Virus record (IMG/VR): IMGVR_UViG_2534682108_000014
Location: 1-14,290 of that record
Length of the DNA stretch: 14,290 nucleotides
Reading direction: 5' to 3' (one strand)
From: a virus
Lineage: Duplodnaviria; Heunggongvirae; Uroviricota; Caudoviricetes
The notes under the pieces are model-generated. The model saw nothing but the letters and a program-made list of their open reading frames with translations. It searched no databases and had not been told where the DNA came from. This document shows positions 1-14,290 of this stretch, piece after piece. Numbering within the stretch: position 1 is the first letter of the stretch; each line of letters opens with the position of its first letter. The position numbers were made by a program, and so were the translations under genes.

Positions 1-237
1 TCAGTGTGCCACTACACCACGTACAGCTCTGAACCAGGGGAATGTGATTAATTCCAGGCATTCGACGTTCTCTGTACCGCGATCAACCAAATCGCCAACC
101 GAGATAAGCAGGTCTTTTTTGGTGTCGAATCCAATCGTATCCAGTTTGTTCATCAGGTTCGTGTAGCAACCGTGCAGGTCGCCAACTACCCAAATATTTC
201 GGTATTTGCTGCCATCAATTCTTTCGTAATAGCGCAT
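1..237 (-). CDS. Serine/threonine protein phosphatase (lambda NinI / PPase-like), N-terminal 79 codons only; C-terminus lies beyond the window start
   Basis: Translation from ATG at 237 gives [37 protein letters not shown]...GDLVDRG, i.e. the metallophosphatase GDxHG and GDxVDRG motifs, and closely matches my memory of the lambda phosphatase N-terminus. RBS GGAG 8 nt upstream. The ORF-track start at 312 is an upstream in-frame extension overlapping ninH. Confidence 0.8.
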
Positions 238-421
238 CTCTTTCACTCCATCCGCGATGAACCATAAGAACGTCGTTGACGATGGCGTGCATTTTCCCGT
301 CTTTATCATCAACGTATTTTCTGACCGTACCGCGACTACATTTCAGTCTGCGTGCTACTTCTGTCTGGTTTCCGTATGCTTCAACGAGCATGTCTGGAAT
401 GGTTTTTACTGAGAACGTCAT
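215..421 (-). CDS. ninH: NinH protein (68 aa)
   Basis: 68-aa [40 protein letters not shown]... matches my memory of lambda NinH in size and sequence. Its start overlaps the ninG stop (ATGA), and it sits between ninG and the phosphatase gene. Confidence 0.85.
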
Positions 422-1029
422 GCGACCTCACTTCTGCTATTTCGCAGGTCTTTGAGTTTCTGTTGGTACTCTGCCTTGATCGCCTTGCACTCTTCGACAG
501 TCCAGCGATGGCGGTTATGGTTTGATTCGATTTCGTCTACTGCTTCCTGCCCGATGCGGCTAATAAGTTCGACGCGATACGGAACGAGATTTCCGCTTTT
601 GTGCTGGTTGCACACCACGCATTGCTTGTGAATATTGCGTTCATCAAACCGAAGTTGAGGTGCCGCAGCAGTTGTCCGGTAATGTCCGGCATCCCACTGA
701 GCAGACGTGAGCGTTCCGCACGAGATACATGGTAAGTCGCGGTCTCTTTCTCTGATGAAGGCGTTTACGGCTTGTTGGGCTTGTTTAATCCAGTAACTGC
801 GGGGCTTTAAGGCGAGTTTTCGAATCTTAAGTTTATCTTTCTGTTTCTGCTCCTCTCGTCGTCGTTTCTTCTCTGCTGCCTTTTCCGATTTTTCGCGTTC
901 TTTGCTTCGTCGTTCGAGTGCTATCTTGGTTCCACACTCTGGAGAGCACCACCACTGATTGGCGAATGCAGGGTGAAACCATTCCCGACATTCATCGTTT
1001 TTACATCGTCTTCGCGCTGGTTTAGCCAT
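418..1029 (-). CDS. ninG: NinG / Rap-family recombination-associated protein (203 aa)
   Basis: 203-aa ORF with cysteine clusters (CKNDEC...CSPEC; CISCG...CVVCNQHK) and a basic KR-rich linker, typical of NinG. Position ninF-ninG-ninH matches the lambdoid nin order. Confidence 0.88.
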
Positions 1030-1198
1030 CGTCTTCTTCCTCGTACATTGAGCTATTCGGATCGCTCATAAGTTCTGCGCAACAGTGCTCACACACGTGA
1101 ACTTCCAGCACATGCAGCTTCTGACCGCAGTTAGCGCACGTTAAAGCCCGCTCGACGCTTTCTTTCTGGTATTAAATGGATTGGGATGGGCTAAGCAT
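1022..1198 (-). pseudogene. ninF: ninF-like 58-codon frame interrupted by an in-frame TAA at codon 9
   Basis: ATG at 1198 to TAA at 1022 is exactly 59 codons and translates [57 protein letters not shown]. The in-frame stop is at 1172-1174. This is NinF-like from memory of lambda NinF, which I recall with Q at that position. Confidence 0.55.
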
Positions 1199-1556
1199 TA
1201 TTGGCGTCCTGCATCATGAGAAAGACAATCATGGCAGCGCGGAGTGGGTTTTCATCTTGAGTCATATGATATGGGGTACTATCACTGCCAACTTTTCTAT
1301 GCGCTGCCTTCCATAATCCATTTTCTGGCGCTGGAATAATGCCAATTCTGTTCTCTACGATAATCGGCTCTGCGTCTGATGGGCTTTTACAGTAATCAAC
1401 CGTTTTTATTGCATAACCAGTTTCGTCATCCCACTCAACACCAACGATTGATGTTCCCAACTTTGCGATTTCGCAATCTTCGGGAGCAAATCCACAGCAA
1501 ATTGCCACTCGCTTGTTAATTTCAAAATCACTTAACTGTGAATAATCCATTGTCAT
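1191..1556 (-). CDS. Hypothetical nin-region protein (121 aa from ATG at 1556; occupies the ninX/ninD slot)
   Basis: ORF between ninE and ninF. ATG at 1556 overlaps the ninE stop (ATGA), suggesting translational coupling. The ORF-track start at 1592 would overlap ninE by 40 nt. No family recognised from sequence alone. Confidence 0.6.
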
Positions 1557-1729
1557 TTCCTCGCACGATGTCTTAGCCACCGGATATCCCACAGGTGAGC
1601 CGTGTAGTTGAAGGTTTTTACGTCAGATTCTTTTGGGATTGGCTTGCGTTTATTTCTGGAGCGCTTCGTTGGAAGGTATTTGCAGTTTTCGCAGATGATG
1701 TCGGTGATACTTCGTCGCTGTCGTCTCAT
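1553..1729 (-). CDS. ninE: NinE protein (58 aa)
   Basis: From ATG at 1729: [58 protein letters not shown], matching my memory of lambda NinE. Start overlaps the ninB stop (ATGA). The track start at 1774 is an upstream extension inside ninB. Confidence 0.85.
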
Positions 1730-2136
1730 TCGTACCTCCTGTCGGTAAATCTGACACCCTGACCAATAGCCCATGCTGTCGTGTACTCAATCAGGCTTGC
1801 CATGCGCTTCACGCTCATCTGTGCGCTGCTTTCGCGAATGTTGACGTATTCACCTTCAAGGCCGGGCAAAACATCAGCTTCCTGTTTTGTTGCCACTGCA
1901 TGACCGCTAATTAACAAAACCTTCCATTGTTCCGGTTTTAACCATTTGCCGCACCATTGAACCTGACGAGCGATATCCGCCAGCATCGCGTGAAATTTTG
2001 CGTTCTGGTCAAGGTTGCGCTTGTAGTCAGTAATGCGGATGGTAACTGGCTTGTCTTTATCGAGTGGTGTTGCGAGGATGGCGTTGATTGCGGCTTGCTG
2101 TTGTTGTTTACCACGGAGGAAGATTGTTTGCTTCAT
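1726..2136 (-). CDS. ninB: NinB-family recombination protein (about 136 aa)
   Basis: Contains the NinB-like core ...[33 protein letters not shown]... ATG at 2136 is preceded by GAAGGAG with a 5-nt spacer. The track start at 2142 is a GTG two codons upstream. Confidence 0.75.
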
Positions 2137-2138
2137 CG

Positions 2139-2453
2139 TCACTCCTTCACTTTGACTCCAACGGCGCGGATGTTTTCCTCATAAGCATCCATTCCATCGC
2201 CGAAGCCATTGGAATAATCAACAGTAAACCCTTTGGCTAATGCTTCTCTGCTGTCGATAAACTTTGGCGCGGTTATTTCAATAGCTGATCGCGATGCCTG
2301 CCATAAAGTCCACCACTCATTTAAGGAGTGACGAATATCCATGCTTGAAAATGCGAAGTACCTATCACCATTTCTTGCCTCGGTTATCATCTCGAATGGT
2401 AATCTCAATTTTTTGGCAACGTATTCCTCAAACTGCTTTCTTGATTCGTCCAT
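2139..2453 (-). CDS. Hypothetical protein (104 aa)
   Basis: Intact ORF with ATG at 2453, RBS GAGGG upstream, stop 2 nt before the ninB start. Same strand and tight spacing as neighbours. No motif recognised. Confidence 0.6.
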   Translation of the reverse strand: MDESRKQFEEYVAKKLRLPFEMITEARNGDRYFAFSSMDIRHSLNEWWTLWQASRSAIEITAPKFIDSREALAKGFTVDYSNGFGDGMDAYEENIRAVGVKVKE

Positions 2454-2470
2454 CGATAATTACCCTCAGT

Positions 2471-2677
2471 TCAACTCACAAAACACCACGCCATTTTTGC
2501 TACAGCGACAGGCGCAACACCGATAATCACCCACATGAGAATGCTACCGAAAAGCACACCCGCCAGGTCTTTACCTTCGCCTACCAACCGGACAAAACAG
2601 ACAGCAACCACAATGAACGTCGCCACCATCCACAGAGCACCGAGAAGCCTCAATGCAGAGAAAATTAACTCAACCAC
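2471..2677 (-). CDS. Small hydrophobic protein, two predicted transmembrane helices (68 aa, GTG start)
   Basis: MVELIFSALRLLGALWMVATFIVVAVCFVRLVGEGKDLAGVLFGSILMWVIIGVAPVAVAKMAWCFVS has two about 20-residue hydrophobic stretches split by a GEGKD turn. GTG start preceded by GGGGGAGAG 6 nt upstream. Lies directly downstream of an intrinsic terminator. Confidence 0.55.
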   Translation of the reverse strand: MVELIFSALRLLGALWMVATFIVVAVCFVRLVGEGKDLAGVLFGSILMWVIIGVAPVAVAKMAWCFVS

Positions 2678-2692
2678 GATTTACTCTCCCCC

Positions 2693-2724
2693 AAATAAAA
2701 AGGCCTGCGATTACCAGCAGGCCT
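2693..2724 (-). terminator. Rho-independent terminator on the minus strand between the 89-aa gene and the small membrane-protein gene
   Basis: Minus-strand reading AGGCCTGC-TGGTAATC-GCAGGCCT followed by TTTTTATTT: 8-bp GC-rich stem, 8-nt loop, U-tract. The plus-strand reading lacks a downstream T-run. Confidence 0.6.
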
Positions 2725-2749
2725 GTTATTAACTCAGAGATGTAGATGG

Positions 2750-3019
2750 TCATTGCTTCATCTCCCTTTCCATTTCATCAATGTCAACGTCATCAGGAAG
2801 ATGGGAGCAATACGCCGCTATACCATGATGATTTATCTCATACCCTTTGAACGTTACCATCTGATGCGTAATCTCAACTTCGTTCAGGAATCCGCCATCG
2901 CATAACTGCCTGGCTATTTTCGATTTGGTCTGGATTATTGGTAGTGCCTGTTCTTTCAAAGCGTATGATATTTGTGCATCCCATGCCTTTTCGAGAATGG
3001 CTAATTGTTTTTTATTCAT
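2750..3019 (-). CDS. Hypothetical protein (89 aa)
   Basis: ATG at 3019 with strong RBS AAGGAGG 6 nt upstream. Start overlaps the helicase stop by 1 nt (TGATG). No family recognised. Confidence 0.6.
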   Translation of the reverse strand: MNKKQLAILEKAWDAQISYALKEQALPIIQTKSKIARQLCDGGFLNEVEITHQMVTFKGYEINHHGIAAYCSHLPDDVDIDEMEREMKQ

Positions 3020-4455
3020 CAGAATCCTCCTTTCTTCTTGGACTGCGGTTCCTCGCGTTCACGGCGGCGCATTTCAGCAGACTGTTGGTCTGTGTCATAA
3101 ATAGCGCCATTTGCCTGAATGCAATACACCGTGCCGGTATTGCCATGACGATTGAGGCGAAGGATTAGTTCGGTTTCACCAGGTGGAACACTGTCATCAA
3201 AAGCACCTTCACGATGGATCCCCACCCAATAATCGCAATCCTGTTCAATCTGCCCTGTATCTCGTGAGTCACTTGGTAATGGGCGTTTATTGGTTCGGCT
3301 TTCCAGTGCGCGGTTAAGCTGTGTCAGAAGCACAACAACGCAATCAAGCTCTTTGGCAAGGTTCTTCAGTCCTTTGGTGATCATGCCGTAAGCAAGGTCG
3401 TTGCGATCGGCCTTTTCAGCGGTCATTAGTGTCAGGTAATCGACCAGAATCATGCCAACACATCCTTTTTCTCGCTTGATTCGACGGCTTTCGCTGACGA
3501 TTTGAGCCAGAGATAATCCCGGCGTGTCGTCAATGTAAAGCAGGTCGATTTCACTCAAGCGATTGGCTGTTTCGATCGCCCTGTTGAAGTCACCATCGTA
3601 ATCACCCTGATAGCCGTCATCAGCGTCATTTGTCGCCGGAAGGTAAAAAATATTCGGGTTAACACCTGACTTCTGTCCTACCAGTTTTTCCAGTATCTGG
3701 TCACCGGGCATTTCAAGGCTGAACATCAGAGCGGGCTTTTTCTCATGCACTGCGCAGTTGATTGCCATCTGGCTGTATAGCGTCGTTTTCCCCATCTTAG
3801 GGCGAGCGCCAATGACAAACAGAGAGCCTTTCACCAGACCTTTCGGTGACAGCATCCTGTCCAGCGATGGGATCCCTGTGCTCATTCCTCGTTGTTCGCC
3901 TGACGGGTCAAATCGCTTCTCAAGGTCGCTAACCCAGTCTTCCATGACCTCACCAAATGAGCGAAGGCCGCGACGCGATCCGGTTTTTGCATGGTCTGTC
4001 AGTTGCGTGAAAATCGCCTGAATAGCTTCGTACTTCTGCGTTGCAGTCATTCCGTTGCGGGAATAGAGCAATTCCGTCGCTTCAGTCATGCGGTTGATGG
4101 CGTAGCGTTCCATTGCGGTTTCACGAACCTGCATTGCATAGGCAACGATGTTTGCTGCGCTTGGCGTGTTCTTTGCGATCTCAGCGATATAAGCAAAACC
4201 GCCAACAGACACCGTTAACGATTTACGCTCCAGTTCATCGAAAAGCGTCAGGCCATCTACTGGCTTTTGCTCACGGTGCATTCTGGTTATTTCTTCGAAA
4301 ATGATTTTGTGTGGTCGGCTGTAAAATGAATCAGGCTTCAGCATCGCCAGGACTTTCTGGACGCGCTCACTGCTGTCATCATCCAGAAGCAATCCACCAA
4401 TCACCGCCTGCTCTGCCTCGATGCTATGGGGCGGCGCATAAAAATTATCGGTCAT
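3019..4455 (-). CDS. Replicative DNA helicase, DnaB family (phage P22 gene 12-like), about 478 aa
   Basis: Walker A GARPKMGKTT, Walker B-like ILVDYLTLM, and DnaB-type N-terminal SIEAEQAVIGGLLLD. ATG at 4455 is preceded by GAGGGTG; the track start at 4470 is a GTG extension. Confidence 0.93.
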   Translation of the reverse strand: MTDNFYAPPHSIEAEQAVIGGLLLDDDSSERVQKVLAMLKPDSFYSRPHKIIFEEITRMHREQKPVDGLTLFDELERKSLTVSVGGFAYIAEIAKNTPSAANIVAYAMQVRETAMERYAINRMTEATELLYSRNGMTATQKYEAIQAIFTQLTDHAKTGSRRGLRSFGEVMEDWVSDLEKRFDPSGEQRGMSTGIPSLDRMLSPKGLVKGSLFVIGARPKMGKTTLYSQMAINCAVHEKKPALMFSLEMPGDQILEKLVGQKSGVNPNIFYLPATNDADDGYQGDYDGDFNRAIETANRLSEIDLLYIDDTPGLSLAQIVSESRRIKREKGCVGMILVDYLTLMTAEKADRNDLAYGMITKGLKNLAKELDCVVVLLTQLNRALESRTNKRPLPSDSRDTGQIEQDCDYWVGIHREGAFDDSVPPGETELILRLNRHGNTGTVYCIQANGAIYDTDQQSAEMRRREREEPQSKKKGGF

Positions 4456-5335
4456 CGTGTTCACCCTCACGAACTTTCAGGTAGGTATTATCGTTAAGCA
4501 GGAAATCAAATCCCTTTTTGTGCCAGACGGTTCCGCGTTGATGGTTTGGACGCTCTTCGAACATCCATCGGCAATTTTCGCCTACGTAGCTCAAATAATT
4601 TCTCCAGTCCTGCATCGTGAACCCATGCCCGTCAAGCTGGCGGGTTATCACTCCGGCTTTGCGCCAGAACGTTCGGATCTGGTTTTTACGCTTGTCATTC
4701 AGTGCGCGGATTTTTGGCGCTTCAGGAAGGATTTCGTGGTAAGCATCGACAACATCCTGACAGCTAACGGAAGGTTTTTTCTTGTCAGACTTTTTGTCTG
4801 CTGCGGTACTCTCTAATACGTCAGTATTAGAGATATTATTTATATTATTGTTTATGGACAACCGTTGGACAACCGTTGGACAATCTCCGCTGAGAGCCGC
4901 GCCATTACTGGTGTTTGCGTTGGGCAACCGTTGGACAACCGTTGGACAATTTTTTGCCTGAAAATCGTCATATTTAACGATTGTAAACAGGCTAAATTTC
5001 TTCCCCATCGAGCAAATATTAAGCATACCTTTCGACTCAAAAGTCCGTAATAAGCTCCGAACTTTGTTGTCGGGGATGAATGTTTCTCTGACCAGCGACG
5101 GGCGTCCAGTTATCATCTGACCGCGATCAACAGTTATCGGCCCGATATCCGTATTGACGACAGTAGATTCGTGATTAGCCTTGAGGATTAAGTGAAGCCA
5201 AAGATGTACTGCCTGAGAGTCCTTATAGAGCCTGCTGTCCATAAACTGGCGGTGTATAGAGACATACCCCATACTGGATGCCTCCTGATGTTGTACAGGG
5301 TTATGCCTGTAATCAGCTAACTTAACGACGCCCAT
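4445..5335 (-). CDS. Replication initiation protein, lambda O-like (P22 gene 18-like), 296 aa, containing the origin
   Basis: Sits immediately upstream of the DnaB-type helicase; RBS AGGAGTG before ATG 5335. The coding sequence carries ori-type iterons, translated as the repeated peptide CPTVVQRL. Family assignment is by organisation plus recollection of O/gp18 proteins. Confidence 0.85.
   Translation of the reverse strand: MGVVKLADYRHNPVQHQEASSMGYVSIHRQFMDSRLYKDSQAVHLWLHLILKANHESTVVNTDIGPITVDRGQMITGRPSLVRETFIPDNKVRSLLRTFESKGMLNICSMGKKFSLFTIVKYDDFQAKNCPTVVQRLPNANTSNGAALSGDCPTVVQRLSINNNINNISNTDVLESTAADKKSDKKKPSVSCQDVVDAYHEILPEAPKIRALNDKRKNQIRTFWRKAGVITRQLDGHGFTMQDWRNYLSYVGENCRWMFEERPNHQRGTVWHKKGFDFLLNDNTYLKVREGEHDDR
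4815..4950. repeat. Replication origin: AT-rich tract (4815-4852) plus six approximately 11-bp iterons GGACAACCGTT in two clusters (4855-4887 and 4922-4950) inside the O-like gene
   Basis: Direct reading: ggacaaccgtt ggacaaccgtt ggacaatctcc, a 34-bp spacer, then gggcaaccgtt ggacaaccgtt ggacaattttt. Adjacent attagagatattatttatattattgtttat is AT-rich. Layout (iterons then AT-rich, in the O reading direction) mirrors lambda ori. Confidence 0.8.
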
Positions 5336-5483
5336 GTTTCACTCCTGCTTTGGCTAGTCTGTAAACACCAACAAGGCGCTCTGCGAACGCCCTGTTATTT
5401 GCTGCGGCTACCACTAATCCCTCAGGTGAATCAGGGTGTCGAATCTCTTCTTTTTCCTGGTATTTCTTACGACGTTTTGTCAT
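5322..5483 (-). CDS. Small basic hypothetical protein (53 aa) between the cII-like and O-like genes
   Basis: ATG at 5483 with RBS AGGAG 6 nt upstream; translates MTKRRKKYQEKEEIRHPDSPEGLVVAAANNRAFAERLVGVYRLAKAGVKHGRR. Its stop overlaps the O-like start. Below the ORF-track size cutoff, so a manual call. Confidence 0.4.
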   Translation of the reverse strand: MTKRRKKYQEKEEIRHPDSPEGLVVAAANNRAFAERLVGVYRLAKAGVKHGRR

Positions 5484-5517
5484 AATTACTCCTGTGGATT
5501 GATCCAGTCTTTCTACA

Positions 5518-5796
5518 TCAGGCCTCGAAGAATTCGCCGTTCTTCGGGGCTTTTTCTTTTGTCAGCATTCTGGCTACTTTCTTAGCCAGTTCCGCCAACT
5601 CCTCGTCTTCAACACCCCATTCAAGAACAGCCAGAAGCATGGCCATCTTTGGGATAAAGCTGTCTTTCCATCGCGAAATTTGCGATTCATTAATCCCTAA
5701 CGCGTCGGCAACCTTTCGCTGACCACGTACAGCAATTCGATTCAGGATGTTGCTTGTAATTGCATTCGCTTTCTTGCGAGTACTTGTAAGTTCCAT
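5518..5796 (-). CDS. c1: CII-family transcriptional activator (P22 C1-like), 92 aa
   Basis: From ATG 5796: MELTSTRKK...GINESQISRWKDSFIPKMAMLLAVLEWGVEDEEL, carrying the conserved CII core SQISRWK...IPK...MLLAVLEWGV. RBS AAGGAAA 7 nt upstream. The track start at 5883 is an upstream extension across the cro-cII spacer. Confidence 0.85.
   Translation of the reverse strand: MELTSTRKKANAITSNILNRIAVRGQRKVADALGINESQISRWKDSFIPKMAMLLAVLEWGVEDEELAELAKKVARMLTKEKAPKNGEFFEA
5522..5560 (+). terminator. Rho-independent terminator on the plus strand, antisense to the 3' end of the cII-like gene (candidate terminator of an OOP-like antisense RNA)
   Basis: GCCTCGAAGAA-TTCGCCG-TTCTTCGGGGC followed by TTTTTCTTTT: 11-bp stem with one mismatch, then a U-tract, on the plus strand only. 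Position is analogous to lambda terminator to. Confidence 0.5.
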
Positions 5797-5810
5797 ATGT
5801 AAGTATTTCC
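5774..5810 (+). promoter_or_regulatory. Candidate PRE (CII-activated establishment promoter) pointing toward cro/c2
   Basis: TTGC-gagtac-TTGT on the plus strand at 5774-5787 matches the TTGC-N6-TTGC CII/C1 site with one mismatch. It lies inside the first codons of the cII-like gene in the opposite orientation, as lambda pRE does. The -10 is weak, as expected for an activator-dependent promoter. Confidence 0.4.
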
Positions 5811-5829
5811 TTAACAAATAAGAAGTTAT

Positions 5830-5847
5830 GCGCATCAACTTATGCGC
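5830..5847 (-). other. Hairpin between nutR and the cII-like gene (possible tR1-like pause/termination element)
   Basis: GCGCAT-caactt-ATGCGC is a 6-bp inverted repeat with a 6-nt loop, followed on the minus strand by a U-rich but interrupted tract. Position matches lambda tR1; the structure alone is weak evidence. Confidence 0.3.
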
Positions 5848-5855
5848 GTTGTATT

Positions 5856-5898
5856 CCCGCATTTCGGCGGGAATGAGGACCATGACTGTTAAAGAGCA
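5856..5898 (-). promoter_or_regulatory. nutR: boxA (5887-5898) plus boxB hairpin (5856-5871) just downstream of cro
   Basis: Minus-strand reading TGCTCTTTAACA (boxA, same core as the E. coli rrn boxA), a 15-nt spacer, then CCCGCCGAAATGCGGG (5-bp stem, GAAA-containing loop). The same boxA core and an identical boxB recur downstream of PL. Confidence 0.65.
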
Positions 5899-5904
5899 AT
5901 TTGC

Positions 5905-6090
5905 TTATGCCGCTTTGCGGTAAGCGCTTTCTTGATACTTCAGGGCGCCAGCTGTAACGACTTCCAGTCGATAGGCGTCTTTCTCTGGGATGACTTCCTT
6001 CCACTGAGAGACTGCTGCGTCGCTAATGCCTAACGCTTTAGCTACAGCACGCTGGGTTCCGAAGTGGTCGATAACATCTTTCTTGTACAT
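5905..6090 (-). CDS. cro: Cro repressor, P22-type (61 aa)
   Basis: MYKKDVIDHFGTQRAVAKALGISDAAVSQWKEVIPEKDAYRLEVVTAGALKYQESAYRKAA matches P22 Cro almost residue for residue as I recall it; HTH QRAVAKALGISDAAVSQW. Divergent from the repressor gene across the operator region. Confidence 0.93.
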   Translation of the reverse strand: MYKKDVIDHFGTQRAVAKALGISDAAVSQWKEVIPEKDAYRLEVVTAGALKYQESAYRKAA

Positions 6091-6104
6091 AGACTCGCTC
6101 CGAA

Positions 6105-6170
6105 ATTAAAGAACACTTAAATTATCCACTAAAGGAATCTTAAGTCAAGTTTATTTAAGATGTCTTAACT
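6105..6170. promoter_or_regulatory. OR region: three 18-bp P22-type operators (6105-6122, 6128-6145, 6153-6170) with PR (minus strand, toward cro) and PRM (plus strand, toward c2)
   Basis: All three sites fit ANTNAAG-N4-CTTNANT: ATTAAAGaacaCTTAAAT, ACTAAAGgaatCTTAAGT, ATTTAAGatgtCTTAACT. Minus-strand PR reads -35 TTGACT (6143-6148) and -10 GATAAT (6121-6126) with 16-bp spacing. The third operator abuts the c2 ATG, implying a short or leaderless PRM transcript. Confidence 0.75.
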
Positions 6171-6821
6171 ATGAAAACTCAATTGATGGGAGAGCGCATT
6201 CGCGCTCGGAGAAAAGAACTCAAGATCAGGCAGGCCGCACTTGGAAAGATGGTCGGCGTGTCTAATGTTGCCATATCTCAGTGGGAACGCTCTGAGACAG
6301 AGCCAAATGGAGAGAATCTTCTCGCCCTGGCTAATGCGTTGAAGTGTTCCCCTGACTATCTGATGAAAGGAGAGGAAAGTCTTTCAAACATTGCCTATCA
6401 CAGTAGGCATGATCCAAGAGGGTCATACCCTCTGATTAGCTGGGTGAGCGCAGGATGCTGGATGGAAGCTGTAGAACCATATCATAAGCGTGCAATAGAT
6501 AACTGGTACGATACAACCGTAGACTGTTCAGAAGATTCGTTTTGGTTGGACGTGAAGGGAGACTCAATGACGGCTCCGGCCGGTCTCAGTATCCCTGAAG
6601 GAATGATAATACTCGTCGATCCTGAAGTAGAGCCGCGTAACGGGAAACTGGTAGTTGCAAAGCTCGAAGGAGAAAACGAGGCAACTTTCAAGAAGTTAGT
6701 TATTGATGCAGGCAGGAAGTTTCTAAAACCACTTAACCCACAATATCCGATGATCGAGATCAACGGAAACTGCAAAATCATCGGCGTAGTTGTCGATGCA
6801 AAACTAGCAAACCTTCCATAA
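6171..6821 (+). CDS. c2: Prophage repressor, P22 C2-type (216 aa), LexA-like autocleavable
   Basis: MKTQLMGERIRARRKELKIRQAALGKMVGVSNVAISQWERSETEPNGENLLALANAL... matches P22 C2 near-identically from memory and has the same length. N-terminal HTH, Ala-Gly cleavage region, and C-terminal S24-type GDSM serine with a downstream lysine. Confidence 0.96.
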   Translation: MKTQLMGERIRARRKELKIRQAALGKMVGVSNVAISQWERSETEPNGENLLALANALKCSPDYLMKGEESLSNIAYHSRHDPRGSYPLISWVSAGCWMEAVEPYHKRAIDNWYDTTVDCSEDSFWLDVKGDSMTAPAGLSIPEGMIILVDPEVEPRNGKLVVAKLEGENEATFKKLVIDAGRKFLKPLNPQYPMIEINGNCKIIGVVVDAKLANLP

Positions 6822-6846
6822 GGGGGCATTCGCCCCTTTTTTTTAT
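6822..6846 (+). terminator. Rho-independent terminator downstream of c2
   Basis: GGGGC-ATTC-GCCCC followed by TTTTTTTT, starting 1 nt after the c2 stop codon. Confidence 0.8.
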
Positions 6847-6887
6847 TTCCTTTAAAAATCAAAGCCAAACTTAAGTTACGAAAGAAA

Positions 6888-6940
6888 ATTTAAGTTTTCT
6901 TCAAAAATACTCTTGACCATTAATTAAAGAGATCTTAAAT
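6888..6940. promoter_or_regulatory. OL/PL region: P22-type operator at 6923-6940, weaker site at 6888-6905, and PL promoter (plus strand)
   Basis: ATTAAAGagatCTTAAAT (6923-6940) is a perfect fit to the operator pattern; ATTTAAGttttCTTCAAA (6888-6905) has one mismatch. PL reads -35 TTGACC (6913-6918) and -10 TTAAAT (6935-6940) with 16-bp spacing, the -10 lying inside the operator. Confidence 0.65.
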
Positions 6941-6986
6941 TTAAGCCATCAGCAGGACGCTGGTAGCCAAACGGAACAGATTGGCA

Positions 6987-7027
6987 GGCTCTTTAACATT
7001 GATGGGATTGTCCCGCCGAAATGCGGG
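6987..7027 (+). promoter_or_regulatory. nutL: boxA (6987-6998) plus boxB hairpin (7012-7027) in the PL leader
   Basis: GGCTCTTTAACA, a 13-nt spacer, then CCCGCCGAAATGCGGG. The boxB is identical to the nutR one on the other strand, and the boxA core GCTCTTTAACA is shared. Confidence 0.62.
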
Positions 7028-7339
7028 AACCAAAGAGTAGTTGGCTTTGGGGTGACGTGAAGTGCAGCTGCACGACGGCAACCGGAAGATAAGCACCCGG
7101 CGCGTCACCGCCAAAGTCAATTCCATAGGCGAAATGCAGCCGCCAAACACAGCCAATGCTGCACATGCAACAGGAGGATTTATGTGAATGCATAACTTCA
7201 AAACCGAGGTTAATTAAATCTCTCGATCCGAGCATTGACCTATTAGGTGGCGAGATGCTCTTTCTGCCCCTCAGTTCGAGGGGCCAGAAACCACTTTGCA
7301 ATCACTATCAATTCCAAAGTTGTTTCATCGGAGGTCAAC

Positions 7340-7612
7340 ATGACAGTAGTCATTACATATCTGGCTGACGATAACGCCAGAAATCGCCGCAGAGCACGCA
7401 GACAGGCTCAACGTGAACAGGCAATGCAAGAGCAGCGACTGACGCGAAAAATTGCGCTAAAGCTCTCTGGTTGCGTCAGAGCAGATAAAGCAGCATCACT
7501 CGGAAGCCTTCGCTGTAAGGAAGAAGATGAACGCAGTGGAAGTATTTGCCTGCCAAACGTAGCCATTTACGCGGCAGGATACCGGAAATCAAAACAACTG
7601 ACGGCGAGGTAA
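7340..7612 (+). CDS. 24: N-like transcription antiterminator (P22 gene 24-like), 90 aa
   Basis: From ATG 7340 (RBS GGAGG): MTVVITYLADDNARNRRRARRQAQREQ... with an N-terminal arginine-rich motif, and a C-terminus LPNVAIYAAGYRKSKQLTAR resembling P22 gp24 as I recall it. Lies downstream of PL/nutL. The track start at 7247 is an upstream extension. Confidence 0.85.
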   Translation: MTVVITYLADDNARNRRRARRQAQREQAMQEQRLTRKIALKLSGCVRADKAASLGSLRCKEEDERSGSICLPNVAIYAAGYRKSKQLTAR

Positions 7613-7615
7613 GTG

Positions 7616-7840
7616 ATGAATCAGACATACATTCCATCATGCTTGAGAAATCTGCCAAAGCAGAAAGCAAAGCCCCGCAAGCAAGCCATAAAGGACGCTA
7701 AGGCAGAGGTTATTGATCAAGCAATACAATTGCTCAGGGAGGAGTTAAGAAGTGGCAAGCTCGAAGGAATGATGATGCCATATCAGCGCGGATATCTATC
7801 GGCGATTAGTAAGTTGGAAGTATTGAAGAGTGAATTATGA
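7616..7840 (+). CDS. Hypothetical protein (74 aa), lysine-rich N-terminus
   Basis: ATG at 7616 begins 4 nt after the N stop, with GAGG 7 nt upstream. Same strand as the PL operon. No family recognised. Confidence 0.55.
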   Translation: MNQTYIPSCLRNLPKQKAKPRKQAIKDAKAEVIDQAIQLLREELRSGKLEGMMMPYQRGYLSAISKLEVLKSEL

Positions 7841-7902
7841 ACTATCTGGAATTTCCGGATGGTTCATTGTTTTGGCAGCAAACCACTTATTTGAGGTGAT
7901 AT

Positions 7903-8154
7903 ATGGAATTTCATGAAAGTGCGATTTGTGATTTTCGCGCTAACGCAAATTCAGTAAAACAACAGCCAATTGCAGTTCTTTTTAAAACAATGGGTGCGTG
8001 GGCTGTTTTATGCTTCGCCGCTGACGACACTGACGCAAGAATGGCAATAGGCCAAGAGATGGAGATGGATCCGACAAACGATGAATTCATAATTTATGGC
8101 GCTCCATCTAATTACTTACTTGATACCTGCAACATTTACAACAAGGCTGCCTGA
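7903..8154 (+). CDS. Hypothetical protein (83 aa)
   Basis: ATG at 7903 preceded by GAGGTGATAT. Acidic, cysteine-containing, no recognisable motif. Confidence 0.55.
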   Translation: MEFHESAICDFRANANSVKQQPIAVLFKTMGAWAVLCFAADDTDARMAIGQEMEMDPTNDEFIIYGAPSNYLLDTCNIYNKAA

Positions 8155-8213
8155 TGGTGGTCTTTATTTTTTAGCCGTAAATAATTTCATGCTTATTACA
8201 ATCAAGGTGATAT

Positions 8214-8579
8214 ATGGAAGAACAAGCAAACAAGATTCTCGTAGAACTACTGCAAAAAGCCAGCAATGGAATAGACGCGGCTGTTTCATTTAGCCAGGCA
8301 CAGATTCCTGATGTCATCCATCAGCTTTTGATGTGGCACGCCGTATCATCAGCTGGAATTCAGGCTATCTGTGTATTGGTGATTATAGCGTGTGTTTATC
8401 TGATGATTTTTGCATGGAATAAAGGAGATGATGCAGATATTGTTCTTTCATCACTACTTGTCACATCAGGAATAGCGATTACTTCTATTGTTGTTTTCTT
8501 CAATTATTTCGACTGGCTGAAAATTTGGCTTGCTCCAAAACTTTACCTTATCGAATATGCAGCATCATTGGTTAAGTAA
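8214..8579 (+). CDS. Hypothetical membrane protein (121 aa) with two predicted transmembrane helices
   Basis: ATG at 8214 preceded by AAGGTGATAT. Hydrophobic segments AGIQAICVLVIIACVYLMIFAW and LLVTSGIAITSIVVFFNYF follow an amphipathic N-terminal region. Confidence 0.6.
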   Translation: MEEQANKILVELLQKASNGIDAAVSFSQAQIPDVIHQLLMWHAVSSAGIQAICVLVIIACVYLMIFAWNKGDDADIVLSSLLVTSGIAITSIVVFFNYFDWLKIWLAPKLYLIEYAASLVK

Positions 8580-8638
8580 TTTCAGGACGCATAGTCGGCC
8601 TTTATTTTTGGCACAAACAACAGAATAAACACTGCACT

Positions 8639-8666
8639 GTGTATTCATTCCAACGAGTGAATACAC
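8639..8666 (+). other. Long hairpin / inverted repeat (12-bp arms, 4-nt loop) in the intergenic region upstream of the c3-like gene
   Basis: GTGTATTCATTC-caac-GAGTGAATACAC gives 12 pairs counting one G-U in RNA (one mismatch as DNA). No U-tract follows, so it is not an intrinsic terminator. Confidence 0.5.
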
Positions 8667-8728
8667 GGAGCAATGTCGCTCGTAACTAAACAGGAGCCGA
8701 CTTGTTCTGATTATTGGAAATCTTCTTT

Positions 8729-8754
8729 GCCCTCCAGTGTGAGGGCCTTTTTAT
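8729..8754 (+). terminator. Rho-independent terminator within the PL operon, upstream of the c3-like gene
   Basis: GCCCTC-cagtgt-GAGGGC followed by CTTTTTTAT on the plus strand. Confidence 0.6.
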
Positions 8755-8818
8755 ATGCATACCAATAACGCTTCACTCGAGGCGTTTTCGTTATGCAATC
8801 AAATATAAGGAGTTACCC

Positions 8819-8953
8819 ATGATGCACTTTCAGTTCGCGGGTAGCGGCGTCATGTCCGCTTTCTACCCGCACGAATCTGAATTATCACGCCGAGTTAAAC
8901 AATTAATAAGAGCAGCAAAGAAACAACTGGAGGCGTTATGCGCAATGAAATAG
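8819..8953 (+). CDS. c3: CIII-like small protein (44 aa), putative FtsH-inhibitor that would stabilise CII
   Basis: From ATG 8819 (RBS AAGGAG, 5-nt spacer): MMHFQFAGSGVMSAFYPHESELSRRVKQLIRAAKKQLEALCAMK. This shares the lambda CIII pattern AG..V...P.ES.L.R...L.....K.L as I recall it. The track ORF starting at 8714 spans the terminator and is rejected. Confidence 0.5.
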   Translation: MMHFQFAGSGVMSAFYPHESELSRRVKQLIRAAKKQLEALCAMK

Positions 8954-9090
8954 CCATCAATCACCAGATGCTTCGTGCGGCACAAAACAAAGCAGTAATA
9001 GCCAGATTTATTGGTGATTCCAAAATGTGGCTTGAAGCAAATAAAGCGATGAAATCAGCTATCAACCTTCCGTGGTATCGCAGGAAATGA
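8938..9090 (+). CDS. Small hypothetical protein (50 aa), in the kil/arf position of P22-like phages
   Basis: ATG 8938 with GGAGG 4 nt upstream, overlapping the c3-like 3' end. Translates MRNEIAINHQMLRAAQNKAVIARFIGDSKMWLEANKAMKSAINLPWYRRK. Below the ORF-track cutoff; positional inference only. Confidence 0.4.
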   Translation: MRNEIAINHQMLRAAQNKAVIARFIGDSKMWLEANKAMKSAINLPWYRRK

Positions 9091-9245
9091 GTTTTACAGA
9101 TAACTGGTCAGACGAAGAATTCATTCGTCAGATGAAAGAATTAATCGGTAACGAAGGAGATATTCATGTCACTTGCAACCACAGTGAAGGAGAGCAAGTT
9201 ACAGAGACGCATGTACACGCAGAAAGCTCTCTGGTATCGCCATAA
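9087..9245 (+). CDS. Small acidic hypothetical protein (52 aa)
   Basis: ATG 9087 overlaps the preceding stop (ATGA), suggesting coupling; the RBS is poor. Translates MSFTDNWSDEEFIRQMKELIGNEGDIHVTCNHSEGEQVTETHVHAESSLVSP. Confidence 0.35.
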   Translation: MSFTDNWSDEEFIRQMKELIGNEGDIHVTCNHSEGEQVTETHVHAESSLVSP

Positions 9246-9346
9246 TGGCGACCGCGAAGGAATGCGGGTATGCCTTAATTTGTCCCGAGTCGAAGTATTA
9301 AATCAGCGTTATTTCCTTGGGCCTTGTCCATTCTGAGAACAAACAT

Positions 9347-9952
9347 ATGAGCAAAGAATTTTACGCAAGACTGGCTGCTATTCAGGAGAATCTGAACGCG
9401 CCAAAAAATCAGTACAACTCATTCGGCAAATATAAATACAGAAGCTGCGAAGATATTCTTGAAGGCGTTAAGCCGTTACTGAATGGTCTGTTTTTATCAA
9501 TCAGCGATGAAGTTGTGTTGATTGGTGATCGGTATTACGTGAAAGCCACGGCAACTATTACCGATGGCGAAAACAGTCATACGGCAACCGCTCTTGCACG
9601 AGAGGAAGAAAGCAAGAAAGGAATGGATTCTGCACAAGTTACGGGAGCCACAAGCTCTTATGCACGCAAGTATTGCCTCAATGGTTTGTTCGGCATTGAT
9701 GATGCGAAAGATGCAGATACCGACGAGCATAAACATCAGCAGAACGCAGCAGCAAAGCAATCAAAACCATCACCTACACCTGAACAGGTTCTAAAAGCAT
9801 TCACTGACGCAGCATTGCAGAAAAACACCGTGGAAGAGCTTAAACAGGCGTTCGCCAAAGCGTGGAAGATGCTCGAAGGCACACCGGAGCAGCACAAAGC
9901 GCAGGACGTTTACAACATCAGACGAGACGAATTAGAAGGAGCTGCTGCTTAA
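9347..9952 (+). CDS. erf: Erf, essential recombination function protein (single-strand annealing protein), 201 aa
   Basis: From ATG 9347: MSKEFYARLAAIQENLNAPKNQYNSFGKYKYRSCEDILEGVKPLLNGLFLSISDEVVLIGDRYYVKATATITDGENSH... matches P22 Erf closely from memory. The track start at 9317 is a TTG extension. Confidence 0.9.
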   Translation: MSKEFYARLAAIQENLNAPKNQYNSFGKYKYRSCEDILEGVKPLLNGLFLSISDEVVLIGDRYYVKATATITDGENSHTATALAREEESKKGMDSAQVTGATSSYARKYCLNGLFGIDDAKDADTDEHKHQQNAAAKQSKPSPTPEQVLKAFTDAALQKNTVEELKQAFAKAWKMLEGTPEQHKAQDVYNIRRDELEGAAA

Positions 9953-10335
9953 TGGCACATTCGATTACTGTAAGACTAAACAAGCCCGCAAGAGAGTTTC
10001 AGGCCGGGGAAAATATCGGATTCAACATCCGTGCTGGCGTTCAGTATTACGATCGCCAGACAAAAAAGAAAGAATGGACAAACTACAGCGCCGTTGTATT
10101 TGCCAAGCCTGGAGCGCAAGCTGATTACTACCGTAGTGTTCTTGTTGAAGGTGGCATTGTAGAAATTACCGGAGAAAACATCAGGGTTGATGTTTATCAG
10201 GGGCAAAATGGTCAATCAATCACTCTTGAATTACTGAATGCAAAGATTGGATTTGCAACTTCAGGAAACAGCCAACAGCAGCAAAGTAGCAATCATCAAA
10301 ATCATCCTGAATACGACGATTCAATTCCCTTCTAA
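9952..10335 (+). CDS. Single-stranded DNA-binding protein-like (short SSB with acidic C-terminal tail), 127 aa
   Basis: ATG 9952 overlaps the erf stop (TAATG). The C-terminus ...QQQQSSNHQNHPEYDDSIPF resembles the SSB signature tail DDDIPF after a Q-rich linker, and the N-terminal region has an SSB-like pattern (W.NYSAVVFAK ... VEGG.VEITG). The track start at 9862 lies inside erf. Confidence 0.6.
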   Translation: MAHSITVRLNKPAREFQAGENIGFNIRAGVQYYDRQTKKKEWTNYSAVVFAKPGAQADYYRSVLVEGGIVEITGENIRVDVYQGQNGQSITLELLNAKIGFATSGNSQQQQSSNHQNHPEYDDSIPF

Positions 10336-10358
10336 AGTAGCAACATAAGGATTCCATT

Positions 10359-10652
10359 ATGCCAGCGCCTCTGTATGGTGCGGATGACCCGCGCCGCTGT
10401 TCCGGCAATTCCGTATCGGAGGTGCTGGATAAATTCAGAAAAAACTACGACCGGATAATGTCTCTACCGCAGGAAACGAAAGAGGAAAAGGAATTTCGCC
10501 ACTGTATATGGCTTGCAGAGAAAGAAGAACGCGAGCGAATTTACCAGACATCAATCCGCCCATTCCGCAAAGCCACATATACCCACTTCCCTGAAATTGA
10601 CCCGCGCCTGCGTAATTACCGCTCACGCTATGGCGCTATCAGTAATGACTGA
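10359..10652 (+). CDS. Hypothetical protein (97 aa); by position could be an anti-RecBCD abc-type gene, but not recognised
   Basis: ATG 10359 with AAGGA 7 nt upstream. No motif recognised; the functional guess is positional only (downstream of erf). Confidence 0.55.
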
Positions 10653-10662
10653 GGAATTTACC

Positions 10663-10827
10663 ATGAGAGGACTTGCATACAATCCCGGCATTCTTCCGGC
10701 AGAAATGATTATTCGACAACGCGTAAAGCCAATGCCATCGAGAGAGGAATTGCTTAAGAGAAAGAGTTTCGGTTCTGTTAATGACAACAAATATCTGAAT
10801 GCGATGTGGCGGAGTGGGAAGAAATGA
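10663..10827 (+). CDS. Small hypothetical protein (54 aa)
   Basis: ATG 10663 with GAGGAA 7 nt upstream: [54 protein letters not shown]. The track ORF starting at 10513 is a long upstream extension overlapping the previous gene in another frame. Confidence 0.45.
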
Positions 10828-11216
10828 AACAAATGACACTAATTGAGATGGATGGATTTCTGAAAGGTAAATGCATTCCACGAGATTTAAAGGTTAACGA
10901 AACAAACGCTGAATATCTGGTGCGTAAATTTGCTGAAGCGGAGGCCAAGTGCGCGGCGCTGGCTGCGGAGAATGCGGCGCTGAAGAAGTTCTGCAAAGAC
11001 GCTGCATTCGATGCCGATTACGAAGCAGAGCTAGGTATGGAGCGTGGTGGATTCAGTGATGCACTTAACGATATCGAAACCACAGCCACCGACGCTTTCT
11101 TGGCTGAAGTACGGGCGCAGGGCGTGGAGATGTTTGCTGACCATCTGTTGTGCCCAAACCTTGATGACACTATCCGTGACTTTGCTGCCCAGCTTCGCAA
11201 AGGAGTGCAGTCATGA
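10824..11216 (+). CDS. Hypothetical protein (130 aa), alanine-rich helical segment
   Basis: ATG 10824 overlaps the upstream stop (ATGA). Contains [20 protein letters not shown], suggestive of a helical or coiled-coil segment. Confidence 0.55.
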
Positions 11217-11575
11217 AAAGAGAGCCGAAAAAAACTGTGAAGATTAAGCGTTTCCGCTACTCACTTGATTGGTTCACCGTTGATGACGTTGAGTGCGAAG
11301 TCGGCAATGGATTCAGCTACGAAATGCAGTTTCGTCTCGGGGCATGGTATCTGATGGGGAAATATTACGATTACAAGGCTGAGCAGTGGTACGAGGATTA
11401 TAGAAAATCATTCCAGCTGGAATGCCCAGCGGAAGCCGTTATTGCTCTTGGTAATAGCCTGACGAAGTTCAGCAGACTTCACGACTGTGACCACCTGACT
11501 GAACACCTCGCTAAACTGCTGAAAGGCGTTGCTTCGCGCATTGCTATTAGTGAAGCAGAAGGAGGCAACCAGTGA
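11213..11575 (+). CDS. Hypothetical protein (120 aa)
   Basis: ATG 11213 overlaps the upstream stop (ATGA), with AAAGGAG 7 nt upstream. No motif recognised. Confidence 0.6.
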   Translation: MKREPKKTVKIKRFRYSLDWFTVDDVECEVGNGFSYEMQFRLGAWYLMGKYYDYKAEQWYEDYRKSFQLECPAEAVIALGNSLTKFSRLHDCDHLTEHLAKLLKGVASRIAISEAEGGNQ

Positions 11576-12180
11576 GCAAGATTGATTATCAAAAGCTTCG
11601 TGAAATCGCTGAAAAAACAAAAATTGCTGGTGAAGCACCTGTAATGCCTTTCGATCAGCGAATTAATGCGCTTAACGATTTTATGAAGCACTTTTCGCCA
11701 GATATCGCGCTGGCATTGTTGGATGAACGGGAAAGAAACCAGCAATACATCAAATCCCGCGACCAGGAGAACGAGGATATTGCGCTAACGGTAGGGAAGC
11801 TGCGCGTTGAGCTGGAAGGCAAAGACAGCAAAATAGCCAATCTTACCGCCGAACGCGATGCTCTTCGTGAAGGTGAGATGGGCGACGCTAGGCATAGCAA
11901 CACACGGGCCGCAGCTGATATCTACTTCCAACTGGTCGAGGAGTGCGAAATTCCTGCTGGCGGTTCTCTGGTCGAGTACGTTGACGATATGCGCGAGAAG
12001 CTGGAAGCCGCAGAGAAGCGCATTGCAGAACTGGAAGCGCGGGAAATACTGCTCCCGGAACGTAGCAGCATGCTTCATCGAACAGATTTTCACGATGATT
12101 ACCAAACGGTAATGGCATACAAAGTTTCTGAGGTCATCGATGCAATCCGCGCCGCTGGCATTCGCATCAAAGGAGAGTGA
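11572..12180 (+). CDS. Hypothetical coiled-coil protein (202 aa), ea-region type
   Basis: GTG 11572 overlaps the upstream stop (GTGA), preceded by strong GAAGGAGG. Central heptad-like region KLRVELEGKDSKIANLTAERDALREGE ... LEAAEKRIAELEARE. Confidence 0.6.
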   Translation: MSKIDYQKLREIAEKTKIAGEAPVMPFDQRINALNDFMKHFSPDIALALLDERERNQQYIKSRDQENEDIALTVGKLRVELEGKDSKIANLTAERDALREGEMGDARHSNTRAAADIYFQLVEECEIPAGGSLVEYVDDMREKLEAAEKRIAELEAREILLPERSSMLHRTDFHDDYQTVMAYKVSEVIDAIRAAGIRIKGE

Positions 12181-12181
12181 G

Positions 12182-12373
12182 ATGAATGGACAAATATCAA
12201 TTGTTCGACCTGGAGCATGTGACGATTGCGAGATACGAATGATTATTCGTCTGGCAATGGGGAAAACAATAACTGCTCTCATTACTCCAGAAAATCTCGC
12301 ATTGGCATTAACCGGAAAGTCAGACCTGCCAGTAGAGCTAAAGCTGCGAAATGTTGAGATTAAGGTGAAATAG
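12182..12373 (+). CDS. Small hypothetical protein (63 aa)
   Basis: ATG 12182 sits 1 nt after the upstream stop, with AAGGAGAG upstream: MNGQISIVRPGACDDCEIRMIIRLAMGK... The track start at 12140 lies inside the previous gene. Confidence 0.5.
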   Translation: MNGQISIVRPGACDDCEIRMIIRLAMGKTITALITPENLALALTGKSDLPVELKLRNVEIKVK

Positions 12374-12374
12374 C

Positions 12375-12971
12375 ATGAATTCTATTACCAAAGAACGTAT
12401 TGAATTGTTCATTAAAGATCCGCTTGAAAACGGGCTTACTCGTGGCGAACAAATGGAACTGGCACGAATTGCACTGGCATCACTGGAACGCGAACAGATT
12501 CGCCACGAGCATGCCAAATGGTCTGACTCCACATTTGGCTGCGTTGGCCCCATTGGTCCGCTGAAACATCTCTCAAAAGAGGCTCTGGAAGCCGCAGCCG
12601 AACCAGACGATCTTAGCGAGTGGGCTGATATGCAGTTTCTGTTGTGGGATGCACAGCGCCGTGCTGGCATCAGCGATGCTGAAATTACCGCTGCTATGGA
12701 AGATAAATTGAAGATCAACATGGAGCGCCAGTGGCCTGAGCCAAAAGATGGTGAGCCTCGCTTGCACATTAAAGAACCCGGCAACTATCCGGCAACTCCG
12801 GATGGTTGGGTTATGGTGCCGAAGGAGTTAACCCCGGAAATGATGAGAGCCGTTCAGATTAGAAGTGAGCTTGGAGGGTATGCCACTTCCAATCTATCTG
12901 GTGCATACAATATGTTTTCTGAGTTCTGGAATGTTGCTGTCTCAGCTGCGCCTAAGGTGGATGATTTATGA
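12375..12971 (+). CDS. Hypothetical protein (198 aa)
   Basis: ATG 12375 sits 1 nt after the upstream stop, with AAGGTGA 6 nt upstream. No motif recognised. Confidence 0.6.
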   Translation: MNSITKERIELFIKDPLENGLTRGEQMELARIALASLEREQIRHEHAKWSDSTFGCVGPIGPLKHLSKEALEAAAEPDDLSEWADMQFLLWDAQRRAGISDAEITAAMEDKLKINMERQWPEPKDGEPRLHIKEPGNYPATPDGWVMVPKELTPEMMRAVQIRSELGGYATSNLSGAYNMFSEFWNVAVSAAPKVDDL

Positions 12972-13270
12972 ATCTATATCGCTGCCCATTCTGTGGTTCC
13001 ACTGTGCTTAACATCGGATACTCATTCAATATCAGAGGGAAAATGCGCTATGTGTCATGCAAATGTGGTGCCCAAGGACCAGAAAAACGAACTAAATCTG
13101 AAGCGATTTCTTCATGGAATAGTCGAATGAAAGTATGGGTTTATGATCCAGAAACCATATTAAACGCTGAAGAGCGCAGGAGAACGGAAGTCTATATTCA
13201 TAACCTTAATGAAGATGGATTTACACCAGTGCTTGTAAAGGCTACTCCGCAGGAGGTTAACCATGGCTAA
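12968..13270 (+). CDS. Lar-family restriction alleviation protein-like (100 aa; Lar-like N-terminal zinc-ribbon domain plus C-terminal extension)
   Basis: N-terminus MNLYRCPFCGSTVL...YVSCKCGAQGP...SEAISSWNSR shows the CPFCG...C.CG...A...WN.R pattern I associate with the Lar (Rac prophage) family. ATG overlaps the upstream stop (ATGA); RBS AAGGTGG. Confidence 0.6.
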   Translation: MNLYRCPFCGSTVLNIGYSFNIRGKMRYVSCKCGAQGPEKRTKSEAISSWNSRMKVWVYDPETILNAEERRRTEVYIHNLNEDGFTPVLVKATPQEVNHG

Positions 13271-13547
13271 CCTACAACTTGCCGTCAAAGGTGAATACTT
13301 CGATGCCATGATTCGCAGAGAGAAAACGGAAGAGTATCGCCTGTGTAATGACTATTGGAATAAGCGCCTCGTTAACCGTAAGTATGACCGCCTGATTATC
13401 ACAAAGGGATATCCGAAGCGCGACGACTTCAGTCGCAGAATTGATGTTCCGTATGACGGATATGAAATCAAGACAATCACACATCCCCACTTCGGCGATA
13501 AACCGGTAAAGGTGTTCGCGATAAAGGTGAATATCGGCAATGAATAA
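13263..13547 (+). CDS. ASCH/PUA-like domain protein (94 aa), tentative
   Basis: N-terminus LQLAVKGEYFDAMIRREKTEEYR resembles the ASCH-domain opening pattern (I.KPEYFD.I..G.KT.E.R). ATG 13263 preceded by AGGAGG. Confidence 0.45.
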   Translation: MANLQLAVKGEYFDAMIRREKTEEYRLCNDYWNKRLVNRKYDRLIITKGYPKRDDFSRRIDVPYDGYEIKTITHPHFGDKPVKVFAIKVNIGNE

Positions 13548-13551
13548 CAAT

Positions 13552-13578
13552 CCTCGCACTCGCGGGGATTTCTTTTAT
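13552..13578 (+). terminator. Possible weak intrinsic terminator after the ASCH-like gene
   Basis: CCTCGC-actc-GCGGGG (6-bp stem including one G-U) followed by the U-rich ATTTCTTTTAT. Confidence 0.3.
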
Positions 13579-13619
13579 CTGAACTCGCTACGGCGGGTTT
13601 TGTTTTATGGAGACAAGAA

Positions 13620-13964
13620 ATGTCAGATTTGGCTATGAAGGTTTTGAAATGGCAATCGACTGGCGATGTCGGCATCAGTAGCGCAACTCTTGCCTCAATC
13701 GCATGTGGACTGAAAAAGAATATCTATGGTCATAGCTTCGGTGCTCCACATGACGCAGCCGATTTCAGACGATGCGTTGCACTTGTTGAGCAGATTCCAG
13801 AAATCAGAGATTCATTCGACAAGGTTGCAAAGCGCGTTCCGGCATTCAAAGGAATCCTCAACGAATGGGATTCACTCGTTGCTCTGTTGAAGTCTGAAAT
13901 GAAGATACACGGAAACAAAGCACCAGAGACTTACAGAAGAATTAGCGAGTTACGCAAGGACTAA
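13620..13964 (+). CDS. Hypothetical protein (114 aa)
   Basis: ATG 13620 with GGAGA 6 nt upstream; intact ORF on the operon strand. No motif recognised. Confidence 0.6.
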   Translation: MSDLAMKVLKWQSTGDVGISSATLASIACGLKKNIYGHSFGAPHDAADFRRCVALVEQIPEIRDSFDKVAKRVPAFKGILNEWDSLVALLKSEMKIHGNKAPETYRRISELRKD

Positions 13965-14023
13965 CCACAGCCTCACACTCGATGAGGCCAGTTCATTTCT
14001 CAAGATATCCAGACCTACCATCG

Positions 14024-14047
14024 CCGCATCAATGCGGTTTTTTTATT
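14024..14047 (+). terminator. Rho-independent terminator upstream of the xis-like gene
   Basis: CCGCA-tcaa-TGCGG (5-bp stem, tetraloop) followed by a run of nine T. Confidence 0.45.
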
Positions 14048-14089
14048 GCCTGATTTGCAGGTTCGATTCCCTATTCGGAGATAGCACTC

Positions 14090-14290
14090 ATGCAACACGA
14101 ACTACAGCCTGATTCACTGGTTGATTTGAAATTCATCATGGCCGATACTGGCTTCGGTAAAACCTTCATCTATGACCGGATTAAGTCCGGGGACCTGCCT
14201 AAAGCCAAAGTTATCCACGGGCGAGCAAGATGGTTATATCGTGACCATTGTGAATTCAAAAATAAGCTCTTAAGCCGCGCCAATGGGTAA
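14090..14290 (+). CDS. AlpA/Xis-family small DNA-binding protein (putative excisionase), 66 aa
   Basis: LVDLKFIMADTGFGKTFIYDRIKSGDLPKAKVIHGRARWLYRDHCEF fits the AlpA/excisionase pattern (helix-turn-helix then conserved R.W). Sits at the distal end of the PL operon, where xis-int are expected. Stop codon is the last triplet of the window. Confidence 0.6.
   Translation: MQHELQPDSLVDLKFIMADTGFGKTFIYDRIKSGDLPKAKVIHGRARWLYRDHCEFKNKLLSRANG

Follow-up and report, generated by a model that had tools for sequence, protein, structure and literature searches.

Whether a phage gene whose reading frame closes after eight codons has been lost, is translated by another route, has been given the wrong start, or only appears broken through an error in the draft assembly is the question raised by ninF in the stretch of DNA analyzed here (14,290 nucleotides, referred to at its full length as the window). 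Early-right (nin) and early-left sequence of a P22/lambda-like prophage makes up the window, and the host is probably E. coli. The nin genes follow the order of the P22-type operon, ninB-ninE-ninX-ninF-ninG-ninH-ninI, and upstream of them lie genes for a DnaB-like helicase and a replication initiator, as well as the immunity region (Table 1). The placement of ninF is that of a NinF gene in a nin operon with overlapping start and stop codons: its AUG lies 5 nt ahead of the ninX TAG stop, giving an overlap of 8 nt (ATGCTTAG), and at its other end the ATG of ninG (1029-1027) precedes the ninF stop by 8 nt (ATGGCTAA). The exact NinX protein was present on thousands of contigs and the exact NinG protein was WP_001108063.1 of E. 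coli. In the phage collection the closest records to the window were mosaic relatives such as IME10, HK106, HK633, and Sf6, and no record of that collection spanned more than about half of it.

Table 1. Genes of the nin operon, parts of the interrupted ninF frame, and the second site differing from the sister prophage, in window coordinates.
Feature	Position	Strand	Basis or cause
ninB	1726-2136	minus	
ninE	1553-1729	minus	
ninX (119 aa, intact)	1191-1550	minus	PF10765
ninF	1022-1198	minus	PF05810
ninF ATG (1198-1196), eight sense codons (MLSPSQSI), and premature TAA at codon 9 (1174-1172)	1172-1198	minus	translation
ninF remnant, predicted to be untranslated: 49 codons and native TAA (1024-1022)	1022-1171	minus	PF05810
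ninG (203 aa, Rap-like endonuclease, intact)	418-1029	minus	PF05766
ninH	215-421	minus	
ninI (Ser/Thr phosphatase gene, truncated to 78 aa)	1-237	minus	IS911 insertion
Synonymous Val41, GTG (window) vs GTT (sister), in a 68-aa ORF (2471-2677)	2555	minus	outgroup-polarised

The immunity region of the window also contained a 216-aa repressor (HTH_3 and Peptidase_S24; 6171-6821, plus strand) that is an extremely widespread exact allele. It was indexed in 11,847 assembly-collection blocks, where it lay beside many different replication/nin modules, and the immunity type is therefore a poor guide to what else the phage carries.

Read on the minus strand from position 1198, the ninF frame begins ATG CTT AGC CCA TCC CAA TCC ATT TAA and so encodes MLSPSQSI up to an ochre codon, and with TAA at codon 9 the window holds no uninterrupted start-to-stop frame for this gene. 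Our retranslation agreed with the preliminary description of the locus, made from the sequence alone, which had given the same ATG, octapeptide, stop, and 49 open codons running on to position 1022. That description had also recognized the sequence past the stop as NinF-like, an identity borne out by a PF05810 score of 47.8 bits for the 49-aa remnant (cutoff 27.5; profile positions 1-25 of 25) and by P22, HK544, and E. coli prophages, whose NinF genes are annotated from the same ATG. The remnant thus holds the whole NinF Pfam domain, together with the four-Cys motif (CANC...CEHCC), and its protein is identical to that of intact NinF from E. coli prophages (e.g., loci L005 and L007). Searching the PDB by sequence for NinF returned only insignificant matches to the zinc-ribbon protein uS14 (E of at least 0.19), and AlphaFold, given the 49-aa remnant as a single sequence, produced a model with a mean pLDDT of 62.7. 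A true start downstream of the TAA, which the preliminary description had allowed for, was rejected, as codons 10-29 contain no in-frame ATG, GTG, or TTG, leaving no start before codon 30, and both N-terminal types of NinF begin upstream. The window copy is a NinF pseudogene or null allele and not a functional member of the family.

The base responsible was identified by comparison with a pool of 153 loci, 120 of which were IMG/VR contigs recovered through a 29-nt stretch conserved in the core of ninF. This core was found at 147 places within the pool, four of them cut by locus ends. Broken frames numbered four, one in the window and three in retrievals of its own contig, and all of the complete copies from elsewhere (139/139) had an intact frame and a start codon. 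Among P22-type copies codon 9 was CAA (Gln) in 79 of 79, so that the alignment with relatives proposed in the preliminary description confirmed a sense codon at the interrupted position. Two common alleles were evident around this codon: P22, HK544, and many E. coli prophages encode a 58-aa NinF with TCC CTT CAA TAC (S-L-Q-Y), and a second allele common in E. coli reads TCC ATT CAA TAC (S-I-Q-Y; e.g., WP_000950944.1 and WP_000950943.1). We considered whether L8I was a second private mutation of the window and rejected this, because ATT at codon 8 occurred in 18 of the 79 copies and is a common allele. Compared with that I8 allele, the window ninF differs by a single C-to-T transition, the stop base itself, at window position 1174, where the coding strand has T and the plus strand A. 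A synonymous CTT in the window ninF was shared with sister L007. Across 63 distinct alleles pN/pS was approximately 0.22, which marks ninF as a genuine gene subject to purifying selection.

The interrupted allele was not met again in any collection searched. Its exact sequence was absent from 5,426 complete E. coli genomes, from 50,697 phage records, and from the GTDB species representatives, and no other copy was found in IMG/VR or in JGI metagenome contigs; the closest match to a 76-mer of the TAA allele among the complete E. coli genomes had one mismatch, which was the stop base. An exact-protein look-up for NinG gave five contigs. Of these, contig NJLL01000029.1 (GCA_002466935.1) was fetched over 11,029 bases, which matched the window at 100% identity throughout; the window occupies positions 61-14350 of this contig and the mutated base its position 1234, a G-to-A change on the plus strand, and no NinF gene is called on it. 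The TAA allele is known from one isolate lineage, represented by one NCBI contig and apparently collapsed Logan or duplicate records. Judged by gene calls, a NinF-less neighborhood was recorded for two samples and two similar places, including Logan re-assemblies.

A near-identical relative was a sister prophage in GCA_012417805.1 (NCBI), identical in the Logan assembly of SRR10054168, which encodes an intact 58-aa NinF and has C at the mutated base (loci L030 and L031). Between window positions 17 and 8745 (about 8,730 bases) the two prophages differ at two bases only, 1174 and 2555, and because a sister with CAA is this similar, the change in ninF is very recent. At the second site, the window's G was found in all 19 outgroup loci (19/19), so that the synonymous change is derived in the sister and the window is ancestral. 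It follows that the ninF TAA is the sole derived point substitution in the window lineage over approximately 8.7 kb. Stop-creating changes made up about 4.6% of the possible coding substitutions in this region and 3.0% of the transitions; the prior chance of a lone derived substitution being nonsense was about 3-5%, which is mildly unusual.

The comparison with the sister also revealed the limit of their near-identity, which stops abruptly at approximately 8747-8753 and resumes over 8936-10090 at about 98.6% identity. The interval 8745-8935 marks a mosaic breakpoint, made by recombination within the early-left operon, between two otherwise near-clonal prophages.

Several explanations other than an effectively neutral loss of the gene have to be weighed. 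The first is that the isolate truly carries CAA and that the consensus of a draft assembly has T there in error, as might be suspected of an allele confined to one assembly lineage and of an isolated single-base difference from a near-identical sister. The 3-5% coincidence described above is of no help here, since it is equally expected under random base-call error and does not discriminate between an error and a real mutation. Against an error, the contig is 53.6 kb long and ends inside an IS copy, which is typical of a short-read draft, and in such drafts substitution errors are rare. Consensus substitution errors in short-read drafts occur at an estimated rate of roughly 1e-6 to 1e-5 per base, and the number expected in 8.7 kb is about 0.01-0.1 (estimate). 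The site also lies outside any homopolymer and outside Dam (GATC) and Dcm (CCWGG) motifs, no known allele carries T, so that a collapse of two prophage copies could not have created it, and the gene calls record the NinF-less neighborhood for more than one sample or assembly. Taken together, these observations make a sequencing or assembly error unlikely.

It is very unlikely that inactivation of ninF, or its uncoupling from ninG, was advantageous and reached fixation through selection instead of drift. What speaks for such an advantage is that the only derived point substitution in approximately 8.7 kb should be a nonsense change, with the 3-5% chance of this under random mutation, and that ninF is also disrupted by the insertion of an HNH gene in some other prophages. 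A premature stop, however, recurred in none of the other copies (0/139) and purifying selection acts across the family, whereas a coincidence of 1 in 20 to 1 in 30 is unremarkable for a finding that was chosen because it was a stop.

Continued expression of ninF could occur by ochre suppression or readthrough, which would give a full-length protein, or by reinitiation, which would give an N-terminally shortened one. The in-frame restart candidates are GTG at 1111 and 1096 and ATG at 1069 and 1048, all of which lack an SD; the first GTG (1111-1109) and the first ATG (1069-1067) each lie 3 nt higher than the positions of 1108 and 1066 given in the preliminary description. GTG 1111, the nearest of these starts, is 63 nt (21 codons) past the stop, forms a duplex of -2.4 kcal/mol (against -5.9 for ninG), and would yield the longest restart product, 29 aa in length, which is missing the first CxxC and scores 20.8 bits against the PF05810 cutoff of 27.5. 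No nearby start thus restores a functional product, as termination-reinitiation would demand. As for suppression and readthrough, a tRNA scan found no tRNA gene within the window, Rfam gave no match there, and the RNA fold of positions 1215-1000 was not more stable than its shuffles (z = +0.87). The premature stop stands in the context UAA-U, reportedly the most efficient termination context in E. coli (Poole, Brown, and Tate 1995), and programmed readthrough is further contradicted by a stop that is conserved in no relative and is accompanied by neither a leaky context nor a stimulatory structure. Expression by any of these routes is very improbable. What could be cited for it are the in-frame GTG codons at 1111 and 1096 and the perfect preservation of the 49 downstream codons, the latter expected anyway for so recent a change. 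As far as can be judged from sequence, functional NinF is probably not produced.

We place next to no confidence in a bolder reading that draws on the same elements, namely that loss of NinF or ninF-ninG uncoupling was selected in the lysogen, or that NinF is made conditionally by way of an ochre-suppressing host. If uncoupling were the selected effect, ribosomes would halt 145 nt upstream of the ninG start and the dosage of Rap/NinG would be lowered; if loss itself were selected, NinF might, for example, be costly under leaky expression.

Based on these data, we consider it very probable that ninF in the window is null through a single recent C-to-T change (CAA->TAA) in the common intact allele, and that this change was effectively neutral and has been tolerated. 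Of the two possibilities offered in the preliminary description, a sequencing error and a dispensable gene that was inactivated recently, our results support the latter. As a private null allele the TAA is ordinary, of a kind already understood, and represents no new mechanism. In the course of expression, ribosomes would still enter at the ninF AUG, either by its modest SD (duplex -4.0 kcal/mol) or by coupling to the termination of ninX, and would make the octapeptide MLSPSQSI before terminating efficiently at UAA-U. Downstream, ninG has an SD of its own, GAGGA, 8 nt upstream of its ATG (duplex -5.9 kcal/mol), from which it would be initiated without coupling to the translation of ninF. Because ninG keeps this SD, it is still translatable despite losing any coupling to ninF; its predicted output may fall, and the gene itself is intact.

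The nin operon would be silent in a repressed lysogen, and a null allele of ninF would for that reason go unseen by selection. NinF is a protein to which no function has been assigned (PMC3224144). In lambda, ninF was non-essential by knockdown once polarity on Q was complemented, and phages from which the entire nin region has been deleted still form plaques (PMC10695390, citing Court and Sato 1969, Kroger and Hobom 1982, and Cheng et al. 1995). The purifying selection seen on ninF in nature suggests that its loss probably carries a cost for the active phage. With respect to annotation, the window ninF should be recorded as a pseudogene, and neither be missed nor be given a wrong start. GCA_012417805.1 (CAA) and GCA_002466935.1 (TAA) form a natural near-isogenic pair in which a NinF phenotype could be sought.

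The same prophage has suffered a second lesion, an insertion of IS911 (IS3 family) in ninI. Window positions 1-16 are the terminal 16 nt of IS911 and supply the last ninI codons and a TGA stop. As the contig ends 60 nt beyond the first base of the window, IS911 was seen over 76 nt, and its end (window end and contig tail) agreed at 73/73 nt with the IS911 copy that is annotated in phage Sf6. The sister has an intact phosphatase gene, and homology to it ends exactly at the IS end, with divergence at window position 17, and the truncated 78-aa ninI product was recorded only from one NCBI contig and Logan. The insertion fits an early erosion of accessory genes, and the lesions in ninF and ninI are both compatible with a still-viable prophage, given that the plaque-forming phage Sf6 carries IS911 in ninG and that nin-gene lesions alone therefore do not mean a dead phage. 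One nonsense mutation and one IS911 insertion on an otherwise unchanged 8.7-kb background provide an example of accessory-gene erosion at its earliest.

Among the relatives, ninF was interrupted in another way by a gene for an HNH_3 endonuclease (168 aa) lying inside it, just past the third Cys (L028:4468-5177, minus strand of the locus). The same insertion was present in three pooled alleles and in E. coli LR-71-1 (H75). In these copies the 5' part of ninF is fused to a new tail (...VCERCIYECLNMVEHNEKYKQHRRIKK) and the 3' end, now displaced, persists as an ORF of 27 aa, an arrangement that, by its sequence, looks like an insertion of the homing-endonuclease type. That ninF is split in this manner in other prophages is further evidence of its short-term dispensability.

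Both ends of ninF (window 1022-1029 and 1191-1198) are mosaic joints, as seen in loci L004, L006, and L009-L029. Downstream of ninF the relatives carry ninG, a KilAC/ANT antirepressor gene, or a small hypothetical gene followed by YbcO and RusA, and whether NinF ends in G or in E goes with the module that lies downstream (ATGGCTAA or ATGAGTGA/ATGAATGA). At the other end, the two N-terminal types follow the upstream gene, the P22 type occurring where this is ninX and the lambda type where it is ninE.

NinF of P22 (YP_063727.1) and the E. coli proteins WP_000950944.1 and WP_000950943.1 (PF05810) are products of the same gene, in the same position between ninX and ninG and with an ATG overlapping the ninX stop; WP_000950944.1 (...EEEDDG) is the conceptual product of the window if codon 9 is read as Gln, and the window differs from these genes in having TAA at that codon and encoding only an octapeptide. 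The ninF of lambda is homologous, has the same four-Cys core, and is dispensable for plaque formation, but the N-terminus differs in lambda-type NinF, where it reads (M/V)IDQNRSYEQ..., and the lambda-type gene directly follows ninE. The lambda nin5 lesion is a deletion (nin region between P and Q), whereas that of the window is a point nonsense mutation. A further known case is the ninG::IS911 of Shigella phage Sf6, a natural nin-gene lesion in a viable P22-like phage that involves the same IS911; in Sf6 it is ninG that was struck by the IS, whereas in the window a point mutation struck ninF and IS911 entered ninI.

Follow-up and report, generated by a model that had tools for sequence, protein, structure and literature searches.

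Phage lambda terminator tR2 within ninA, followed by an optional gene (ORF68) for a putative two-helix inner-membrane protein

The GC-rich hairpin between the replication and nin genes of the Caudoviricetes sequence IMGVR_UViG_2534682108_000014 (positions 1 to 14,290 of that record, the whole stretch of 14,290 nucleotides that was analysed and is here called the window) is identified as the lambdoid early-right terminator tR2, lying inside the micro-ORF ninA. Directly behind it stands ORF68, which is carried by about a quarter of the phages sharing this terminator. The locus is best explained, and on balance probably, by tR2 in ninA together with an optional ORF68 that encodes an N-dependent delayed-early accessory protein of the inner membrane working with NinA. 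The tR2/ninA half of this picture is already known from textbook lambda, while ORF68 is a member of a catalogued, uncharacterised phage family.

The window is the mosaic early region of a lambdoid phage, about 50% of which is covered at 97-98% identity by IME10, HK106, HK633 and Sf6. Pfam matches and ORF calls give the minus-strand order Cro, CII, O-like gene, DnaB helicase, orf89, ninA/tR2, ORF68, orf104 and NinB, past which NinE, NinX, NinG and NinH are recognised on the same strand (Pfam). The features of the region are:

1726..2142, minus strand: NinB/Orf recombination mediator (Pfam NinB, E 2.3e-55)
2139..2453, minus strand: orf104, 104 aa, soluble, Sf6 gp48-like, PHROG 343
2471..2677, minus strand: ORF68, GTG-initiated, 68 aa, two TM helices, PHROG 1165, unnamed (ORF listing)
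2670..2753, minus strand: ninA micro-ORF, 27 aa, one hydrophobic helix, containing tR2 (translation)
2684..2692, minus strand: Shine-Dalgarno sequence GGGGGAGAG of ORF68, nearly invariant in 40 loci
2693..2724, minus strand: tR2 intrinsic terminator, 8-bp G+C-rich hairpin 2724-2701 plus U-tract 2700-2693 (terminator scan)
2750..3019, minus strand: orf89, 89 aa, soluble, PHROG 2239 (unknown function)
3019..4470, minus strand: DnaB-type replicative helicase in the P-gene position (Pfam DnaB and DnaB_C)
6121..6148, minus strand: PR-like promoter TTGACT-16-GATAAT upstream of cro, the best promoter match in the window (10/12)
6171-6821, plus strand: S24/HTH repressor, CI (Pfam)
7247..7612, plus strand: N-like antitermination protein (Pfam N_peptide, E 2.6e-15)

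A sequence-only reading of this DNA had placed the hairpin and a small ORF between the replication and nin genes, which agrees with the DnaB helicase found on one side and NinB on the other (Pfam); its coordinates are correct, and the features all lie on the minus strand. The PR-like promoter (6148-6121) is located between CI and Cro, the expected position of PR, and is presumed to be the source of the transcript reaching ORF68, while the N-like protein is presumably needed for read-through of tR2.

The hairpin AGGCCTGC-TGGTAATC-GCAGGCCT (2724-2701, minus strand), where TGGTAATC is an 8-nt loop, has 8 bp including 6 G-C pairs, and is directly followed by the U-tract TTTTATTT at 2700-2693. It ranked second among the terminator-like sites of the window in the terminator scan (30 sites, against 14.3 +/- 4.0 in shuffles), and the local RNA fold at the hairpin gave z = -3.3; the terminator proposed at 2693-2724 is thus confirmed by both the scan and the fold. 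The sequence from 2724 to 2693 is identical, base for base, to that of lambda tR2 (NC_001416). The hairpin is embedded in a micro-ORF of 27 codons (2753-2670) that was absent from the earlier reading, ninA, whose product is MTIYISELITGLLVIAGLFIWGRVNRG. At its start, ninA shares an ATGA with the stop codon of orf89, and at its end there is an 8-nt overlap between the ninA TGA and the ORF68 GTG (cGTGgtTGA).

The lambda counterpart reads ...ATGACCATCTACATTACTGAGCTAATAACAGGCCTGCTGGTAATCGCAGGCCTTTTTATTTGGGGGAGAGGGAAGTCATGAAA (ninB), and contains the same micro-ORF, hairpin, U-tract and G-rich Shine-Dalgarno sequence. The hairpin, U-tract and Shine-Dalgarno sequence are identical in the two, a hydrophobic ORF of 26-27 codons spans the hairpin in each, ATGA-type overlaps link the genes in both, and the position after the replication genes at the start of the nin region is shared. 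Two differences are seen: the last residues of NinA are RVNRG in the window against RGKS in lambda, and in lambda tR2 leads straight into ninB, with no ORF68 between, so that the G-rich tract and stop overlap which serve ninB in lambda serve ORF68 in the window and in about a quarter of the tR2 phages. Annotation of other phages agrees with the identification, as the HK620 record gives ninA ('similar to P22 NinA') and 'terminator tR2' at the matching place, the SPN9CC record gives ninA, and the Sf6 record gives gene 45 ('similar to phage 21 NinA'), 'bsq6; boundary sequence' and 'terminator, homology to phage lambda; tR2'. The HK620 and SPN9CC annotations also rule out that ORF68 is itself NinA, which is the 27-aa ORF upstream. 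In lambda, tR2 is separated by 30 bp from the NinA AUG before it and by 16 bp from the NinA stop behind it, and reaches a maximal efficiency of about 0.9 in vivo; the NinA translation start is active, yet the loss of termination caused by NinA translation is only about 10% (Li et al. 2015, PMC4824070). Termination at tR2 and its override by N would be expected to operate likewise in this window.

The 84-nt ninA-tR2 segment was found in 391 phage records and is almost invariant across 40 aligned loci, whereas at least 6 unrelated classes of sequence directly precede the ninA ATG in the same 40 loci, orf89 being one of at least six alternative upstream neighbours. The segment is therefore a backbone element and mosaic junction rather than the boundary of a cassette, and it is common to hundreds of lambda-, P22-, HK620- and Stx-type phages. 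The ninA of HK022 is split by an inserted HNH_3-AP2 endonuclease gene, which sits just upstream of the hairpin.

ORF68 starts with a GTG at 2677, which is separated by a 6-nt spacer from the Shine-Dalgarno sequence GGGGGAGAG (2692-2684), and stops at 2471. Both the strong ribosome-binding site right behind the terminator and the 68-aa hydrophobic ORF (2677-2471, GRAVY 1.72) that had been read from the letters alone are thereby confirmed. A search of 5.8 billion proteins returned 192 homologue clusters at 90% identity from E. coli, Shigella, E. albertii and Salmonella, with alleles 81-97% identical to the window allele; the length is exactly 68 aa in 117 of the 120 clusters among the matches listed, and the database names are all 'hypothetical', 'membrane' or 'phage protein'. 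An exhaustive search of 1.84 billion representative proteins gave only 13 ORF68 clusters and no distant characterised relative; the family is therefore narrow. A scan of genome contigs gave 5 ORF68 loci, all on Escherichia or E. coli-phage-like contigs binned into MAGs.

Among phages, tblastn located ORF68 in 107 records, which form three allele groups: one of 81-93% identity to the window allele (Kapi1, HK022, mEp235, Stx2-phage 86, 48 Stx2a phages, HK630 and others), one of about 50% identity (HK620, H-19B, mEp213 and HK633) and one of about 42% identity in Salmonella P22-like phages such as SPN9CC and Emek. At every phage locus ORF68 has 68 codons and a constant start position, with GTG as the start codon, or ATG in SPN9CC (Salmonella). 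At least 500 of 5426 complete E. coli genomes (at least about 9%) contain the segment comprising tR2 and ORF68 with a coverage of 80% or more. The optional, mosaic presence suggested earlier is thus supported, with about 107 records carrying ORF68 against 391 with the same terminator; lambda, Sf6 and about three quarters of the tR2-bearing phages are without it. Annotation is uneven, as the HK022, HK620 and H-19B records leave ORF68 unannotated, the mEp235 record starts it from an internal Met (52 aa), and the mEp235, Stx2-phage 86 (gp69), Kapi1 and SPN9CC (SPN9CC_0027) records name it 'hypothetical protein'.

Downstream of ORF68, a protein of the MDESRKQFEE type is found in 26 of the 40 loci, and otherwise NinB follows directly or other genes intervene. 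The usual downstream neighbour, orf104, is kin to proteins with the precomputed Pfam tag Phage_phiTE_015, an assignment that the local Pfam copy did not reproduce for the orf104-type gene. A functional link between ORF68 and the phiTE_015-like gene was considered from this recurrence and rejected, as the latter is also present without ORF68 (Sf6).

The description of ORF68 as a terminator-bounded, independently acquired accessory unit does not hold. The terminator is lambda tR2 itself, which is present whether or not ORF68 follows, and ORF68 has neither a promoter nor a downstream terminator of its own. In the promoter scan, the minus strand is free of promoter-like sites from 2677 to 2760, and the nearest one (2994-2965, 9/12) is upstream of tR2; no terminator was found after ORF68 in the scan, where a weak 6-bp hairpin within the ORF (2507-2489) is the only other candidate, and the next ATG follows 17 nt past the ORF68 stop. 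ORF68 resembles its neighbours in GC content, with 0.455-0.50 in the 200-nt windows that overlap it and 0.405-0.50 on its flanks. Strong strand skews are seen at ORF68 as well, and reflect its hydrophobic codons. Morons resemble ORF68 in being variably present extra genes between conserved genes, but they are promoter-gene-terminator cassettes, whereas ORF68 has neither element, is typical in GC and is translationally interlinked with its neighbours. ORF68 is therefore regarded as a link in the translationally interlinked nin chain and not as a moron.

The overlap of ninA and ORF68 suggests that translation of ORF68 may be coupled to that of NinA, and the common V2A polymorphism of ORF68 (GTT to GCT) keeps the ninA TGA. 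Salmonella prophages encode in-frame fusions of NinA and ORF68, proteins of 93-94 aa (P0206, P0210 and P0212) that arise from two different indels in the G-tract, with the hairpin and U-tract retained in both:

SPN9CC (unfused): TTTATTTGGGGGAGAGGGAAGCATGG, no change
L051 (fused): TTTATTTGGGGAGAGGTAAGCATGG, -1 nt
L048 (fused): TTTATTTGTGGTGGAGAGGGAAGCATGG, +2 nt

The fusion P0212 is indexed in 55 blocks of the collection, being read in independent samples, and NinA::ORF68 fusions occur with two different replication modules. These fusions argue for NinA being translated, and also for a shared, probably cytoplasmic, side of the membrane for the basic C-terminus of NinA (GRVNRG) and the N-terminus of ORF68. 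The link to NinA is not obligatory, as distant ORF68 homologues in L041 and L042 have no NinA and no terminator upstream, and ninA is split in HK022.

The Kyte-Doolittle profile of ORF68 has two 19-residue peaks, 2.65 at residues 11-29 and 2.44 at residues 41-59, which are separated by the loop RLVGEGKD, and the AlphaFold2 model (14 homologues, mean pLDDT 87) is a helical hairpin of residues 2-33 and 38-67. The view that this is a small two-helix membrane protein is supported by these two lines of evidence. With the N-terminus of ORF68 on the side of the NinA C-terminus, and from the positive-inside rule (a small charge bias), its topology would be N-in/C-in with an 8-residue periplasmic loop, while that of NinA would be N-out/C-in; the natural fusions would then give a three-helix protein, consistent with both topologies. 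The C-terminal tail KMAW(C/R)FVS has 8 residues, one of which is basic in the window allele and two in the consensus, the window allele carrying the rare C65 (4 of 117) where R65 is usual. Mean identity is 0.69-0.72 in helix 2 against 0.56 in helix 1, and helix 2 with the tail contains the conserved stretch F-G-x4-W-V-x-x-G-x-x-P-V-x-V-A-K-x-A-W. Conservation along ORF68 is periodic at 95-105 degrees, as in a helix, where the signal is weak (p 0.02-0.07). The pattern in helix 2 would suit a specific contact between helices better than a generic disruption of the membrane. A cleavable signal peptide or lipobox in helix 1 was also considered and, on inspection of the sequences, rejected: divergent alleles do not keep the V-V-A|S site, and the fusions carry helix 1 in the interior of the chain.

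Searches for a function agree with the earlier statement that none can be read from the sequence. ORF68 has no match in Pfam, NCBIfam or PADLOC, and in PHROGs it matches two families, both of unknown function, with no holin, toxin, exclusion or defence profile; in PHROG 1165 the match is full length (positions 1-68 of 68, E 2.6e-34). A profile search of PDB sequences with ORF68 returned nothing at E <= 10, and a Foldseek search of the AlphaFold2 model against BFVD and PDB returned none at E <= 0.001, giving only generic helical hairpins. Rfam matched no family within the window, and a literature search returned nothing on ORF68. The suggestions of a toxin, holin or exclusion factor thus gained no positive support from Pfam, NCBIfam, PADLOC, PHROGs, PDB or BFVD.

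Four other accounts of ORF68 were weighed. That the frame encodes no functional protein and is a by-product of a conserved DNA or RNA spacer after tR2 is very improbable. The high pN/pS among close alleles would fit it (0.71, where the helicase C-terminus has 0.01, NinB 0.10 and the neighbouring small ORFs 0.41-0.47), as would the even spread of their variable sites over codon positions (17/13/16) and the fact that the classic records of HK022, HK620 and H-19B do not annotate it. However, the 68-codon length and the start position are kept down to 42% identity, with homologues of 63-66 aa at 30-35% identity, and the frame is the sole one of six that is open in all alleles, the 124-aa antisense ORF (2294-2668, plus strand) and the other frames having stops in divergent alleles. 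In addition, substitutions are conservative hydrophobic exchanges; W16, V32, G44, W49, G53, K61 and W64 are invariant even in the 63-66-aa homologues; dN/dS against the 42-50% identical alleles is 0.28-0.40; two in-frame fusions to NinA have arisen independently; and Rfam offers no RNA family. ORF68 is accordingly classed, from its conservation, as a genuine, widespread, optional gene of the nin region, where the values among close alleles would fit loose constraint, a near-neutral passenger or a diversifying gene. It is unlikely that ORF68 is a peptide that damages the membrane, be it as a depolarising toxin or as a pore former of the holin kind. Its small size and strong hydrophobicity, its two helices and its 68 aa recall class II holins and pinholins such as S21-68 of phage 21, with which it also shares the probable N-in/C-in topology, while the fused form resembles class I holins in having three helices and an N-out/C-in orientation; furthermore, a weak GTG start and the terminator upstream, about 90% efficient, would limit the dose. 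ORF68, however, is located in the early operon by the replication genes, outside the lysis cassette and late operon and not beside an endolysin, its 8-residue tail with one or two basic residues is no highly charged hydrophilic domain, and sequence and profile similarity to holins is lacking. Its helix 2 motifs are strongly conserved and specific, unlike those of generic pore formers, and an agent depolarising the membrane early would be expected to harm the phage's own replication. Type I toxins (Hok, TisB and Ldr) have a single helix, their own promoter and an antisense RNA antitoxin, and ORF68 differs from them in having two helices, no promoter found and no Rfam match.

Slightly less likely still is a moron-type gene for lysogenic conversion or superinfection exclusion, which the prophage would express and which would block the entry of DNA from incoming phages. 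Such a gene would be expected to be optional and mosaic, as ORF68 is across many E. coli, Shigella, E. albertii and Salmonella prophages, and known exclusion proteins reside in the inner membrane, the predicted location of ORF68; HK97 gp15, P22 SieA and T4 Imm are likewise small, optional, integral inner-membrane phage proteins, and the pN/pS of 0.71 is elevated as in arms-race genes. Unlike these three, ORF68 lacks a promoter of its own and lies behind tR2, which is the only upstream signal and would block read-in; it tightly overlaps ninA in the PR operon that is repressed in the lysogen, has no terminator of its own and a GC content like its neighbours, and shows no similarity to these proteins or to annotated exclusion and defence profiles (PHROGs and PADLOC). 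A modulator of the lysis-lysogeny decision or of another early step, which would bind a host enzyme of the inner membrane such as FtsH/HflKC and act as a membrane-embedded functional counterpart of CIII, is improbable. FtsH/HflKC degrades CII, and small membrane proteins can regulate larger membrane complexes; ORF68 would be a delayed-early product of the PR operon that it shares with cII, and its integral-membrane hairpin has a conserved, interaction-like face. Against this, no homology points to such a role, the proposal derives purely from timing and location, and ORF68 is absent from lambda and most tR2 phages.

The preferred reading of ORF68 as a delayed-early accessory inner-membrane protein carries the following expectations. 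By analogy with lambda, ORF68 would be transcribed only from PR, once N-modified RNA polymerase has passed tR2, and, since the PR operon is repressed in lysogens, its synthesis would be confined to lytic growth or induction, with none in the lysogen. As lambda, Sf6 and about three quarters of the tR2-bearing phages do without it, ORF68 is expected to be dispensable. Its mechanism is speculative, and the following proposal is doubtful as a whole: ORF68, with or beside NinA, may modulate an envelope function through an inner-membrane partner. This partner, of either host or phage origin, would be contacted by helix 2 through its conserved face and by the juxtamembrane motif P-V-x-V-A-K-x-A-W. 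The function modulated during lytic development may concern, for example, the entry of DNA, exclusion, or a host defence or protease that acts at the membrane, and ORF68 would not act through unspecific pores. A stronger version, which is rather unlikely, takes NinA (one helix) and ORF68 (two helices) as a previously unrecognised early-lytic inner-membrane module, which would be made only after N read-through of a terminator encoded within ninA and would have a new membrane function. Such a module might block secondary DNA injection in lytic growth or neutralise a membrane-acting abortive-infection system, and a physical complex of the two proteins would then underlie their two independent natural fusions.

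Two points deserve to be retained, namely the fusions of NinA to ORF68 and the absent annotation in reference phage genomes. ORF68 is a gap in knowledge, being a conserved membrane protein in the model phages HK022, HK620, H-19B and mEp235 as well as in many Stx-converting phages, and its fusions to NinA offer a concrete hypothesis as well as a way to approach the NinA peptide, which is equally unexplained. If ORF68 is made on prophage induction, as expected, it could affect envelope physiology, superinfection and phage yield in EHEC.

The 68-codon two-helix membrane protein gene (ORF68) lies directly downstream of a micro-ORF, ninA, which is below the size cut-off for listing ORFs and was absent from the first sequence-only reading.

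Window 2670-2753 (-): ninA micro-ORF, 27 codons, one hydrophobic helix

The entire hairpin of the intrinsic terminator tR2 is contained within ninA, while overlapping stop and start codons tie this micro-ORF to the upstream and downstream genes alike. In Salmonella prophages (loci L048-L051), ninA and the ORF68 homologue are joined in frame, giving three-helix proteins of 93-94 aa.

L048-L050 2501-2785: NinA::ORF68-homologue fusion, Salmonella prophages
L051 2501-2782: NinA::ORF68-homologue fusion, Salmonella prophage

The fusions are caused by two distinct indels within the poly-G/Shine-Dalgarno tract (-1 nt in L051 and +2 nt in L048), and the tR2 hairpin and U-tract are kept. The ninA gene of HK022 is interrupted immediately 5' of the tR2 hairpin by an inserted homing-endonuclease-type gene, and its N-terminal remnant is joined to other sequence after the insertion; both the hairpin and ORF68 are undamaged despite this event.

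L019 (HK022) 2257-3005: HNH_3 + AP2 homing-endonuclease-type gene, 203 aa

ORF68 is a local divergence hot spot, with nearly invariant flanks on either side. Among close alleles, its pN/pS (window 2471-2677, -) is 0.71, compared with 0.01 for the helicase C-terminus (3019-3471) and 0.10 for NinB (1726-2142), and the variable sites are evenly distributed across codon positions. As aligned with Stx2-phage 86, ORF68 of the window holds 15 of the approximately 20 differences found in 630 nt. The window allele contains the rare residue V26. Its residue 65 is a cysteine, whereas arginine occupies this site in 112 of the 117 homologues, and its C-terminal tail is therefore one basic residue short of the consensus.

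ORF68 homologues are unannotated in three reference phage records and annotated short in a fourth, that of mEp235, where the start is placed at an internal methionine, giving 52 aa rather than 68.

HK022 NC_002166 33098-33298: ORF68 homologue, unannotated
HK620 AF335538 12384-12581: ORF68 homologue, unannotated
H-19B AF034975 8094-8291: ORF68 homologue, unannotated
mEp235 NC_019708 30889-31047: ORF68 homologue, annotated short

One ORF spans ORF68 on the opposite strand.

Window 2294-2668 (+): antisense ORF, 124 aa

Its product is low-complexity and hydrophilic, as expected of the complement of hydrophobic codons, and the equivalent frame contains stops in divergent alleles; this candidate gene was therefore rejected as an artefact. 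Elsewhere on the plus strand, the leftward operon encodes an Erf-type annealing protein (9317-9952), an Ead/Ea22-like protein (11572-12180) and a dATP/dGTP pyrophosphohydrolase-family protein (12375-12971).

Downstream of ORF68, a gene of the orf104 family adjoins it in 26 of the 40 aligned loci; in L042 the adjoining ORF68 homologue is 30% identical, while Sf6 carries a family member (gp48) without ORF68.

Window 2139-2453 (-): orf104, 104 aa
L042 4189-4452: orf104 relative
L048 3006-3284: orf104 relative
L052 (Sf6) 2412-2720: orf104 relative

These proteins contain conserved ends (N-terminal MDESRKQFEE and C-terminal IRAAGIKVKE) and the conserved motif W-Q/S-A-S-R...IEI, where the middle is mosaic, and relatives of orf104 bear the precomputed Pfam tag Phage_phiTE_015.

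The gene directly 3' of ninA/tR2 in Sf6 is gene 46, which shares the GTG start of ORF68 and encodes an N-terminal transmembrane helix.

L052 (Sf6) 1877-2203: Sf6 gene 46

In L035 and L036, for which the reading covered the 5' end of the ORF just 3' of ORF68, that ORF possesses the GTG of gene 46 and identical first 14 residues. The slot 3' of tR2 tends to be occupied by membrane proteins.

Follow-up and report, generated by a model that had tools for sequence, protein, structure and literature searches.

The window, a 14,290-nt stretch of viral DNA comprising positions 1 to 14,290 of the IMG/VR record IMGVR_UViG_2534682108_000014, very probably carries a standard lambdoid oop gene in its short P22/Sf6 form, lying next to a separate gene of the gp53 family. 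On the plus strand, a predicted promoter, pO, is followed by a predicted antisense RNA of 63-66 nt, whose end would be set by an intrinsic terminator within the final codons of cII; on the minus strand, a 53-aa basic ORF lies between cII and an O-like gene. Both the oop gene and the small ORF are real, ordinary and documented earlier, the layout cII-oop-orf-O having been published in 2012 (Hayes et al., PMC3349717), and our analysis is in this sense a rediscovery.

The early region and the predicted promoter pO

The window corresponds to the early region of a phage or prophage of lambdoid (P22/Sf6-like) type, in the orientation opposite to the lambda map. On the plus strand lies a cI-type repressor (6171-6821), and the minus strand carries a P22-type cro (5905-6090), a cII-like transcriptional activator gene (5518-5796; Pfam Phage_CII, 2.5e-42, residues 1-91 of 91), the 53-aa ORF (5322-5483), an O-like replication initiator (4445-5335; PHROG 345, E = 1.8e-84) with iterons at 4855-4961, and a DnaB-like helicase (3019-4470). 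The nin genes occupy the left side of the window, and Erf and SSB the right, pL side. A 121-aa cII ORF in the ORF list is an upstream extension, the real cII being 5518-5796. Mosaicism of the usual kind limits each phage record to at most about 51% of the window; among the partial matches, IME10, HK106, HK633 and Sf6 are the best (97-98% identity), and a 651-nt stretch around the oop locus is 99.2% identical to IME10 and 98.8% to mEpX2. When a 301-nt query spanning the locus was compared with 5,426 complete Escherichia coli genomes, 958 gave matches, some of them partial, and 271 covered at least 80% of the query. The locus sequence is present in hundreds of phage records and in the prophages of about one-sixth of complete E. 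coli genomes.

The promoter was located by its similarity to a 33-bp block that spans pO and the oop 5' end and is conserved across lambdoid phages (Hayes et al. 2012, PMC3349717). Window positions 5476-5508 on the plus strand match the reverse complement of this published block at 33/33 positions; this is its single exact occurrence in the window, and 200 shuffles gave 0 matches. The block is also a mosaic "boundary sequence," and in the Sf6 record the homologous block is annotated "bsq5 boundary sequence." Within it lies the extended -10 element TGTCATAAT (TGT CATAAT; 5478-5486, plus strand), identical to lambda TTTGTCATAAT, with the hexamer CATAAT at 5481-5486 and TG at -15/-14. Read in reverse complement, the CAT of this -10 gives the start codon of the next gene, which is the 53-aa ORF here and O in lambda. 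In the alignment with lambda, window positions 5476-5507 read TTTGTCATAATTACTCCTGTGGATTGATCCAG and the lambda leftward strand reads TTTGTCATAATGACTCCTGTTGATAGATCCAG; the aligned lambda segment consists of pO and the first bases of oop, and, judged from this alignment, the predicted window promoter is the homologue of lambda pO. An earlier note on this DNA had seen no convincing promoter and had left the start of the RNA unresolved, a gap that pO now fills. A generic sigma-70 scan of the window did not call pO, so the promoter was found by homology only; promoter-like sites in that scan were fewer than in shuffled sequence (8 vs. 21.0 ± 5.2).

Upstream of the -10, the element TGGTAT (5458-5463, plus strand) would serve as a weak -35 with a 17-bp spacer, and coincides with codons 8-9 (Tyr-Gln) of the 53-aa ORF; CTGGTA (5457-5462), with an 18-bp spacer, is an alternative. 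The -35 is poor, agreeing with the consensus at 2-3 of 6 positions. In the curated P22 record, the homologous TGGTCA is annotated as the -35 of the oop promoter, and seven phages keep TGGTNN at a distance of 17 (18) bp from the -10, including two (of Erwinia and Cronobacter) in which the start codon has shifted by 3-4 nt and one codon has been lost. At the pO position, divergent phages carry TATAAT, TAAAAT or CATACT as the -10-like hexamer, and in such phages from Erwinia, Cronobacter and Enterobacter the hexamer keeps its distance to TGGTNN. No synonymous site of the codons TAC CAG GAA AAA varies among five diverged gp53-type ORFs, whereas other synonymous sites are saturated; the orf48 family, otherwise unrelated, shares these YQ[ED]K codons with the gp53-type ORFs, and more distant gp53 relatives lack them. 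In this small sample, the invariance of the codons in the Tyr-Gln region probably reflects a nucleotide-level constraint imposed by pO.

The predicted oop RNA and its terminator

Two candidate starts follow pO, namely, G5494, the equivalent of lambda +1, and G5497, where the sequenced P22 oop RNA begins. Because the P22 5' end was read 3 nt downstream of the lambda-equivalent +1, the precise start is uncertain. Homology to lambda, P22 and BTP1 thus predicts an oop (OOP-like) antisense RNA of 63-66 nt on the plus strand, running from 5494/5497 to ~5559. In lambda, cII ends at 38653, and from the 77-nt length of OOP and its 55-nt overlap with cII the 5' pppG of OOP is derived as 38675, the counterpart of window G5494 in the alignment. 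The 63-nt P22 oop RNA, GAUUGAUCCAG...GGCUUUUCUUU, aligns with window 5497-5559. Minimum free energy (MFE) structures place a 5' stem-loop at 5494-5516. The complementarity of the predicted RNA is perfect over the final 42 nt of cII (5518-5559; codons 80-92 plus the stop codon) and over the 21-24-nt spacer that follows cII on the pR transcript, and the RNA stops one base before reaching the AGGAG belonging to the 53-aa ORF. With a start at G5494-G5497, past the start codon and ribosome-binding site of the 53-aa ORF, the RNA would therefore not overlap this ORF; only pO does, within the first nine codons. The earlier note's expectation that the antisense RNA would overlap both genes is consequently not supported, unless a further promoter exists upstream.

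The intrinsic terminator, corresponding to "to," lies at 5520-5560 on the plus strand, with its stem at 5520-5552 and its U-run at 5553-5560. In the terminator scan, it has a stem of 14 pairs (6 G-C), a loop of 5 and the tail TTTCTTTTGT, and it ranks first among the terminator-like sites of the window, which as a class are about twofold enriched (30 vs. 14.3 ± 4.0 in shuffles). For the 70-nt stretch 5493-5562, the folding energy is -27.7 kcal/mol (z = -5.4); none of 200 shuffles was as stable. The hairpin reaches -20.0 kcal/mol on the plus strand compared to -12.6 on the minus strand, a difference of ~7 kcal/mol due to three G-U pairs, and a U-run follows it on the plus strand only. Since both features are strand-specific, the terminator should halt leftward transcripts and let the pR message pass. 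With the cII stop codon at 5518-5520, it sits within the last 13 cII codons. The strong plus-strand terminator antisense to the end of cII described in the earlier note is confirmed, the coordinates in that note being accurate to within 2 nt, and the OOP-like RNA proposed to end there is supported by sequence and homology.

Together, the 5'-end block, the position and orientation of the locus, and the predicted hairpin plus intrinsic terminator are all those of OOP. An Rfam search of the whole window (E ≤ 1) gave no hits; no OOP model was matched, so this result is no argument against OOP, and the window received no RNA call because oop is not in Rfam. Marking the gene has some annotation value, as oop goes unmarked in most phage and PGAP records.

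We then compared oop alleles. Viral contigs were scanned for the 33-bp block, giving at least 120 loci, which together with phage records contain 40 distinct 85-nt bodies falling into two classes: a long, lambda/HK97-like class of ~77 nt and a short, P22/Sf6-like class of 63-66 nt, to which the window allele belongs. We folded 13 representative alleles, three of which come from divergent phages (of Erwinia, Cronobacter and Enterobacter) without an exact copy of the block. Each of the 13 forms a 5' hairpin and a terminator followed by a U-run. Among six short-class alleles, the terminator stems are kept through compensatory changes (G-C, A-U and U-A at the sixth pair; C-G vs. U-A at the fifth), and the Erwinia phage allele retains its 5' stem through a G-C to A-U change plus two one-sided changes. 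Stems were compared by folding each sequence separately, since a MAFFT alignment of the short-class alleles displaced the 3' arm of the terminator.

By sequence and homology, RNA polymerase would start at pO, using the extended -10 and weak -35, initiate at G5494-G5497 and stop at 5520-5560, yielding a 63-66-nt RNA with two hairpins. By analogy with lambda, where OOP acts through RNase III and lowers cII expression (PMC3349717, PMC2327240, PMC12197685) and where papers citing Krinke and Wulff credit them with RNase III-dependent cleavage of cII mRNA, the oop RNA may pair with the end of the cII message and the adjoining spacer to form double-stranded RNA that would be cut by RNase III. The cut cII message would then decay, CII would fall and the decision would tilt to lytic growth.

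A different emphasis is that pO and the terminator serve mainly DNA-level or replication-linked roles, such as transcription near the origin or insulation of cII-cro-cI from leftward transcription, with the RNA having little effect on cII. In lambda, oop transcription combined with the ori iterons gives a replication-inhibition phenotype for which antisense control of cII does not account (PMC3349717); pO has been tied to the control of replication initiation (PMC3985674 and the review PMC12197685); and the effect of OOP is modest in some assays, with only a minor part in CII removal after SOS induction (PMC2327240). Nevertheless, the alleles agree in retaining the RNA body and its complementarity to cII, and the terminator always lies inside cII, never in the spacer, so that the antisense overlap is retained. 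Plasmid-made OOP, moreover, gives clear, cII-minus plaques even on a lambda/P22 hybrid (PMC3349717). We therefore regard a mainly replication-linked role as improbable and favor an antisense RNA directed at cII. Less probable still is a longer plus-strand transcript that begins within the cII-O interval or the O-like gene and is antisense to the entire 53-aa ORF as well as to the cII end: a promoter-like site at 5088-5116 (CTGACC-17-TATCAT, 9/12) could feed the same terminator but carries no weight because such sites are rarer in the window than in shuffles, and this reading is opposed by the conserved pO block, which puts the start at 5494-5497, by P22 small-RNA sequencing, which at this locus gave only the 63-nt species, and by lambda OOP, a self-terminating 77-nt RNA (PMC3349717).

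The 53-aa ORF

The 53-aa basic ORF described in the earlier note stands as read: it lies at 5322-5483 on the minus strand, begins with ATG and has a good ribosome-binding site, the Shine-Dalgarno sequence AGGAG (5489-5493) lying 5 nt upstream of the start codon. The product has a pI of 10.7, with 14 K+R vs. 6 D+E. The ORF overlaps the start of the O-like gene (ATG 5335-5333) by 14 nt, and the O-like gene has its own GGAG inside the ORF. From this arrangement, the 53-aa ORF would be a gene of the pR early operon whose ribosome-binding site and ATG are those that serve O in lambda, and translation would read from it into the O-like gene through the 14-nt overlap.

That note had regarded the ORF as unexpected, but its product is 100% identical to HK97 gp53 and Sf6 gp42, shares 94% identity with ES18 gp58, and is present in the annotation of dozens of phages. 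It matches PHROG 1331 over residues 1-53 of 53 (E = 1.4e-37), and the gp53 family is found in 97 phage records and also in Escherichia, Salmonella, Cronobacter, Enterobacter, Citrobacter, Lelliottia and Erwinia. The gene is omitted in some records, e.g., IME10 and ENT47670. A profile search of 1.84 billion representative proteins returned 24 small relatives. Searches of Pfam (E ≤ 10), NCBIfam and PDB sequences with the protein gave no matches. Its AlphaFold model, of low confidence (pLDDT 67.6), consists of a disordered basic N terminus and two helices, and gave 0 matches in a Foldseek search against the PDB.

In comparisons with the homologues from Cronobacter, Erwinia and Enterobacter phages, dN/dS was 0.06-0.15, with dS ≥ 1 (saturated). 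Because such values indicate strong purifying selection, we consider the 53-aa ORF a real protein-coding gene. The product has a conserved core, HPDSPxGLVVAA..N..FAERL.G..RLAKAGVK.GRR, of which the part as far as RLAKAG occupies the middle of the ORF. It is highly improbable that the ORF has no function as a protein, with its frame kept by nucleotide constraints (pO and the O ribosome-binding site) or with the ORF acting as a translated leader for O: both of its ends overlap other signals, the family is tiny and without a known domain or a confident model, and lambda does without the ORF (PMC3349717), but the low dN/dS extends over the whole ORF with saturated synonymous sites, the conserved core lies away from both overlaps, and a leader for O is not obviously required since O has its own GGAG.

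Membership of the 53-aa protein in DUF2740, the Pfam family of P22 orf48, was rejected, as the protein has no Pfam match at E ≤ 10 and orf48 scores 8.9e-29. Homology between gp53 and orf48 was likewise rejected beyond the first 11 residues, since BLASTP aligns residues 1-11 only. A functional study was not found in the literature searched for orf48, gp53, DUF2740 and hkaW; the "orf48" (gnarl1) of the preprint by Silas et al. carries a library number and was not linked to P22 orf48.

The gp53-type ORF is always accompanied by the first ten O codons (MGVVKLADYR), joined to at least four different O bodies. One speculative and rather unlikely reading is that it constitutes a portable adaptor cassette, combining a basic helical protein that may act in replication initiation or in the lysis-lysogeny decision, a coupling of O translation to its own, and an OOP synthesis made sensitive to transcription and translation through the 5' end of the ORF, which carries the -35 region of pO; the searched literature gave no test of these roles in any phage.

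Comparison with known systems

The window RNA resembles lambda OOP in genomic place and orientation and in having the -10 element TTTGTCATAAT overlap the start codon of whichever gene follows cII. The first ~20 nt of the two RNAs are near-identical, and both have two hairpins and end at an intrinsic terminator that falls within the cII 3' end. In contrast, the window RNA is the shorter (63-66 vs. 77 nt), which is due to a 15-nt gap in the region of the first hairpin; its terminator differs in sequence; and it overlaps cII by 42 nt, compared to the last 55 nt in lambda (PMC3349717). The -35 elements also differ (TGGTAT in the window, TTGAGT in lambda), since the gene upstream of the promoter is the 53-aa ORF rather than O.

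Closer likenesses are found in P22 and BTP1, whose oop RNAs share the short class and the length of the window RNA. The P22 oop, first described by Backhaus and Petri (1984), is annotated in the P22 TPA record as "promoter oop" and "terminator oop" at positions homologous to those of the window, and the 63-nt P22C-oop was seen by small-RNA sequencing in infected samples only (653 and 1513 RPM). It has the 5' part and the architecture of the window RNA, but its upper terminator stem is unlike that of the window, with compensatory substitutions. OOP^BTP1 is among the non-coding RNAs of the BTP1 prophage transcriptome (Owen et al. 2020); its coordinates were not found in the supplements of that study, and the BTP1 sequence is identical to window 5497-5565. 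In both phages, the small ORF upstream of the promoter is orf48 (DUF2740), not of the gp53 type as in the window.

The 53-aa ORF itself shares its slot and its 14-nt overlap with O with HK97 gp53, Sf6 gp42 and ES18 gp58, from which it shows no substantive difference. P22 orf48, HK022 orf48 and HK620 hkaW (Pfam DUF2740), small proteins that like gp53 are strongly conserved, occupy the same slot between oop and O; they have in common with the 53-aa ORF the ribosome-binding site and ATG, the overlap with the O start and the N-terminal MTK..YQ[ED]K, and are otherwise unrelated to it in sequence.

Linkage of the small ORF to the start of O

In the slot between cII and the O-like gene, a small ORF is either of the gp53 type (HK97 gp53/Sf6 gp42 family), as is the 53-aa ORF of the window (5322-5483, minus strand), or of the type of P22 orf48. 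Across positions 5305-5483 of the window and the viral-contig loci L013-L132, which were collected by a scan for the conserved block of oop, the predicted OOP-like antisense RNA, and its promoter pO, every gp53-type ORF overlapped by 14 nt a downstream O gene whose product starts with MGVVKLADYR. Beyond these ten residues, the O proteins were of at least four different types. One of these, found in the loci, was a lambda-type O body with its own first 18 residues replaced. In the same loci, O began with MSN[LI] after every orf48-type ORF, with an 8-nt overlap. Each ORF type occurred with both the long and the short oop class in the window and loci. By sequence comparison, then, the small ORF acts as a single mosaic cassette together with the ~10 codons that open O.

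Possible coding constraint from pO

The synonymous sites of TAC CAG GAA AAA (5457-5469 on the plus strand; codons 5-9 of the 53-aa ORF) were unchanged in five diverged gp53-type homologues. The spacing of this region to the pO -10 was maintained even where the start codon had shifted. Furthermore, YQ[ED]K was common to the gp53-type ORF and the unrelated orf48 family. Together, these observations suggest constraint on the 53-aa coding sequence from the -35 region of pO.

Gene starts and public annotation

The true start of cII is the ATG at 5796, giving a 92-aa product with a full-length match to Phage_CII. A 121-aa frame from the ORF finder (5518-5883, minus strand) was rejected; its 29-codon upstream extension, across the nutR/tR1 region, is an artefact.

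The small cII-O ORF, of either type, is unannotated in IME10 (NC_019501), ENT47670 (NC_019927) and BTP1 (LT714109). Among the phage records retrieved, oop is annotated only in that of P22 (BK000583), whose feature names recur for P22-pbi (AF527608) in the table of matches.

CII-box-like repeats and origin iterons

Two plus-strand CII-box-like repeats, TTGCTTGTAATTGC (5750-5763) and TTGCGAGTACTTGT (5774-5787), lie within the 5' end of cII; the window holds three such motifs, a chance-level count. TTGCTTGTAATTGC, positioned 24 nt upstream of TTGCGAGTACTTGT, is the closer of the two to TTGC-N6-TTGC. The P22 and Sf6 records mark, at pRE, a C1/CII binding site to which TTGCGAGTACTTGT is homologous; TTGCTTGTAATTGC carries no annotation in them. 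Inside the O-like gene, origin-like TGGACAACCGT iterons (4855-4961) form two clusters of three repeats with 11-nt spacing, the clusters being 44 nt apart, in agreement with the feature marked as rep_origin in the Sf6 and HK620 annotations.

Follow-up and report, generated by a model that had tools for sequence, protein, structure and literature searches.

HK620-type nut sites are already known as putative elements, having been present in GenBank since 2001. Phage HK620 (RefSeq NC_002730) has two sites annotated, “nutL; putative N-utilization leftward” (GGCTCTTTAACATTGATGGGATTGTCCCGCCGAAATGCGGGA) and “nutR; putative N-utilization rightward” (CGCTCTTTAACAGTCATGGTCCTCATTCCCGCCGAAATGCGGGAAT); the genome paper is reportedly that of Clark et al. 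(2001, J Mol Biol). Sites identical to those described here are found in CUS-3 and N7, and the boxA is annotated in HK140. A full-text literature search with the boxB sequence, in DNA or RNA letters, gave no match; the terms “HK620” and “boxB” co-occurred only in a paper on epsilon34, in which these sites are not considered, and no published test of an HK620-type N/nut pair was found in the open-access literature.

The DNA analyzed here (the window, 14,290 nt in its entirety) belongs to a P22-like coliphage, of which it represents the immunity and early region in inverted orientation with respect to the usual lambda map. Its closest records are N7, IME10, JEP4, CUS-3, and Gally, at 96-99% identity, and its c2-cro-c1 segment shows about 83% DNA identity to P22. 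The features that frame the two sites are the following:

5518..5796, minus strand: c1/cII activator, 92 aa (Pfam Phage_CII, E 2.6e-42, profile 1-91 of 91), the first gene downstream of nutR
5905..6090, minus strand: cro (P22_Cro, Pfam PF14549, E 8.7e-28)
6121..6148, minus strand: pR-like promoter (TTGACT, 16 nt, GATAAT), predicted to drive cro-nutR-c1
6171..6821, plus strand: c2/cI repressor (HTH_3 and Peptidase_S24)
6820-6839: terminator hairpin after c2/cI
6913..6941, plus strand: pL-like promoter (TTGACC, 17 nt, TAAATT), predicted to drive the nutL-N transcript

The two promoters point outward, and the pL-like one aligns with the annotated pL/OL region of HK620. The original prediction proposed a repeat pair sharing one boxA core and one 16-nt boxB, with the second copy on the plus strand at 6987-7027. 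Both elements do occur exactly twice, and the second copy lies where it was placed, extending over 6987-7028. The 11-mer GCTCTTTAACA is present at 5887-5897 (minus strand) and 6988-6998 (plus strand), and the number of matches is still two when one mismatch is allowed, against a shuffle mean of 0.32. The 16-mer CCCGCCGAAATGCGGG is found at 5856-5871 (minus strand) and 7012-7027 (plus strand), again with no further match at up to two mismatches (shuffle mean 0.01; two matches in 0/200 shuffles). Since the left copy resides on the minus strand, 5856-5898 as written is the reverse complement of nutR, and the two sites point apart as an inverted pair diverging around the immunity region. Their components are:

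5853..5898, minus strand: nutR
5898->5890, minus strand: nutR boxA, UGCUCUUUA
5889->5875, minus strand: nutR spacer, 15 nt, ACAGUCAUGGUCCUC, unstructured
5874->5853, minus strand: nutR boxB hairpin, AUUCCCGC-CGAAAU-GCGGGAAU, with the 16-nt core at 5871->5856
6987..7028, plus strand: nutL
6987-6995, plus strand: nutL boxA, GGCUCUUUA
6996-7010, plus strand: nutL spacer, 15 nt, ACAUUGAUGGGAUUG
7011-7028, plus strand: nutL boxB hairpin, UCCCGC-CGAAAU-GCGGGA, with the 16-nt core at 7012-7027

The minus-strand copy starts 7 nt past the cro stop codon (5905) and lies ahead of the cII start (5796), which identifies it as nutR; the plus-strand copy starts approximately 40 nt into the transcript from the predicted pL and 312 nt ahead of the N start codon, which identifies it as nutL. 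Both are untranslated and on the transcribed strand of the early transcripts. Comparison with HK620 reveals that its nutL is identical to window positions 6987-7028 over 42/42 nt, and that its nutR matches the reverse complement of 5853-5898 at 45/46 positions, the exception being the first base of boxA, which is C in HK620 and U in the window. All of the sequence-level features that define a lambdoid nut site were found. The original reading of these elements as nut sites is supported by their position, the cognate N, the co-variation of boxB with the N arginine-rich motif (ARM), and near-identity with the HK620 nutL and nutR. We consider it highly probable that a P22-like (Lederbergvirus) E. 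coli phage or prophage with an HK620-type N antitermination system is represented here, with nutR at 5853-5898 (minus strand) and nutL at 6987-7028 (plus strand). The pair is real but ordinary.

The region around nutR also shows an annotation discrepancy. The c1/cII protein is annotated as 121-126 residues long in N7 (L004, 1519-1884) and CUS-3 (L001, 1211-1591); in N7 and in the window equivalent (5518-5883) this longer reading frame starts at an ATG within the nutR spacer and reads through boxB. The Phage_CII profile is fully covered by the 92-residue form beginning at 5796, the upstream ATG lacks a Shine-Dalgarno sequence, and the short form is the one annotated in HK620 and P22; the long version is probably a misannotation. 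At 5520-5552 (plus strand), antisense to the 3′-end of c1/cII, there is a strong terminator-like hairpin with 14 bp and a T-run behind it; an oop-like RNA is annotated at this spot in HK629, and the Rfam matches here are sub-threshold. Another conserved hairpin, GCGCAU-AAGUUG-AUGCGC (5830-5847, minus strand), is located 8 nt past nutR, with a U-rich stretch after it; in 26/75 relatives the U-A pair that closes it is replaced by U-G. P22 has an equivalent hairpin, and in HK620 tR1 is annotated directly after nutR.

The 16-mer folds into a 5-bp stem with a loop that, as written, consists of six nucleotides, CGAAAU (-7.8 kcal/mol). The claim of an identical 16-nt boxB is correct, CCCGCCGAAATGCGGG being exact in both copies, and the stem extends past the 16-mer, to 8 bp in nutR (AUUCCCGC/GCGGGAAU; -12.5 kcal/mol) and 6 bp in nutL (UCCCGC/GCGGGA; -10.5 kcal/mol). 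Equal stability was reached in 0/200 shuffles in either case. No U-tract is seen 3′ of either hairpin, which indicates that neither is an intrinsic terminator. We infer that boxB is most simply a 5-bp GC stem topped by a C.U mismatch and a GAAA (GNRA) tetraloop. The P22 nutR boxB (ACCGC-C-GACAA-C-GCGGU) and that of the window (CCCGC-C-GAAA-U-GCGGG) have the stem core CCGC/GCGG in common, and in both the loop is closed by a pyrimidine-pyrimidine mismatch; they differ in the loop, GACAA against GAAA, the window being devoid of the third P22 loop base. In published NMR structures, the boxB pentaloops of lambda and P22 adopt a GNRA-like fold with one base extruded, for which Legault et al. is reportedly the reference; by this analogy the HK620-type loop would be a plain GAAA tetraloop.

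Variants of boxB with another loop-closing base and the same boxA and loop were sought in IMG/VR; the 31 matches are attributable to chance and stemless, with the exception of one P22-type site. BoxB is identical in about 150 copies, with no compensatory changes among them that would support the stem. Rfam reported no nut or boxB family in the whole window at gathering thresholds, nor in 5300-7700 at permissive E-values, where there were two sub-threshold chance matches at the oop-like terminator.

The cognate N gene lies downstream of nutL:

7340..7612, plus strand: N (P22 gp24-like), 90 aa (Pfam N_peptide PF25694, 58.3 bits; cut-off 27.9)
7373-7420, plus strand: N arginine-rich motif NARNRRRARRQAQREQ, residues 12-27, the presumed boxB-binding helix

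The protein belongs to PHROG 271, “anti-termination protein N-like” (E 4e-33), and a GGAGG Shine-Dalgarno sequence precedes its ATG at 7340. Lambda N is intrinsically unstructured (PMC8632103). Comparison of N proteins reveals a mosaic. Those of the window and HK620 combine ARM NARNRRRARRQAQREQ with a P22-like C-terminus (...LPNVAIYAAGYRKSKQLTAR), and in CUS-3 and N7 this ARM is joined to a lambda-like C-terminus; whichever C-terminus N has, all four possess boxB CCCGCCGAAATGCGGG. Conversely, HK629 and VT1-Sakai N proteins contain the window's central and C-terminal sequence, and mEp235 N the central part only; these three phages possess almost the same pL leader as the window, together with the phi21-type ARM TAKSRYKARRAELIAERR, and exactly the boxB segment has been swapped, for UCUCAAC-CUAACC-GUUGAGA. 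In P22, ST104, and phiKp_30, ARM NAKTRRHERRRKLA is paired with boxB GCGCU-GACAA-AGCGC, and lambda has an ARM-boxB pair of its own. The pairing is consistent over seven specificity types. At the level of sequence, boxB type tracks the ARM through mosaic exchanges, even where the rest of N has been replaced.

The same association is observed in a larger sample of 80 loci with an exact ARM NARNRRRARRQAQREQ (76 IMG/VR contigs plus the window, CUS-3, N7, and HK620). The CCCGCCGAAATGCGGG boxB is found at both nut positions in 71/80, the remainder being truncated contigs or rearranged prophages. One such locus (L044; IMG/VR 2595698474_000001) encodes an intact HK620-type N and possesses a single HK620-like boxB, which is broken in the stem by a G->U change (CCCTCCGAAATGCGGG) and has no boxA; a lambda-type nutL (GCTCTTAAAAATTAAGCCCTGAAGAAGGGC) is located 1.4 kb upstream, the positions noted being 1221 and 2629. 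This is probably a rearranged or defective prophage.

The sites are both common and conserved. An exact nutL is present in 491/5,426 complete E. coli genomes (about 9%). Among species-representative genomes it was found in one contig of an Escherichia sp. and in two from MAGs binned as Bacillales and Segatella, and that scan revealed no wider taxonomic range. The fetched phage and IMG/VR loci provided 79 nutL and 75 nutR copies, in which 11/11 boxA and 16/16 boxB positions are invariant. All six variable sites in nutR fall in the spacer. The nominal P, about 0.001, assumes independent sites and copies and is only indicative, the copies being closely related.

Mosaic junctions were noted at the very edges of the sites (window positions 5898 and 7030; relatives L005-L084). 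The sequences of alternative cro alleles differ right up to the base ahead of the nutR boxA, and in seven relatives an alternative leader starts about 2 nt past the nutL boxB. Since the junctions coincide exactly with the edges, the nut sites seem to be shared homology for module exchange.

With regard to function, we infer from homology with lambda and P22 that both sites would be bound by N and Nus factors and be active in antitermination. Transcription from pR and pL would leave the immunity region in opposite directions; host NusB:S10 would bind the linear boxA of each nascent RNA, and the arginine-rich helix of the phage N (residues ~12-27) would bind the boxB hairpin. NusA and NusG would join the complex, which would stay on the RNA polymerase, and the polymerase so modified would read through downstream terminators into the replication/late and the recombination/lysogeny genes.

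The boxA core GCTCTTTAACA (11 nt) is exact in both sites, fits the consensus CGCUCUU(U)A, is linear, and lies 5′ of the hairpin; the conventional 9-nt boxA is [U/G]GCUCUUUA in nutR/nutL. The E. coli rrnG boxA-spacer string is ugcucuuuaacaauuua, the same as the 11-nt core of the window (PMC2724277), so that the window 11-mer GCUCUUUAACA corresponds to the rrnG boxA plus the first bases of the rrnG spacer. The designation “rrn-type” in the original prediction is correct, given that the core equals the rrnG string ugcucuuuaaca (PMC2724277). Such a boxA is also found in P22 (CGCTCTTTAAC), phi21-type phages (GCTCTTTAACA), phiKp_30, and AP005153. On the basis of these alignments an rrn-type boxA is the rule in the non-lambda lambdoids (P22-, phi21-, and HK620-type), with lambda as the exception. 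NusB:NusE binds the rrnG boxA with an affinity of 5-8 nM, versus 80-90 nM for the lambda nut boxA (PMC2800207), from which the boxA of the window would likely bind NusB:S10 more tightly than that of lambda.

Directly 3′ of the nutL boxB lies a further conserved element:

7031..7061, plus strand: hairpin CCAAAG-N9-CUUUGG, then boxC-like GGGGUGACGUG

The boxC label is one that we presume from the lambda nut sites. Lambda, P22, HK629, and HK97 possess an equivalent hairpin and a G-rich run (GGGG/GGG) after nutL. The minimum free energy (MFE) structure had suggested that boxA is sequestered by the AAAGAG just past the nutL boxB. This idea was discarded, as z is only -0.9, the centroid structure of the full leader does not contain the pairing, AAAGAG is not kept as a partner in phi21-type leaders or in seven IMG/VR variants, and it is part of a different conserved hairpin.

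In the N leader, a cassette of ~204 nt occupies 7129-7332 (plus strand), flanked by ...CGCCAAAGTCAAT and CATCGGAGGTCAACATG. HK620, N7, and HK629 lack it, HK140 has it at 99% identity, and CUS-3 possesses a 72%-identical allele. Each allele includes a strong Shine-Dalgarno sequence with ATG-TGA after it (AGGAGGATTTATGTGAAT), plus a hairpin showing one compensatory pair change (GCCCCTC/GAGGGGC at about 7271-7289 versus CCCCG/CGGGG); neither strand has a U-tract. In 58 relatives the leader measures 98 to 552 nt, which marks the N leader as an insertion hot spot. A long-range stem spans 7046-7128 (plus strand), in which CUUUGGGGUGACGUG pairs with CGCGUCACCGCCAAAG; this is kept in HK620, N7, and HK629, and the fold of the whole leader has z = -4.2. 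The lambda N leader contains a stem processed by RNase III, of which the 7046-7128 stem may be the counterpart.

To compare spacer lengths, one rule was applied to all phages, with the spacer counted as the nucleotides that follow [N]GCUCUU(U)A and precede the base at which the boxB stem starts to pair. The results are:

Lambda: 9 nt (nutR) and 8 nt (nutL), in agreement with PMC2724277
P22, ST104, phiKp_30: 9-11 nt
phi21-type (HK629, mEp235, VT1-Sakai): 10-13 nt
Window, HK620, CUS-3: 15 and 15 nt; 18 and 16 nt if counted to the 16-mer
Stx1-converting phage AP005153: 23 and 23 nt
H-19B/HK97/Min27-type nutL: about 24-25 nt, approximate because the boxA there is degenerate

The gaps of 13-15 nt originally reported are accurate as distances from 11-mer to 16-mer (15 nt in the left copy, 13 nt in the right); as the boxB stem runs beyond the 16-mer, both spacers are exactly 15 nt when measured from the 9-nt boxA. 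The description “unusually long spacing” is only partly right. The spacing exceeds that of lambda and of the P22- and phi21-type phages, but is below that of AP005153 and the H-19B/HK97 type, and the earlier count had set an 11-nt core for the window against an 8-nt boxA for lambda. In the copies compared, a single-stranded spacer of 15 nt is a fixed trait of the HK620 specificity class, intermediate among lambdoids.

The spacers themselves have an MFE of 0 kcal/mol and form no hairpin, whereas those of AP005153, Min27, and HK97 contain hairpins of -4.3 to -5.2 kcal/mol. Their length is constant in roughly 150 nut copies. The nutR and nutL spacers have ACA.U.AUGG...U. in common (9/15 positions), and the sequences are homologous across specificity types (nutL ACAUYGAYGG..., nutR ACAGUY.UGG...). 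Leader alignment of the window nutL with the phi21-type reveals one 2-nt indel adjoining boxB. An AUU motif has been tied to NusA binding (PMC2724277); the nutR spacer contains no free AUU. As a side issue, GGGAUUGUCCC in nutL was considered as an H-19B-like hairpin competing with boxB and rejected, as it comprises 4 bp, is not predicted, and has no counterpart in nutR.

How much should be read into these peculiarities? It is possible, though we regard it as doubtful, that the HK620-type N/boxB pair constitutes a distinct RNA-recognition class, characterized by the GAAA tetraloop and C.U mismatch, an ARM without the aromatic residue of lambda N, and a 15-nt spacer that is functionally required; if so, the spacer may place NusB:S10 and N-NusA on the polymerase. 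Were the pair orthogonal to those of lambda, P22, and phi21, it would serve as a fourth natural module for peptide-RNA tethering and as a means of testing the spacer tolerance of the N antitermination complex.

We think it unlikely that the long spacer and rrn-type boxA specify a different antitermination complex, with altered Nus requirements or geometry as reported for H-19B N. A spacer about twice that of lambda and of invariant length, with 9/15 positions common to the two sites and the NusA-linked AUU not free in nutR, would fit such a complex, and a precedent is offered by Neely & Friedman (2000; cited in PMC3202840), whose title states a reduced host-factor requirement for H-19B N. The spacer lengths, however, form a continuous series (8-9, 9-11, 10-13, 15, then 23 or more), and the H-19B hallmarks are missing, the boxA being perfect and invariant and the spacer MFE 0 rather than -4.3 to -5.2 kcal/mol. 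Furthermore, one central N segment is found with spacers of 12-13 nt (HK629/VT1-Sakai) and of 15 nt (window), the same nut sites occur with N proteins of two C-terminal modules, P22-like (window, HK620) and lambda-like (CUS-3, N7), and by alignment the nutL spacer differs from the phi21-type by the 2-nt indel only. Since a single central segment serves both spacings, and a single type of site both C-termini, nothing points to a special assembly, and altered Nus assembly at the window sites is somewhat disfavored.

That the repeats are recombination-boundary inverted repeats of the immunity cassette, or terminators or processing sites, instead of RNA signals is very improbable: the two copies are inverted and flank c2-cro, relatives diverge starting exactly at the 5′ boundary of the nutR boxA and a few nucleotides past the nutL boxB, and the CUS-3 record annotates a “boundary sequence” here, but any conserved signal in a mosaic phage would be expected to behave so, and this behavior does not account for the co-variation between hairpin and N ARM, the missing U-run speaks against an intrinsic terminator, position and strand suit transcripts and not DNA sites, and the HK620 authors themselves annotated the elements as nut sites.

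Taken as the nutR and nutL of an HK620-type system, the pair is of significance mainly for annotation. It settles the assignment of the two copies to nutR and nutL in an inverted window, and places a common E. coli prophage type (that found in about 9% of complete genomes) in the lambdoid series of nut spacings.

The relationship to other known systems can be defined by element. The rrn element has the order boxB-boxA-boxC, its boxB is dispensable, and N is not involved (PMC8632103); the window sites differ, with the order boxA-boxB and a location in a phage early operon with an N gene. With the H-19B/HK97/933W type and AP005153 the window shares a long boxA-boxB distance, and with AP005153 also a GAAA-loop boxB (UGGCU-GAAA-AGCCA), the ARM there being RRRARR. 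The H-19B/HK97-type boxA is degenerate (GGUGAAUAU), HK97 and Min27 having GGUGA(A)UAU at this position, whereas the window has a consensus boxA and unstructured spacers; neither a degenerate boxA nor a spacer hairpin (0 kcal/mol) was observed at its two sites. The N proteins of H-19B/HK97/Min27-type phages carry the ARM 12-RSRRRER-18, the RSRRRER motif being that given for H-19B (PMC3526286).

Lambda and the window have in common the order boxA-spacer-boxB, the placement relative to pL/N and cro/cII, a GNRA-like purine loop, and a hairpin followed by GGG(G)UG after nutL. The lambda boxA, CGCUCUUA, has one U fewer than that of the window, and binds NusB:NusE about 10-fold more weakly than does the rrn boxA (PMC2800207); the lambda loops are the pentaloops GAAAA and GAAGA, and lambda N is unrelated to the window protein outside the ARM pattern. 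P22 is closer, with a consensus (rrn-like) boxA and an N of the gp24 family with a common C-terminus. It differs in its ARM (NAKTRRHERRRKLAIERD versus NARNRRRARRQAQREQ), in spacers of 9-10 nt versus 15 nt, and in having nutL and nutR boxBs unlike each other, whereas the two boxBs of the window are identical. The phi21-type phages (HK629, VT1-Sakai, and mEp235) possess the identical boxA core GCTCTTTAACA, a 6-nt loop, homologous spacers (nutL ACAUYGAYGG, nutR ACAGUY.UGG), and a pL leader nearly identical on either side of boxB; the boxB itself (UCUCAAC-CUAACC-GUUGAGA), the ARM (TAKSRYKARRAELIAERR), and the spacers of 10-13 nt are unlike those of the window. HK620 differs in lacking the ~204-nt insertion in the N leader and in carrying its own cI/cro between the sites, where the window has a P22-like c2/cro; it shares the gene orders pL-nutL-N and cro-nutR-cII, and its N protein is 93% identical to that of the window, with an identical ARM.

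What the first reader, a model, noticed from the sequence alone, without database searches (positions are those of the whole stretch)
6947..7340. Long, highly structured leader upstream of the N-like gene, including a perfect 12-bp palindrome
About 390 nt separate the PL start from the N-like ATG, longer than the roughly 220 nt I recall for lambda. Beyond nutL, the leader holds a perfect palindrome GTGCAGCTGCAC (7063-7074) flanked by the inverted 7-mers GGTGACG (7051-7057) and CGTCACC (7103-7109), and a GC-rich hairpin GCCCCTC-agttc-GAGGGGC (7266-7284) without a U-tract. These could form an RNase III or translational-control structure, or a protein-binding site. ORFs predicted here on both strands lack convincing RBS support.
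Basis: seen in the sequence. Interest (0 to 1): 0.4.

Follow-up and report, generated by a model that had tools for sequence, protein, structure and literature searches.

The report
N-gene leader with an extra cassette
This is the untranslated leader RNA of a lambda-like prophage's N gene: the palindrome sits at the tip of the hairpin that matches lambda's RNase III-cleaved leader hairpin, and the extra length is an undescribed 204-nt cassette that is also found in plasmids.

Summary
The palindrome is at 7062-7073 and the N ATG at 7340, each one base off. A perfect 12-bp palindrome is no rarer than chance here (3 seen, 3.4 expected), but the region folds far better than shuffled sequence (z about -4 to -5).

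The leader (6948-7339, 392 nt) has three parts:
- **nutL**, identical to the site annotated in HK620.
- **An 80-nt hairpin (7041-7120).** Its lower stem matches lambda's N-leader hairpin and covaries across ten leader types. The palindrome and the GGTGACG/CGTCACC repeat are its apical branch and upper stem.
- **A discrete 204-nt cassette (7121-7324)**, absent from HK620, phage 21, lambda and P22. This explains the extra length.

It occurs in 163 of 5,426 E. coli genomes, in leaders with several boxB and N types, and in MOBH plasmids. It matches no Rfam family.

The RNase III and translational-control reading is supported by homology. The cassette's function is inferred only.

The parts
6913..6948 (+). 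PL promoter (-35 TTGACC 6913-6918, -10 TAAATT 6936-6941) and inferred transcription start at A6948
   Evidence: Promoter scan. The start is placed by alignment with the pL features annotated in HK620 and phage 21.
6987..7028 (+). nutL: boxA GCTCTTTAACA 6988-6998; boxB hairpin UCCCGC-CGAAAU-GCGGGA 7011-7028
   Evidence: Identical to the nutL annotated in HK620 (L003 847-888). The N protein downstream matches Pfam N_peptide.
7041..7120 (+). Hairpin 1, homologous to the lambda N-leader hairpin.
   Evidence: Folds, z = -4.7, shared lower-stem sequence with lambda, covariation 96% paired with 8 of 15 double changes.
7062..7073 (+). The 12-nt palindrome, forming apical branch hairpin GUGC-AGCU-GCAC of hairpin 1
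   Evidence: Phage 21 has UUGC-AGCU-ACAA: one compensatory change and one broken pair. L033 has a 3-nt deletion here.
7082..7100 (+). Second apical branch of hairpin 1: CCGG-AAGAUAAGCAC-CCGG
   Evidence: Fold. The loop is invariant while the stem changes to UCGAG / CUCGA in phage 21.
7121..7324 (+). 204-nt accessory cassette, absent from HK620, phage 21, lambda and P22
   Evidence: Alignments. Covariance model R1 hits. z = -4.0. No Rfam match.
7135..7163 (+). Cassette hairpin Ha: UGCAGC 7135-7140 / GCUGCA 7158-7163, with a variable loop
   Evidence: The stem is invariant in the phage copies. A different hairpin sits at the same place in L096 and in the plasmids.
7172..7217 (+). AGGAGG (7172-7177), AUG 7182, UGA 7185, AUG 7188, then 8 codons and UAA 7215-7217, all in one frame (M*MHNFKTEVN*). 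The small hairpin 7180-7185 / 7190-7195 encloses the start-stop
   Evidence: The 18-mer AGGAGGATTTATGTGAAT is exact in every phage copy, including those found through other motifs. The stop is UAA in the plasmids and L096.
7230..7260 (+). Cassette hairpin Hb: outer stem GAGCA / UGCUC 7230-7234 / 7256-7260, inner stem 7235-7240 / 7246-7250; followed by the conserved pyrimidine tract CUCUUUCU 7258-7265
   Evidence: The outer helix is 100% paired with 3 of 5 pairs doubly changed. The inner helix has 11 doubly changed sequences at each of two pairs.
7266..7284 (+). It has no U-tract and is part of the cassette
   Evidence: The CCCC / GGGG core is invariant. The closing and distal pairs covary (G-C to U-A; UC / GA against GUC / GGC against ACC / GGU).
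7287..7326 (+). Terminal cassette hairpin with 16-nt arms, ending 3 nt before the N Shine-Dalgarno
   Evidence: (I2). C-G changes to U-A in the P22-type copies. L096 has a differently sequenced 16-nt-arm hairpin at the same place.
7330..7612 (+). N Shine-Dalgarno GGAGG 7330-7334 and N gene 7340-7612 (90 aa)
   Evidence: PF25694, E = 1.1e-15. 97.8% DNA identity to HK140 N over the matched stretch.

Best explanation
The region is the PL-transcribed 5' leader RNA of the N antiterminator gene of a 21/HK620-type lambdoid prophage of E. coli. It works at the RNA level and has three modules.

1. **nutL (6987-7028).** This loads N and the Nus factors onto RNA polymerase.

2. **The 80-nt hairpin 7041-7120.** It is the homologue of the lambda N-leader hairpin. 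By homology it is an RNase III substrate. Cleavage in the lower stem would detach the nutL-bound N/Nus complex from the N ribosome-binding site and so tune N translation, as in lambda. This step is inferred, not shown here.

3. **A 204-nt accessory cassette (7121-7324)** inserted between that hairpin and the N Shine-Dalgarno. After cleavage it would form the 5' UTR of the N mRNA. It contains a perfect ribosome-binding site, an AUG-UGA start-stop fused in frame to a 9-codon mini-ORF, and four hairpins maintained by compensatory changes.

I commit to the cassette being a cis-acting, ribosome-engaging post-transcriptional control element. Ribosomes loading at 7172-7190 and the hairpin array would together set how accessible the N Shine-Dalgarno is, or how stable the N mRNA is. 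Nothing tested here distinguishes those two effects. This last step is inference from conservation and anatomy only.
For: **Context**
- cI, PL, nutL and N lie in lambda order. N matches Pfam N_peptide.
- No promoter or terminator consensus lies inside the leader.

**Hairpin 1**
- It shares its lower-stem sequence with lambda.
- Lambda, 21, HK620, P22 and six metagenomic leader types all fold into a long hairpin on this base with unrelated apices.
- 96% of cells are paired, 8 of 15 pairs have double changes, and the covariation score is 0.52 against 0.03-0.08 for slid controls.
- The P22 sncRNA P22B ends at the hairpin base, 16 nt before gene 24.
- The literature states that nutL-bound N represses N translation and that the intervening lambda sequence is highly structured (PMC5725501).

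**Cassette**
- It is a clean presence/absence block.
- 163 of 5,426 E. coli genomes carry it, in alleles about 72% identical to each other.
- It is found with HK620-type boxB, with P22-type boxB and a gene-24-like N, with at least two further leader/N types, and ahead of a different ORF.
- 93.6% of cells are paired, 10 of 43 pairs have double changes, and 0 of 500 shuffles reach the observed values; slid controls give 37-44% paired.
- Model R1 finds untrained plasmid copies at E about 1e-6 to 1e-7.
- The 18-mer carrying the ribosome-binding site and start-stop is exact in all copies, including those found through other motifs.
- The stop varies between UGA and UAA while remaining a stop.
- E. 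coli start-stops can bind ribosomes and attenuate expression (bioRxiv 10.1101/520783).
Against: - No cleavage, ribosome-binding or expression data exist for this leader.
- HK620, 21, lambda and P22 do without the cassette, so it is not essential.
- The most common E. coli allele (CUS-3 type) has lost the second AUG (now AUA) and has a premature stop. The mini-peptide is therefore dispensable there.
- Plasmid copies are not followed by an adjacent gene start on the same strand. That fits an RNA-stability or anti-polarity role at least as well as control of one downstream ribosome-binding site.
- The predicted partner of the N Shine-Dalgarno changes with the fragment folded: 7219-7227, 7258-7261 or 7362-7369. 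None of these pairings is conserved in the other alleles.
- The covariation rests on about 5-6 independent lineages. The hairpin-1 arms used in alignment A4 were cut out by hand.
Confidence: 0.6

Rival explanations
1. The cassette is a neutral mosaic scar or a selfish insertion. On this view it is a leftover of illegitimate recombination between phage leaders, for example a partial duplication of the hairpin-1 3' arm plus a relic of an N translation start, with no function of its own.
For: - In P22-type leaders it is flanked by a direct repeat, CAAAGCCATTTCAC, that occurs once in P22 itself. In the window CCAAAGT is repeated at 7111-7117 and 7314-7320.
- ACAGGAGGATTTATG...ATGCA resembles lambda's N start ACAGGAGAATCCAGATGGATGCA.
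- The CUS-3 record labels the whole cI-N interval a 'boundary sequence'.
- Short-leader phages are viable, and the CUS-3-type allele has a decayed mini-ORF.
Against: - Alleles only about 72% identical keep all helices through compensatory changes.
- The same architecture recurs with almost unrelated sequence in L096 and in two MOBH plasmid families.
- The start-stop 18-mer is invariant, and where the stop differs it is still a stop.
Confidence: 0.2
2. The cassette is functional, but it protects the transcript rather than switching N translation. On this view ribosomes on the start-stop and mini-ORF, together with the hairpins, block Rho loading or RNase E attack in a long untranslated stretch. 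That would act as an anti-polarity element or as a 5' stabiliser of the RNase III-processed N mRNA.
For: - Plasmid copies sit in 800-1000-nt untranslated gaps inside long co-directional gene arrays. One family has two units in tandem, and neither family has an adjacent downstream start codon.
- After a lambda-like RNase III cut, the N mRNA here would begin with hairpin Ha and then a strong ribosome-binding site (inference).
Against: Nothing measured addresses this. In phages the cassette always ends 3 nt from the N Shine-Dalgarno with a conserved hairpin, which suggests a link to that ribosome-binding site.
Confidence: 0.2
3. The palindrome and flanking 7-mers form a DNA site for a protein such as a repressor, another regulator or a restriction enzyme.
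For: It is a perfect 12-bp palindrome containing CAGCTG.
Against: - Palindromes of this length are at chance frequency.
- It lies in transcribed DNA about 115 bp downstream of the promoter.
- It is absent from all other leader types, which have unrelated apices, and L033 has a 3-nt deletion in it.
- The 7-mers covary as RNA pairs.
Confidence: 0.03
4. The leader encodes a protein: the 41-aa ORF 7062-7187 that is annotated in HK140, or the minus-strand ORF that PGAP annotates as 129 aa in UTI89.
For: Both are annotated as hypothetical proteins in public records.
Against: - Neither has a Pfam match.
- 2-nt indels between the alleles break the plus-strand frame.
- The UTI89 ORF aligns to the window, L051 and L067 only in two different frames.
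- The 41-aa ORF runs through hairpin 1 and ends at the start-stop UGA.
Confidence: 0.03
5. The GC-rich hairpin 7266-7284 is a transcription terminator or attenuator upstream of N.
For: It is a strong 7-bp GC stem with an invariant CCCC / GGGG core.
Against: There is no U-tract on either strand in any allele, and the terminator scan did not call it. It would also stop transcription of N before any N protein exists.
Confidence: 0.04

Closest known systems
Phage lambda N leader: nutL plus the RNase III-sensitive hairpin (Steege 1987; Wilson 1997, 2002; cited in PMC5371410 and PMC5725501)
   Same: The order is the same: PL, then the conserved 5' end AUCAGCAGGACGC, boxA/boxB, a long hairpin, the Shine-Dalgarno and N. 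The lower stem of the hairpin is the same sequence, GGCUUUGGGGUG... / ...CACCnCCAAAG, with a one-nucleotide bulge on the 3' strand.
   Different: - The apex is unrelated: here a three-way junction with the palindrome hairpin.
- boxB and N are of HK620 type.
- In lambda the hairpin's 3' arm ends about 13 nt before the Shine-Dalgarno. Here 204 nt of cassette lie in between.
HK620 and phage 21 N leaders (188 and 190 nt)
   Same: In HK620 the nutL, hairpin 1 (including the palindrome) and the N ribosome-binding site are almost identical to the window. Phage 21 has covarying versions.
   Different: Both lack 7121-7324 entirely.
HK140 and CUS-3 leaders
   Same: Both carry the same cassette. HK140 is 99.1% identical over 7118-7330 and CUS-3 is 72.1% identical.
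   Different: In both records the cassette is unannotated or mis-annotated: a 41-aa hypothetical protein in HK140 and a 'boundary sequence' in CUS-3.
P22 sncRNA P22B (PMC13397905)
   Same: It is a stable 96-nt RNA made of the apex and 3' arm of the P22 version of hairpin 1, ending 16 nt before gene 24. This shows that the leader is cut or ends at the hairpin base.
   Different: P22 has no cassette, and neither the nuclease nor a function has been established.
Bacterial start-stop sites and leader-peptide uORFs (Meydan et al., bioRxiv 10.1101/520783)
   Same: A strong Shine-Dalgarno followed by an AUG and an immediate stop. Such sites bind ribosomes and can attenuate expression.
   Different: - Here the site lies in a 5' leader, not inside a gene.
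- It is fused in frame to AUG plus a 9-codon ORF.
- It is embedded in a conserved hairpin array.
- It is shared between phages and plasmids.

Membership tests
Lambdoid nutL site | boxA-like sequence followed by a boxB hairpin on the PL transcript, upstream of an N gene | tested here: met
   GCTCTTTAACA 6988-6998 and hairpin 7011-7028 are identical to the nutL annotated in HK620. N matches PF25694.
Lambdoid nutL site | Binds the cognate N protein and Nus factors and confers antitermination | not testable with these tools
   This needs genetics or biochemistry.
Lambda-type N-leader RNase III hairpin | Long hairpin between nutL and the N start whose lower stem is homologous to lambda's | tested here: met
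   GGCTTTGGGGTG... / ...CACCnCCAAAG is shared with lambda. The position is the same in all leader types.
Lambda-type N-leader RNase III hairpin | About 20 bp of double-stranded RNA maintained by selection | tested here: met
   10 bp, a bulge, then 9 bp. 96% paired, with 8 of 15 pairs compensatory. The arms were excised by hand.
Lambda-type N-leader RNase III hairpin | The 3' arm lies next to the N Shine-Dalgarno, so that cleavage remodels the ribosome-binding site | tested here: not met
   In the window the 3' arm ends at 7120 and the Shine-Dalgarno is at 7330. The gap is about 13-17 nt in lambda, HK620 and P22.
Lambda-type N-leader RNase III hairpin | Cleaved by RNase III | not testable with these tools
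   The only indirect evidence is the ends of P22B in P22.
Any curated RNA family (Rfam 15) | Covariance-model match | tested here: not met
   There are no matches at E <= 1 in the window, and none over the cassette in L039, L093, L096 or L100 at E <= 0.1.
Intrinsic terminator (for the GC hairpin) | GC-rich stem followed by a U-tract | tested here: not met
   No T-run follows 7284 on either strand, and the scan did not call it.
Start-stop element | [quoted passage not shown] | tested here: met
   AGGAGG, 4 nt, AUG, UGA. It is invariant in the phage copies, and the stop is UAA in the plasmids and L096.
Start-stop element | Ribosome occupancy and an effect on the downstream gene | not testable with these tools
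   This needs toeprinting, Ribo-seq or reporter fusions.
Leader-peptide (uORF) translational attenuator | A short ORF conserved as an ORF among relatives | tested here: inconclusive
   - Peptides seen: MHNFKTEVN (window), MHNFKTE/QIN (P22-type), MPTFNFEIN (L067), MHKFKSESK (plasmid), MRTRNFKSESM (plasmid, no internal stop).
- They align codon for codon.
- The ORF is lost in the CUS-3-type allele (AUA, and a premature UGA).
- A scan for the peptide motif found no further members.
Leader-peptide (uORF) translational attenuator | Mutually exclusive structures, chosen by ribosome position, that mask or unmask the downstream ribosome-binding site | tested here: inconclusive
   Near-isoenergetic alternatives exist in the window (-30.1, -28.0 and -27.0 kcal/mol). 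However, the predicted partner of the N Shine-Dalgarno depends on the fragment folded and is not conserved in other alleles.

The most novel reading that the evidence does not exclude
The 204-nt block is a previously undescribed, horizontally exchanged RNA leader cassette. It consists of a hairpin, a perfect ribosome-binding site, a start-stop fused in frame to a roughly 9-codon mini-ORF, and three further hairpins. It is shared by the N-gene leaders of lambdoid phages with several boxB and N types and by untranslated gaps in long operons of MOBH conjugative plasmids. It would act as a ribosome-sensing switch or protector for early gene expression when a mobile element enters a new cell.
Probability: 0.3. 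Interest if true: 0.7.

Novelty: new variant of a known kind. Interest (0 to 1): 0.45.

Why it matters
N is the first gene a lambdoid phage expresses. In lambda, the amount of N made, set by nutL-dependent autorepression and RNase III processing of the leader, feeds into the lysis-lysogeny decision.

About 3% of complete E. coli genomes (163 of 5,426) carry prophages in which that well-studied control region has an extra conserved cassette with a start-stop and mini-ORF. If the cassette is functional, it adds a ribosome-dependent layer to a textbook circuit. It would also be a natural, transferable 5'-UTR module found in both phages and conjugative plasmids.

Phage HK140 carries a 99.1% identical copy, so this can be tested directly.

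If the cassette is not functional, the finding is simply the expected N leader with a mosaic insertion.

Tried and rejected
- **Rfam:** scans of the window and of four related loci found nothing over the leader.
- **Genome scan:** the one-genome-per-species scan for the 18-mer returned only unrelated Firmicutes and metagenome-assembled-genome hits.
- **Unrelated hits:** the extra loci from the hairpin-Ha pattern (L084-L091) are coding regions, and L034, L071 and L076 are chance 18-mer hits. L095 is also chance.
- **Peptide-motif scan:** the scan GGAGG-N12-20-AAMTTYAAAWCNGAG gave 25 new loci, none of which model R1 recognised.
- **Long-range pairing:** the pairing of the boxA-boxB spacer with 7300-7312 seen in the window's minimum-energy fold was rejected, because that loop sequence is replaced by an A-run in the CUS-3-type allele.
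- **Anti-SD models:** three candidate partners for the N Shine-Dalgarno (7219-7227, 7258-7261, 7319-7326) could not be ranked, and none is conserved.
- **Coding explanations:** rejected.
- **Internal promoter or terminator:** none found.
- **Papers:** Wilson 1997 and 2002 are not held, so the lambda cleavage positions (about +88 and +197, in the lower stem) are from my memory only.
Full report
**Context**

The window is a lambdoid prophage immunity region read leftward. A LexA-family cI lies at 6171-6821 with its terminator at 6820-6840. PL has TTGACC at 6913-6918 and TAAATT at 6936-6941. A 90-aa N protein is encoded at 7340-7612 and matches Pfam N_peptide at E = 1.1e-15. The closest phages are HK140 (97.8% identity over the matched stretch), CUS-3, HK620 and phage 21. 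1,376 of 5,426 complete E. coli genomes hold a match to 6820-7620. Aligning to the pL start annotated in phage 21 places the transcription start at A6948. The leader is therefore 392 nt, against 222 nt in lambda, 188 nt in HK620 and 190 nt in phage 21.

**Checking the observation**

- A perfect 12-bp palindrome is not unusual: the window has 3 and shuffles give 3.4.
- The folding is unusual. The leader has z = -4.65, 7041-7120 has z = -4.7 and 7121-7326 has z = -4.0.
- Rfam has no match.

**What the palindrome belongs to**

Positions 7041-7120 fold into one hairpin:
- a 10-bp lower stem, 7041-7050 / 7111-7120;
- a bulged G7110;
- a 9-bp upper stem, 7051-7059 / 7101-7109, which contains GGTGACG / CGTCACC;
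- a three-way junction whose branches are the palindrome hairpin (GUGC-AGCU-GCAC) and CCGG-AAGAUAAGCAC-CCGG.

The lower-stem sequence is the same as in the lambda N leader: GGCTTTGGGGTGTGTG...CACACACCACCAAAGC. Lambda, 21, HK620, P22 and six metagenomic leader types all have a long hairpin on this base, with unrelated apices 40 to about 130 nt long.

I built an alignment of the two arms from ten types. In it 96% of cells are paired, 8 of 15 pairs show changes on both sides, and the covariation score is 0.52, against 0.03-0.08 when the partners are slid. I excised the arms by hand, which favours pairing.

From my own knowledge, this lambda hairpin is the RNase III processing site of the N leader, and cleavage relieves nutL-dependent repression of N translation. 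The primary papers (Steege 1987; Wilson 1997, 2002) are cited in PMC5371410 and PMC5725501 but are not held here. [quoted passage not shown] In P22, a 96-nt RNA called P22B covers the apex and 3' arm of this hairpin and ends 16 nt before gene 24 (PMC13397905).

The palindrome itself is allele-specific. Phage 21 has UUGCAGCUACAA, and L033 carries a 3-nt deletion in it. It is therefore a branch of the RNA hairpin, not a conserved site.

**Why the leader is long**

Alignment shows that 7121-7324 (204 nt) is simply absent from HK620 and phage 21. They join ...CCAAAGTCAA directly to TCATCGGAGG. In the phage collection only HK140 (99.1% identical) and CUS-3 (72.1%) carry the block. 163 of 5,426 E. 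coli genomes carry it, in three main identity classes (about 98-100%, 92% and 72%) that include recombinants.

IMG/VR scans with three different motifs recovered the same roughly 65 prophage loci. The block occurs in these settings:
- with HK620-type boxB;
- with P22-type boxB (GCGCTGACAAAGCGC) and a gene-24-like N (L022, L051, L068, L082);
- with another leader type (L067);
- in a distant phage with a different N-like protein (L096);
- ahead of an extra ORF (L048).

**Anatomy of the cassette (window coordinates)**

- Hairpin Ha, 7135-7140 / 7158-7163.
- AGGAGG 7172-7177, then AUG 7182, UGA 7185, AUG 7188, eight codons and UAA 7215-7217, all in one frame (M*MHNFKTEVN*).
- Hairpin Hb, 7230-7260.
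- A conserved pyrimidine tract, 7258-7265.
- A hairpin with 16-nt arms, 7287-7326, ending 3 nt before the N Shine-Dalgarno.

On 28 distinct sequences, 93.6% of cells are paired and 10 of 43 pairs have double changes. No shuffle out of 500 reaches the observed values, and slid controls give 37-44% paired. Hb is the best supported: the outer helix is 100% paired with 3 of 5 pairs compensatory. The sequences come from only about 5-6 independent lineages, so these counts overstate the number of independent events.

The 18-mer AGGAGGATTTATGTGAAT is exact in every copy, including those retrieved through the Ha motif or the terminal-hairpin motif.

**The cassette outside phages**

A weak BLAST hit led to MOBH conjugative plasmids of Klebsiella, Citrobacter, Serratia and E. 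coli (11 PLSDB records). These have AGGAGGATTTATG-TAA-ATG CAT AAA TTT AAA TCA GAG TCT AAA TAA, an Hb with GAACA / UGUUC, and GCCCCTC...GAGGGGC.

A second family of large MOBH plasmids (100 records) has two tandem units. These units were not used to train covariance model R1, which still finds the second unit full-length at E about 1e-6 to 1e-7. That unit has an uninterrupted ORF, MRTRNF(K/T)SESM. It aligns codon for codon with the window's AUG-UGA-AUG-CAU-AAC-UUC-AAA-ACC-GAG-GUU-AAU-UAA.

The start-stop therefore looks like a leader ORF with a stop fixed at codon 2 and a restart at codon 3. The stop is UGA in most of the phage copies and UAA in the plasmids and L096. In the CUS-3-type allele the restart codon is AUA and a premature UGA follows, so the peptide is dispensable there while the start-stop is kept.

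**Mechanism**

What is shown: the RNA-level architecture, its conservation and its distribution.

What is inferred by homology: nutL function, and RNase III cleavage in the lower stem of hairpin 1. Such cleavage would leave the cassette as the 5' UTR of the N mRNA.

What is inferred from anatomy: the cassette engages ribosomes at its perfect ribosome-binding site, and with its hairpins sets either the accessibility of the N ribosome-binding site or the fate of the transcript. E. coli start-stops do bind ribosomes and can attenuate expression (bioRxiv 10.1101/520783).

I could not fix the switch:
- The predicted partner of the N Shine-Dalgarno is 7219-7227 in the processed RNA (P about 0.3-0.45), 7258-7261 in a local fold and 7362-7369 in the full leader.
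- Three alternative local states lie within 3 kcal/mol of each other.
- None of these pairings is conserved in the other alleles.

The plasmid copies lack an adjacent downstream start codon. That keeps an anti-Rho or RNA-stabiliser role as a serious rival.

**Rejected readings**

- The 41-aa ORF annotated in HK140 and the 129-aa antisense ORF annotated in UTI89 are frame-broken between alleles and match no protein family.
- The GC hairpin has no U-tract.
- There is no internal promoter.
- The palindrome is not a conserved DNA site.

**Verdict**

The finding as written is a correct description of a known kind of element: an N leader carrying a homologue of lambda's RNase III hairpin. The new element is the conserved, exchangeable 204-nt cassette with a start-stop and mini-ORF, which has no Rfam match, is not functionally annotated in the HK140 or CUS-3 records, and did not turn up in my literature searches.

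Noticed in passing
L039, L050, L060, L061, L072, L042 (leader, immediately after boxB): A further insertion of about 250 nt sits between boxB and hairpin 1. It carries ACAGGAGGTGCCGTA-ATG-GTG-CAC-TAA, a strong ribosome-binding site with a 3-codon ORF, and is GC-rich. Neither R1 nor Rfam matches it.
   Followed up: partly
window 7082-7100: The second apical branch of hairpin 1 has the loop AAGAUAAGCAC, which is invariant between HK620-type and phage 21 leaders. Its stem covaries (CCGG / CCGG against UCGAG / CUCGA), which suggests the loop is recognised by sequence.
   Followed up: partly
L048 (minus strand, about 3100-3340): Here the cassette is followed by a different small ORF (ATGTCTAGTCGT...), and the N gene comes only about 250 nt later. 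The cassette can therefore front a gene other than N.
   Followed up: no
L100 10840-11110; L101 4001-4331: Large MOBH plasmids of Citrobacter and Klebsiella (100 PLSDB records) carry two cassette-like units in tandem, in an 800-nt gap within a long array of co-directional hypothetical genes. The first unit has a start-stop (ATG TAA ATG CTC...). The second has an uninterrupted 11-codon ORF.
   Followed up: partly
window 7340-7353: The N start codon lies in a small hairpin, AUGAC-AGUA-GUCAU, predicted with pair probability of about 0.74-0.96.
   Followed up: no
window 6860-6945: Several overlapping inverted repeats and a second perfect 12-bp palindrome, CTTAAATTTAAG (6934-6945), overlap PL. These are presumably the OL operators of this immunity type.
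   Followed up: no
L104 424-813 (E. coli UTI89): RefSeq annotates a 129-aa hypothetical protein antisense to the whole N leader. It is frame-broken in the other alleles and is probably a spurious gene call.
   Followed up: yes
L051, L068, L082 against P22 (L103 433-449): In P22-type leaders the cassette is flanked by a 14-nt direct repeat, CAAAGCCATTTCAC, that is present once in P22. This is compatible with insertion or duplication at the 3' arm of hairpin 1.
   Followed up: partly
L093 5270-5698: In one plasmid family the cassette lies convergent to a hok/sok locus. The sok RNA matches Rfam RF01794 (E = 9e-23), and the hok terminator is at 5270-5301.
   Followed up: no

Follow-up and report, generated by a model that had tools for sequence, protein, structure and literature searches.

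The early-left (pL) operon of lambdoid phages houses the genes ral, gam, abc2, kil and cIII. The classical exclusion gene of P22 and lambda, sieB (PF14163), lies in the interval between the N antiterminator gene and cIII of this operon; SieB, a membrane protein whose N-terminal part contains hydrophobic helices, is made in the lysogen from a promoter of its own. The Imm protein of T4 is a small early inner-membrane protein for superinfection immunity, which is non-essential and blocks DNA entry. Small membrane proteins of phages take part in lysis as well, and holin and antiholin partners usually interact via their transmembrane (TM) domains. The lysis regulator gp62 of phage N4 possesses two TM domains, has both termini in the cytoplasm and is non-essential; its TM domains are the conserved part of the protein (PMC12642591).

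The window analyzed here is a 14,290-nucleotide stretch of a Caudoviricetes virus (IMG/VR record IMGVR_UViG_2534682108_000014). The original prediction had described three open reading frames (ORFs) of 74, 83 and 121 aa within positions 7616-8579 between an N-like antiterminator gene and cIII, none of a recognizable family and the last one encoding two hydrophobic helices, and had interpreted them as a swapped three-gene cassette for exclusion or defence. All three ORFs are indeed present, and both flanks were confirmed with Pfam (N_peptide, PF25694, E 2.6e-15, upstream; cIII, PF08134, E 5.9e-29, downstream). The genes and the signals for early-left transcription are:

6913-6941, plus strand: pL-like sigma-70 promoter (TTGACC, 17 nt, TAAATT; consensus scan)
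6988-7028, plus strand: nutL, a boxA-like GCTCTTTAAC and a boxB hairpin TCCCGCCGAAATGCGGGA
5856-5897, minus strand: nutR, an identical copy of nutL
7340-7612, plus strand: N-type antiterminator gene (90 aa from the ATG at 7340; arginine-rich motif; PHROG 271)
7616-7840, plus strand: ORF1 (74 aa, or 75 aa from the GTG at 7613; PHROG 5305)
7903-8154, plus strand: ORF2 (83 aa; PHROG 2471)
8214-8579, plus strand: ORF3 (121 aa; PHROG 3054)
8819-8953, plus strand: cIII (44 aa), conserved downstream flank
8938-9090, plus strand: kil (Kil, PF06301), located after cIII, conserved downstream flank

ORF1 starts 3 nt past the N stop codon. All three ORFs are on the plus strand, where each is preceded by a GAGG/AGGT Shine-Dalgarno-like element 6-8 nt upstream, and the minus strand contains no competing ORF with support. 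The region is of lower G+C content (0.39-0.43).

The PHROG profile search resulted in a full-length family match for each protein: PHROG 5305 for ORF1 (E 4.8e-38 over residues 2-75), PHROG 2471 for ORF2 (E 2e-60 over residues 1-83) and PHROG 3054 for ORF3 (E 4.2e-47 over residues 1-121); the last family was also matched by 50 of 50 diverse ORF3 relatives. Full-length homologues of the three proteins can be found in other genera (up to 58-70% identity), and proteins with 98-100% identity already have entries as hypothetical proteins of related phages and of E. coli genomes. The expectation that none of them belongs to a recognizable family was borne out, as their only families are these three PHROGs, for which no function is assigned, and the searches in Pfam, NCBIfam, PADLOC and PDB revealed no match for ORF1-ORF3. 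Scans of all three proteins against Pfam, NCBIfam and PADLOC, as well as a Pfam scan of the 50 ORF3 relatives, returned scattered chance matches only; the best hits in PADLOC-DB v2 (E 0.016-0.025) covered short or hydrophobic stretches, with no significant match to a defence system, and sequence and profile searches of the PDB gave nothing below E 0.04. Literature searches found neither functional data or annotation for the three families nor a published function for the ORF3 family in particular, which has no Pfam entry.

ORF1 is a basic protein (pI 9.7) with a K/R-rich N-terminus followed by conserved segments. ORF2 is acidic (pI 4.2) and predicted to be an alpha/beta protein; its AlphaFold2 model (pLDDT 54) is too poor for structure comparison. 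The ratios of nonsynonymous to synonymous changes (~0.32 for ORF1, ~0.20 for ORF2) indicate purifying selection on both genes, and ORF2 is present in prophages of E. coli O157:H7 as well. Both proteins are accessory, cytoplasmic and of narrow range, belonging to phages of Enterobacteriaceae.

The proposed cassette did not withstand a comparison of this slot across relatives, since the gene order is fixed and each gene assorts independently. The order is N, ORF1, ORF2, ORF3 family, DUF2528/ral/coiled-coil protein, cIII and kil, and every element is optional. The comparison included 160 viral loci, 80 of them anchored on ORF1 and 80 on ORF2. ORF1 was found without ORF2 in 69 of its 80 loci (with ORF2 in 11), ORF2 was found without a member of the ORF3 family in 70 of its 80 loci (with one in 10), and the trio of ORF1, ORF2 and ORF3 was present in 0 of the 160. 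Among the ORF3-anchored viral loci, only one E. coli record (L001) contained the trio. Of the 5,426 complete E. coli genomes, 145 possess ORF1, 400 possess ORF2 and 43 possess the 121-aa allele of ORF3 (~180 more match the ends of ORF3 only), and the trio is found in a single genome. Hence the genes do not co-occur more often than not, as would be expected for a co-inherited cassette. The region consists of three separate optional delayed-early genes in the N-dependent pL operon of a lambdoid prophage and is not one module; its organization and family assignment, as given here, appear highly probable. The apparent cassette is ordinary lambdoid mosaicism, and the outcome for this window is mostly deflationary.

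The position of the three genes is that of pL operon genes. They are located on the pL strand, downstream of nutL and N and upstream of cIII, kil and recombination genes, and are accompanied by terminator-like hairpins that would need antitermination; the same placement was found in 80 related viral loci. The pL-like promoter sits 3' of a cI-like repressor gene and the terminator of this gene (6820-6839), and is the sole promoter-like site that the consensus scan revealed on the plus strand between 6700 and 9090. The boxA and boxB elements, which we take to be such from established knowledge of lambda nut sites, form a pattern with two matches, compared to none in 200 shuffles, and the two sites flank the immunity region. 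Downstream of the ORFs, the following elements were found:

7832-7872, plus strand: terminator-like hairpin in a tL1-like position (-19.9 kcal/mol, z -5.0), overlapping the ORF1 stop and followed by UUGUUUUGG
8143-8172, plus strand: terminator-like hairpin (-11.2 kcal/mol) with a T-run at the end of ORF2
8580-8754, plus strand: noncoding stretch 3' of ORF3 that accompanies ORF3-family genes
directly past the ORF3 stop, within 8580-8754, plus strand: degenerate terminator
8637-8668, plus strand: 14-bp hairpin within the same stretch
8729-8752, plus strand: intrinsic terminator within the same stretch
8767-8792, plus strand: second terminator-like hairpin, upstream of cIII

The noncoding stretch at 8580-8754 is 95-99% identical across at least 46 loci. 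Rfam gave no match on the sequence, neither at the gathering threshold nor at E<=1, and RNAalifold found no covariation in this stretch because the sequences are too alike. A Hendrix-type moron is a gene that has both a promoter and a terminator to itself and is expressed from the prophage. As in a moron, terminators belong to the genes (a terminator-like hairpin follows each ORF, and the cluster at 8580-8754 accompanies ORF3); an internal consensus promoter was not seen in the ORF1-ORF3 region, in a scan that could miss a weak one. Furthermore, the ORF3 mosaic unit begins ~10 nt upstream of its ATG, and therefore no promoter moves with ORF3. Note that a candidate weak promoter upstream of ORF3 (TTAGCC, 17 nt, TATTAC; ~8168-8196) can be read by eye. 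As the genes are located behind pL/nutL and terminator-like hairpins and no internal promoter was detected, they are not expected to be expressed in the lysogen. The layout predicts that ORF1-ORF3 are expressed N-dependently in lytic growth and not in the lysogen: transcription would start at pL (6913-6941), acquire N at nutL (6988-7028) and, in the N-modified form, pass the terminator-like hairpins after ORF1, ORF2 and ORF3, the three proteins being made upon induction or infection and not in a repressed lysogen.

The two hydrophobic segments of ORF3 were confirmed by Kyte-Doolittle analysis (residues ~49-67 and ~76-94) and by an AlphaFold2 model, which is a helical hairpin (mean pLDDT 81; helices 2-70, 74-97 and 101-120). 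Foldseek searches with this model gave no match in the PDB and only two uncharacterized phage proteins, apparent family members, in BFVD. The protein consists of three parts:

8214-8342, plus strand: residues 1-43, conserved N-terminal segment (motif GID.AV.FSQAQIPDV..QLL.W)
8343-8507, plus strand: residues 44-98, hypervariable middle with TM1 (~49-67), a short loop and TM2 (~76-94)
8508-8579, plus strand: residues 99-121 and the stop codon, conserved C-terminal segment (F.DWLKIWLAPKLYLIEYAASLVK)

The invariant residues of the family (among them G19, D21, P32, W41, W101, K103, P108, K109 and Y115) are concentrated in both termini, and the conserved ends are under strong purifying selection (omega 0.03-0.16). 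The middle is unalignable between E. coli alleles (36-42% nucleotide identity) and recombines independently of the ends; the window carries the 121-aa allele of this exchangeable cassette, besides which there are 140- and 149-aa alleles. Charge counts in the short-loop members (K+R 5.6 in the tails vs 1.5 in the loop) favour an N-in/C-in orientation; in the long-loop members the charge is ambiguous, with a basic cluster immediately past TM1. The ~43 N-terminal and 22 C-terminal residues are likely the working surfaces of ORF3, and these conserved termini are probably located on the cytoplasmic face of the membrane. We propose that the TM1-loop-TM2 middle serves as an exchangeable cassette for anchoring or specificity. 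It is unusual for a protein to combine conserved ends with a membrane-spanning middle that can be exchanged.

The ORF3 family is very large, with 575 clusters at 90% identity and, at 50% identity, 4,666 representatives (E<=1e-3), and its range includes Enterobacterales, Pseudomonas, Alcaligenaceae and Alteromonadales. Of 26 distant genome loci, 8 have the ORF3-family gene directly 3' of an Rz-like spanin gene in a holin-endolysin-spanin cassette, in most cases with a gap of 0-8 nt or with overlapping start and stop codons; distinct holin genes (Phage_holin_8, _3_7, _3_2) already lie upstream of it in these loci. Proteus and Yersinia prophages are examples of this position 3' of Rz. The slot 3' of Rz is itself known as a slot for accessory genes, and the spanin adjacency may therefore be simply positional. 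The family is also found in virulent phages (N4-like Ithacavirus, Justusliebigvirus, lytic Vibrio phages), ~145-kb coliphages among them. In N4-like Salmonella phages the homologue is located in the early region, and in E. coli/Salmonella phages and virulent phages ORF3 lies in early regions, far from the lysis genes. The occurrence of the family both in virulent phages and within cassettes of late lysis genes points to a role in the lytic cycle rather than in prophage-borne defence.

If the original prediction is narrowed to ORF3, this protein would be a superinfection-exclusion or abortive-infection effector, which may block DNA entry (as T4 Imm) or depolarize the membrane, its variable middle resulting from an arms race with incoming phages. 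Indeed, the slot of this small two-TM protein is occupied by sieB and ral in relatives, recombination has shuffled discrete alleles of its hypervariable middle and external loop, and early expression from pL would suit exclusion in lytic growth, as in the case of T4 Imm; the match to the PADLOC '2TM effector' model is weak and non-significant (E 0.025). However, no promoter was detected for ORF3 itself, and its location behind pL/nutL and terminator-like hairpins in a repressed operon makes protection of the lysogen unlikely; moreover, ORF3 is conserved in the termini and not in the exposed loop. In eight genera, family members are co-transcribed with the late genes for lysis, a timing that comes too late for exclusion; the family also extends to phages with very different entry routes. 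Besides, sieB co-occurs with ORF3 and is not replaced by it. In the Pfam scans no family matched ORF3, and the SieB profile PF14163 was negative for ORF3 and the 50 relatives alike (control: SPN9CC SieB, E 7e-28), and hhalign of the ORF3 profile vs SieB resulted in a probability of 0.1%. A function in exclusion therefore seems somewhat unlikely, and we do not think that ORF3 is a defence effector expressed in the lysogen. From the original interpretation, the uncharacterized proteins, the two-helix last protein and the sieB/ral slot are retained; the cassette is not supported, and neither is its defence function, although the latter is not refuted.

Another explanation is host takeover or counter-defence, in which a restriction or defence protein of the host would be inhibited by ORF2 and/or ORF1, and the ORF3 termini would attach to an inner-membrane protein conserved among hosts or to a defence effector bound to the membrane. 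Of the genes that lambdoid phages keep in the pL operon, ral, abc2, kil and cIII (not gam) were seen in the window or in related loci. The small, acidic ORF2 takes turns with ral and DUF2528 in one slot, the conservation of the ORF3 termini in phages of Gamma- to Betaproteobacteria fits a conserved host target, and the family is present in virulent phages. Nevertheless, the idea is purely positional and compositional, ORF1-ORF3 have no similarity to known anti-restriction or anti-defence families, and the ORF2 model is too poor for comparison. This explanation is quite unlikely. Chance reading frames, or functionless remnants in decay, might be suspected from the short length of the ORFs, their lower G+C content, their frequent absence in relatives and an internal stop in one relative. 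This is extremely improbable, since it is contradicted by purifying selection, good ribosome-binding sites, PHROG matches over the full length and conservation, likewise full-length, across genera.

The explanation that we prefer, and tentatively regard as plausible when taken as a whole, combines the predicted N-dependent expression of the three genes with a function of ORF3 in the lytic cycle. ORF3 would be a small inner-membrane helical-hairpin protein of PHROG 3054, which may modulate the envelope or lysis without being essential (e.g., by affecting holin timing or membrane integrity); this mechanism by itself is possible, if doubtful. Note that conservation in the ORF3 family is lowest in the TM domains, an observation that speaks against a role in lysis. 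More generally, PHROG 3054 could represent an undescribed pan-proteobacterial phage inner-membrane factor, whose conserved terminal segments bind a conserved partner and whose swappable TM-loop-TM cassette determines specificity, and which is responsible for lytic-phase superinfection exclusion or for control of lysis and membrane integrity in temperate and virulent phages. We consider this somewhat improbable; if true, the window merely carries one allele of such a factor. Being small, easily cloned and widespread, the ORF3 family is a good target in the search for a missing lysis or envelope function or for a general exclusion mechanism.

In comparison to the known genes of the early-left operon, ral, DUF2528 and the 322-aa coiled-coil protein (phi80 Agt-like) of relatives occupy ordered slots that are shared with the optional small ORF1 and ORF2; these two have no sequence similarity to lambda Ral and named families. 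ORF3 is found in the same slot as SieB, which adjoins ORF3 homologues in Salmonella phage SPN9CC and in other loci. Both are membrane proteins, but SieB has a length of ~183-192 aa (121 aa for ORF3), and its gene in SPN9CC is antisense to pL, whereas ORF3 is on the pL strand and has no detected promoter. T4 Imm and ORF3 are both small phage inner-membrane proteins encoded by non-essential accessory genes, and early expression is predicted for ORF3. There is, however, no match in sequence family between them: Pfam-A, which presumably holds an Imm_superinfect-type model, gave no match to such a profile at E<=0.1 for ORF3 and none consistent at E<=0.01 among the 50 relatives. ORF3 has its conserved ~43 N-terminal and 22 C-terminal residues, and the ORF3 family, in contrast to Imm, is also found in late lysis cassettes. 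Two further candidates were rejected, namely T1 cor as a precedent for an exclusion gene beside a lysis cassette (in the published account, cor follows the tail-fibre genes) and LysZ as a relative of ORF3 (an unrelated protein of an actinobacterial phage).

As for holins and antiholins, no Pfam holin family matched ORF3 or the 50 relatives, and hhalign of the ORF3 profile vs N4 gp62 gave a probability of 0.1%; ORF3 thus lacks homology to a described holin family or gp62, and its gene is located in the pL operon and not next to an endolysin gene. The predicted architecture of ORF3, with two TM segments and both tails on the same side, does match that of N4 gp62 and of class II holins/pinholins. 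The TM domains are conserved in gp62 and variable in ORF3, and distant ORF3 relatives sit in lysis cassettes, whereas ORF3 of the window belongs to the early-left operon.

The DNA considered here comes from a lambdoid prophage (a lambda/P22-like mosaic), of which it is the immunity and early region. Relative to the lambda map its orientation is reversed, and the minus strand carries cro and cII. It carries the following features:

5518-5883, minus strand: long 121-aa 'cII' ORF
5856-5897, minus strand: nutR, an exact repeat of the nutL boxA and boxB, just downstream of cro
6171-6821, plus strand: cI-like S24 repressor
6820-6839: strong terminator at the end of the repressor gene
6913-6941, plus strand: pL-like promoter (promoter scan)
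6988-7027, plus strand: nutL (boxA and boxB)
7340-7612, plus strand: N-type antiterminator (PF25694)
7616-7840, plus strand: ORF1, 74 aa, full-length match to PHROG 5305 (E 5e-38), function unknown
7832-7872: terminator-like hairpin after ORF1 (-19.9 kcal/mol, z -5.0)
7903-8154, plus strand: ORF2, 83 aa, full-length match to PHROG 2471 (E 2e-60), function unknown
8143-8172: terminator-like hairpin after ORF2
8214-8579, plus strand: ORF3, 121 aa, full-length match to PHROG 3054 (E 4e-47), function unknown
8580-8754, plus strand: 175-nt noncoding stretch 3' of the ORF3 stop
8637-8668: 14-bp hairpin within this stretch
8729-8752: terminator-like hairpin after ORF3, within the same stretch
8767-8792: further terminator-like hairpin after ORF3
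8819-8953, plus strand: cIII (PF08134)
8938-9090, plus strand: Kil
9072-9245, plus strand: 57-aa ORF between kil and erf, PHROG 2123 (labelled 'recombinase')
9317-9952: Erf

The boxA (GCTCTTTAAC) and boxB (TCCCGCCGAAATGCGGGA) elements are identical in nutL and nutR, and the combined pattern has two matches in the window versus none in 200 shuffles. As nutR lies within the 5' part of the long 'cII' ORF, cII proper probably begins at an ATG inside this ORF. The 57-aa ORF weakly matches the Arf family (Erf cofactor) and probably encodes an accessory recombination protein of the Arf type. The pL-like site is the sole promoter-like site on the plus strand between 6700 and 9090, with none found within the ORF1-3 region; together with nutL and nutR, this places the three ORFs inside the N-dependent early-left operon. 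From this layout, they are predicted to be delayed-early genes that depend on N and are not expressed in the lysogen.

The three ORFs, originally predicted as an uncharacterised cassette with a two-helix membrane protein and a candidate exclusion or defence role, are real genes. Each is preceded by a ribosome-binding site (GAGG/AGGT) and has full-length homologues (up to 58-70% identity) in Citrobacter, Enterobacter, Klebsiella, Leclercia and other genera, and changes among relatives are skewed to synonymous ones (ratio ~0.32 for ORF1, ~0.20 for ORF2). "Uncharacterised" was also correct; the only families to which profile matches assign them are PHROGs 5305, 2471 and 3054. ORF1 is basic (pI 9.7) and follows N wherever an N gene (of at least two sequence types) was recognised, with a gap of ~3-6 nt in the loci checked. 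ORF2 is acidic (pI 4.2) and contains a hydrophobic core that is conserved. It belongs to a small family, with 19 clusters at 90% identity, restricted to Enterobacteriaceae; its predicted structure is not reliable (pLDDT 54), and its profile had no significant match in the PDB.

The description as a cassette, on the other hand, was wrong. In comparisons of 80 viral loci per anchor gene, the order N, ORF1, ORF2, ORF3 family, DUF2528/ral/322-aa coiled-coil protein, cIII, kil was fixed, and each element was optional. ORF2 came next after ORF1 in 11 of 80 loci and an ORF3-family gene next after ORF2 in 10 of 80, and none of the 160 loci anchored on ORF1 or ORF2 had the full trio. Of 5,426 complete E. 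coli genomes, 145 have ORF1, 400 have ORF2 (O157:H7 prophages included) and 43 have the 121-aa ORF3 allele; only APEC_AN-25 carries all three in the window order. Mosaic breakpoints fall in short conserved linkers, those before ORF2 (7865-7905) and ORF3 (8135-8213) both ending in AGGTGATATATG. As these linkers are common to 53 and ~33 loci, respectively, with differing flanking genes, they resemble the sites at which the mosaic recombined. The ORF3 unit starts ~10 nt upstream of its ATG, and the DNA further upstream does not travel with it. ORF1-3 are thus a case of classical lambdoid mosaicism, i.e., ordered optional slots rather than a co-inherited module.

Single genomes show further variants. 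In phage ECP1 (locus L005, 2079-2409), only the first 87 nt of ORF2 remain; the noncoding stretch 3' of ORF3 comes next, then ral. This is a deletion scar, the remainder of ORF2 and the whole of ORF3 having been removed. In the annotation of phage HK633 (L002/L012, NC_019719), ORF2 is extended to 129 aa (gp43) and ORF3 appears only as its last 58 aa (gp42); tblastn revealed an intact 121-aa ORF3, 99% identical to that of the window. E. coli FDAARGOS_946 (L126) has an ORF3-family gene with an internal stop, a frameshifted ral, and genes for a HicA toxin and a DUF1902 protein between repressor and N.

Across at least 46 loci, the noncoding stretch 3' of ORF3 keeps 95-99% identity, regardless of the ORF3 allele or the downstream gene, and it folds strongly (-58.6 kcal/mol, z -4.7); neither covariation nor an Rfam match was found for it. 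Candidate explanations are a cluster of terminators of the tL2 type, a site for RNase III and an RNA derived from the 3'UTR.

ORF3 belongs to a large family of phage membrane proteins with two helices, in which the termini are conserved and the middle is exchangeable. The two hydrophobic helices of the original prediction were recovered at residues ~49-67 and 76-94, and AlphaFold2 (mean pLDDT 81) models the protein as a helical hairpin, with a long helix at the N-terminus and another helix at the C-terminus. A profile search of 1.84 billion representatives gave 4,666 matches at E<=1e-3 and 1,955 at E<=1e-10; the family comprises 575 clusters at 90% identity. All 50 relatives scanned matched PHROG 3054, and no consistent Pfam match was found among them. 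Phage HF4s labels its copy 'TM helix-containing protein', and another homologue bears the source name 'Gene 34 protein'. The latter probably corresponds to gene 34 of Sf6, given that notes in the HK633 record locate Sf6 genes 32 and 33 at cIII and the coiled-coil protein. Invariant positions lie nearly all in the first ~43 residues (GID.AV.FSQAQIPDV..QLL.W) and the last ~22 (DWLKIWLAPKLYLIEYAASLVK), and the ends have an omega of 0.03-0.16 in codon analysis, whereas the TM1-loop-TM2 middle is variable in sequence, with a loop of ~8 to >60 residues. Between the 121-, 140- and 149-aa E. coli alleles, the ends are 86-90% identical at the nucleotide level (dS ~0.5), and the middle, at 36-42%, is in effect unrelated; conversely, locus L027 has the same middle and diverged ends (dS 0.26 versus 1.5). 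The middle therefore recombines independently of the ends. Long-loop relatives (e.g., P0065, P0090, P0181, P0241, P0295) possess the motif (F/W)x(F/W/Y)Dx(D/E/N)GD just before TM2, of which the short loop of the window protein, WNKGDDADI, looks like a reduced version. Charge counts in short-loop members (K+R of 5.6 in the tails versus 1.5 in the loop) predict an N-in/C-in topology; a basic cluster directly after TM1 in long-loop members is at odds with a clear call.

In 80 viral loci, mostly from E. coli and Salmonella phages, the ORF3-family gene lies on the same strand as pL; it precedes cIII/kil/erf where these are recognisable and follows N in most. Among 26 distant genome loci, eight (Pantoea, Buttiauxella, Dryocola, Proteus, two Yersinia, Providencia, Xenorhabdus) have it directly after the Rz-like spanin of a holin-endolysin-spanin cassette and before terminase, its start often overlapping the preceding stop; in others it follows NinG/Rap or a Holliday-junction resolvase. 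Unlike these enterobacterial placements, that in Pseudomonas lundensis (L105, 5000-5497) is moron-like: a 165-aa homologue stands alone and antisense between terminase- and portal-like ORFs (judged by ORF size and N-terminal sequence). Virulent phages also carry the family, namely N4-like Ithacavirus (early region), Justusliebigvirus coliphages (~145 kb) with related Klebsiella phages, and many lytic Vibrio phages, where it adjoins DUF2800-family genes. This, together with co-transcription with early genes in some phages and with late lysis genes in others, is most simply explained by a function in the lytic cycle, which counts against lysogen protection as the core role.

Our best guess, a tentative one, is that ORF3 may modulate lysis or envelope integrity from the inner membrane, as a non-essential factor that would act via its conserved terminal helices. 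This role is suggested by the recurrent tight coupling to Rz and by the architectural analogy to the N4 lysis regulator gp62, which has two TM helices and cytoplasmic termini and is non-essential (PMC12642591). However, hhalign and Pfam revealed no homology of ORF3 to gp62 or any holin family, the TM domains are the conserved part of gp62 (PMC12642591) and the variable part of ORF3, and the gene lies in early regions both in the window and in virulent phages. Somewhat less probable is an exclusion or abortive-infection protein: slot, size and the hypervariable middle cassette would fit, but the scan detected no promoter of its own, copies occur in late operons, and it is the termini that are conserved. 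Expression of such a defence in the lysogen is unlikely, given the terminators, the virulent and late-operon relatives, and a scan that detected no internal promoter. Still more doubtful is host takeover or counter-defence by ORF1 and ORF2, possibly with ORF3, to which the alternation of the acidic ORF2 with ral and DUF2528 in one slot points; all evidence for it is positional.

The window copies themselves are ordinary, as genes almost identical to them have already been recorded in E. coli genomes and in related phages; of wider interest are the size and host range of the ORF3 family and its unusual architecture of conserved ends and variable middle. The proposed defence module found no support in comparisons with known systems. 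ORF3 matched no Pfam immunity family and no PADLOC defence model, and its identification as SieB was rejected by a sequence test with a working positive control and by hhalign. In Salmonella phage SPN9CC, sieB occupies the same slot next to an ORF3 homologue, but on the opposite strand, whereas the window genes are predicted to be driven by pL. Although outside the families of T4 Imm, N4 gp62 and pinholin-type proteins, ORF3 is in working terms closest to these small early or late inner-membrane accessory proteins of phages.

Follow-up and report, generated by a model that had tools for sequence, protein, structure and literature searches.

Probable homologue of the lambda PreS small RNA gene in the tL2 region upstream of cIII, and the conserved hairpin at its 5' boundary

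We analysed a 14,290-nt stretch of Caudoviricetes DNA, hereafter the window (IMG/VR record IMGVR_UViG_2534682108_000014), and found that its 239-bp gap upstream of cIII, positions 8580–8818, is very probably the tL2 region of a lambdoid PL operon, carrying the gene of the small RNA PreS (LPR1). Judged by its sequence, the gap is the two lambda spacers ral–ea10 and ea10–cIII joined together with ea10 absent, and therefore a tL2b-type hairpin and the cIII ribosome-binding site follow directly 3' of PreS and tL2a. The original prediction had flagged the gap for its hairpin and terminator, and had not recognized it as the known lambda tL2/PreS region. The flagged hairpin lies outside PreS as cloned in lambda. 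We infer that it is an RNA structure belonging to the PreS cassette, and we tentatively propose, by analogy, that it acts as a processing signal setting the 5' end of the 88-nt PreS.

The gap is bounded by the stop codon of the upstream ORF (8577–8579) and by the cIII ATG at 8819, and it belongs to a + strand operon of the lambdoid early-left (PL) type. The annotated + strand genes are an S24/HTH repressor (6171–6821), an N-type antiterminator (7247–7612), a 121-amino-acid ORF (phrog_3054; 8214–8579) that is the last gene upstream of the gap and occupies the position neighbouring PreS that ral holds in lambda, cIII (8819–8953; PF08134, E = 1.5e-29; ribosome-binding site AAGGAG at 8807–8812), and Kil (8938–9090); the operon also includes several small ORFs. 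The PreS homologue described below is thus placed in the PL operon between N (7247–7612) and cIII (8819–8953) on the + strand, the location expected of PreS. The linker ATAGTCGGCCTTTATTTTTGG (8591–8611, + strand) is a recurrent mosaic joint and is homologous to the lambda sequence directly 3' of the ral stop codon. Short direct repeats (AGGTGATATATGGAA; GGTCTTTATTTTT/GGCCTTTATTTTT; TAAATAATTTCA/TAAGTAATTTCA) flank the 8214–8579 cassette at 7894–8219 and 8573–8609, as expected for mosaic joints. ORF 7903–8154 was considered as Ral and rejected for lack of protein similarity; its 3' end resembles the end of lambda ral, its protein is unrelated to Ral, and a terminator-like hairpin lies at its end (8143–8172). 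The window holds a second 14-bp hairpin, ATGAACTATCTGGAATTTCCGGATGGTTCAT, at 7837–7867, just after ORF 7613–7840; it has a T-rich tail and a position comparable to that of tL1 after N.

Alignment of the gap with lambda gave 96.4% identity between 8591–8756 and lambda 34087–33923 in the ral–ea10 spacer, and 97.5% identity between 8757–8795 and lambda 33522–33483 in the ea10–cIII spacer. Phage HK106 shows the same arrangement as the window, with a rho-independent terminator annotated at the same place. The gap found matches in 2,252 of 5,426 complete E. coli genomes, at up to six places per genome. Folding of the + strand of the entire gap against shuffled sequences gave z = −6.4. No Rfam family, including DicF, AgvB, AsxR and STnc100, matched the window at or above its gathering threshold, and at 8400–9000 the covariance models returned chance-level hits alone (E > 4).

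PreS was described by Silverman et al., who applied RIL-seq to lambda-infected E. coli and recovered LPR1, renamed PreS, as an Hfq-enriched small RNA located between ea10 and ral, with the known terminator tL2a as its 3' end (bioRxiv 10.1101/2024.10.31.621285). In this preprint, northern blots show bands of ~88 and ~68 nt, the latter stronger, and PreS is present in the lytic cycle only, appearing after induction and absent from the lysogen. Through its single-stranded seed, the RNA acts on host mRNAs, raising dnaN translation and lowering alaS, each confirmed by compensatory mutations; deletion of the seed leads to less phage DNA replication and less spontaneous phage release (bioRxiv 10.1101/2024.10.31.621285). 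Conservation in ~2,500 genomes is reported in the same work. The cloning primers define the lambda gene: the lpr1 clone (primers P810, P1103 and P1104) starts with GAGCAATGTCGCTCGTAACT and ends with CCTCCAGTGTGAGGGCGATTTTTTA, the stretch deleted in lpr1-delta-seed (P970/P971) is TGTTCTGATTATTGGAA, and the full-deletion primer P969 ends in ...GAATACACG, with lpr1 starting at the next base (bioRxiv 10.1101/2024.10.31.621285). The lambda PreS 5' end, equivalent to window position 8668, is based on band size and on these cloning boundaries, no mapped end being given in the accessible part of the preprint.

Placed on the window, these boundaries set the start of the PreS homologue at 8668, its end at 8746–8754 and its seed at 8703–8719; we annotate the homologue at 8668–8753 (+ strand) on the basis of its identity with lambda lpr1. 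Positions 8668–8746, which span PreS from +1 through the terminator stem, are identical to lambda 34011–33933 (79 of 79 nt) and to HK106, and include lpr1 from GAGCAATG to GAGGGC as cloned. The seed (8703–8719, + strand) is identical to the stretch TGTTCTGATTATTGGAA removed in lpr1-delta-seed, and in silico the window PreS and the E. coli dnaN leader, as given in the primer table of the preprint, form a duplex that includes the 10-nt core UGUUCUGAUU/AAUCAGAACA. On every testable point (position in the operon, homology to lpr1, seed and 3' terminator), the sequence identifies the window locus as a member of the PreS family. By this identity with lambda, the locus would give rise to an Hfq-bound lytic RNA of ~88 and ~68 nt, and the ~68-nt form would start near 8686–8688.

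The original prediction had suggested that the hairpin could be the 3' structure of a small RNA. A small RNA gene is indeed present, and the hairpin is not its 3' structure: PreS starts at 8668, the last paired base of the 3' arm, and ends at the downstream terminator. The original prediction was right that the hairpin is not itself a terminator, and the intrinsic terminator that it placed in the gap proved to be real.

This terminator (8729–8754, + strand), the tL2a homologue, would serve as both the 3' end and the Hfq module of PreS. Its 6-bp stem (8729–8734/8741–8746) contains five G-C pairs and encloses a 6-nt loop, and the tail C UUUUU AU comes next at 8747–8754, with its U tract at 8748–8752; our terminator scan recovered it among five terminator-like sites in 7800–9400, where 1.4 were expected. 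Its U tract reads C-UUUUU-AU in the window versus GA-UUUUUU-A in lambda, one U shorter, and termination and Hfq binding could therefore be weaker; the tail 3' of the stem is CUUUUUAU in the window versus GAUUUUUUA in lambda. A second terminator-like hairpin, absent from the original prediction, lies at 8767–8786 (8767–8774/8779–8786, then UUUCGUU) within the homologue of the ea10–cIII spacer (8757–8795, + strand). The two hairpins are homologous to lambda 33950–33925 and 33512–33490, respectively, and their U tracts begin at positions aligned with lambda 33930 and 33494. The classical lambda map presumably places tL2a at ~33930 and tL2b at ~33494, so that hairpin 8767–8786 would occupy the tL2b position. 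Of these two labels, tL2a alone is confirmed by the accessible part of the PreS preprint (bioRxiv 10.1101/2024.10.31.621285).

We then turn to the flagged hairpin. Its arms, originally placed at 8639–8650 and 8655–8666, were confirmed; as RNA, the core stem in fact comprises 14 continuous pairs (8637–8650/8655–8668), two of them G·U, closed by the loop CAAC (−17.7 kcal/mol). Folding and the inverted-repeat scan add two 3-bp extensions to this core, giving on the + strand an extended helix of 20 bp at 8629–8676 with two 1×1 mismatches (−24.2 kcal/mol, z = −6.1). These 20 pairs correspond to the length of an RNase III helix, some two turns (~20 bp) with interruptions allowed. The hairpin is the longest inverted repeat of the window. 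When the window was shuffled 200 times by mononucleotides, 7 of the shuffles had a stem of at least 14 bp, G·U pairs allowed; the stem length is therefore only mildly unusual, and the case for the hairpin beyond chance rests on its conservation. The folding energies of the two strands differ little (−24.2 versus −22.5 kcal/mol), and the non-Watson-Crick positions in the 14-bp core stem and in the 11-bp core stem of the alternative hairpin described below are all G·U on the + strand.

Because lpr1 begins right after the end of P969, the 3' arm of the 14-bp stem ends at PreS +1. The PreS boundary thus falls within the hairpin: G8668, the first PreS nucleotide, pairs with C8637, and the lower helix uses PreS nucleotides 2–9. 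Just 5' of the hairpin, at 8613–8632, the sequence is rich in A and C (CACAAACAACAGAATAAACAC) and contains several A-R-N triplets; within it, positions 8621–8628 are complementary to the PreS seed in its 5' half. Masking of the seed by this upstream sequence in a precursor was considered and set aside: folding predicts pairing of the seed's 5' half in all contexts, the mature forms included, and so allows no conclusion on masking.

To follow the cassette in other phages, IMG/VR was scanned with the PreS seed and then with the hairpin, yielding 116 full copies (101 distinct). Among these, 8634–8747 is conserved at 92–100%, except for the terminator-loop base 8737 (62%), and identity drops to ~25–70% in the flanks of this core. 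The hairpin is nearly unchanged in ~96 of the 101 distinct copies, in line with the conservation in related phages that had been proposed as a check. True covariation was not found in the common hairpin of these copies; the hairpin is essentially invariant, and covariation analysis is therefore uninformative. At least 10 unrelated sequences are found upstream of the same core of hairpin, PreS and terminator, and downstream of it at least 6 different contexts, which include ea10, cIII via the tL2b hairpin, and several others. Mosaic breakpoints cluster at ~8591–8597, ~8634, 8668 and ~8747.

The remaining five of the 101 distinct copies (six loci) carry at the same position an alternative hairpin of unrelated sequence, CTATAGCAGATTTACGAGTCTGCTATG. 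Its stem has 11 bp (11–13 bp; −12.4 kcal/mol) and ends 1–2 nt before GAGCAATG. It always accompanies one particular ORF on its upstream side, and only 5 nt separate the stop codon of this ORF from the hairpin. Another copy (L157, region 729–754) carries G8667A and A8669U, which turn a U·G pair and the A·A mismatch into Watson-Crick pairs and make the stem perfect over 18 bp, with PreS nucleotides 1–5 as part of it. Among the 123 matches to the hairpin, one full-length locus is without PreS (L130). In this locus (minus strand, ~4270–4430), the hairpin plus GGAGCAAT is joined directly to the leader and gene of a lambda-type cIII, with neither terminator present. At two loci (L128 and L133), the PreS body and seed are joined, from the equivalent of 8724, to a different intrinsic terminator, GCCGCTCTATATGGGCGGCATTCTTTT, that replaces the tL2a hairpin. 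Inside PreS, recurrent point variants of the IMG/VR copies were seen at 8687, 8697 and 8713. The seed variant A8713G (GATTGTTGG) falls within the part of the RNA that in lambda pairs with alaS, and might shift target choice.

A scan of genome contigs for divergent relatives was of no use for this purpose, returning mostly lambda-identical contaminant contigs. These are low-coverage contigs, some of ~48.4 kb (L137–L140, L143–L149, L151–L153 and L156), contained in assemblies of unrelated bacteria, among them Pseudoxanthomonas, Shewanella, Pseudomonas, Kitasatospora, Bradyrhizobium and Neobacillus. The complete ones are identical to lambda, or differ by 1 nt, over the 150-nt stretch checked; they look like lambda DNA contamination and not like real prophages.

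How PreS obtains its 5' end bears on the role of the hairpin. An own promoter for PreS was considered and rejected: our promoter scan found no sigma-70-like site in the gap (8580–8818), and no −10 element was seen by eye in either hairpin type. The original prediction had likewise seen no convincing sigma70 promoter and had considered PL the probable source of any transcript, a view that is most likely right, as lambda PreS appears only after induction. Because the gap has no promoter-like site and PreS is found only after induction, PreS is probably excised from the PL transcript. The accessible part of the PreS preprint makes no mention of the flagged hairpin or of the origin of the PreS 5' end (bioRxiv 10.1101/2024.10.31.621285).

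We therefore describe the proposed pathway in conditional terms. PL transcription across the region would yield PreS, as shown in lambda and carried over to the window by identity. By analogy with known RNase III sites, RNase III-type cleavage where the 14-bp stem has its base would create the 5' end of the 88-nt PreS; the half-hairpin left on the upstream mRNA would shield it against 3' exonucleases, and the 68-nt form would subsequently be produced by RNase E. Mature 3' ends would arise through termination by polymerases without N modification, or through trimming of read-through RNA to the terminator hairpin. As in lambda, the product would bind Hfq via its terminator and U tail and act on host mRNAs via its seed, and the increase in dnaN translation together with the decrease in alaS would help the phage to replicate its DNA during the lytic cycle.

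That the hairpin sets the 5' end of the 88-nt PreS is a tentative proposal, plausible and short of an even chance; a role for RNase III in it is possible and would fit the 20-bp helix. The fuller version, which we put forward with a little more reserve, is that the hairpin may be an exchangeable, structure-specific RNase III signal that frees PreS and caps the upstream mRNA, with lambdoid phages swapping hairpins and terminators around a fixed small RNA; among the IMG/VR copies, both the hairpin and the terminator occurred in two types. Against a processing role stand the 11 bp of the alternative hairpin, short for a classical RNase III site, and the retention of the hairpin in L130 after PreS was lost. 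The invariance of the common hairpin, which leaves no true covariation, the definition of the lambda 5' end by band size and cloning boundaries, and the small difference in folding energy between the strands count in the same direction. The alternative hairpin travels with one upstream ORF and may therefore belong to that gene and not to PreS. This linkage, with the stop codon only 5 nt before the hairpin, and the L130 deletion both speak for the main rival, namely that the hairpin is only a 3'-end stabilizer or insulator of the upstream message, blocking 3'-to-5' exonucleases once a cut has been made downstream and taking no part in the making of PreS. Intercistronic stem-loops that stabilize upstream mRNA are well established, which also counts in its favour. 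However, the common hairpin stays with PreS in at least 10 unrelated upstream contexts, with a mosaic joint just 5' of it at ~8634, and its lower helix is built from PreS nucleotides, exactly the helix that the L157 substitutions improve. We regard such a purely protective role as unlikely, if still a serious contender. Next comes the idea, improbable in our view, that the conserved core mainly serves, at the DNA level, as a linker for recombination between exchangeable lambdoid gene modules and that the hairpin has no function of its own. The clustering of breakpoints (~8591–8597, ~8634, 8668 and ~8747) and the short direct repeats around the neighbouring cassette would suit a linker, but a pure linker need not fold, and an unrelated strong hairpin is found at the same position. 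Moreover, the adjacent PreS is known to be functional in lambda (bioRxiv 10.1101/2024.10.31.621285), and this alone explains the conservation, which recombination would then exploit.

The occurrence of an unrelated-sequence hairpin at the same place in some phages also disfavours the dimeric protein-binding site offered in the original prediction. The 12-bp arms, the 4-bp spacer and the high conservation would be compatible with such a site, but its mismatches are G·U-compatible on the transcribed strand, there is no nearby promoter to regulate, and we know of no lambda genetics that maps a protein site there; we consider it highly improbable. The same low standing applies to a small protein encoded in the gap, for which a 31-amino-acid ORF (8673–8768) starting inside PreS offers an ATG with GGAG just upstream. 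The spacing between GGAG and ATG is only 2 nt, the ORF crosses the terminator hairpin, its C terminus differs with every downstream context, and the recurrent substitutions include the non-synonymous C8697T and A8713G; in addition, the lambda RNA acts by base pairing, as established by compensatory mutations (bioRxiv 10.1101/2024.10.31.621285). Taken together, these findings speak more for an RNA structure than for a sequence-specific DNA site, and they link this structure to the 5' boundary of PreS.

The PreS locus of the gap is already known from lambda PreS and tL2a, since conservation in ~2,500 genomes has been reported and the gap itself matches 2,252 of 5,426 E. coli genomes. The small RNA, its terminator and its wide conservation are already described for lambda, and the window copy therefore adds little to them. 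What our analysis adds is that the PreS locus is a portable cassette of hairpin, small RNA and terminator found in many gene contexts, that this cassette can stand directly before cIII, with PreS and tL2a followed by a tL2b-type hairpin, and that a strong hairpin is always present at the 5' boundary of the small RNA, even where its sequence has been replaced. The exchange of hairpins and terminators around a fixed small RNA body is, like the cassette architecture, new but minor. The analysis also yields a concrete, testable hypothesis for the excision of PreS from the PL transcript, a step not found in the accessible part of the preprint. Our literature search, made with the sequence itself and with the tL2 names, returned only the PreS preprint and one review; the older literature on lambda PL processing was outside its reach, and a processing site at the flagged hairpin may possibly have been mapped there already.

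Among known systems, an AgvB-like anti-GcvB sponge, prompted by the CA-rich stretch 8613–8632, was rejected, as AgvB lies at the PR' moron site and gave no Rfam match; the Pas small RNAs of EPEC were also rejected, because their genomic contexts (RusA/TerB, Q/LpxR and structural operons) differ. The RNase III hairpins of phage early mRNAs, such as those of the T7 R1.1 type, the lambda N leader and sib, resemble the flagged hairpin as ~20-bp interrupted helices in early polycistronic transcripts; in these hairpins the product end coincides with an internal mismatch on which an upper stem of 12–14 bp is based, as it likewise would in the folded model here. In contrast to them, cleavage is here only proposed, and the alternative hairpin has only 11 bp. 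DicF, encoded in the dicB operon of the Qin prophage, is a short Hfq-dependent small RNA that stems from a PL-like operon of a lambdoid prophage and acts on host mRNAs, and its release from the polycistronic transcript involves termination together with processing by RNase III as well as RNase E. The mode of working is similar, but there is no sequence or Rfam match to DicF, the targets differ, and RNase III makes the 3' end of DicF, not its 5' end. Compared with the lambda tL2 cluster, the two terminators are 38 nt apart here, whereas in lambda ea10 lies between them, and the tL2b-type U tract is one U shorter here. With lambda PreS itself, the window locus shares the seed, the hairpin immediately 5', the position in the PL operon and the pairing with dnaN, whereas its upstream neighbour is the 121-amino-acid ORF in place of ral, and the distance from PreS is 13 nt to the tL2b-type hairpin and 65 nt to cIII.

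Follow-up and report, generated by a model that had tools for sequence, protein, structure and literature searches.

The 127-aa protein encoded directly downstream of erf in the viral DNA analyzed here (the window, by which we mean the whole stretch of 14,290 nucleotides, positions 1 to 14,290 of IMG/VR record IMGVR_UViG_2534682108_000014) is very probably a phage-encoded, highly diverged bacterial-type single-strand DNA-binding protein (SSB), the orthologue of HK97 gp40, acting in a recombination module together with Erf and Abc2. Neither the gene nor its kind is new, and the SSB assignment was already made by fold in 2025 (PMC12315714). In that Genome Research study, HK97 gp40, with near-absent sequence similarity to known SSBs, was given an AF3-predicted structure like those of bacterial SSBs and named SSB-1b, and the accompanying survey of lambdoid phages lists a module type consisting of an anti-RecBCD protein, an SSB, and an annealase with no nuclease (PMC12315714). 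HK97 gp40 (NP_037725) is the same gene as the window ssb, with no substantive difference: the two are syntenic, HK97 and the window share the gene order kil, gp42, erf, gp40, abc2, and DNA identity is 97% over positions 9000-10700. The HK022 and mEp213 copies match the window protein at 100% identity. Our literature search found no experimental study of this protein.

The window comprises the immunity and early region of an HK97/HK022/Sf101-type lambdoid phage, and the 1.7 kb around erf and ssb is 96–98% identical to Sf101, HK106, HK97, HK022, several mEp phages, and many Stx-converting phages. The early-left genes lie on the plus strand in the order kil, gp42.1, gp42, erf, gp40-type ssb, and abc2. 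Positions 1-8600, read from ORF translations alone, resemble standard lambdoid early-region content. The features of the window are as follows.

3019-4470, minus strand, DnaB-like helicase (ORF translation only)
4445-5335, minus strand, O-like replication protein (ORF translation only)
Within 1-8600, minus strand, nin-region genes, cII-like and cro-like genes (ORF translations only)
6171-6821, plus strand, cI-like repressor (ORF translation only)
7247-7612, plus strand, N-like antiterminator (ORF translation only)
8938-9090, plus strand, kil (Pfam Lambda_Kil)
9072-9245, plus strand, HK97 gp42.1-like small ORF of 57 aa (phrog_2123 'recombinase', E 9e-42; HK97 annotation)
9166-9336, plus strand, HK97 gp42-like small ORF of 56 aa, at the position of P22 arf (phrog_1723 'recombinase', E 9e-36)
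9347-9952, plus strand, erf, encoding an Erf-family single-strand annealing protein of 201 aa (Pfam ERF PF04404; phrog_155)
9497-9760, 9736-9897, and 9976-10215, minus strand, ORFs inside conserved plus-strand genes
9952-10335, plus strand, ssb, predicted HK97 gp40-type SSB ('SSB-1b') of 127 aa (phrog_44; hhalign; AF2 and fold searches)
10359-10652, plus strand, abc2, anti-RecBCD (Pfam Anti-RecBCD_p2, E 6.1e-64; phrog_656)
14090-14290, Xis/AlpA-like ORF (ORF translation only)

The gp42.1-like (9072-9245) and gp42-like (9166-9336) ORFs overlap each other, both upstream of erf; a Pfam search of the former returned no match, and a search for likeness to P22 Arf in the two small ORFs found none. 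Promoter- or terminator-like sites were sought inside the cluster, and none were found.

The product of erf firmly belongs to the Erf family, as the earlier note on this DNA had proposed: it matched Pfam ERF (PF04404) over residues 5-143 with 151.6 bits against a cut-off of 25 (E 2.1e-44) and phrog_155 at E 1.6e-57, and is 97–100% identical to the Erf proteins of HK97, HK022, and HK542. The gene runs from ATG at 9347 to TAA at 9950-9952, and ssb from ATG at 9952-9954 to TAA at 10333-10335, with two features at their junction.

9950-9954, plus strand, TAATG overlap of erf stop and ssb start, one base in common (sequence; 80/80 related loci)
9936-9941, plus strand, AAGGAG Shine-Dalgarno sequence of ssb inside the 3' end of erf (10 nt before ATG 9952)

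The TAATG junction, which the earlier note had pointed out, recurs with Erf upstream in every one of 80 related IMG/VR loci; these are 98–100% identical to the window and show synteny, not diversity. Upstream of this start, an in-frame GTG at 9862 would make a 157-aa ORF, but given that all gp40-type homologues begin with MAHSIT or MHSIT, ATG 9952 is favored. Translational coupling of erf and ssb is plausible, judged from the overlap alone, and ssb has its own Shine-Dalgarno sequence. We found no signal of an RNA structure sequestering that sequence (minimum free energy -13.8 kcal/mol, z = +0.81). The earlier note had also described a two-component annealase-SSB module. Erf and SSB do adjoin in one operon, but two small 'recombinase' ORFs lie ahead of erf, and abc2 starts 23 nt past the ssb stop in 78 of the 80 loci and 22 nt past it in the remaining 2; the module has three parts, Erf, SSB, and Abc2.

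The SSB call needed PHROGs, hhalign, and fold searches, while Pfam, NCBIfam, and PDB sequence searches remained below threshold. A Pfam search of the 127-aa protein at E ≤ 1 gave no match, SSB (PF00436) included; the TIGR00621 'ssb' model reached 16.4 bits (E 0.008), below its cut-off of 53.95; and the PDB sequence search returned only a marginal SSB, 7d8j, at E 0.04 (E 0.65 with the family profile). PHROG 44, 'single strand DNA binding protein', was matched at E 1.8e-28, and hhalign of the family profile gave a probability of 90.6% against E. coli SSB (E 1.3e-6, 57 columns) and of 89.5% against phage Sf6 SSB. By hhalign, Y32, W42, F50, and Y82 align with W40, W54, F60, and W88 of E. coli SSB, the four aromatics that stack on ssDNA in the E. 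coli SSB-ssDNA structures. Across the gp40 family, positions 32, 42, and 50 show little or no variation, and every member has Y or F at position 82.

Structure prediction pointed the same way. With a 40-sequence alignment, AF2 gave a mean pLDDT of 85.7, with a confident β-barrel at residues 1-103 that has strands at 3-8, 14-18, 21-34, 39-51, 69-74, 76-84, 87-95, and 98-103 and one helix (55-63), and with residues 107-120 disordered. The model has the makeup of an OB fold, namely a five-stranded barrel with long hairpin loops and with a helix inserted between the third and the fourth strand. We infer that the gp40-type core binds ssDNA. In a Foldseek search of the PDB, every one of the 50 best matches was either PriB or an SSB of bacterial or mitochondrial origin (E from 2.6e-5, probability 1.0, TM 0.4-0.55). 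That PriB structures score almost equal to SSBs lends something to the view that the protein is a PriB-like primosome accessory, or else a general phage replication SSB, lying next to erf through genome packing. We consider this unlikely; with regard to PriB, the window protein has an acidic C-terminal tip, whereas PriB is not known to have one. The SSB reading of the earlier note is thus supported by prediction, through the PHROG match, the hhalign probability, and the four aligned aromatics, and the OB fold that it had wished to see checked was obtained. The note had remarked that 127 aa is shorter than typical SSBs; the OB core is not truncated, and the fold assignment holds in prediction. 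The short length is due mainly to a linker of about 15 aa, where that of E. coli SSB has roughly 55 aa.

The predicted protein falls into three parts.

9952-10260, plus strand, OB-fold core, residues 1-103, basic with pI 8.96 (AF2, pLDDT mostly above 90)
10261-10305, plus strand, Q/N/S-rich disordered linker, residues 104-118 (pLDDT below 50 for 107-120)
10306-10332, plus strand, acidic tip PEYDDSIPF, residues 119-127 (likeness to E. coli SSB tip)

The C-terminus reads ...SGNSQQQQSSNHQNH-PEYDDSIPF, with WNHPEYDDSIPF as the tip peptide. The linker holds 5 Q, 3 N, 4 S, and 2 H among its 15 residues, in line with the glutamine-rich linker and DDSIPF end described in the earlier note, and the tail is acidic (pI 4.5) in contrast to the basic core. 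The tip is identical to the E. coli SSB tip MDFDDDIPF at 5 of 9 positions. Like E. coli SSB, the window protein combines a predicted OB fold, aromatics at the four DNA-stacking positions, a disordered linker, and a tip of the form D-D-x-I-P-F, but structure-based identity between the two is 20% or less, and T43 of the window SSB aligns with E. coli His55, a residue important for the tetramer.

A search of a large protein collection returned 320 homologues at E ≤ 1e-3, whose sources are Escherichia, Salmonella, Citrobacter, Cronobacter, Serratia, Rahnella, Leminorella, and metagenomes. Among phage genome records, 198 carry a gp40-type protein, and Vibrio phages account for 140 of these. Conservation is high over the first ~103 residues, where 18 columns do not vary in an alignment of 40 diverse members. 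Full-length members span 123-215 aa, and the length of their Q/P/N-rich linker varies widely; past this variable linker, the extreme C-terminus regains a D/E-x-(I/P)-P-F motif. The sequence ends in xP[F/Y] in 82 of 107 full-length homologues, and in 3 more IPF stands before a short extension. Given the 320 homologues in Enterobacterales and Vibrio phages, the TAATG junction in 80/80 loci, and xP[F/Y] in 82/107 despite variable linkers, with total lengths between 123 and 183 aa, the pattern of tail and overlap is not due to chance. A subfamily of gp40-type proteins (P0091-P0118) is without the acidic IPF tip and ends in ...NFQQPR, ...FPQHQG, or ...YNSPQQ after long Q/P-rich linkers. In phage HF4s (1453-1848 of its locus), ssb is broken up into two ORFs, one of 285 nt and one of 111 nt, and in mEp234 (PV340539.1) the match covers SSB residues 1-49 only. 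Judging from these two sequences, ssb appears to be dispensable or decaying in some relatives.

The tail also bears on whether the protein acts mainly as a decoy, whose host-like tip would titrate the partners of host SSB (ExoI, RecQ, RecO, PriA, and the chi subunit) or redirect them, with DNA binding as a secondary matter. The close match of PEYDDSIPF to the host tip MDFDDDIPF, the unusually short linker, and the location of ssb beside another host-takeover gene, abc2, would all suit such a role. Against it, conservation within the family is highest in the OB core with its four aromatics, a sign that DNA binding is under selection, and about a fifth of the full-length homologues carry tails other than xP[F/Y] on the same core (some look frameshifted, others end in, e.g., NFQQPR). 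We therefore regard a decoy as distinctly unlikely and retain the reading as an SSB of the recombination module, which may also compete with host SSB.

Erf carries a C-terminal domain that could be relevant to a possible contact with the SSB tip.

9782-9943, plus strand, Erf C-terminal domain, residues 146-199, predicted three-helix bundle (AF2; sequence comparison)

AF2 of a 64-aa construct gave a pLDDT of 89.7, with helices at 8-21, 25-39, and 44-62. Erf 146-199 is 52% identical (E 6e-14) to the C-terminus of a Leminorella Sak4-like protein that precedes a gp40-type SSB. Combining tblastn, Pfam, and annotations, we found the domain on four unrelated annealase cores: ERF (P22), Rad52_Rad22 (Sf6), RecT (phiV10 by Pfam, phiEt88 by annotation), and AAA_24 (Erwinia phage EhrS_59). 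These architectures were revealed by tblastn against phage genomes; a word-indexed search gave fragments only, and an exhaustive phmmer search gave 19 matches. Erf-type C-terminal domains in other loci are located as follows.

L003, 3810-3998, Erf-type C-terminal domain
L092, 2477-2665, Erf-type C-terminal domain
L093, 1801-1989, Erf-type C-terminal domain
L094, 1801-1992, Erf-type C-terminal domain
L095, 1780-1974, Erf-type C-terminal domain
L097, 1801-1992, Erf-type C-terminal domain

One tentative idea, which we would not put higher than a possibility, is that this portable domain could be a universal reader of SSB tips, loading any annealase core onto ssDNA coated by host or phage SSB. If true, a short-linker phage SSB would shift the competition for the annealase in the phage's favor. 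The C-terminal domain of lambda Red-beta binds the SSB tail, according to Caldwell 2019 as cited in PMC12054835, and offers a possible analogy of a small helical C-terminal domain reading the SSB tip, the Erf domain being predicted as three-helix. The two domains have no sequence similarity. By this analogy the SSB tip may contact Erf; our search for evidence of such a contact found none. The Erf C-terminal domain is also present in phages without an SSB of their own (P22, phiV10, and EhrS_59), and in two metagenomic loci, L098 and L099, the annealases have the same C-terminal domain, whereas the adjoining SSB tails differ (NFNQPQR vs. NIPF). These two observations give no support to an exclusive pairing of the domain with the phage SSB tip; because host SSB carries the same tip, the tip-reader idea keeps some probability, although it is speculative. 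The 2025 paper left the 'shuffling of partner interaction domains' unanalyzed (PMC12315714).

The ERF proteins of L098 (2455-2973) and L099 (2456-2974) have divergent N-terminal domains, with 38% identity overall, and share a different short C-terminal domain (…AKQWI..VK…LNQI..PAYK.FIKTNAGI). In a PDB sequence search, helix 3 of the Erf C-terminal profile (about 9887-9943) matched colicins E2, E3, and E9 at E 0.002-0.03 within their receptor-binding coiled coil (QAKAVQVYNSRKSELDAA), probably a coincidence of helical composition.

Genomic context across phages bears on the role of the protein as well. The gene just before the gp40-type SSB is ERF in the window, in the metagenomic loci L006, L098, and L099, and in Vibrio phage K75 (L089), whose proteins are 56% (Erf) and about 50% (SSB) identical to those of the window. 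In a Leminorella prophage (L003), a gp40-type SSB follows a Sak4/AAA_24 gene with the same TAATG overlap, and in the L100 phage, a gp40-type SSB without the IPF tip follows RecT and a YqaJ exonuclease. From these gene neighborhoods, the gp40-type family seems to behave as a recombination-module SSB across large evolutionary distances. In the Vibrio and metagenomic phages L005, L090, and L091, gp40-type members have no adjoining annotated annealase, as might be seen if the protein were a general replication SSB. Several observations speak against that interpretation: in lambdoid phages, the gene always lies between erf and abc2 (80/80 loci); ssb is far from the O/P genes, which are located at 3019-5335 on the opposite strand; and the family follows three different annealase families in distant phages.

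Comparison with other lambdoid phages places the window genes among related layouts. P22 has the same operon layout, erf-abc1-abc2, with a 1-nt overlap at erf and an Erf with both domains in common, but its Abc1 (94 aa) is unrelated to gp40, and P22 encodes no SSB. P22 abc1 (L093, 1992-2276) overlaps the erf stop by one base like ssb and encodes an unrelated 94-aa product, and from this comparison the slot downstream of erf appears to accept unrelated genes. The lambdoid Rec modules of Sf6 and ES18 ('SSB-1') likewise have ssb directly behind the annealase gene, but the Sf6 SSB is canonical, bacterial-type, and recognizable by sequence, and the annealase core in Sf6 is Rad52_Rad22 instead of ERF. 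HK620 encodes an SSB (HkaK, 'SSB-2') after the annealase and before abc2, with a host-like tip, NDYPPF; it is longer than the window SSB (195 aa), and its partner Sak4 is a RecA-like ATPase, not Erf. No relationship between the window SSB and HK620 SSB-2 was detectable (BLASTP E 73; hhalign probability 0.3%).

The shared position and 1-nt erf overlap with P22 abc1 could suggest that the window protein is instead a non-DNA-binding OB-fold protein, for instance an Abc1-like accessory to the anti-RecBCD function, and HK620 hkaK, in the equivalent slot, was first annotated as abc1 (PMC5928155). This alternative seems extremely improbable, considering that similarity to P22 Abc1 is absent (hhalign probability 0.2%), that the fold and profile evidence favors an SSB, and that HK620 turned out to encode a true SSB in that slot (PMC5928155). 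The HK620 SSB binds ssDNA and boosts Sak4 recombineering and annealing via its last six residues, NDYPPF (PMC5928155). The gain that depends on the tail is roughly 10-fold in HK620. More generally, annealase activity has been described as determined by SSB C-terminal tails, and annealase operons often include a phage SSB (PMC12054835). By analogy, the Sak4/SSB pair of HK620 is the best functional model for the Erf/SSB pair of the window.

We propose that the window SSB would act within the recombination module as follows. The early-left transcript from pL would yield Erf, SSB, and Abc2 together, and the ssb start overlapping the erf stop would keep the synthesis of Erf and SSB linked. Abc2-modified RecBCD or replication forks would expose ssDNA, which the basic OB core of the phage SSB would coat and protect. 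The acidic tip could then recruit Erf, and possibly host SSB-binding proteins, and Erf would anneal complementary strands.

Modules of annealase and SSB were established before, as was stimulation that depends on the tail (PMC5928155, PMC12054835), and our result leaves the view of such modules unchanged. Annotation of the gene has been uneven: many GenBank/RefSeq records still label it 'hypothetical protein' or 'Gp40', at least one record, that of phage HF4s, uses 'ssb protein', and Vibrio phage homologues are labeled 'nucleic acid-binding, OB-fold protein' or 'single strand DNA binding protein'. In many E. coli, Salmonella, and Stx-phage records the gene still goes by 'hypothetical protein'; here it is confirmed as a predicted diverged SSB within the Erf/Abc2 recombination module, which is useful for annotation and for picking matched annealase/SSB pairs in recombineering. 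Also of some value is the C-terminal domain common to four annealase families.

Follow-up and report, generated by a model that had tools for sequence, protein, structure and literature searches.

The five consecutive genes at 10663-12373 very probably make up an 'ea' accessory stretch of the ordinary, non-essential kind in a P22/HK620-like lambdoid prophage, and in all likelihood they form a promoter-distal, dispensable part of its N-antiterminated early-left operon. As judged from the gene content of sequenced relatives, the genes of this block assort independently and occur in different combinations in different phages. The analysis corrects an over-reading of the stop/start overlaps that join the genes, since such overlaps are the default packing in phage early operons and are unusable for inferring complexes. 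All five genes are real, and four of them match HMM families at E <= 2e-19. The remaining one encodes a 120 amino acid protein whose family is rare, under selection, unnamed and devoid of a fold match, and it is the only unexplored item in the block.

Operon setting and gene families

The block is located on the + strand of the window (the whole 14,290-nucleotide stretch of DNA that was analysed), downstream of cI, N, cIII, kil, erf and abc2 of the early-left operon and upstream of the gene for an excisionase that is 100% identical to K-12 TorI. The block and hkaI-hkaH-hkaG-hkaF of HK620 and HK633 are syntenic. Both the operon position and this synteny agree with the first-pass annotation, which had placed the genes in the ea-type region of a lambdoid prophage. 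The host of the prophage is most likely E. coli, and its most likely integration site is the KplE1/CPS-53 site adjoining dsdC. The features of the segment are as follows.

10359-10652, + strand: abc2 anti-RecBCD gene (PF11043, E 6e-64; phrog_656), which marks the start of the accessory segment
10663-10827, + strand: DUF2737 / HkaI-like gene, 54 aa (PF10930; phrog_1117, E 2.5e-38)
10824-11216, + strand: HkaH-like gene, 130 aa (phrog_614, E 2e-53; partial matches to phrog_583, 492 and 368)
11213-11575, + strand: unnamed 120-aa gene ('orphan' cassette) of a small enterobacterial phage family
11572-12180, + strand: Ead/Ea22-family gene, 202 aa, GTG start (PF13935)
12182-12373, + strand: HkaF-like gene, 63 aa (phrog_1222, E 9e-41, residues 1-63)
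12375-12971, + strand: continuation of the chain, gene with a DUF550 dATP/dGTP pyrophosphohydrolase domain (PF04447, E 4e-42)
12968-13270, + strand: continuation of the chain, Lar-like restriction-alleviation gene (PF14354, E 8.5e-9; TIGR03655, E 3.4e-16), joined by an ATGA overlap
13263-13547, + strand: continuation of the chain, phrog_625 gene, joined by an 8-nt overlap
13549-13600, + strand: two terminator-like hairpins (at 13549 and 13581) that close the terminator-free stretch

The last convincing terminator-like site on the + strand ahead of the hairpins at 13549 is found at 8767-8786. The sole match between these positions, at 11428, has a minimal 5-pair stem and a tail that lacks a clean run of T residues. 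No promoter-like site was found within the block, and the ~4.7-kb stretch from cIII to 13547, which contains the five genes, includes neither a convincing terminator nor a promoter-like site. A scan of the entire window with Rfam revealed no RNA family, and a search for repeats over 10300-13700 yielded only short repeats at chance level. Transcription of the five genes as one unit probably begins early after infection or induction and would be shut off in the lysogen, and each product would most likely function on its own as an early modulator of host or phage development.

The first-pass annotation had regarded none of the products as recognisable. Searches for remote homology and structure bear this out for the 120-aa protein, which matches no curated family and no known fold, but they place the other four in the named DUF2737, HkaH-like, Ead/Ea22 and HkaF-like families. 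The 54-aa protein matches PF10930 with 100.4 bits (cut-off 25) over residues 1-52 of 54, and its gene is present in 252 of 50,697 phage records. The HkaF-like protein matches its profile over the full length, and its gene is found in 176 phage records, including those of virulent Dhillonvirus phages. Searches of PDB with the single sequences of the 54-, 63-, 130- and 202-aa proteins gave no match, and no functional study was found in the literature on P22 ead/eae/eaa and DUF2737.

The 130-aa protein consists of an N-terminal module that is shared with K-12 YfdS, a short coiled segment and a distinct C-terminal domain. It has no match in Pfam or NCBIfam, and a profile search of PDB sequences with the alignment of the HkaH-like family (A4) found nothing below E 0.03. 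YfdS itself was considered as an identity for this protein and rejected, because only the N-terminal module is common to the two: the identity of 79% (E 8e-19) extends over only 34 aa, the BLAST alignment stops at residue 36, and Pfam reports no DUF551 match. The protein is therefore filed as HkaH-like (phrog_614).

YfdS is nevertheless the basis for one alternative, in which the genes are lysogenic-conversion or defence 'morons' that the prophage expresses for the benefit of the host. A connection with peroxide tolerance has been described for this K-12 relative, and yfdQRS/T in multicopy inhibits DnaA-dependent initiation (PMC4776307). However, the resemblance to YfdS is confined to those 34 N-terminal residues, there are no significant PADLOC matches, and the block, which is not preceded by a terminator and contains no promoter-like site, lies deep in a repressor-controlled pL operon. 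We consider this alternative highly improbable. A defence system was likewise rejected as a candidate given that there is neither a PADLOC match nor an internal promoter; the only match to the PADLOC-DB defence models is a 14-bit one of the coiled-coil type, to PbeC.

There are more than 8000 relatives of the Ea22-like 202-aa protein, and one E. coli protein is 100% identical to it. PF13935 matches residues 2-155 with 71.1 bits (cut-off 27), which places the protein in the Ea22 family, a family with a known phenotype. BLAST aligns residues 1-88 with lambda Ea22 at 58% identity (E 5e-25) and stops at residue 88, such that the N-terminal region and the start of the predicted coiled coil match whereas the distal part differs, although both proteins end in AGIRIKGE. 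AlphaFold2 (AF2) predicts helices at residues 43-101 (59 residues) and 133-157 (25 residues) in a model that is too uncertain to warrant a fold search (mean pLDDT 64, pTM 0.32), and heptad periodicity exceeds that of shuffled sequences with p about 0.03 by a crude heptad score. The C-terminal domain of the lambda type, which has been solved by NMR, has no sequence match in the 202-aa protein, for which no PDB chain was matched at E <= 0.9.

Ead relatives generally have conserved ends combined with alternative inserts and C-terminal domains, a form of sub-genic mosaicism, and the Ead/Ea22 family is known for variation in its C-terminal domains (PMC10834534). Lambda Ea22 is tetrameric and has a published pro-lysogenic, developmental phenotype (PMC7093339, PMC10834534). 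Lambda phages deleted for ea22 are induced faster and yield more progeny (PMC7093339). By analogy, the 202-aa protein probably works as lambda Ea22 does, with a C-terminal part unrelated to that of lambda. It may form a coiled-coil oligomer that presents a variable C-terminal domain and biases the decision toward lysogeny.

Gene junctions and independent assortment of the genes

The junctions between the genes are as the first-pass annotation had given them (ATGA at 10824 and 11213, GTGA at 11572, 1-nt gaps at 12182 and 12375), and all can be read exactly from the sequence. The DUF2737 and HkaH-like genes share an ATGA, as do the HkaH-like and 120-aa genes, and the 120-aa gene overlaps the GTG start of the Ea22-like gene in a GTGA. 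The HkaF-like gene begins 1 nt past the TGA at 12178-12180, and the DUF550 gene begins 1 nt past the TAG at 12371-12373. The tight packing continues unbroken from 10663 to 13547, beyond 12373, where the chain had been taken to end.

From these junctions it had been concluded that the overlaps imply stoichiometric co-expression, and one possibility is that the genes encode subunits of a single host-takeover machine that are made in fixed proportions via translational coupling. All five junctions are overlaps or 1-nt gaps, the 120-aa gene has 4-nt overlaps at both ends wherever its neighbours have been called, the HkaH-like, 120-aa and Ea22-like genes usually occur together, and predicted coiled-coil segments in two of the products could mediate assembly. 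However, overlaps or gaps of <=3 nt are present at 11 of the 19 junctions of the same operon. Tight junctions elsewhere in the operon include N with the next gene, cIII/kil, kil/arf, erf/ssb, DUF550/Lar and Lar/phrog_625, and several of these (e.g. kil/arf, erf/ssb and DUF550/Lar) show the same geometry between unrelated neighbours.

Moreover, every gene is preceded by a strong Shine-Dalgarno sequence of its own, of the AAGGAG type, which is located 6-8 nt before the start codon and within the 3' end of the upstream gene. For the DUF2737 gene this element is GAGGA, positioned 7 nt upstream of the ATG. Of the features of a coupled operon that encodes a stoichiometric complex, the stop/start overlaps are present, but the genes possess independent ribosome binding sites and are not co-inherited. 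True translational coupling may still occur at the 4-nt overlaps, as coupling and an independent Shine-Dalgarno sequence are compatible.

Inheritance of the genes also argues against a multiprotein machine. The 120-aa gene is absent from HK620 and HK633, and the DUF2737 and HkaF-like genes occur without the others in hundreds of phages, including virulent Dhillonvirus. Individual genes are present in between 5 and 261 of the 50,697 phage records (252 / 261 / 5 / 176). To look for the whole block, a 2.7-kb query (window 10300-13000) was required to match over at least 80% of its length in one place. No such record was found among the 493 matching phage records (best 52%) or the 5426 complete E. 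coli genomes (best 72%).

Parts of the block are found in other settings. In L018 the same chain (130-120-202-63-198-100-94-114) is located behind entirely different recombination genes, and in three other loci (L023, L024 and L026) the group of HkaH-like, 120-aa and Ea22-like genes resides in the nin region after O-DnaB. With overlaps that recur throughout this operon, a separate Shine-Dalgarno sequence for each gene and independent inheritance of the genes, the claim of stoichiometric co-expression is not supported, and a single machine is in our judgement unlikely. We favour the interpretation that the stop/start overlaps would reflect genome compaction and conserved boundary sequences, and would therefore carry no signal of fixed-ratio production of a complex.

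The 120-aa gene and its conserved joints

There are 23 clusters of length-conserved homologues of the 120-aa protein, and dN/dS values of 0.09-0.14 indicate purifying selection. A profile search of PDB sequences with the family alignment (A2) found nothing below E 0.03, and when 28 members of this alignment, which represents the wider family, were scanned against Pfam and PHROG, no common family emerged. One distant relative (P0052) is fused to an N-terminal Lar-like zinc ribbon. A profile search of genome contigs with a further alignment (A1) confirmed no locus.

In the contexts that were read, a gene of the HkaH-like kind (with the C-terminal domain or at least the conserved tail) is present at most two genes upstream of the 120-aa gene, and an Ea22-like gene (with a Pfam match or the RIAELEAR...AGI..GE tail) at most two genes downstream. 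The exception on both sides is L004, and short contigs such as L008 are not assessable. These near-constant neighbours could indicate functional linkage rather than only the shared ancestry of one insertion. A bolder proposal is that the 120-aa protein represents a structurally new early-phage family and forms a three-part module with the HkaH-like and Ea22-like proteins, wherein the latter would be coiled-coil oligomeric scaffolds and the 120-aa protein an effector that binds a host factor, e.g. a defence or replication protein. We rate this proposal as a long shot.

The 120-aa gene is flanked by two joints.

11183-11216, + strand: first conserved joint, formed by the last 30 nt of the HkaH-like gene (…gcccagcttcgcaaaggagtgcagtc) and ATGA; it holds the Shine-Dalgarno sequence and the stop/start overlap
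11552-11575, + strand: second joint, gaaggaggcaacca followed by GTGA, leading into the Ea22-like gene; it holds the Shine-Dalgarno sequence and the stop/start overlap

Homology of the 120-aa gene to other loci starts abruptly about 30 nt before the ATG, even where the upstream gene is unrelated. At positions -30 to -1, 26-28 of 30 nt agree with those of L004 and L006-L010, whereas further upstream only about 5-12 of 30 match, as in unrelated sequence. The unrelated 276-aa upstream protein of L004 ends in the same 10-residue tail as the HkaH-like protein. The joint also has alternative occupants, as it leads directly to the Ea22-like gene in HK620 and HK633 and to the 120-aa gene in the window and in L003-L010. 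The second joint is nearly identical to the hkaH/hkaG joint of HK620 (aaaggaggcagcca followed by GTGA).

The joint sequence contains ...CAGCTTCGCAAAGGAG...

The 120-aa gene behaves as an exchangeable cassette at a conserved joint, in line with the model that explains lambdoid mosaicism by boundary (linker) sequences (Susskind and Botstein 1978; Clark et al. 2001 on HK620; both cited via PMC3233612). Phage recombinases might swap cassettes at such boundary sequences in a manner that keeps the downstream gene translatable. We infer use of the joint as a recombination site from sequence comparison; conservation of the 30 nt could instead stem from selection for the tail peptide that they encode or for the Shine-Dalgarno sequence. 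The locus offers a clean and datable case in which a cassette has been inserted at a Shine-Dalgarno/stop-start joint, and it could serve to examine whether recombination in the evolution of lambdoid phages really takes place at such joints.

Candidate functions and known relatives

Roles in host takeover or anti-defence are plausible given the neighbourhood, with abc2 upstream and a Lar-like gene downstream. A specific version holds that the block is a counter-defence island in which at least one of the five proteins inhibits a host anti-phage system, like the flanking abc2 and Lar-like genes. The position between an anti-RecBCD gene and a restriction-alleviation gene, the early expression expected from the operon position, the high turnover with cassette exchange, and the Lar-like zinc ribbon fusion in P0052 are all consistent with this idea. 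Furthermore, Silas et al. treated regions beside abc2 in P22-like phages as counter-defence-associated (bioRxiv 10.1101/2023.04.06.535777).

None of the five proteins resembles a characterised inhibitor in PDB sequence or profile searches, nor does the 120-aa model, the only one used for a fold search. The sole experimentally studied relative, Ea22, has a developmental rather than an anti-defence phenotype (PMC7093339), and neighbourhood is weak evidence in so mosaic a region. We therefore view a counter-defence island as possible but doubtful.

The closest named relatives of the block as a whole are the hkaI-hkaH-hkaG-hkaF genes of HK620 and HK633, which share its position after abc2, its gene order and its stop/start joints. 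Identities are 94-98% for the 54-aa DUF2737 protein, 94% for the HkaF-like protein (93.7% to HK620 HkaF), 71% for the Ea22-like protein and 46% for the HkaH-like protein (as measured against HK620 HkaH). The window differs from these phages in several respects: the additional 120-aa gene separates the HkaH-like gene from the Ea22-like one, the HkaH-like protein is shorter by 30 aa, the Ea22-like protein is without the N-proximal insert of roughly 70 residues found in HkaG, and the downstream gene encodes DUF550 rather than DUF551.

The yfdS-yfdT region upstream of torI in K-12 CPS-53/KplE1 represents the same prophage lineage and attachment site, with an excisionase (TorI) that is 100% identical. 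YfdS resembles the HkaH-like protein over its N-terminal 34-46 residues (79%) but continues into a DUF551 domain, whereas the HkaH-like protein continues into a different C-terminal domain. There is no counterpart of YfdQ, YfdR or YfdT in the window.

With lambda Ea22, the 202-aa protein has in common the GTG start, a central region predicted to be helical or coiled, the AGIRIKGE tail, and a location within the pL operon that has the recombination genes on one side and xis on the other, although its residues from about 89 to 190 are unrelated to those of lambda. Finally, the first joint resembles the boundary-sequence model in that a short stretch at a gene boundary is conserved, the DNA on one side of it is unrelated, and the same joint has alternative occupants. 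It departs from the model by coinciding with a Shine-Dalgarno sequence and a stop/start overlap and by extending about 30 nt into the coding sequence upstream.

Composition and setting of the gene block

The window is a lambdoid immunity and early region, as indicated by its ORF listing and family scans, and contains the following features.

Minus strand: cro, cII, replication O, DnaB-type helicase, NinB and NinG
6171-6821, plus strand: cI-type repressor
After the repressor, plus strand: N-like antiterminator, cIII, kil, arf-like gene, erf and SSB-like gene
10359-10652, plus strand: abc2, immediately before the block
10663-10827, plus strand: DUF2737/HkaI-like gene (PF10930, 100 bits; found in 252 of 50,697 phage records)
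10824-11216, plus strand: HkaH-like gene (phrog_614)
11213-11575, plus strand: unnamed 120-aa gene with length-conserved homologues (58-99% identity)
11572-12180, plus strand: Ead/Ea22 family gene (PF13935, 71 bits)
12182-12373, plus strand: HkaF-like gene (phrog_1222; 94% identical to HK620 HkaF; 176 phage records)
After the block, plus strand, in order: DUF550 gene, Lar-like gene, two more small genes and excisionase (14090-14290; 100% identity with TorI from CPS-53/KplE1, a cryptic prophage of E. coli K-12)

Judged by sequence, all five ORFs of the block are genes, four by family match and the 120-aa one by its homologues and a dN/dS of 0.09-0.14 against five diverged copies. The first-pass annotation considered none of the products recognisable, which is wrong for four of the five, whose matches to Pfam or PHROG families have E values of 2e-19 or lower. 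Its placement of the block in the lambdoid 'ea' accessory region is right, as indicated by the gene map, the TorI-identical excisionase and synteny with HK620 and HK633. These are the nearest sequenced phages, and they carry hkaJ(abc2)-hkaI-hkaH-hkaG-hkaF-hkaE at the same position. An identical gene chain adjoins dsdC-dsdX in the draft genome locus L018, where it lies behind RecT-type recombination genes rather than the Erf-type genes of the window. Given this chain and the excisionase, integration of the prophage at the E. coli KplE1 attachment site is probable. Between N and cIII (7616-8579), where HK620 has a putative superinfection-exclusion gene, there are small genes of phrog_5305, phrog_2471 and phrog_3054, each near or directly before a terminator-like hairpin.

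The HkaH-like protein has no match in Pfam or NCBIfam, and a longer relative carries the NCBI name 'YfdS family'. K-12 YfdS shares only the first ~36 residues (79% identity); after this N-terminal module YfdS continues into DUF551, whereas the window's protein continues into another motif domain and a conserved tail. There are HkaH-like matches in 261 phage records, only 83 of which reach at least 80% coverage, and in many the match is confined to one of the two modules, N-terminal or C-terminal. Over residues 1-88 the Ea22-like protein has 58% identity to its lambda namesake (E 5e-25); the two share a GTG start and a terminal AGIRIKGE but are unrelated in between. Its AF2 model has helices at 43-101 and 133-157 with low confidence, and a crude heptad score exceeds that of shuffles. 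In an alignment of its relatives, the ends and core are conserved while N-proximal inserts and C-terminal domains alternate. Virulent Dhillonvirus siphophages carry HkaF-like homologues (H81-H83, 65-67% identical), so this protein is not confined to temperate lambdoid phages. The 63-aa HkaF-like protein also weakly matches (E 4e-6) the C-terminal end of a PHROG family that bears the label DNA methyltransferase. As a whole, the block newly combines known ea-region families with one rare unnamed family.

Junctions and transcription

The junctions are as originally described: ATGA at 10824 and 11213, GTGA at 11572, and starts at 12182 and 12375 that each follow a 1-nt gap. However, the stoichiometric co-expression read from them is unsupported. 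Across the entire early-left operon, 11 of 19 junctions either overlap or have a gap of at most 3 nt, among them N and its following gene, cIII/kil, kil/arf (ATGA) and erf/ssb (TAATG). Downstream of the block, DUF550/Lar (ATGA) and Lar/phrog_625 (8-nt overlap) belong to these 11, and the chain is continuous from 10663 to 13547, past the claimed end. Overlaps also occur at several minus-strand junctions (2139/2142, 3019, 4445-4470). Every downstream start has its own AAGGAG-type Shine-Dalgarno sequence 6-8 nt upstream, so ribosomes can initiate independently and the overlaps do not entail synthesis in a fixed ratio. The tight geometry is no peculiarity of the block; lambdoid early operons are built this way by default.

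Within this chain, a biochemical role can be suggested only for the DUF550 (dATP/dGTP pyrophosphohydrolase-domain) and Lar-like (restriction-alleviation) genes at 12375-13270, which overlap by ATGA at 12968. The DUF550 product begins with a leader of ~40 residues (MNSITKERIELFIK...ELARIALASLE) that HK620 HkaE, a DUF551 protein, also has.

Promoters and terminators were sought by consensus pattern scans. There are only two sigma-70 promoter-like sites in 6800-14290 (12.4 +/- 4.0 expected from shuffles), none of them inside the block, and 20 terminator-like sites (8.5 +/- 3.2 expected). Plus-strand hairpins follow cI and the genes after N and precede cIII, clustering near the small N-cIII genes (7837, 8143, 8729, 8767) and after 13547, with two at 13549 and 13581. 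Between 8786 and 13549 the scan gives just one match, a minimal stem of 5 pairs at 11428. These patterns suggest that the block would be transcribed within the antiterminated pL transcript, with its genes expressed soon after infection or induction and kept repressed in a lysogen. Given that the block lacks a promoter, lies deep inside a repressed operon and has no PADLOC match supporting such a role, it is unlikely to serve in defence or as a moron.

The 120-aa gene as a candidate cassette

The 120-aa protein has no match in Pfam, PHROGs, NCBIfam or PADLOC. A collection of 5.8 billion proteins contains 23 clusters of its family and one of 1.84 billion contains 31 representatives, almost all of them 100-125 aa long. 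Only five phage records match, every one below 40% identity. At the DNA level the gene occurs in one of 5426 complete E. coli genomes, and the exact protein is present in many draft assemblies. Its AF2 model, a beta-sheet followed by helices, is of moderate quality (pLDDT 74 for the best of five, 42-55 for the rest), and a fold search found no significant structural neighbour. In P0052, a distant relative in the wider-family alignment, a Lar-like zinc-ribbon domain is fused N-terminally to the 120-aa domain. Three other relatives (P0031, P0041, P0027) have C-terminal extensions, and that of P0041 resembles another small gene of such regions. There is domain shuffling among the proteins of this region.

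Loci were aligned at the ATG of this gene and compared with the window. Of the 30 nt that precede the ATG, 26-28 are identical, and the opening 120 nt of the gene have 25-30 identities per 30 nt, but the figure is about 5-12 of 30 farther upstream and 13-20 of 30 mid-gene. In locus L004, the product of the gene directly upstream (2474-3304) has 276 aa and no relation to the HkaH-like family, yet its ten C-terminal residues and the final 30 nt of its gene are those of the HkaH-like gene. By eye, this protein is possibly ParB-like. HK620 and HK633 lack the 120-aa gene, and there cagcttcgcaaaggaggcagcca followed by GTGAGCAAGATTGA links hkaH straight to the Ea22-like gene. The window has cagcttcgcaaaggagtgcagtc followed by ATGA at the entry to the 120-aa gene, and gaaggaggcaacca followed by GTGAGCAAGATTGA at the exit to the next gene. 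Given the abrupt upstream drop in identity, the L004 tail and the direct joint of HK620 and HK633, the 120-aa gene looks like a cassette set into an older joint of Shine-Dalgarno sequence and stop/start overlap.

The window's joints show what the boundary-sequence model predicts for lambdoid mosaicism (Susskind and Botstein 1978; Clark et al. 2001 for HK620; both as cited in PMC3233612). The joint may be conserved as a recombination site or because the next gene has to stay translatable. In locus L005 (4148-5004), a 78-aa gene lies between the HkaH-like and 120-aa genes, and both it and the HkaH-like gene end in GSQV and a stop codon, as if insertion had duplicated the joint tail.

Several observations speak against inheritance of the block as a unit, among them the absence of the 120-aa gene from HK620 and HK633 and the exchanged recombination genes of L018. 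No phage record or complete E. coli genome holds at least 80% of a 2.7-kb query (10300-13000) in one place (best coverage 52% and 72%, respectively), and prevalence differs fifty-fold among the genes. In several prophages, the HkaH-like/120-aa/Ea22-like group is in the nin region, 3' of the replication genes and outside the pL operon. Every context read has an HkaH-like C-terminal domain, or failing that the 10-residue tail, at most two genes 5' of the 120-aa gene. On the other side, at most two genes downstream, is an Ea22-like gene, called by Pfam match or a RIAELEAR...AGI..GE tail, with the exception of L004; some short contigs such as L008 are not assessable. This pattern points to some linkage and fits one ancestral insertion that spread along with its flanks, and a functional tie between the 120-aa gene and these flanks has a low probability. 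The sole item meriting bench work is the 120-aa family, with its possible link to the putative coiled-coil proteins on either side.

Comparison with characterised systems

For some of the genes, a part in counter-defence is a tentative, rather doubtful reading that the neighbourhood makes plausible: Abc2 is encoded upstream and a Lar-like protein downstream, and regions beside abc2 have been screened as counter-defence hotspots (bioRxiv 10.1101/2023.04.06.535777). Multicopy yfdQRS/T of K-12 inhibits DnaA-dependent initiation via YfdR (PMC4776307); the window lacks YfdR and has only the N-terminal module of YfdS. The sole experimental precedent among the block products is Ea22, a tetramer that favours lysogeny in lambda and Stx phage; its coiled coil is central, its C-terminal domain differs from phage to phage, and it has no known partner (PMC7093339; PMC10834534). 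The Ea22-like protein of the window has the conserved N-terminal half in common with it, and by analogy it most likely works like Ea22 with a different C-terminal domain.
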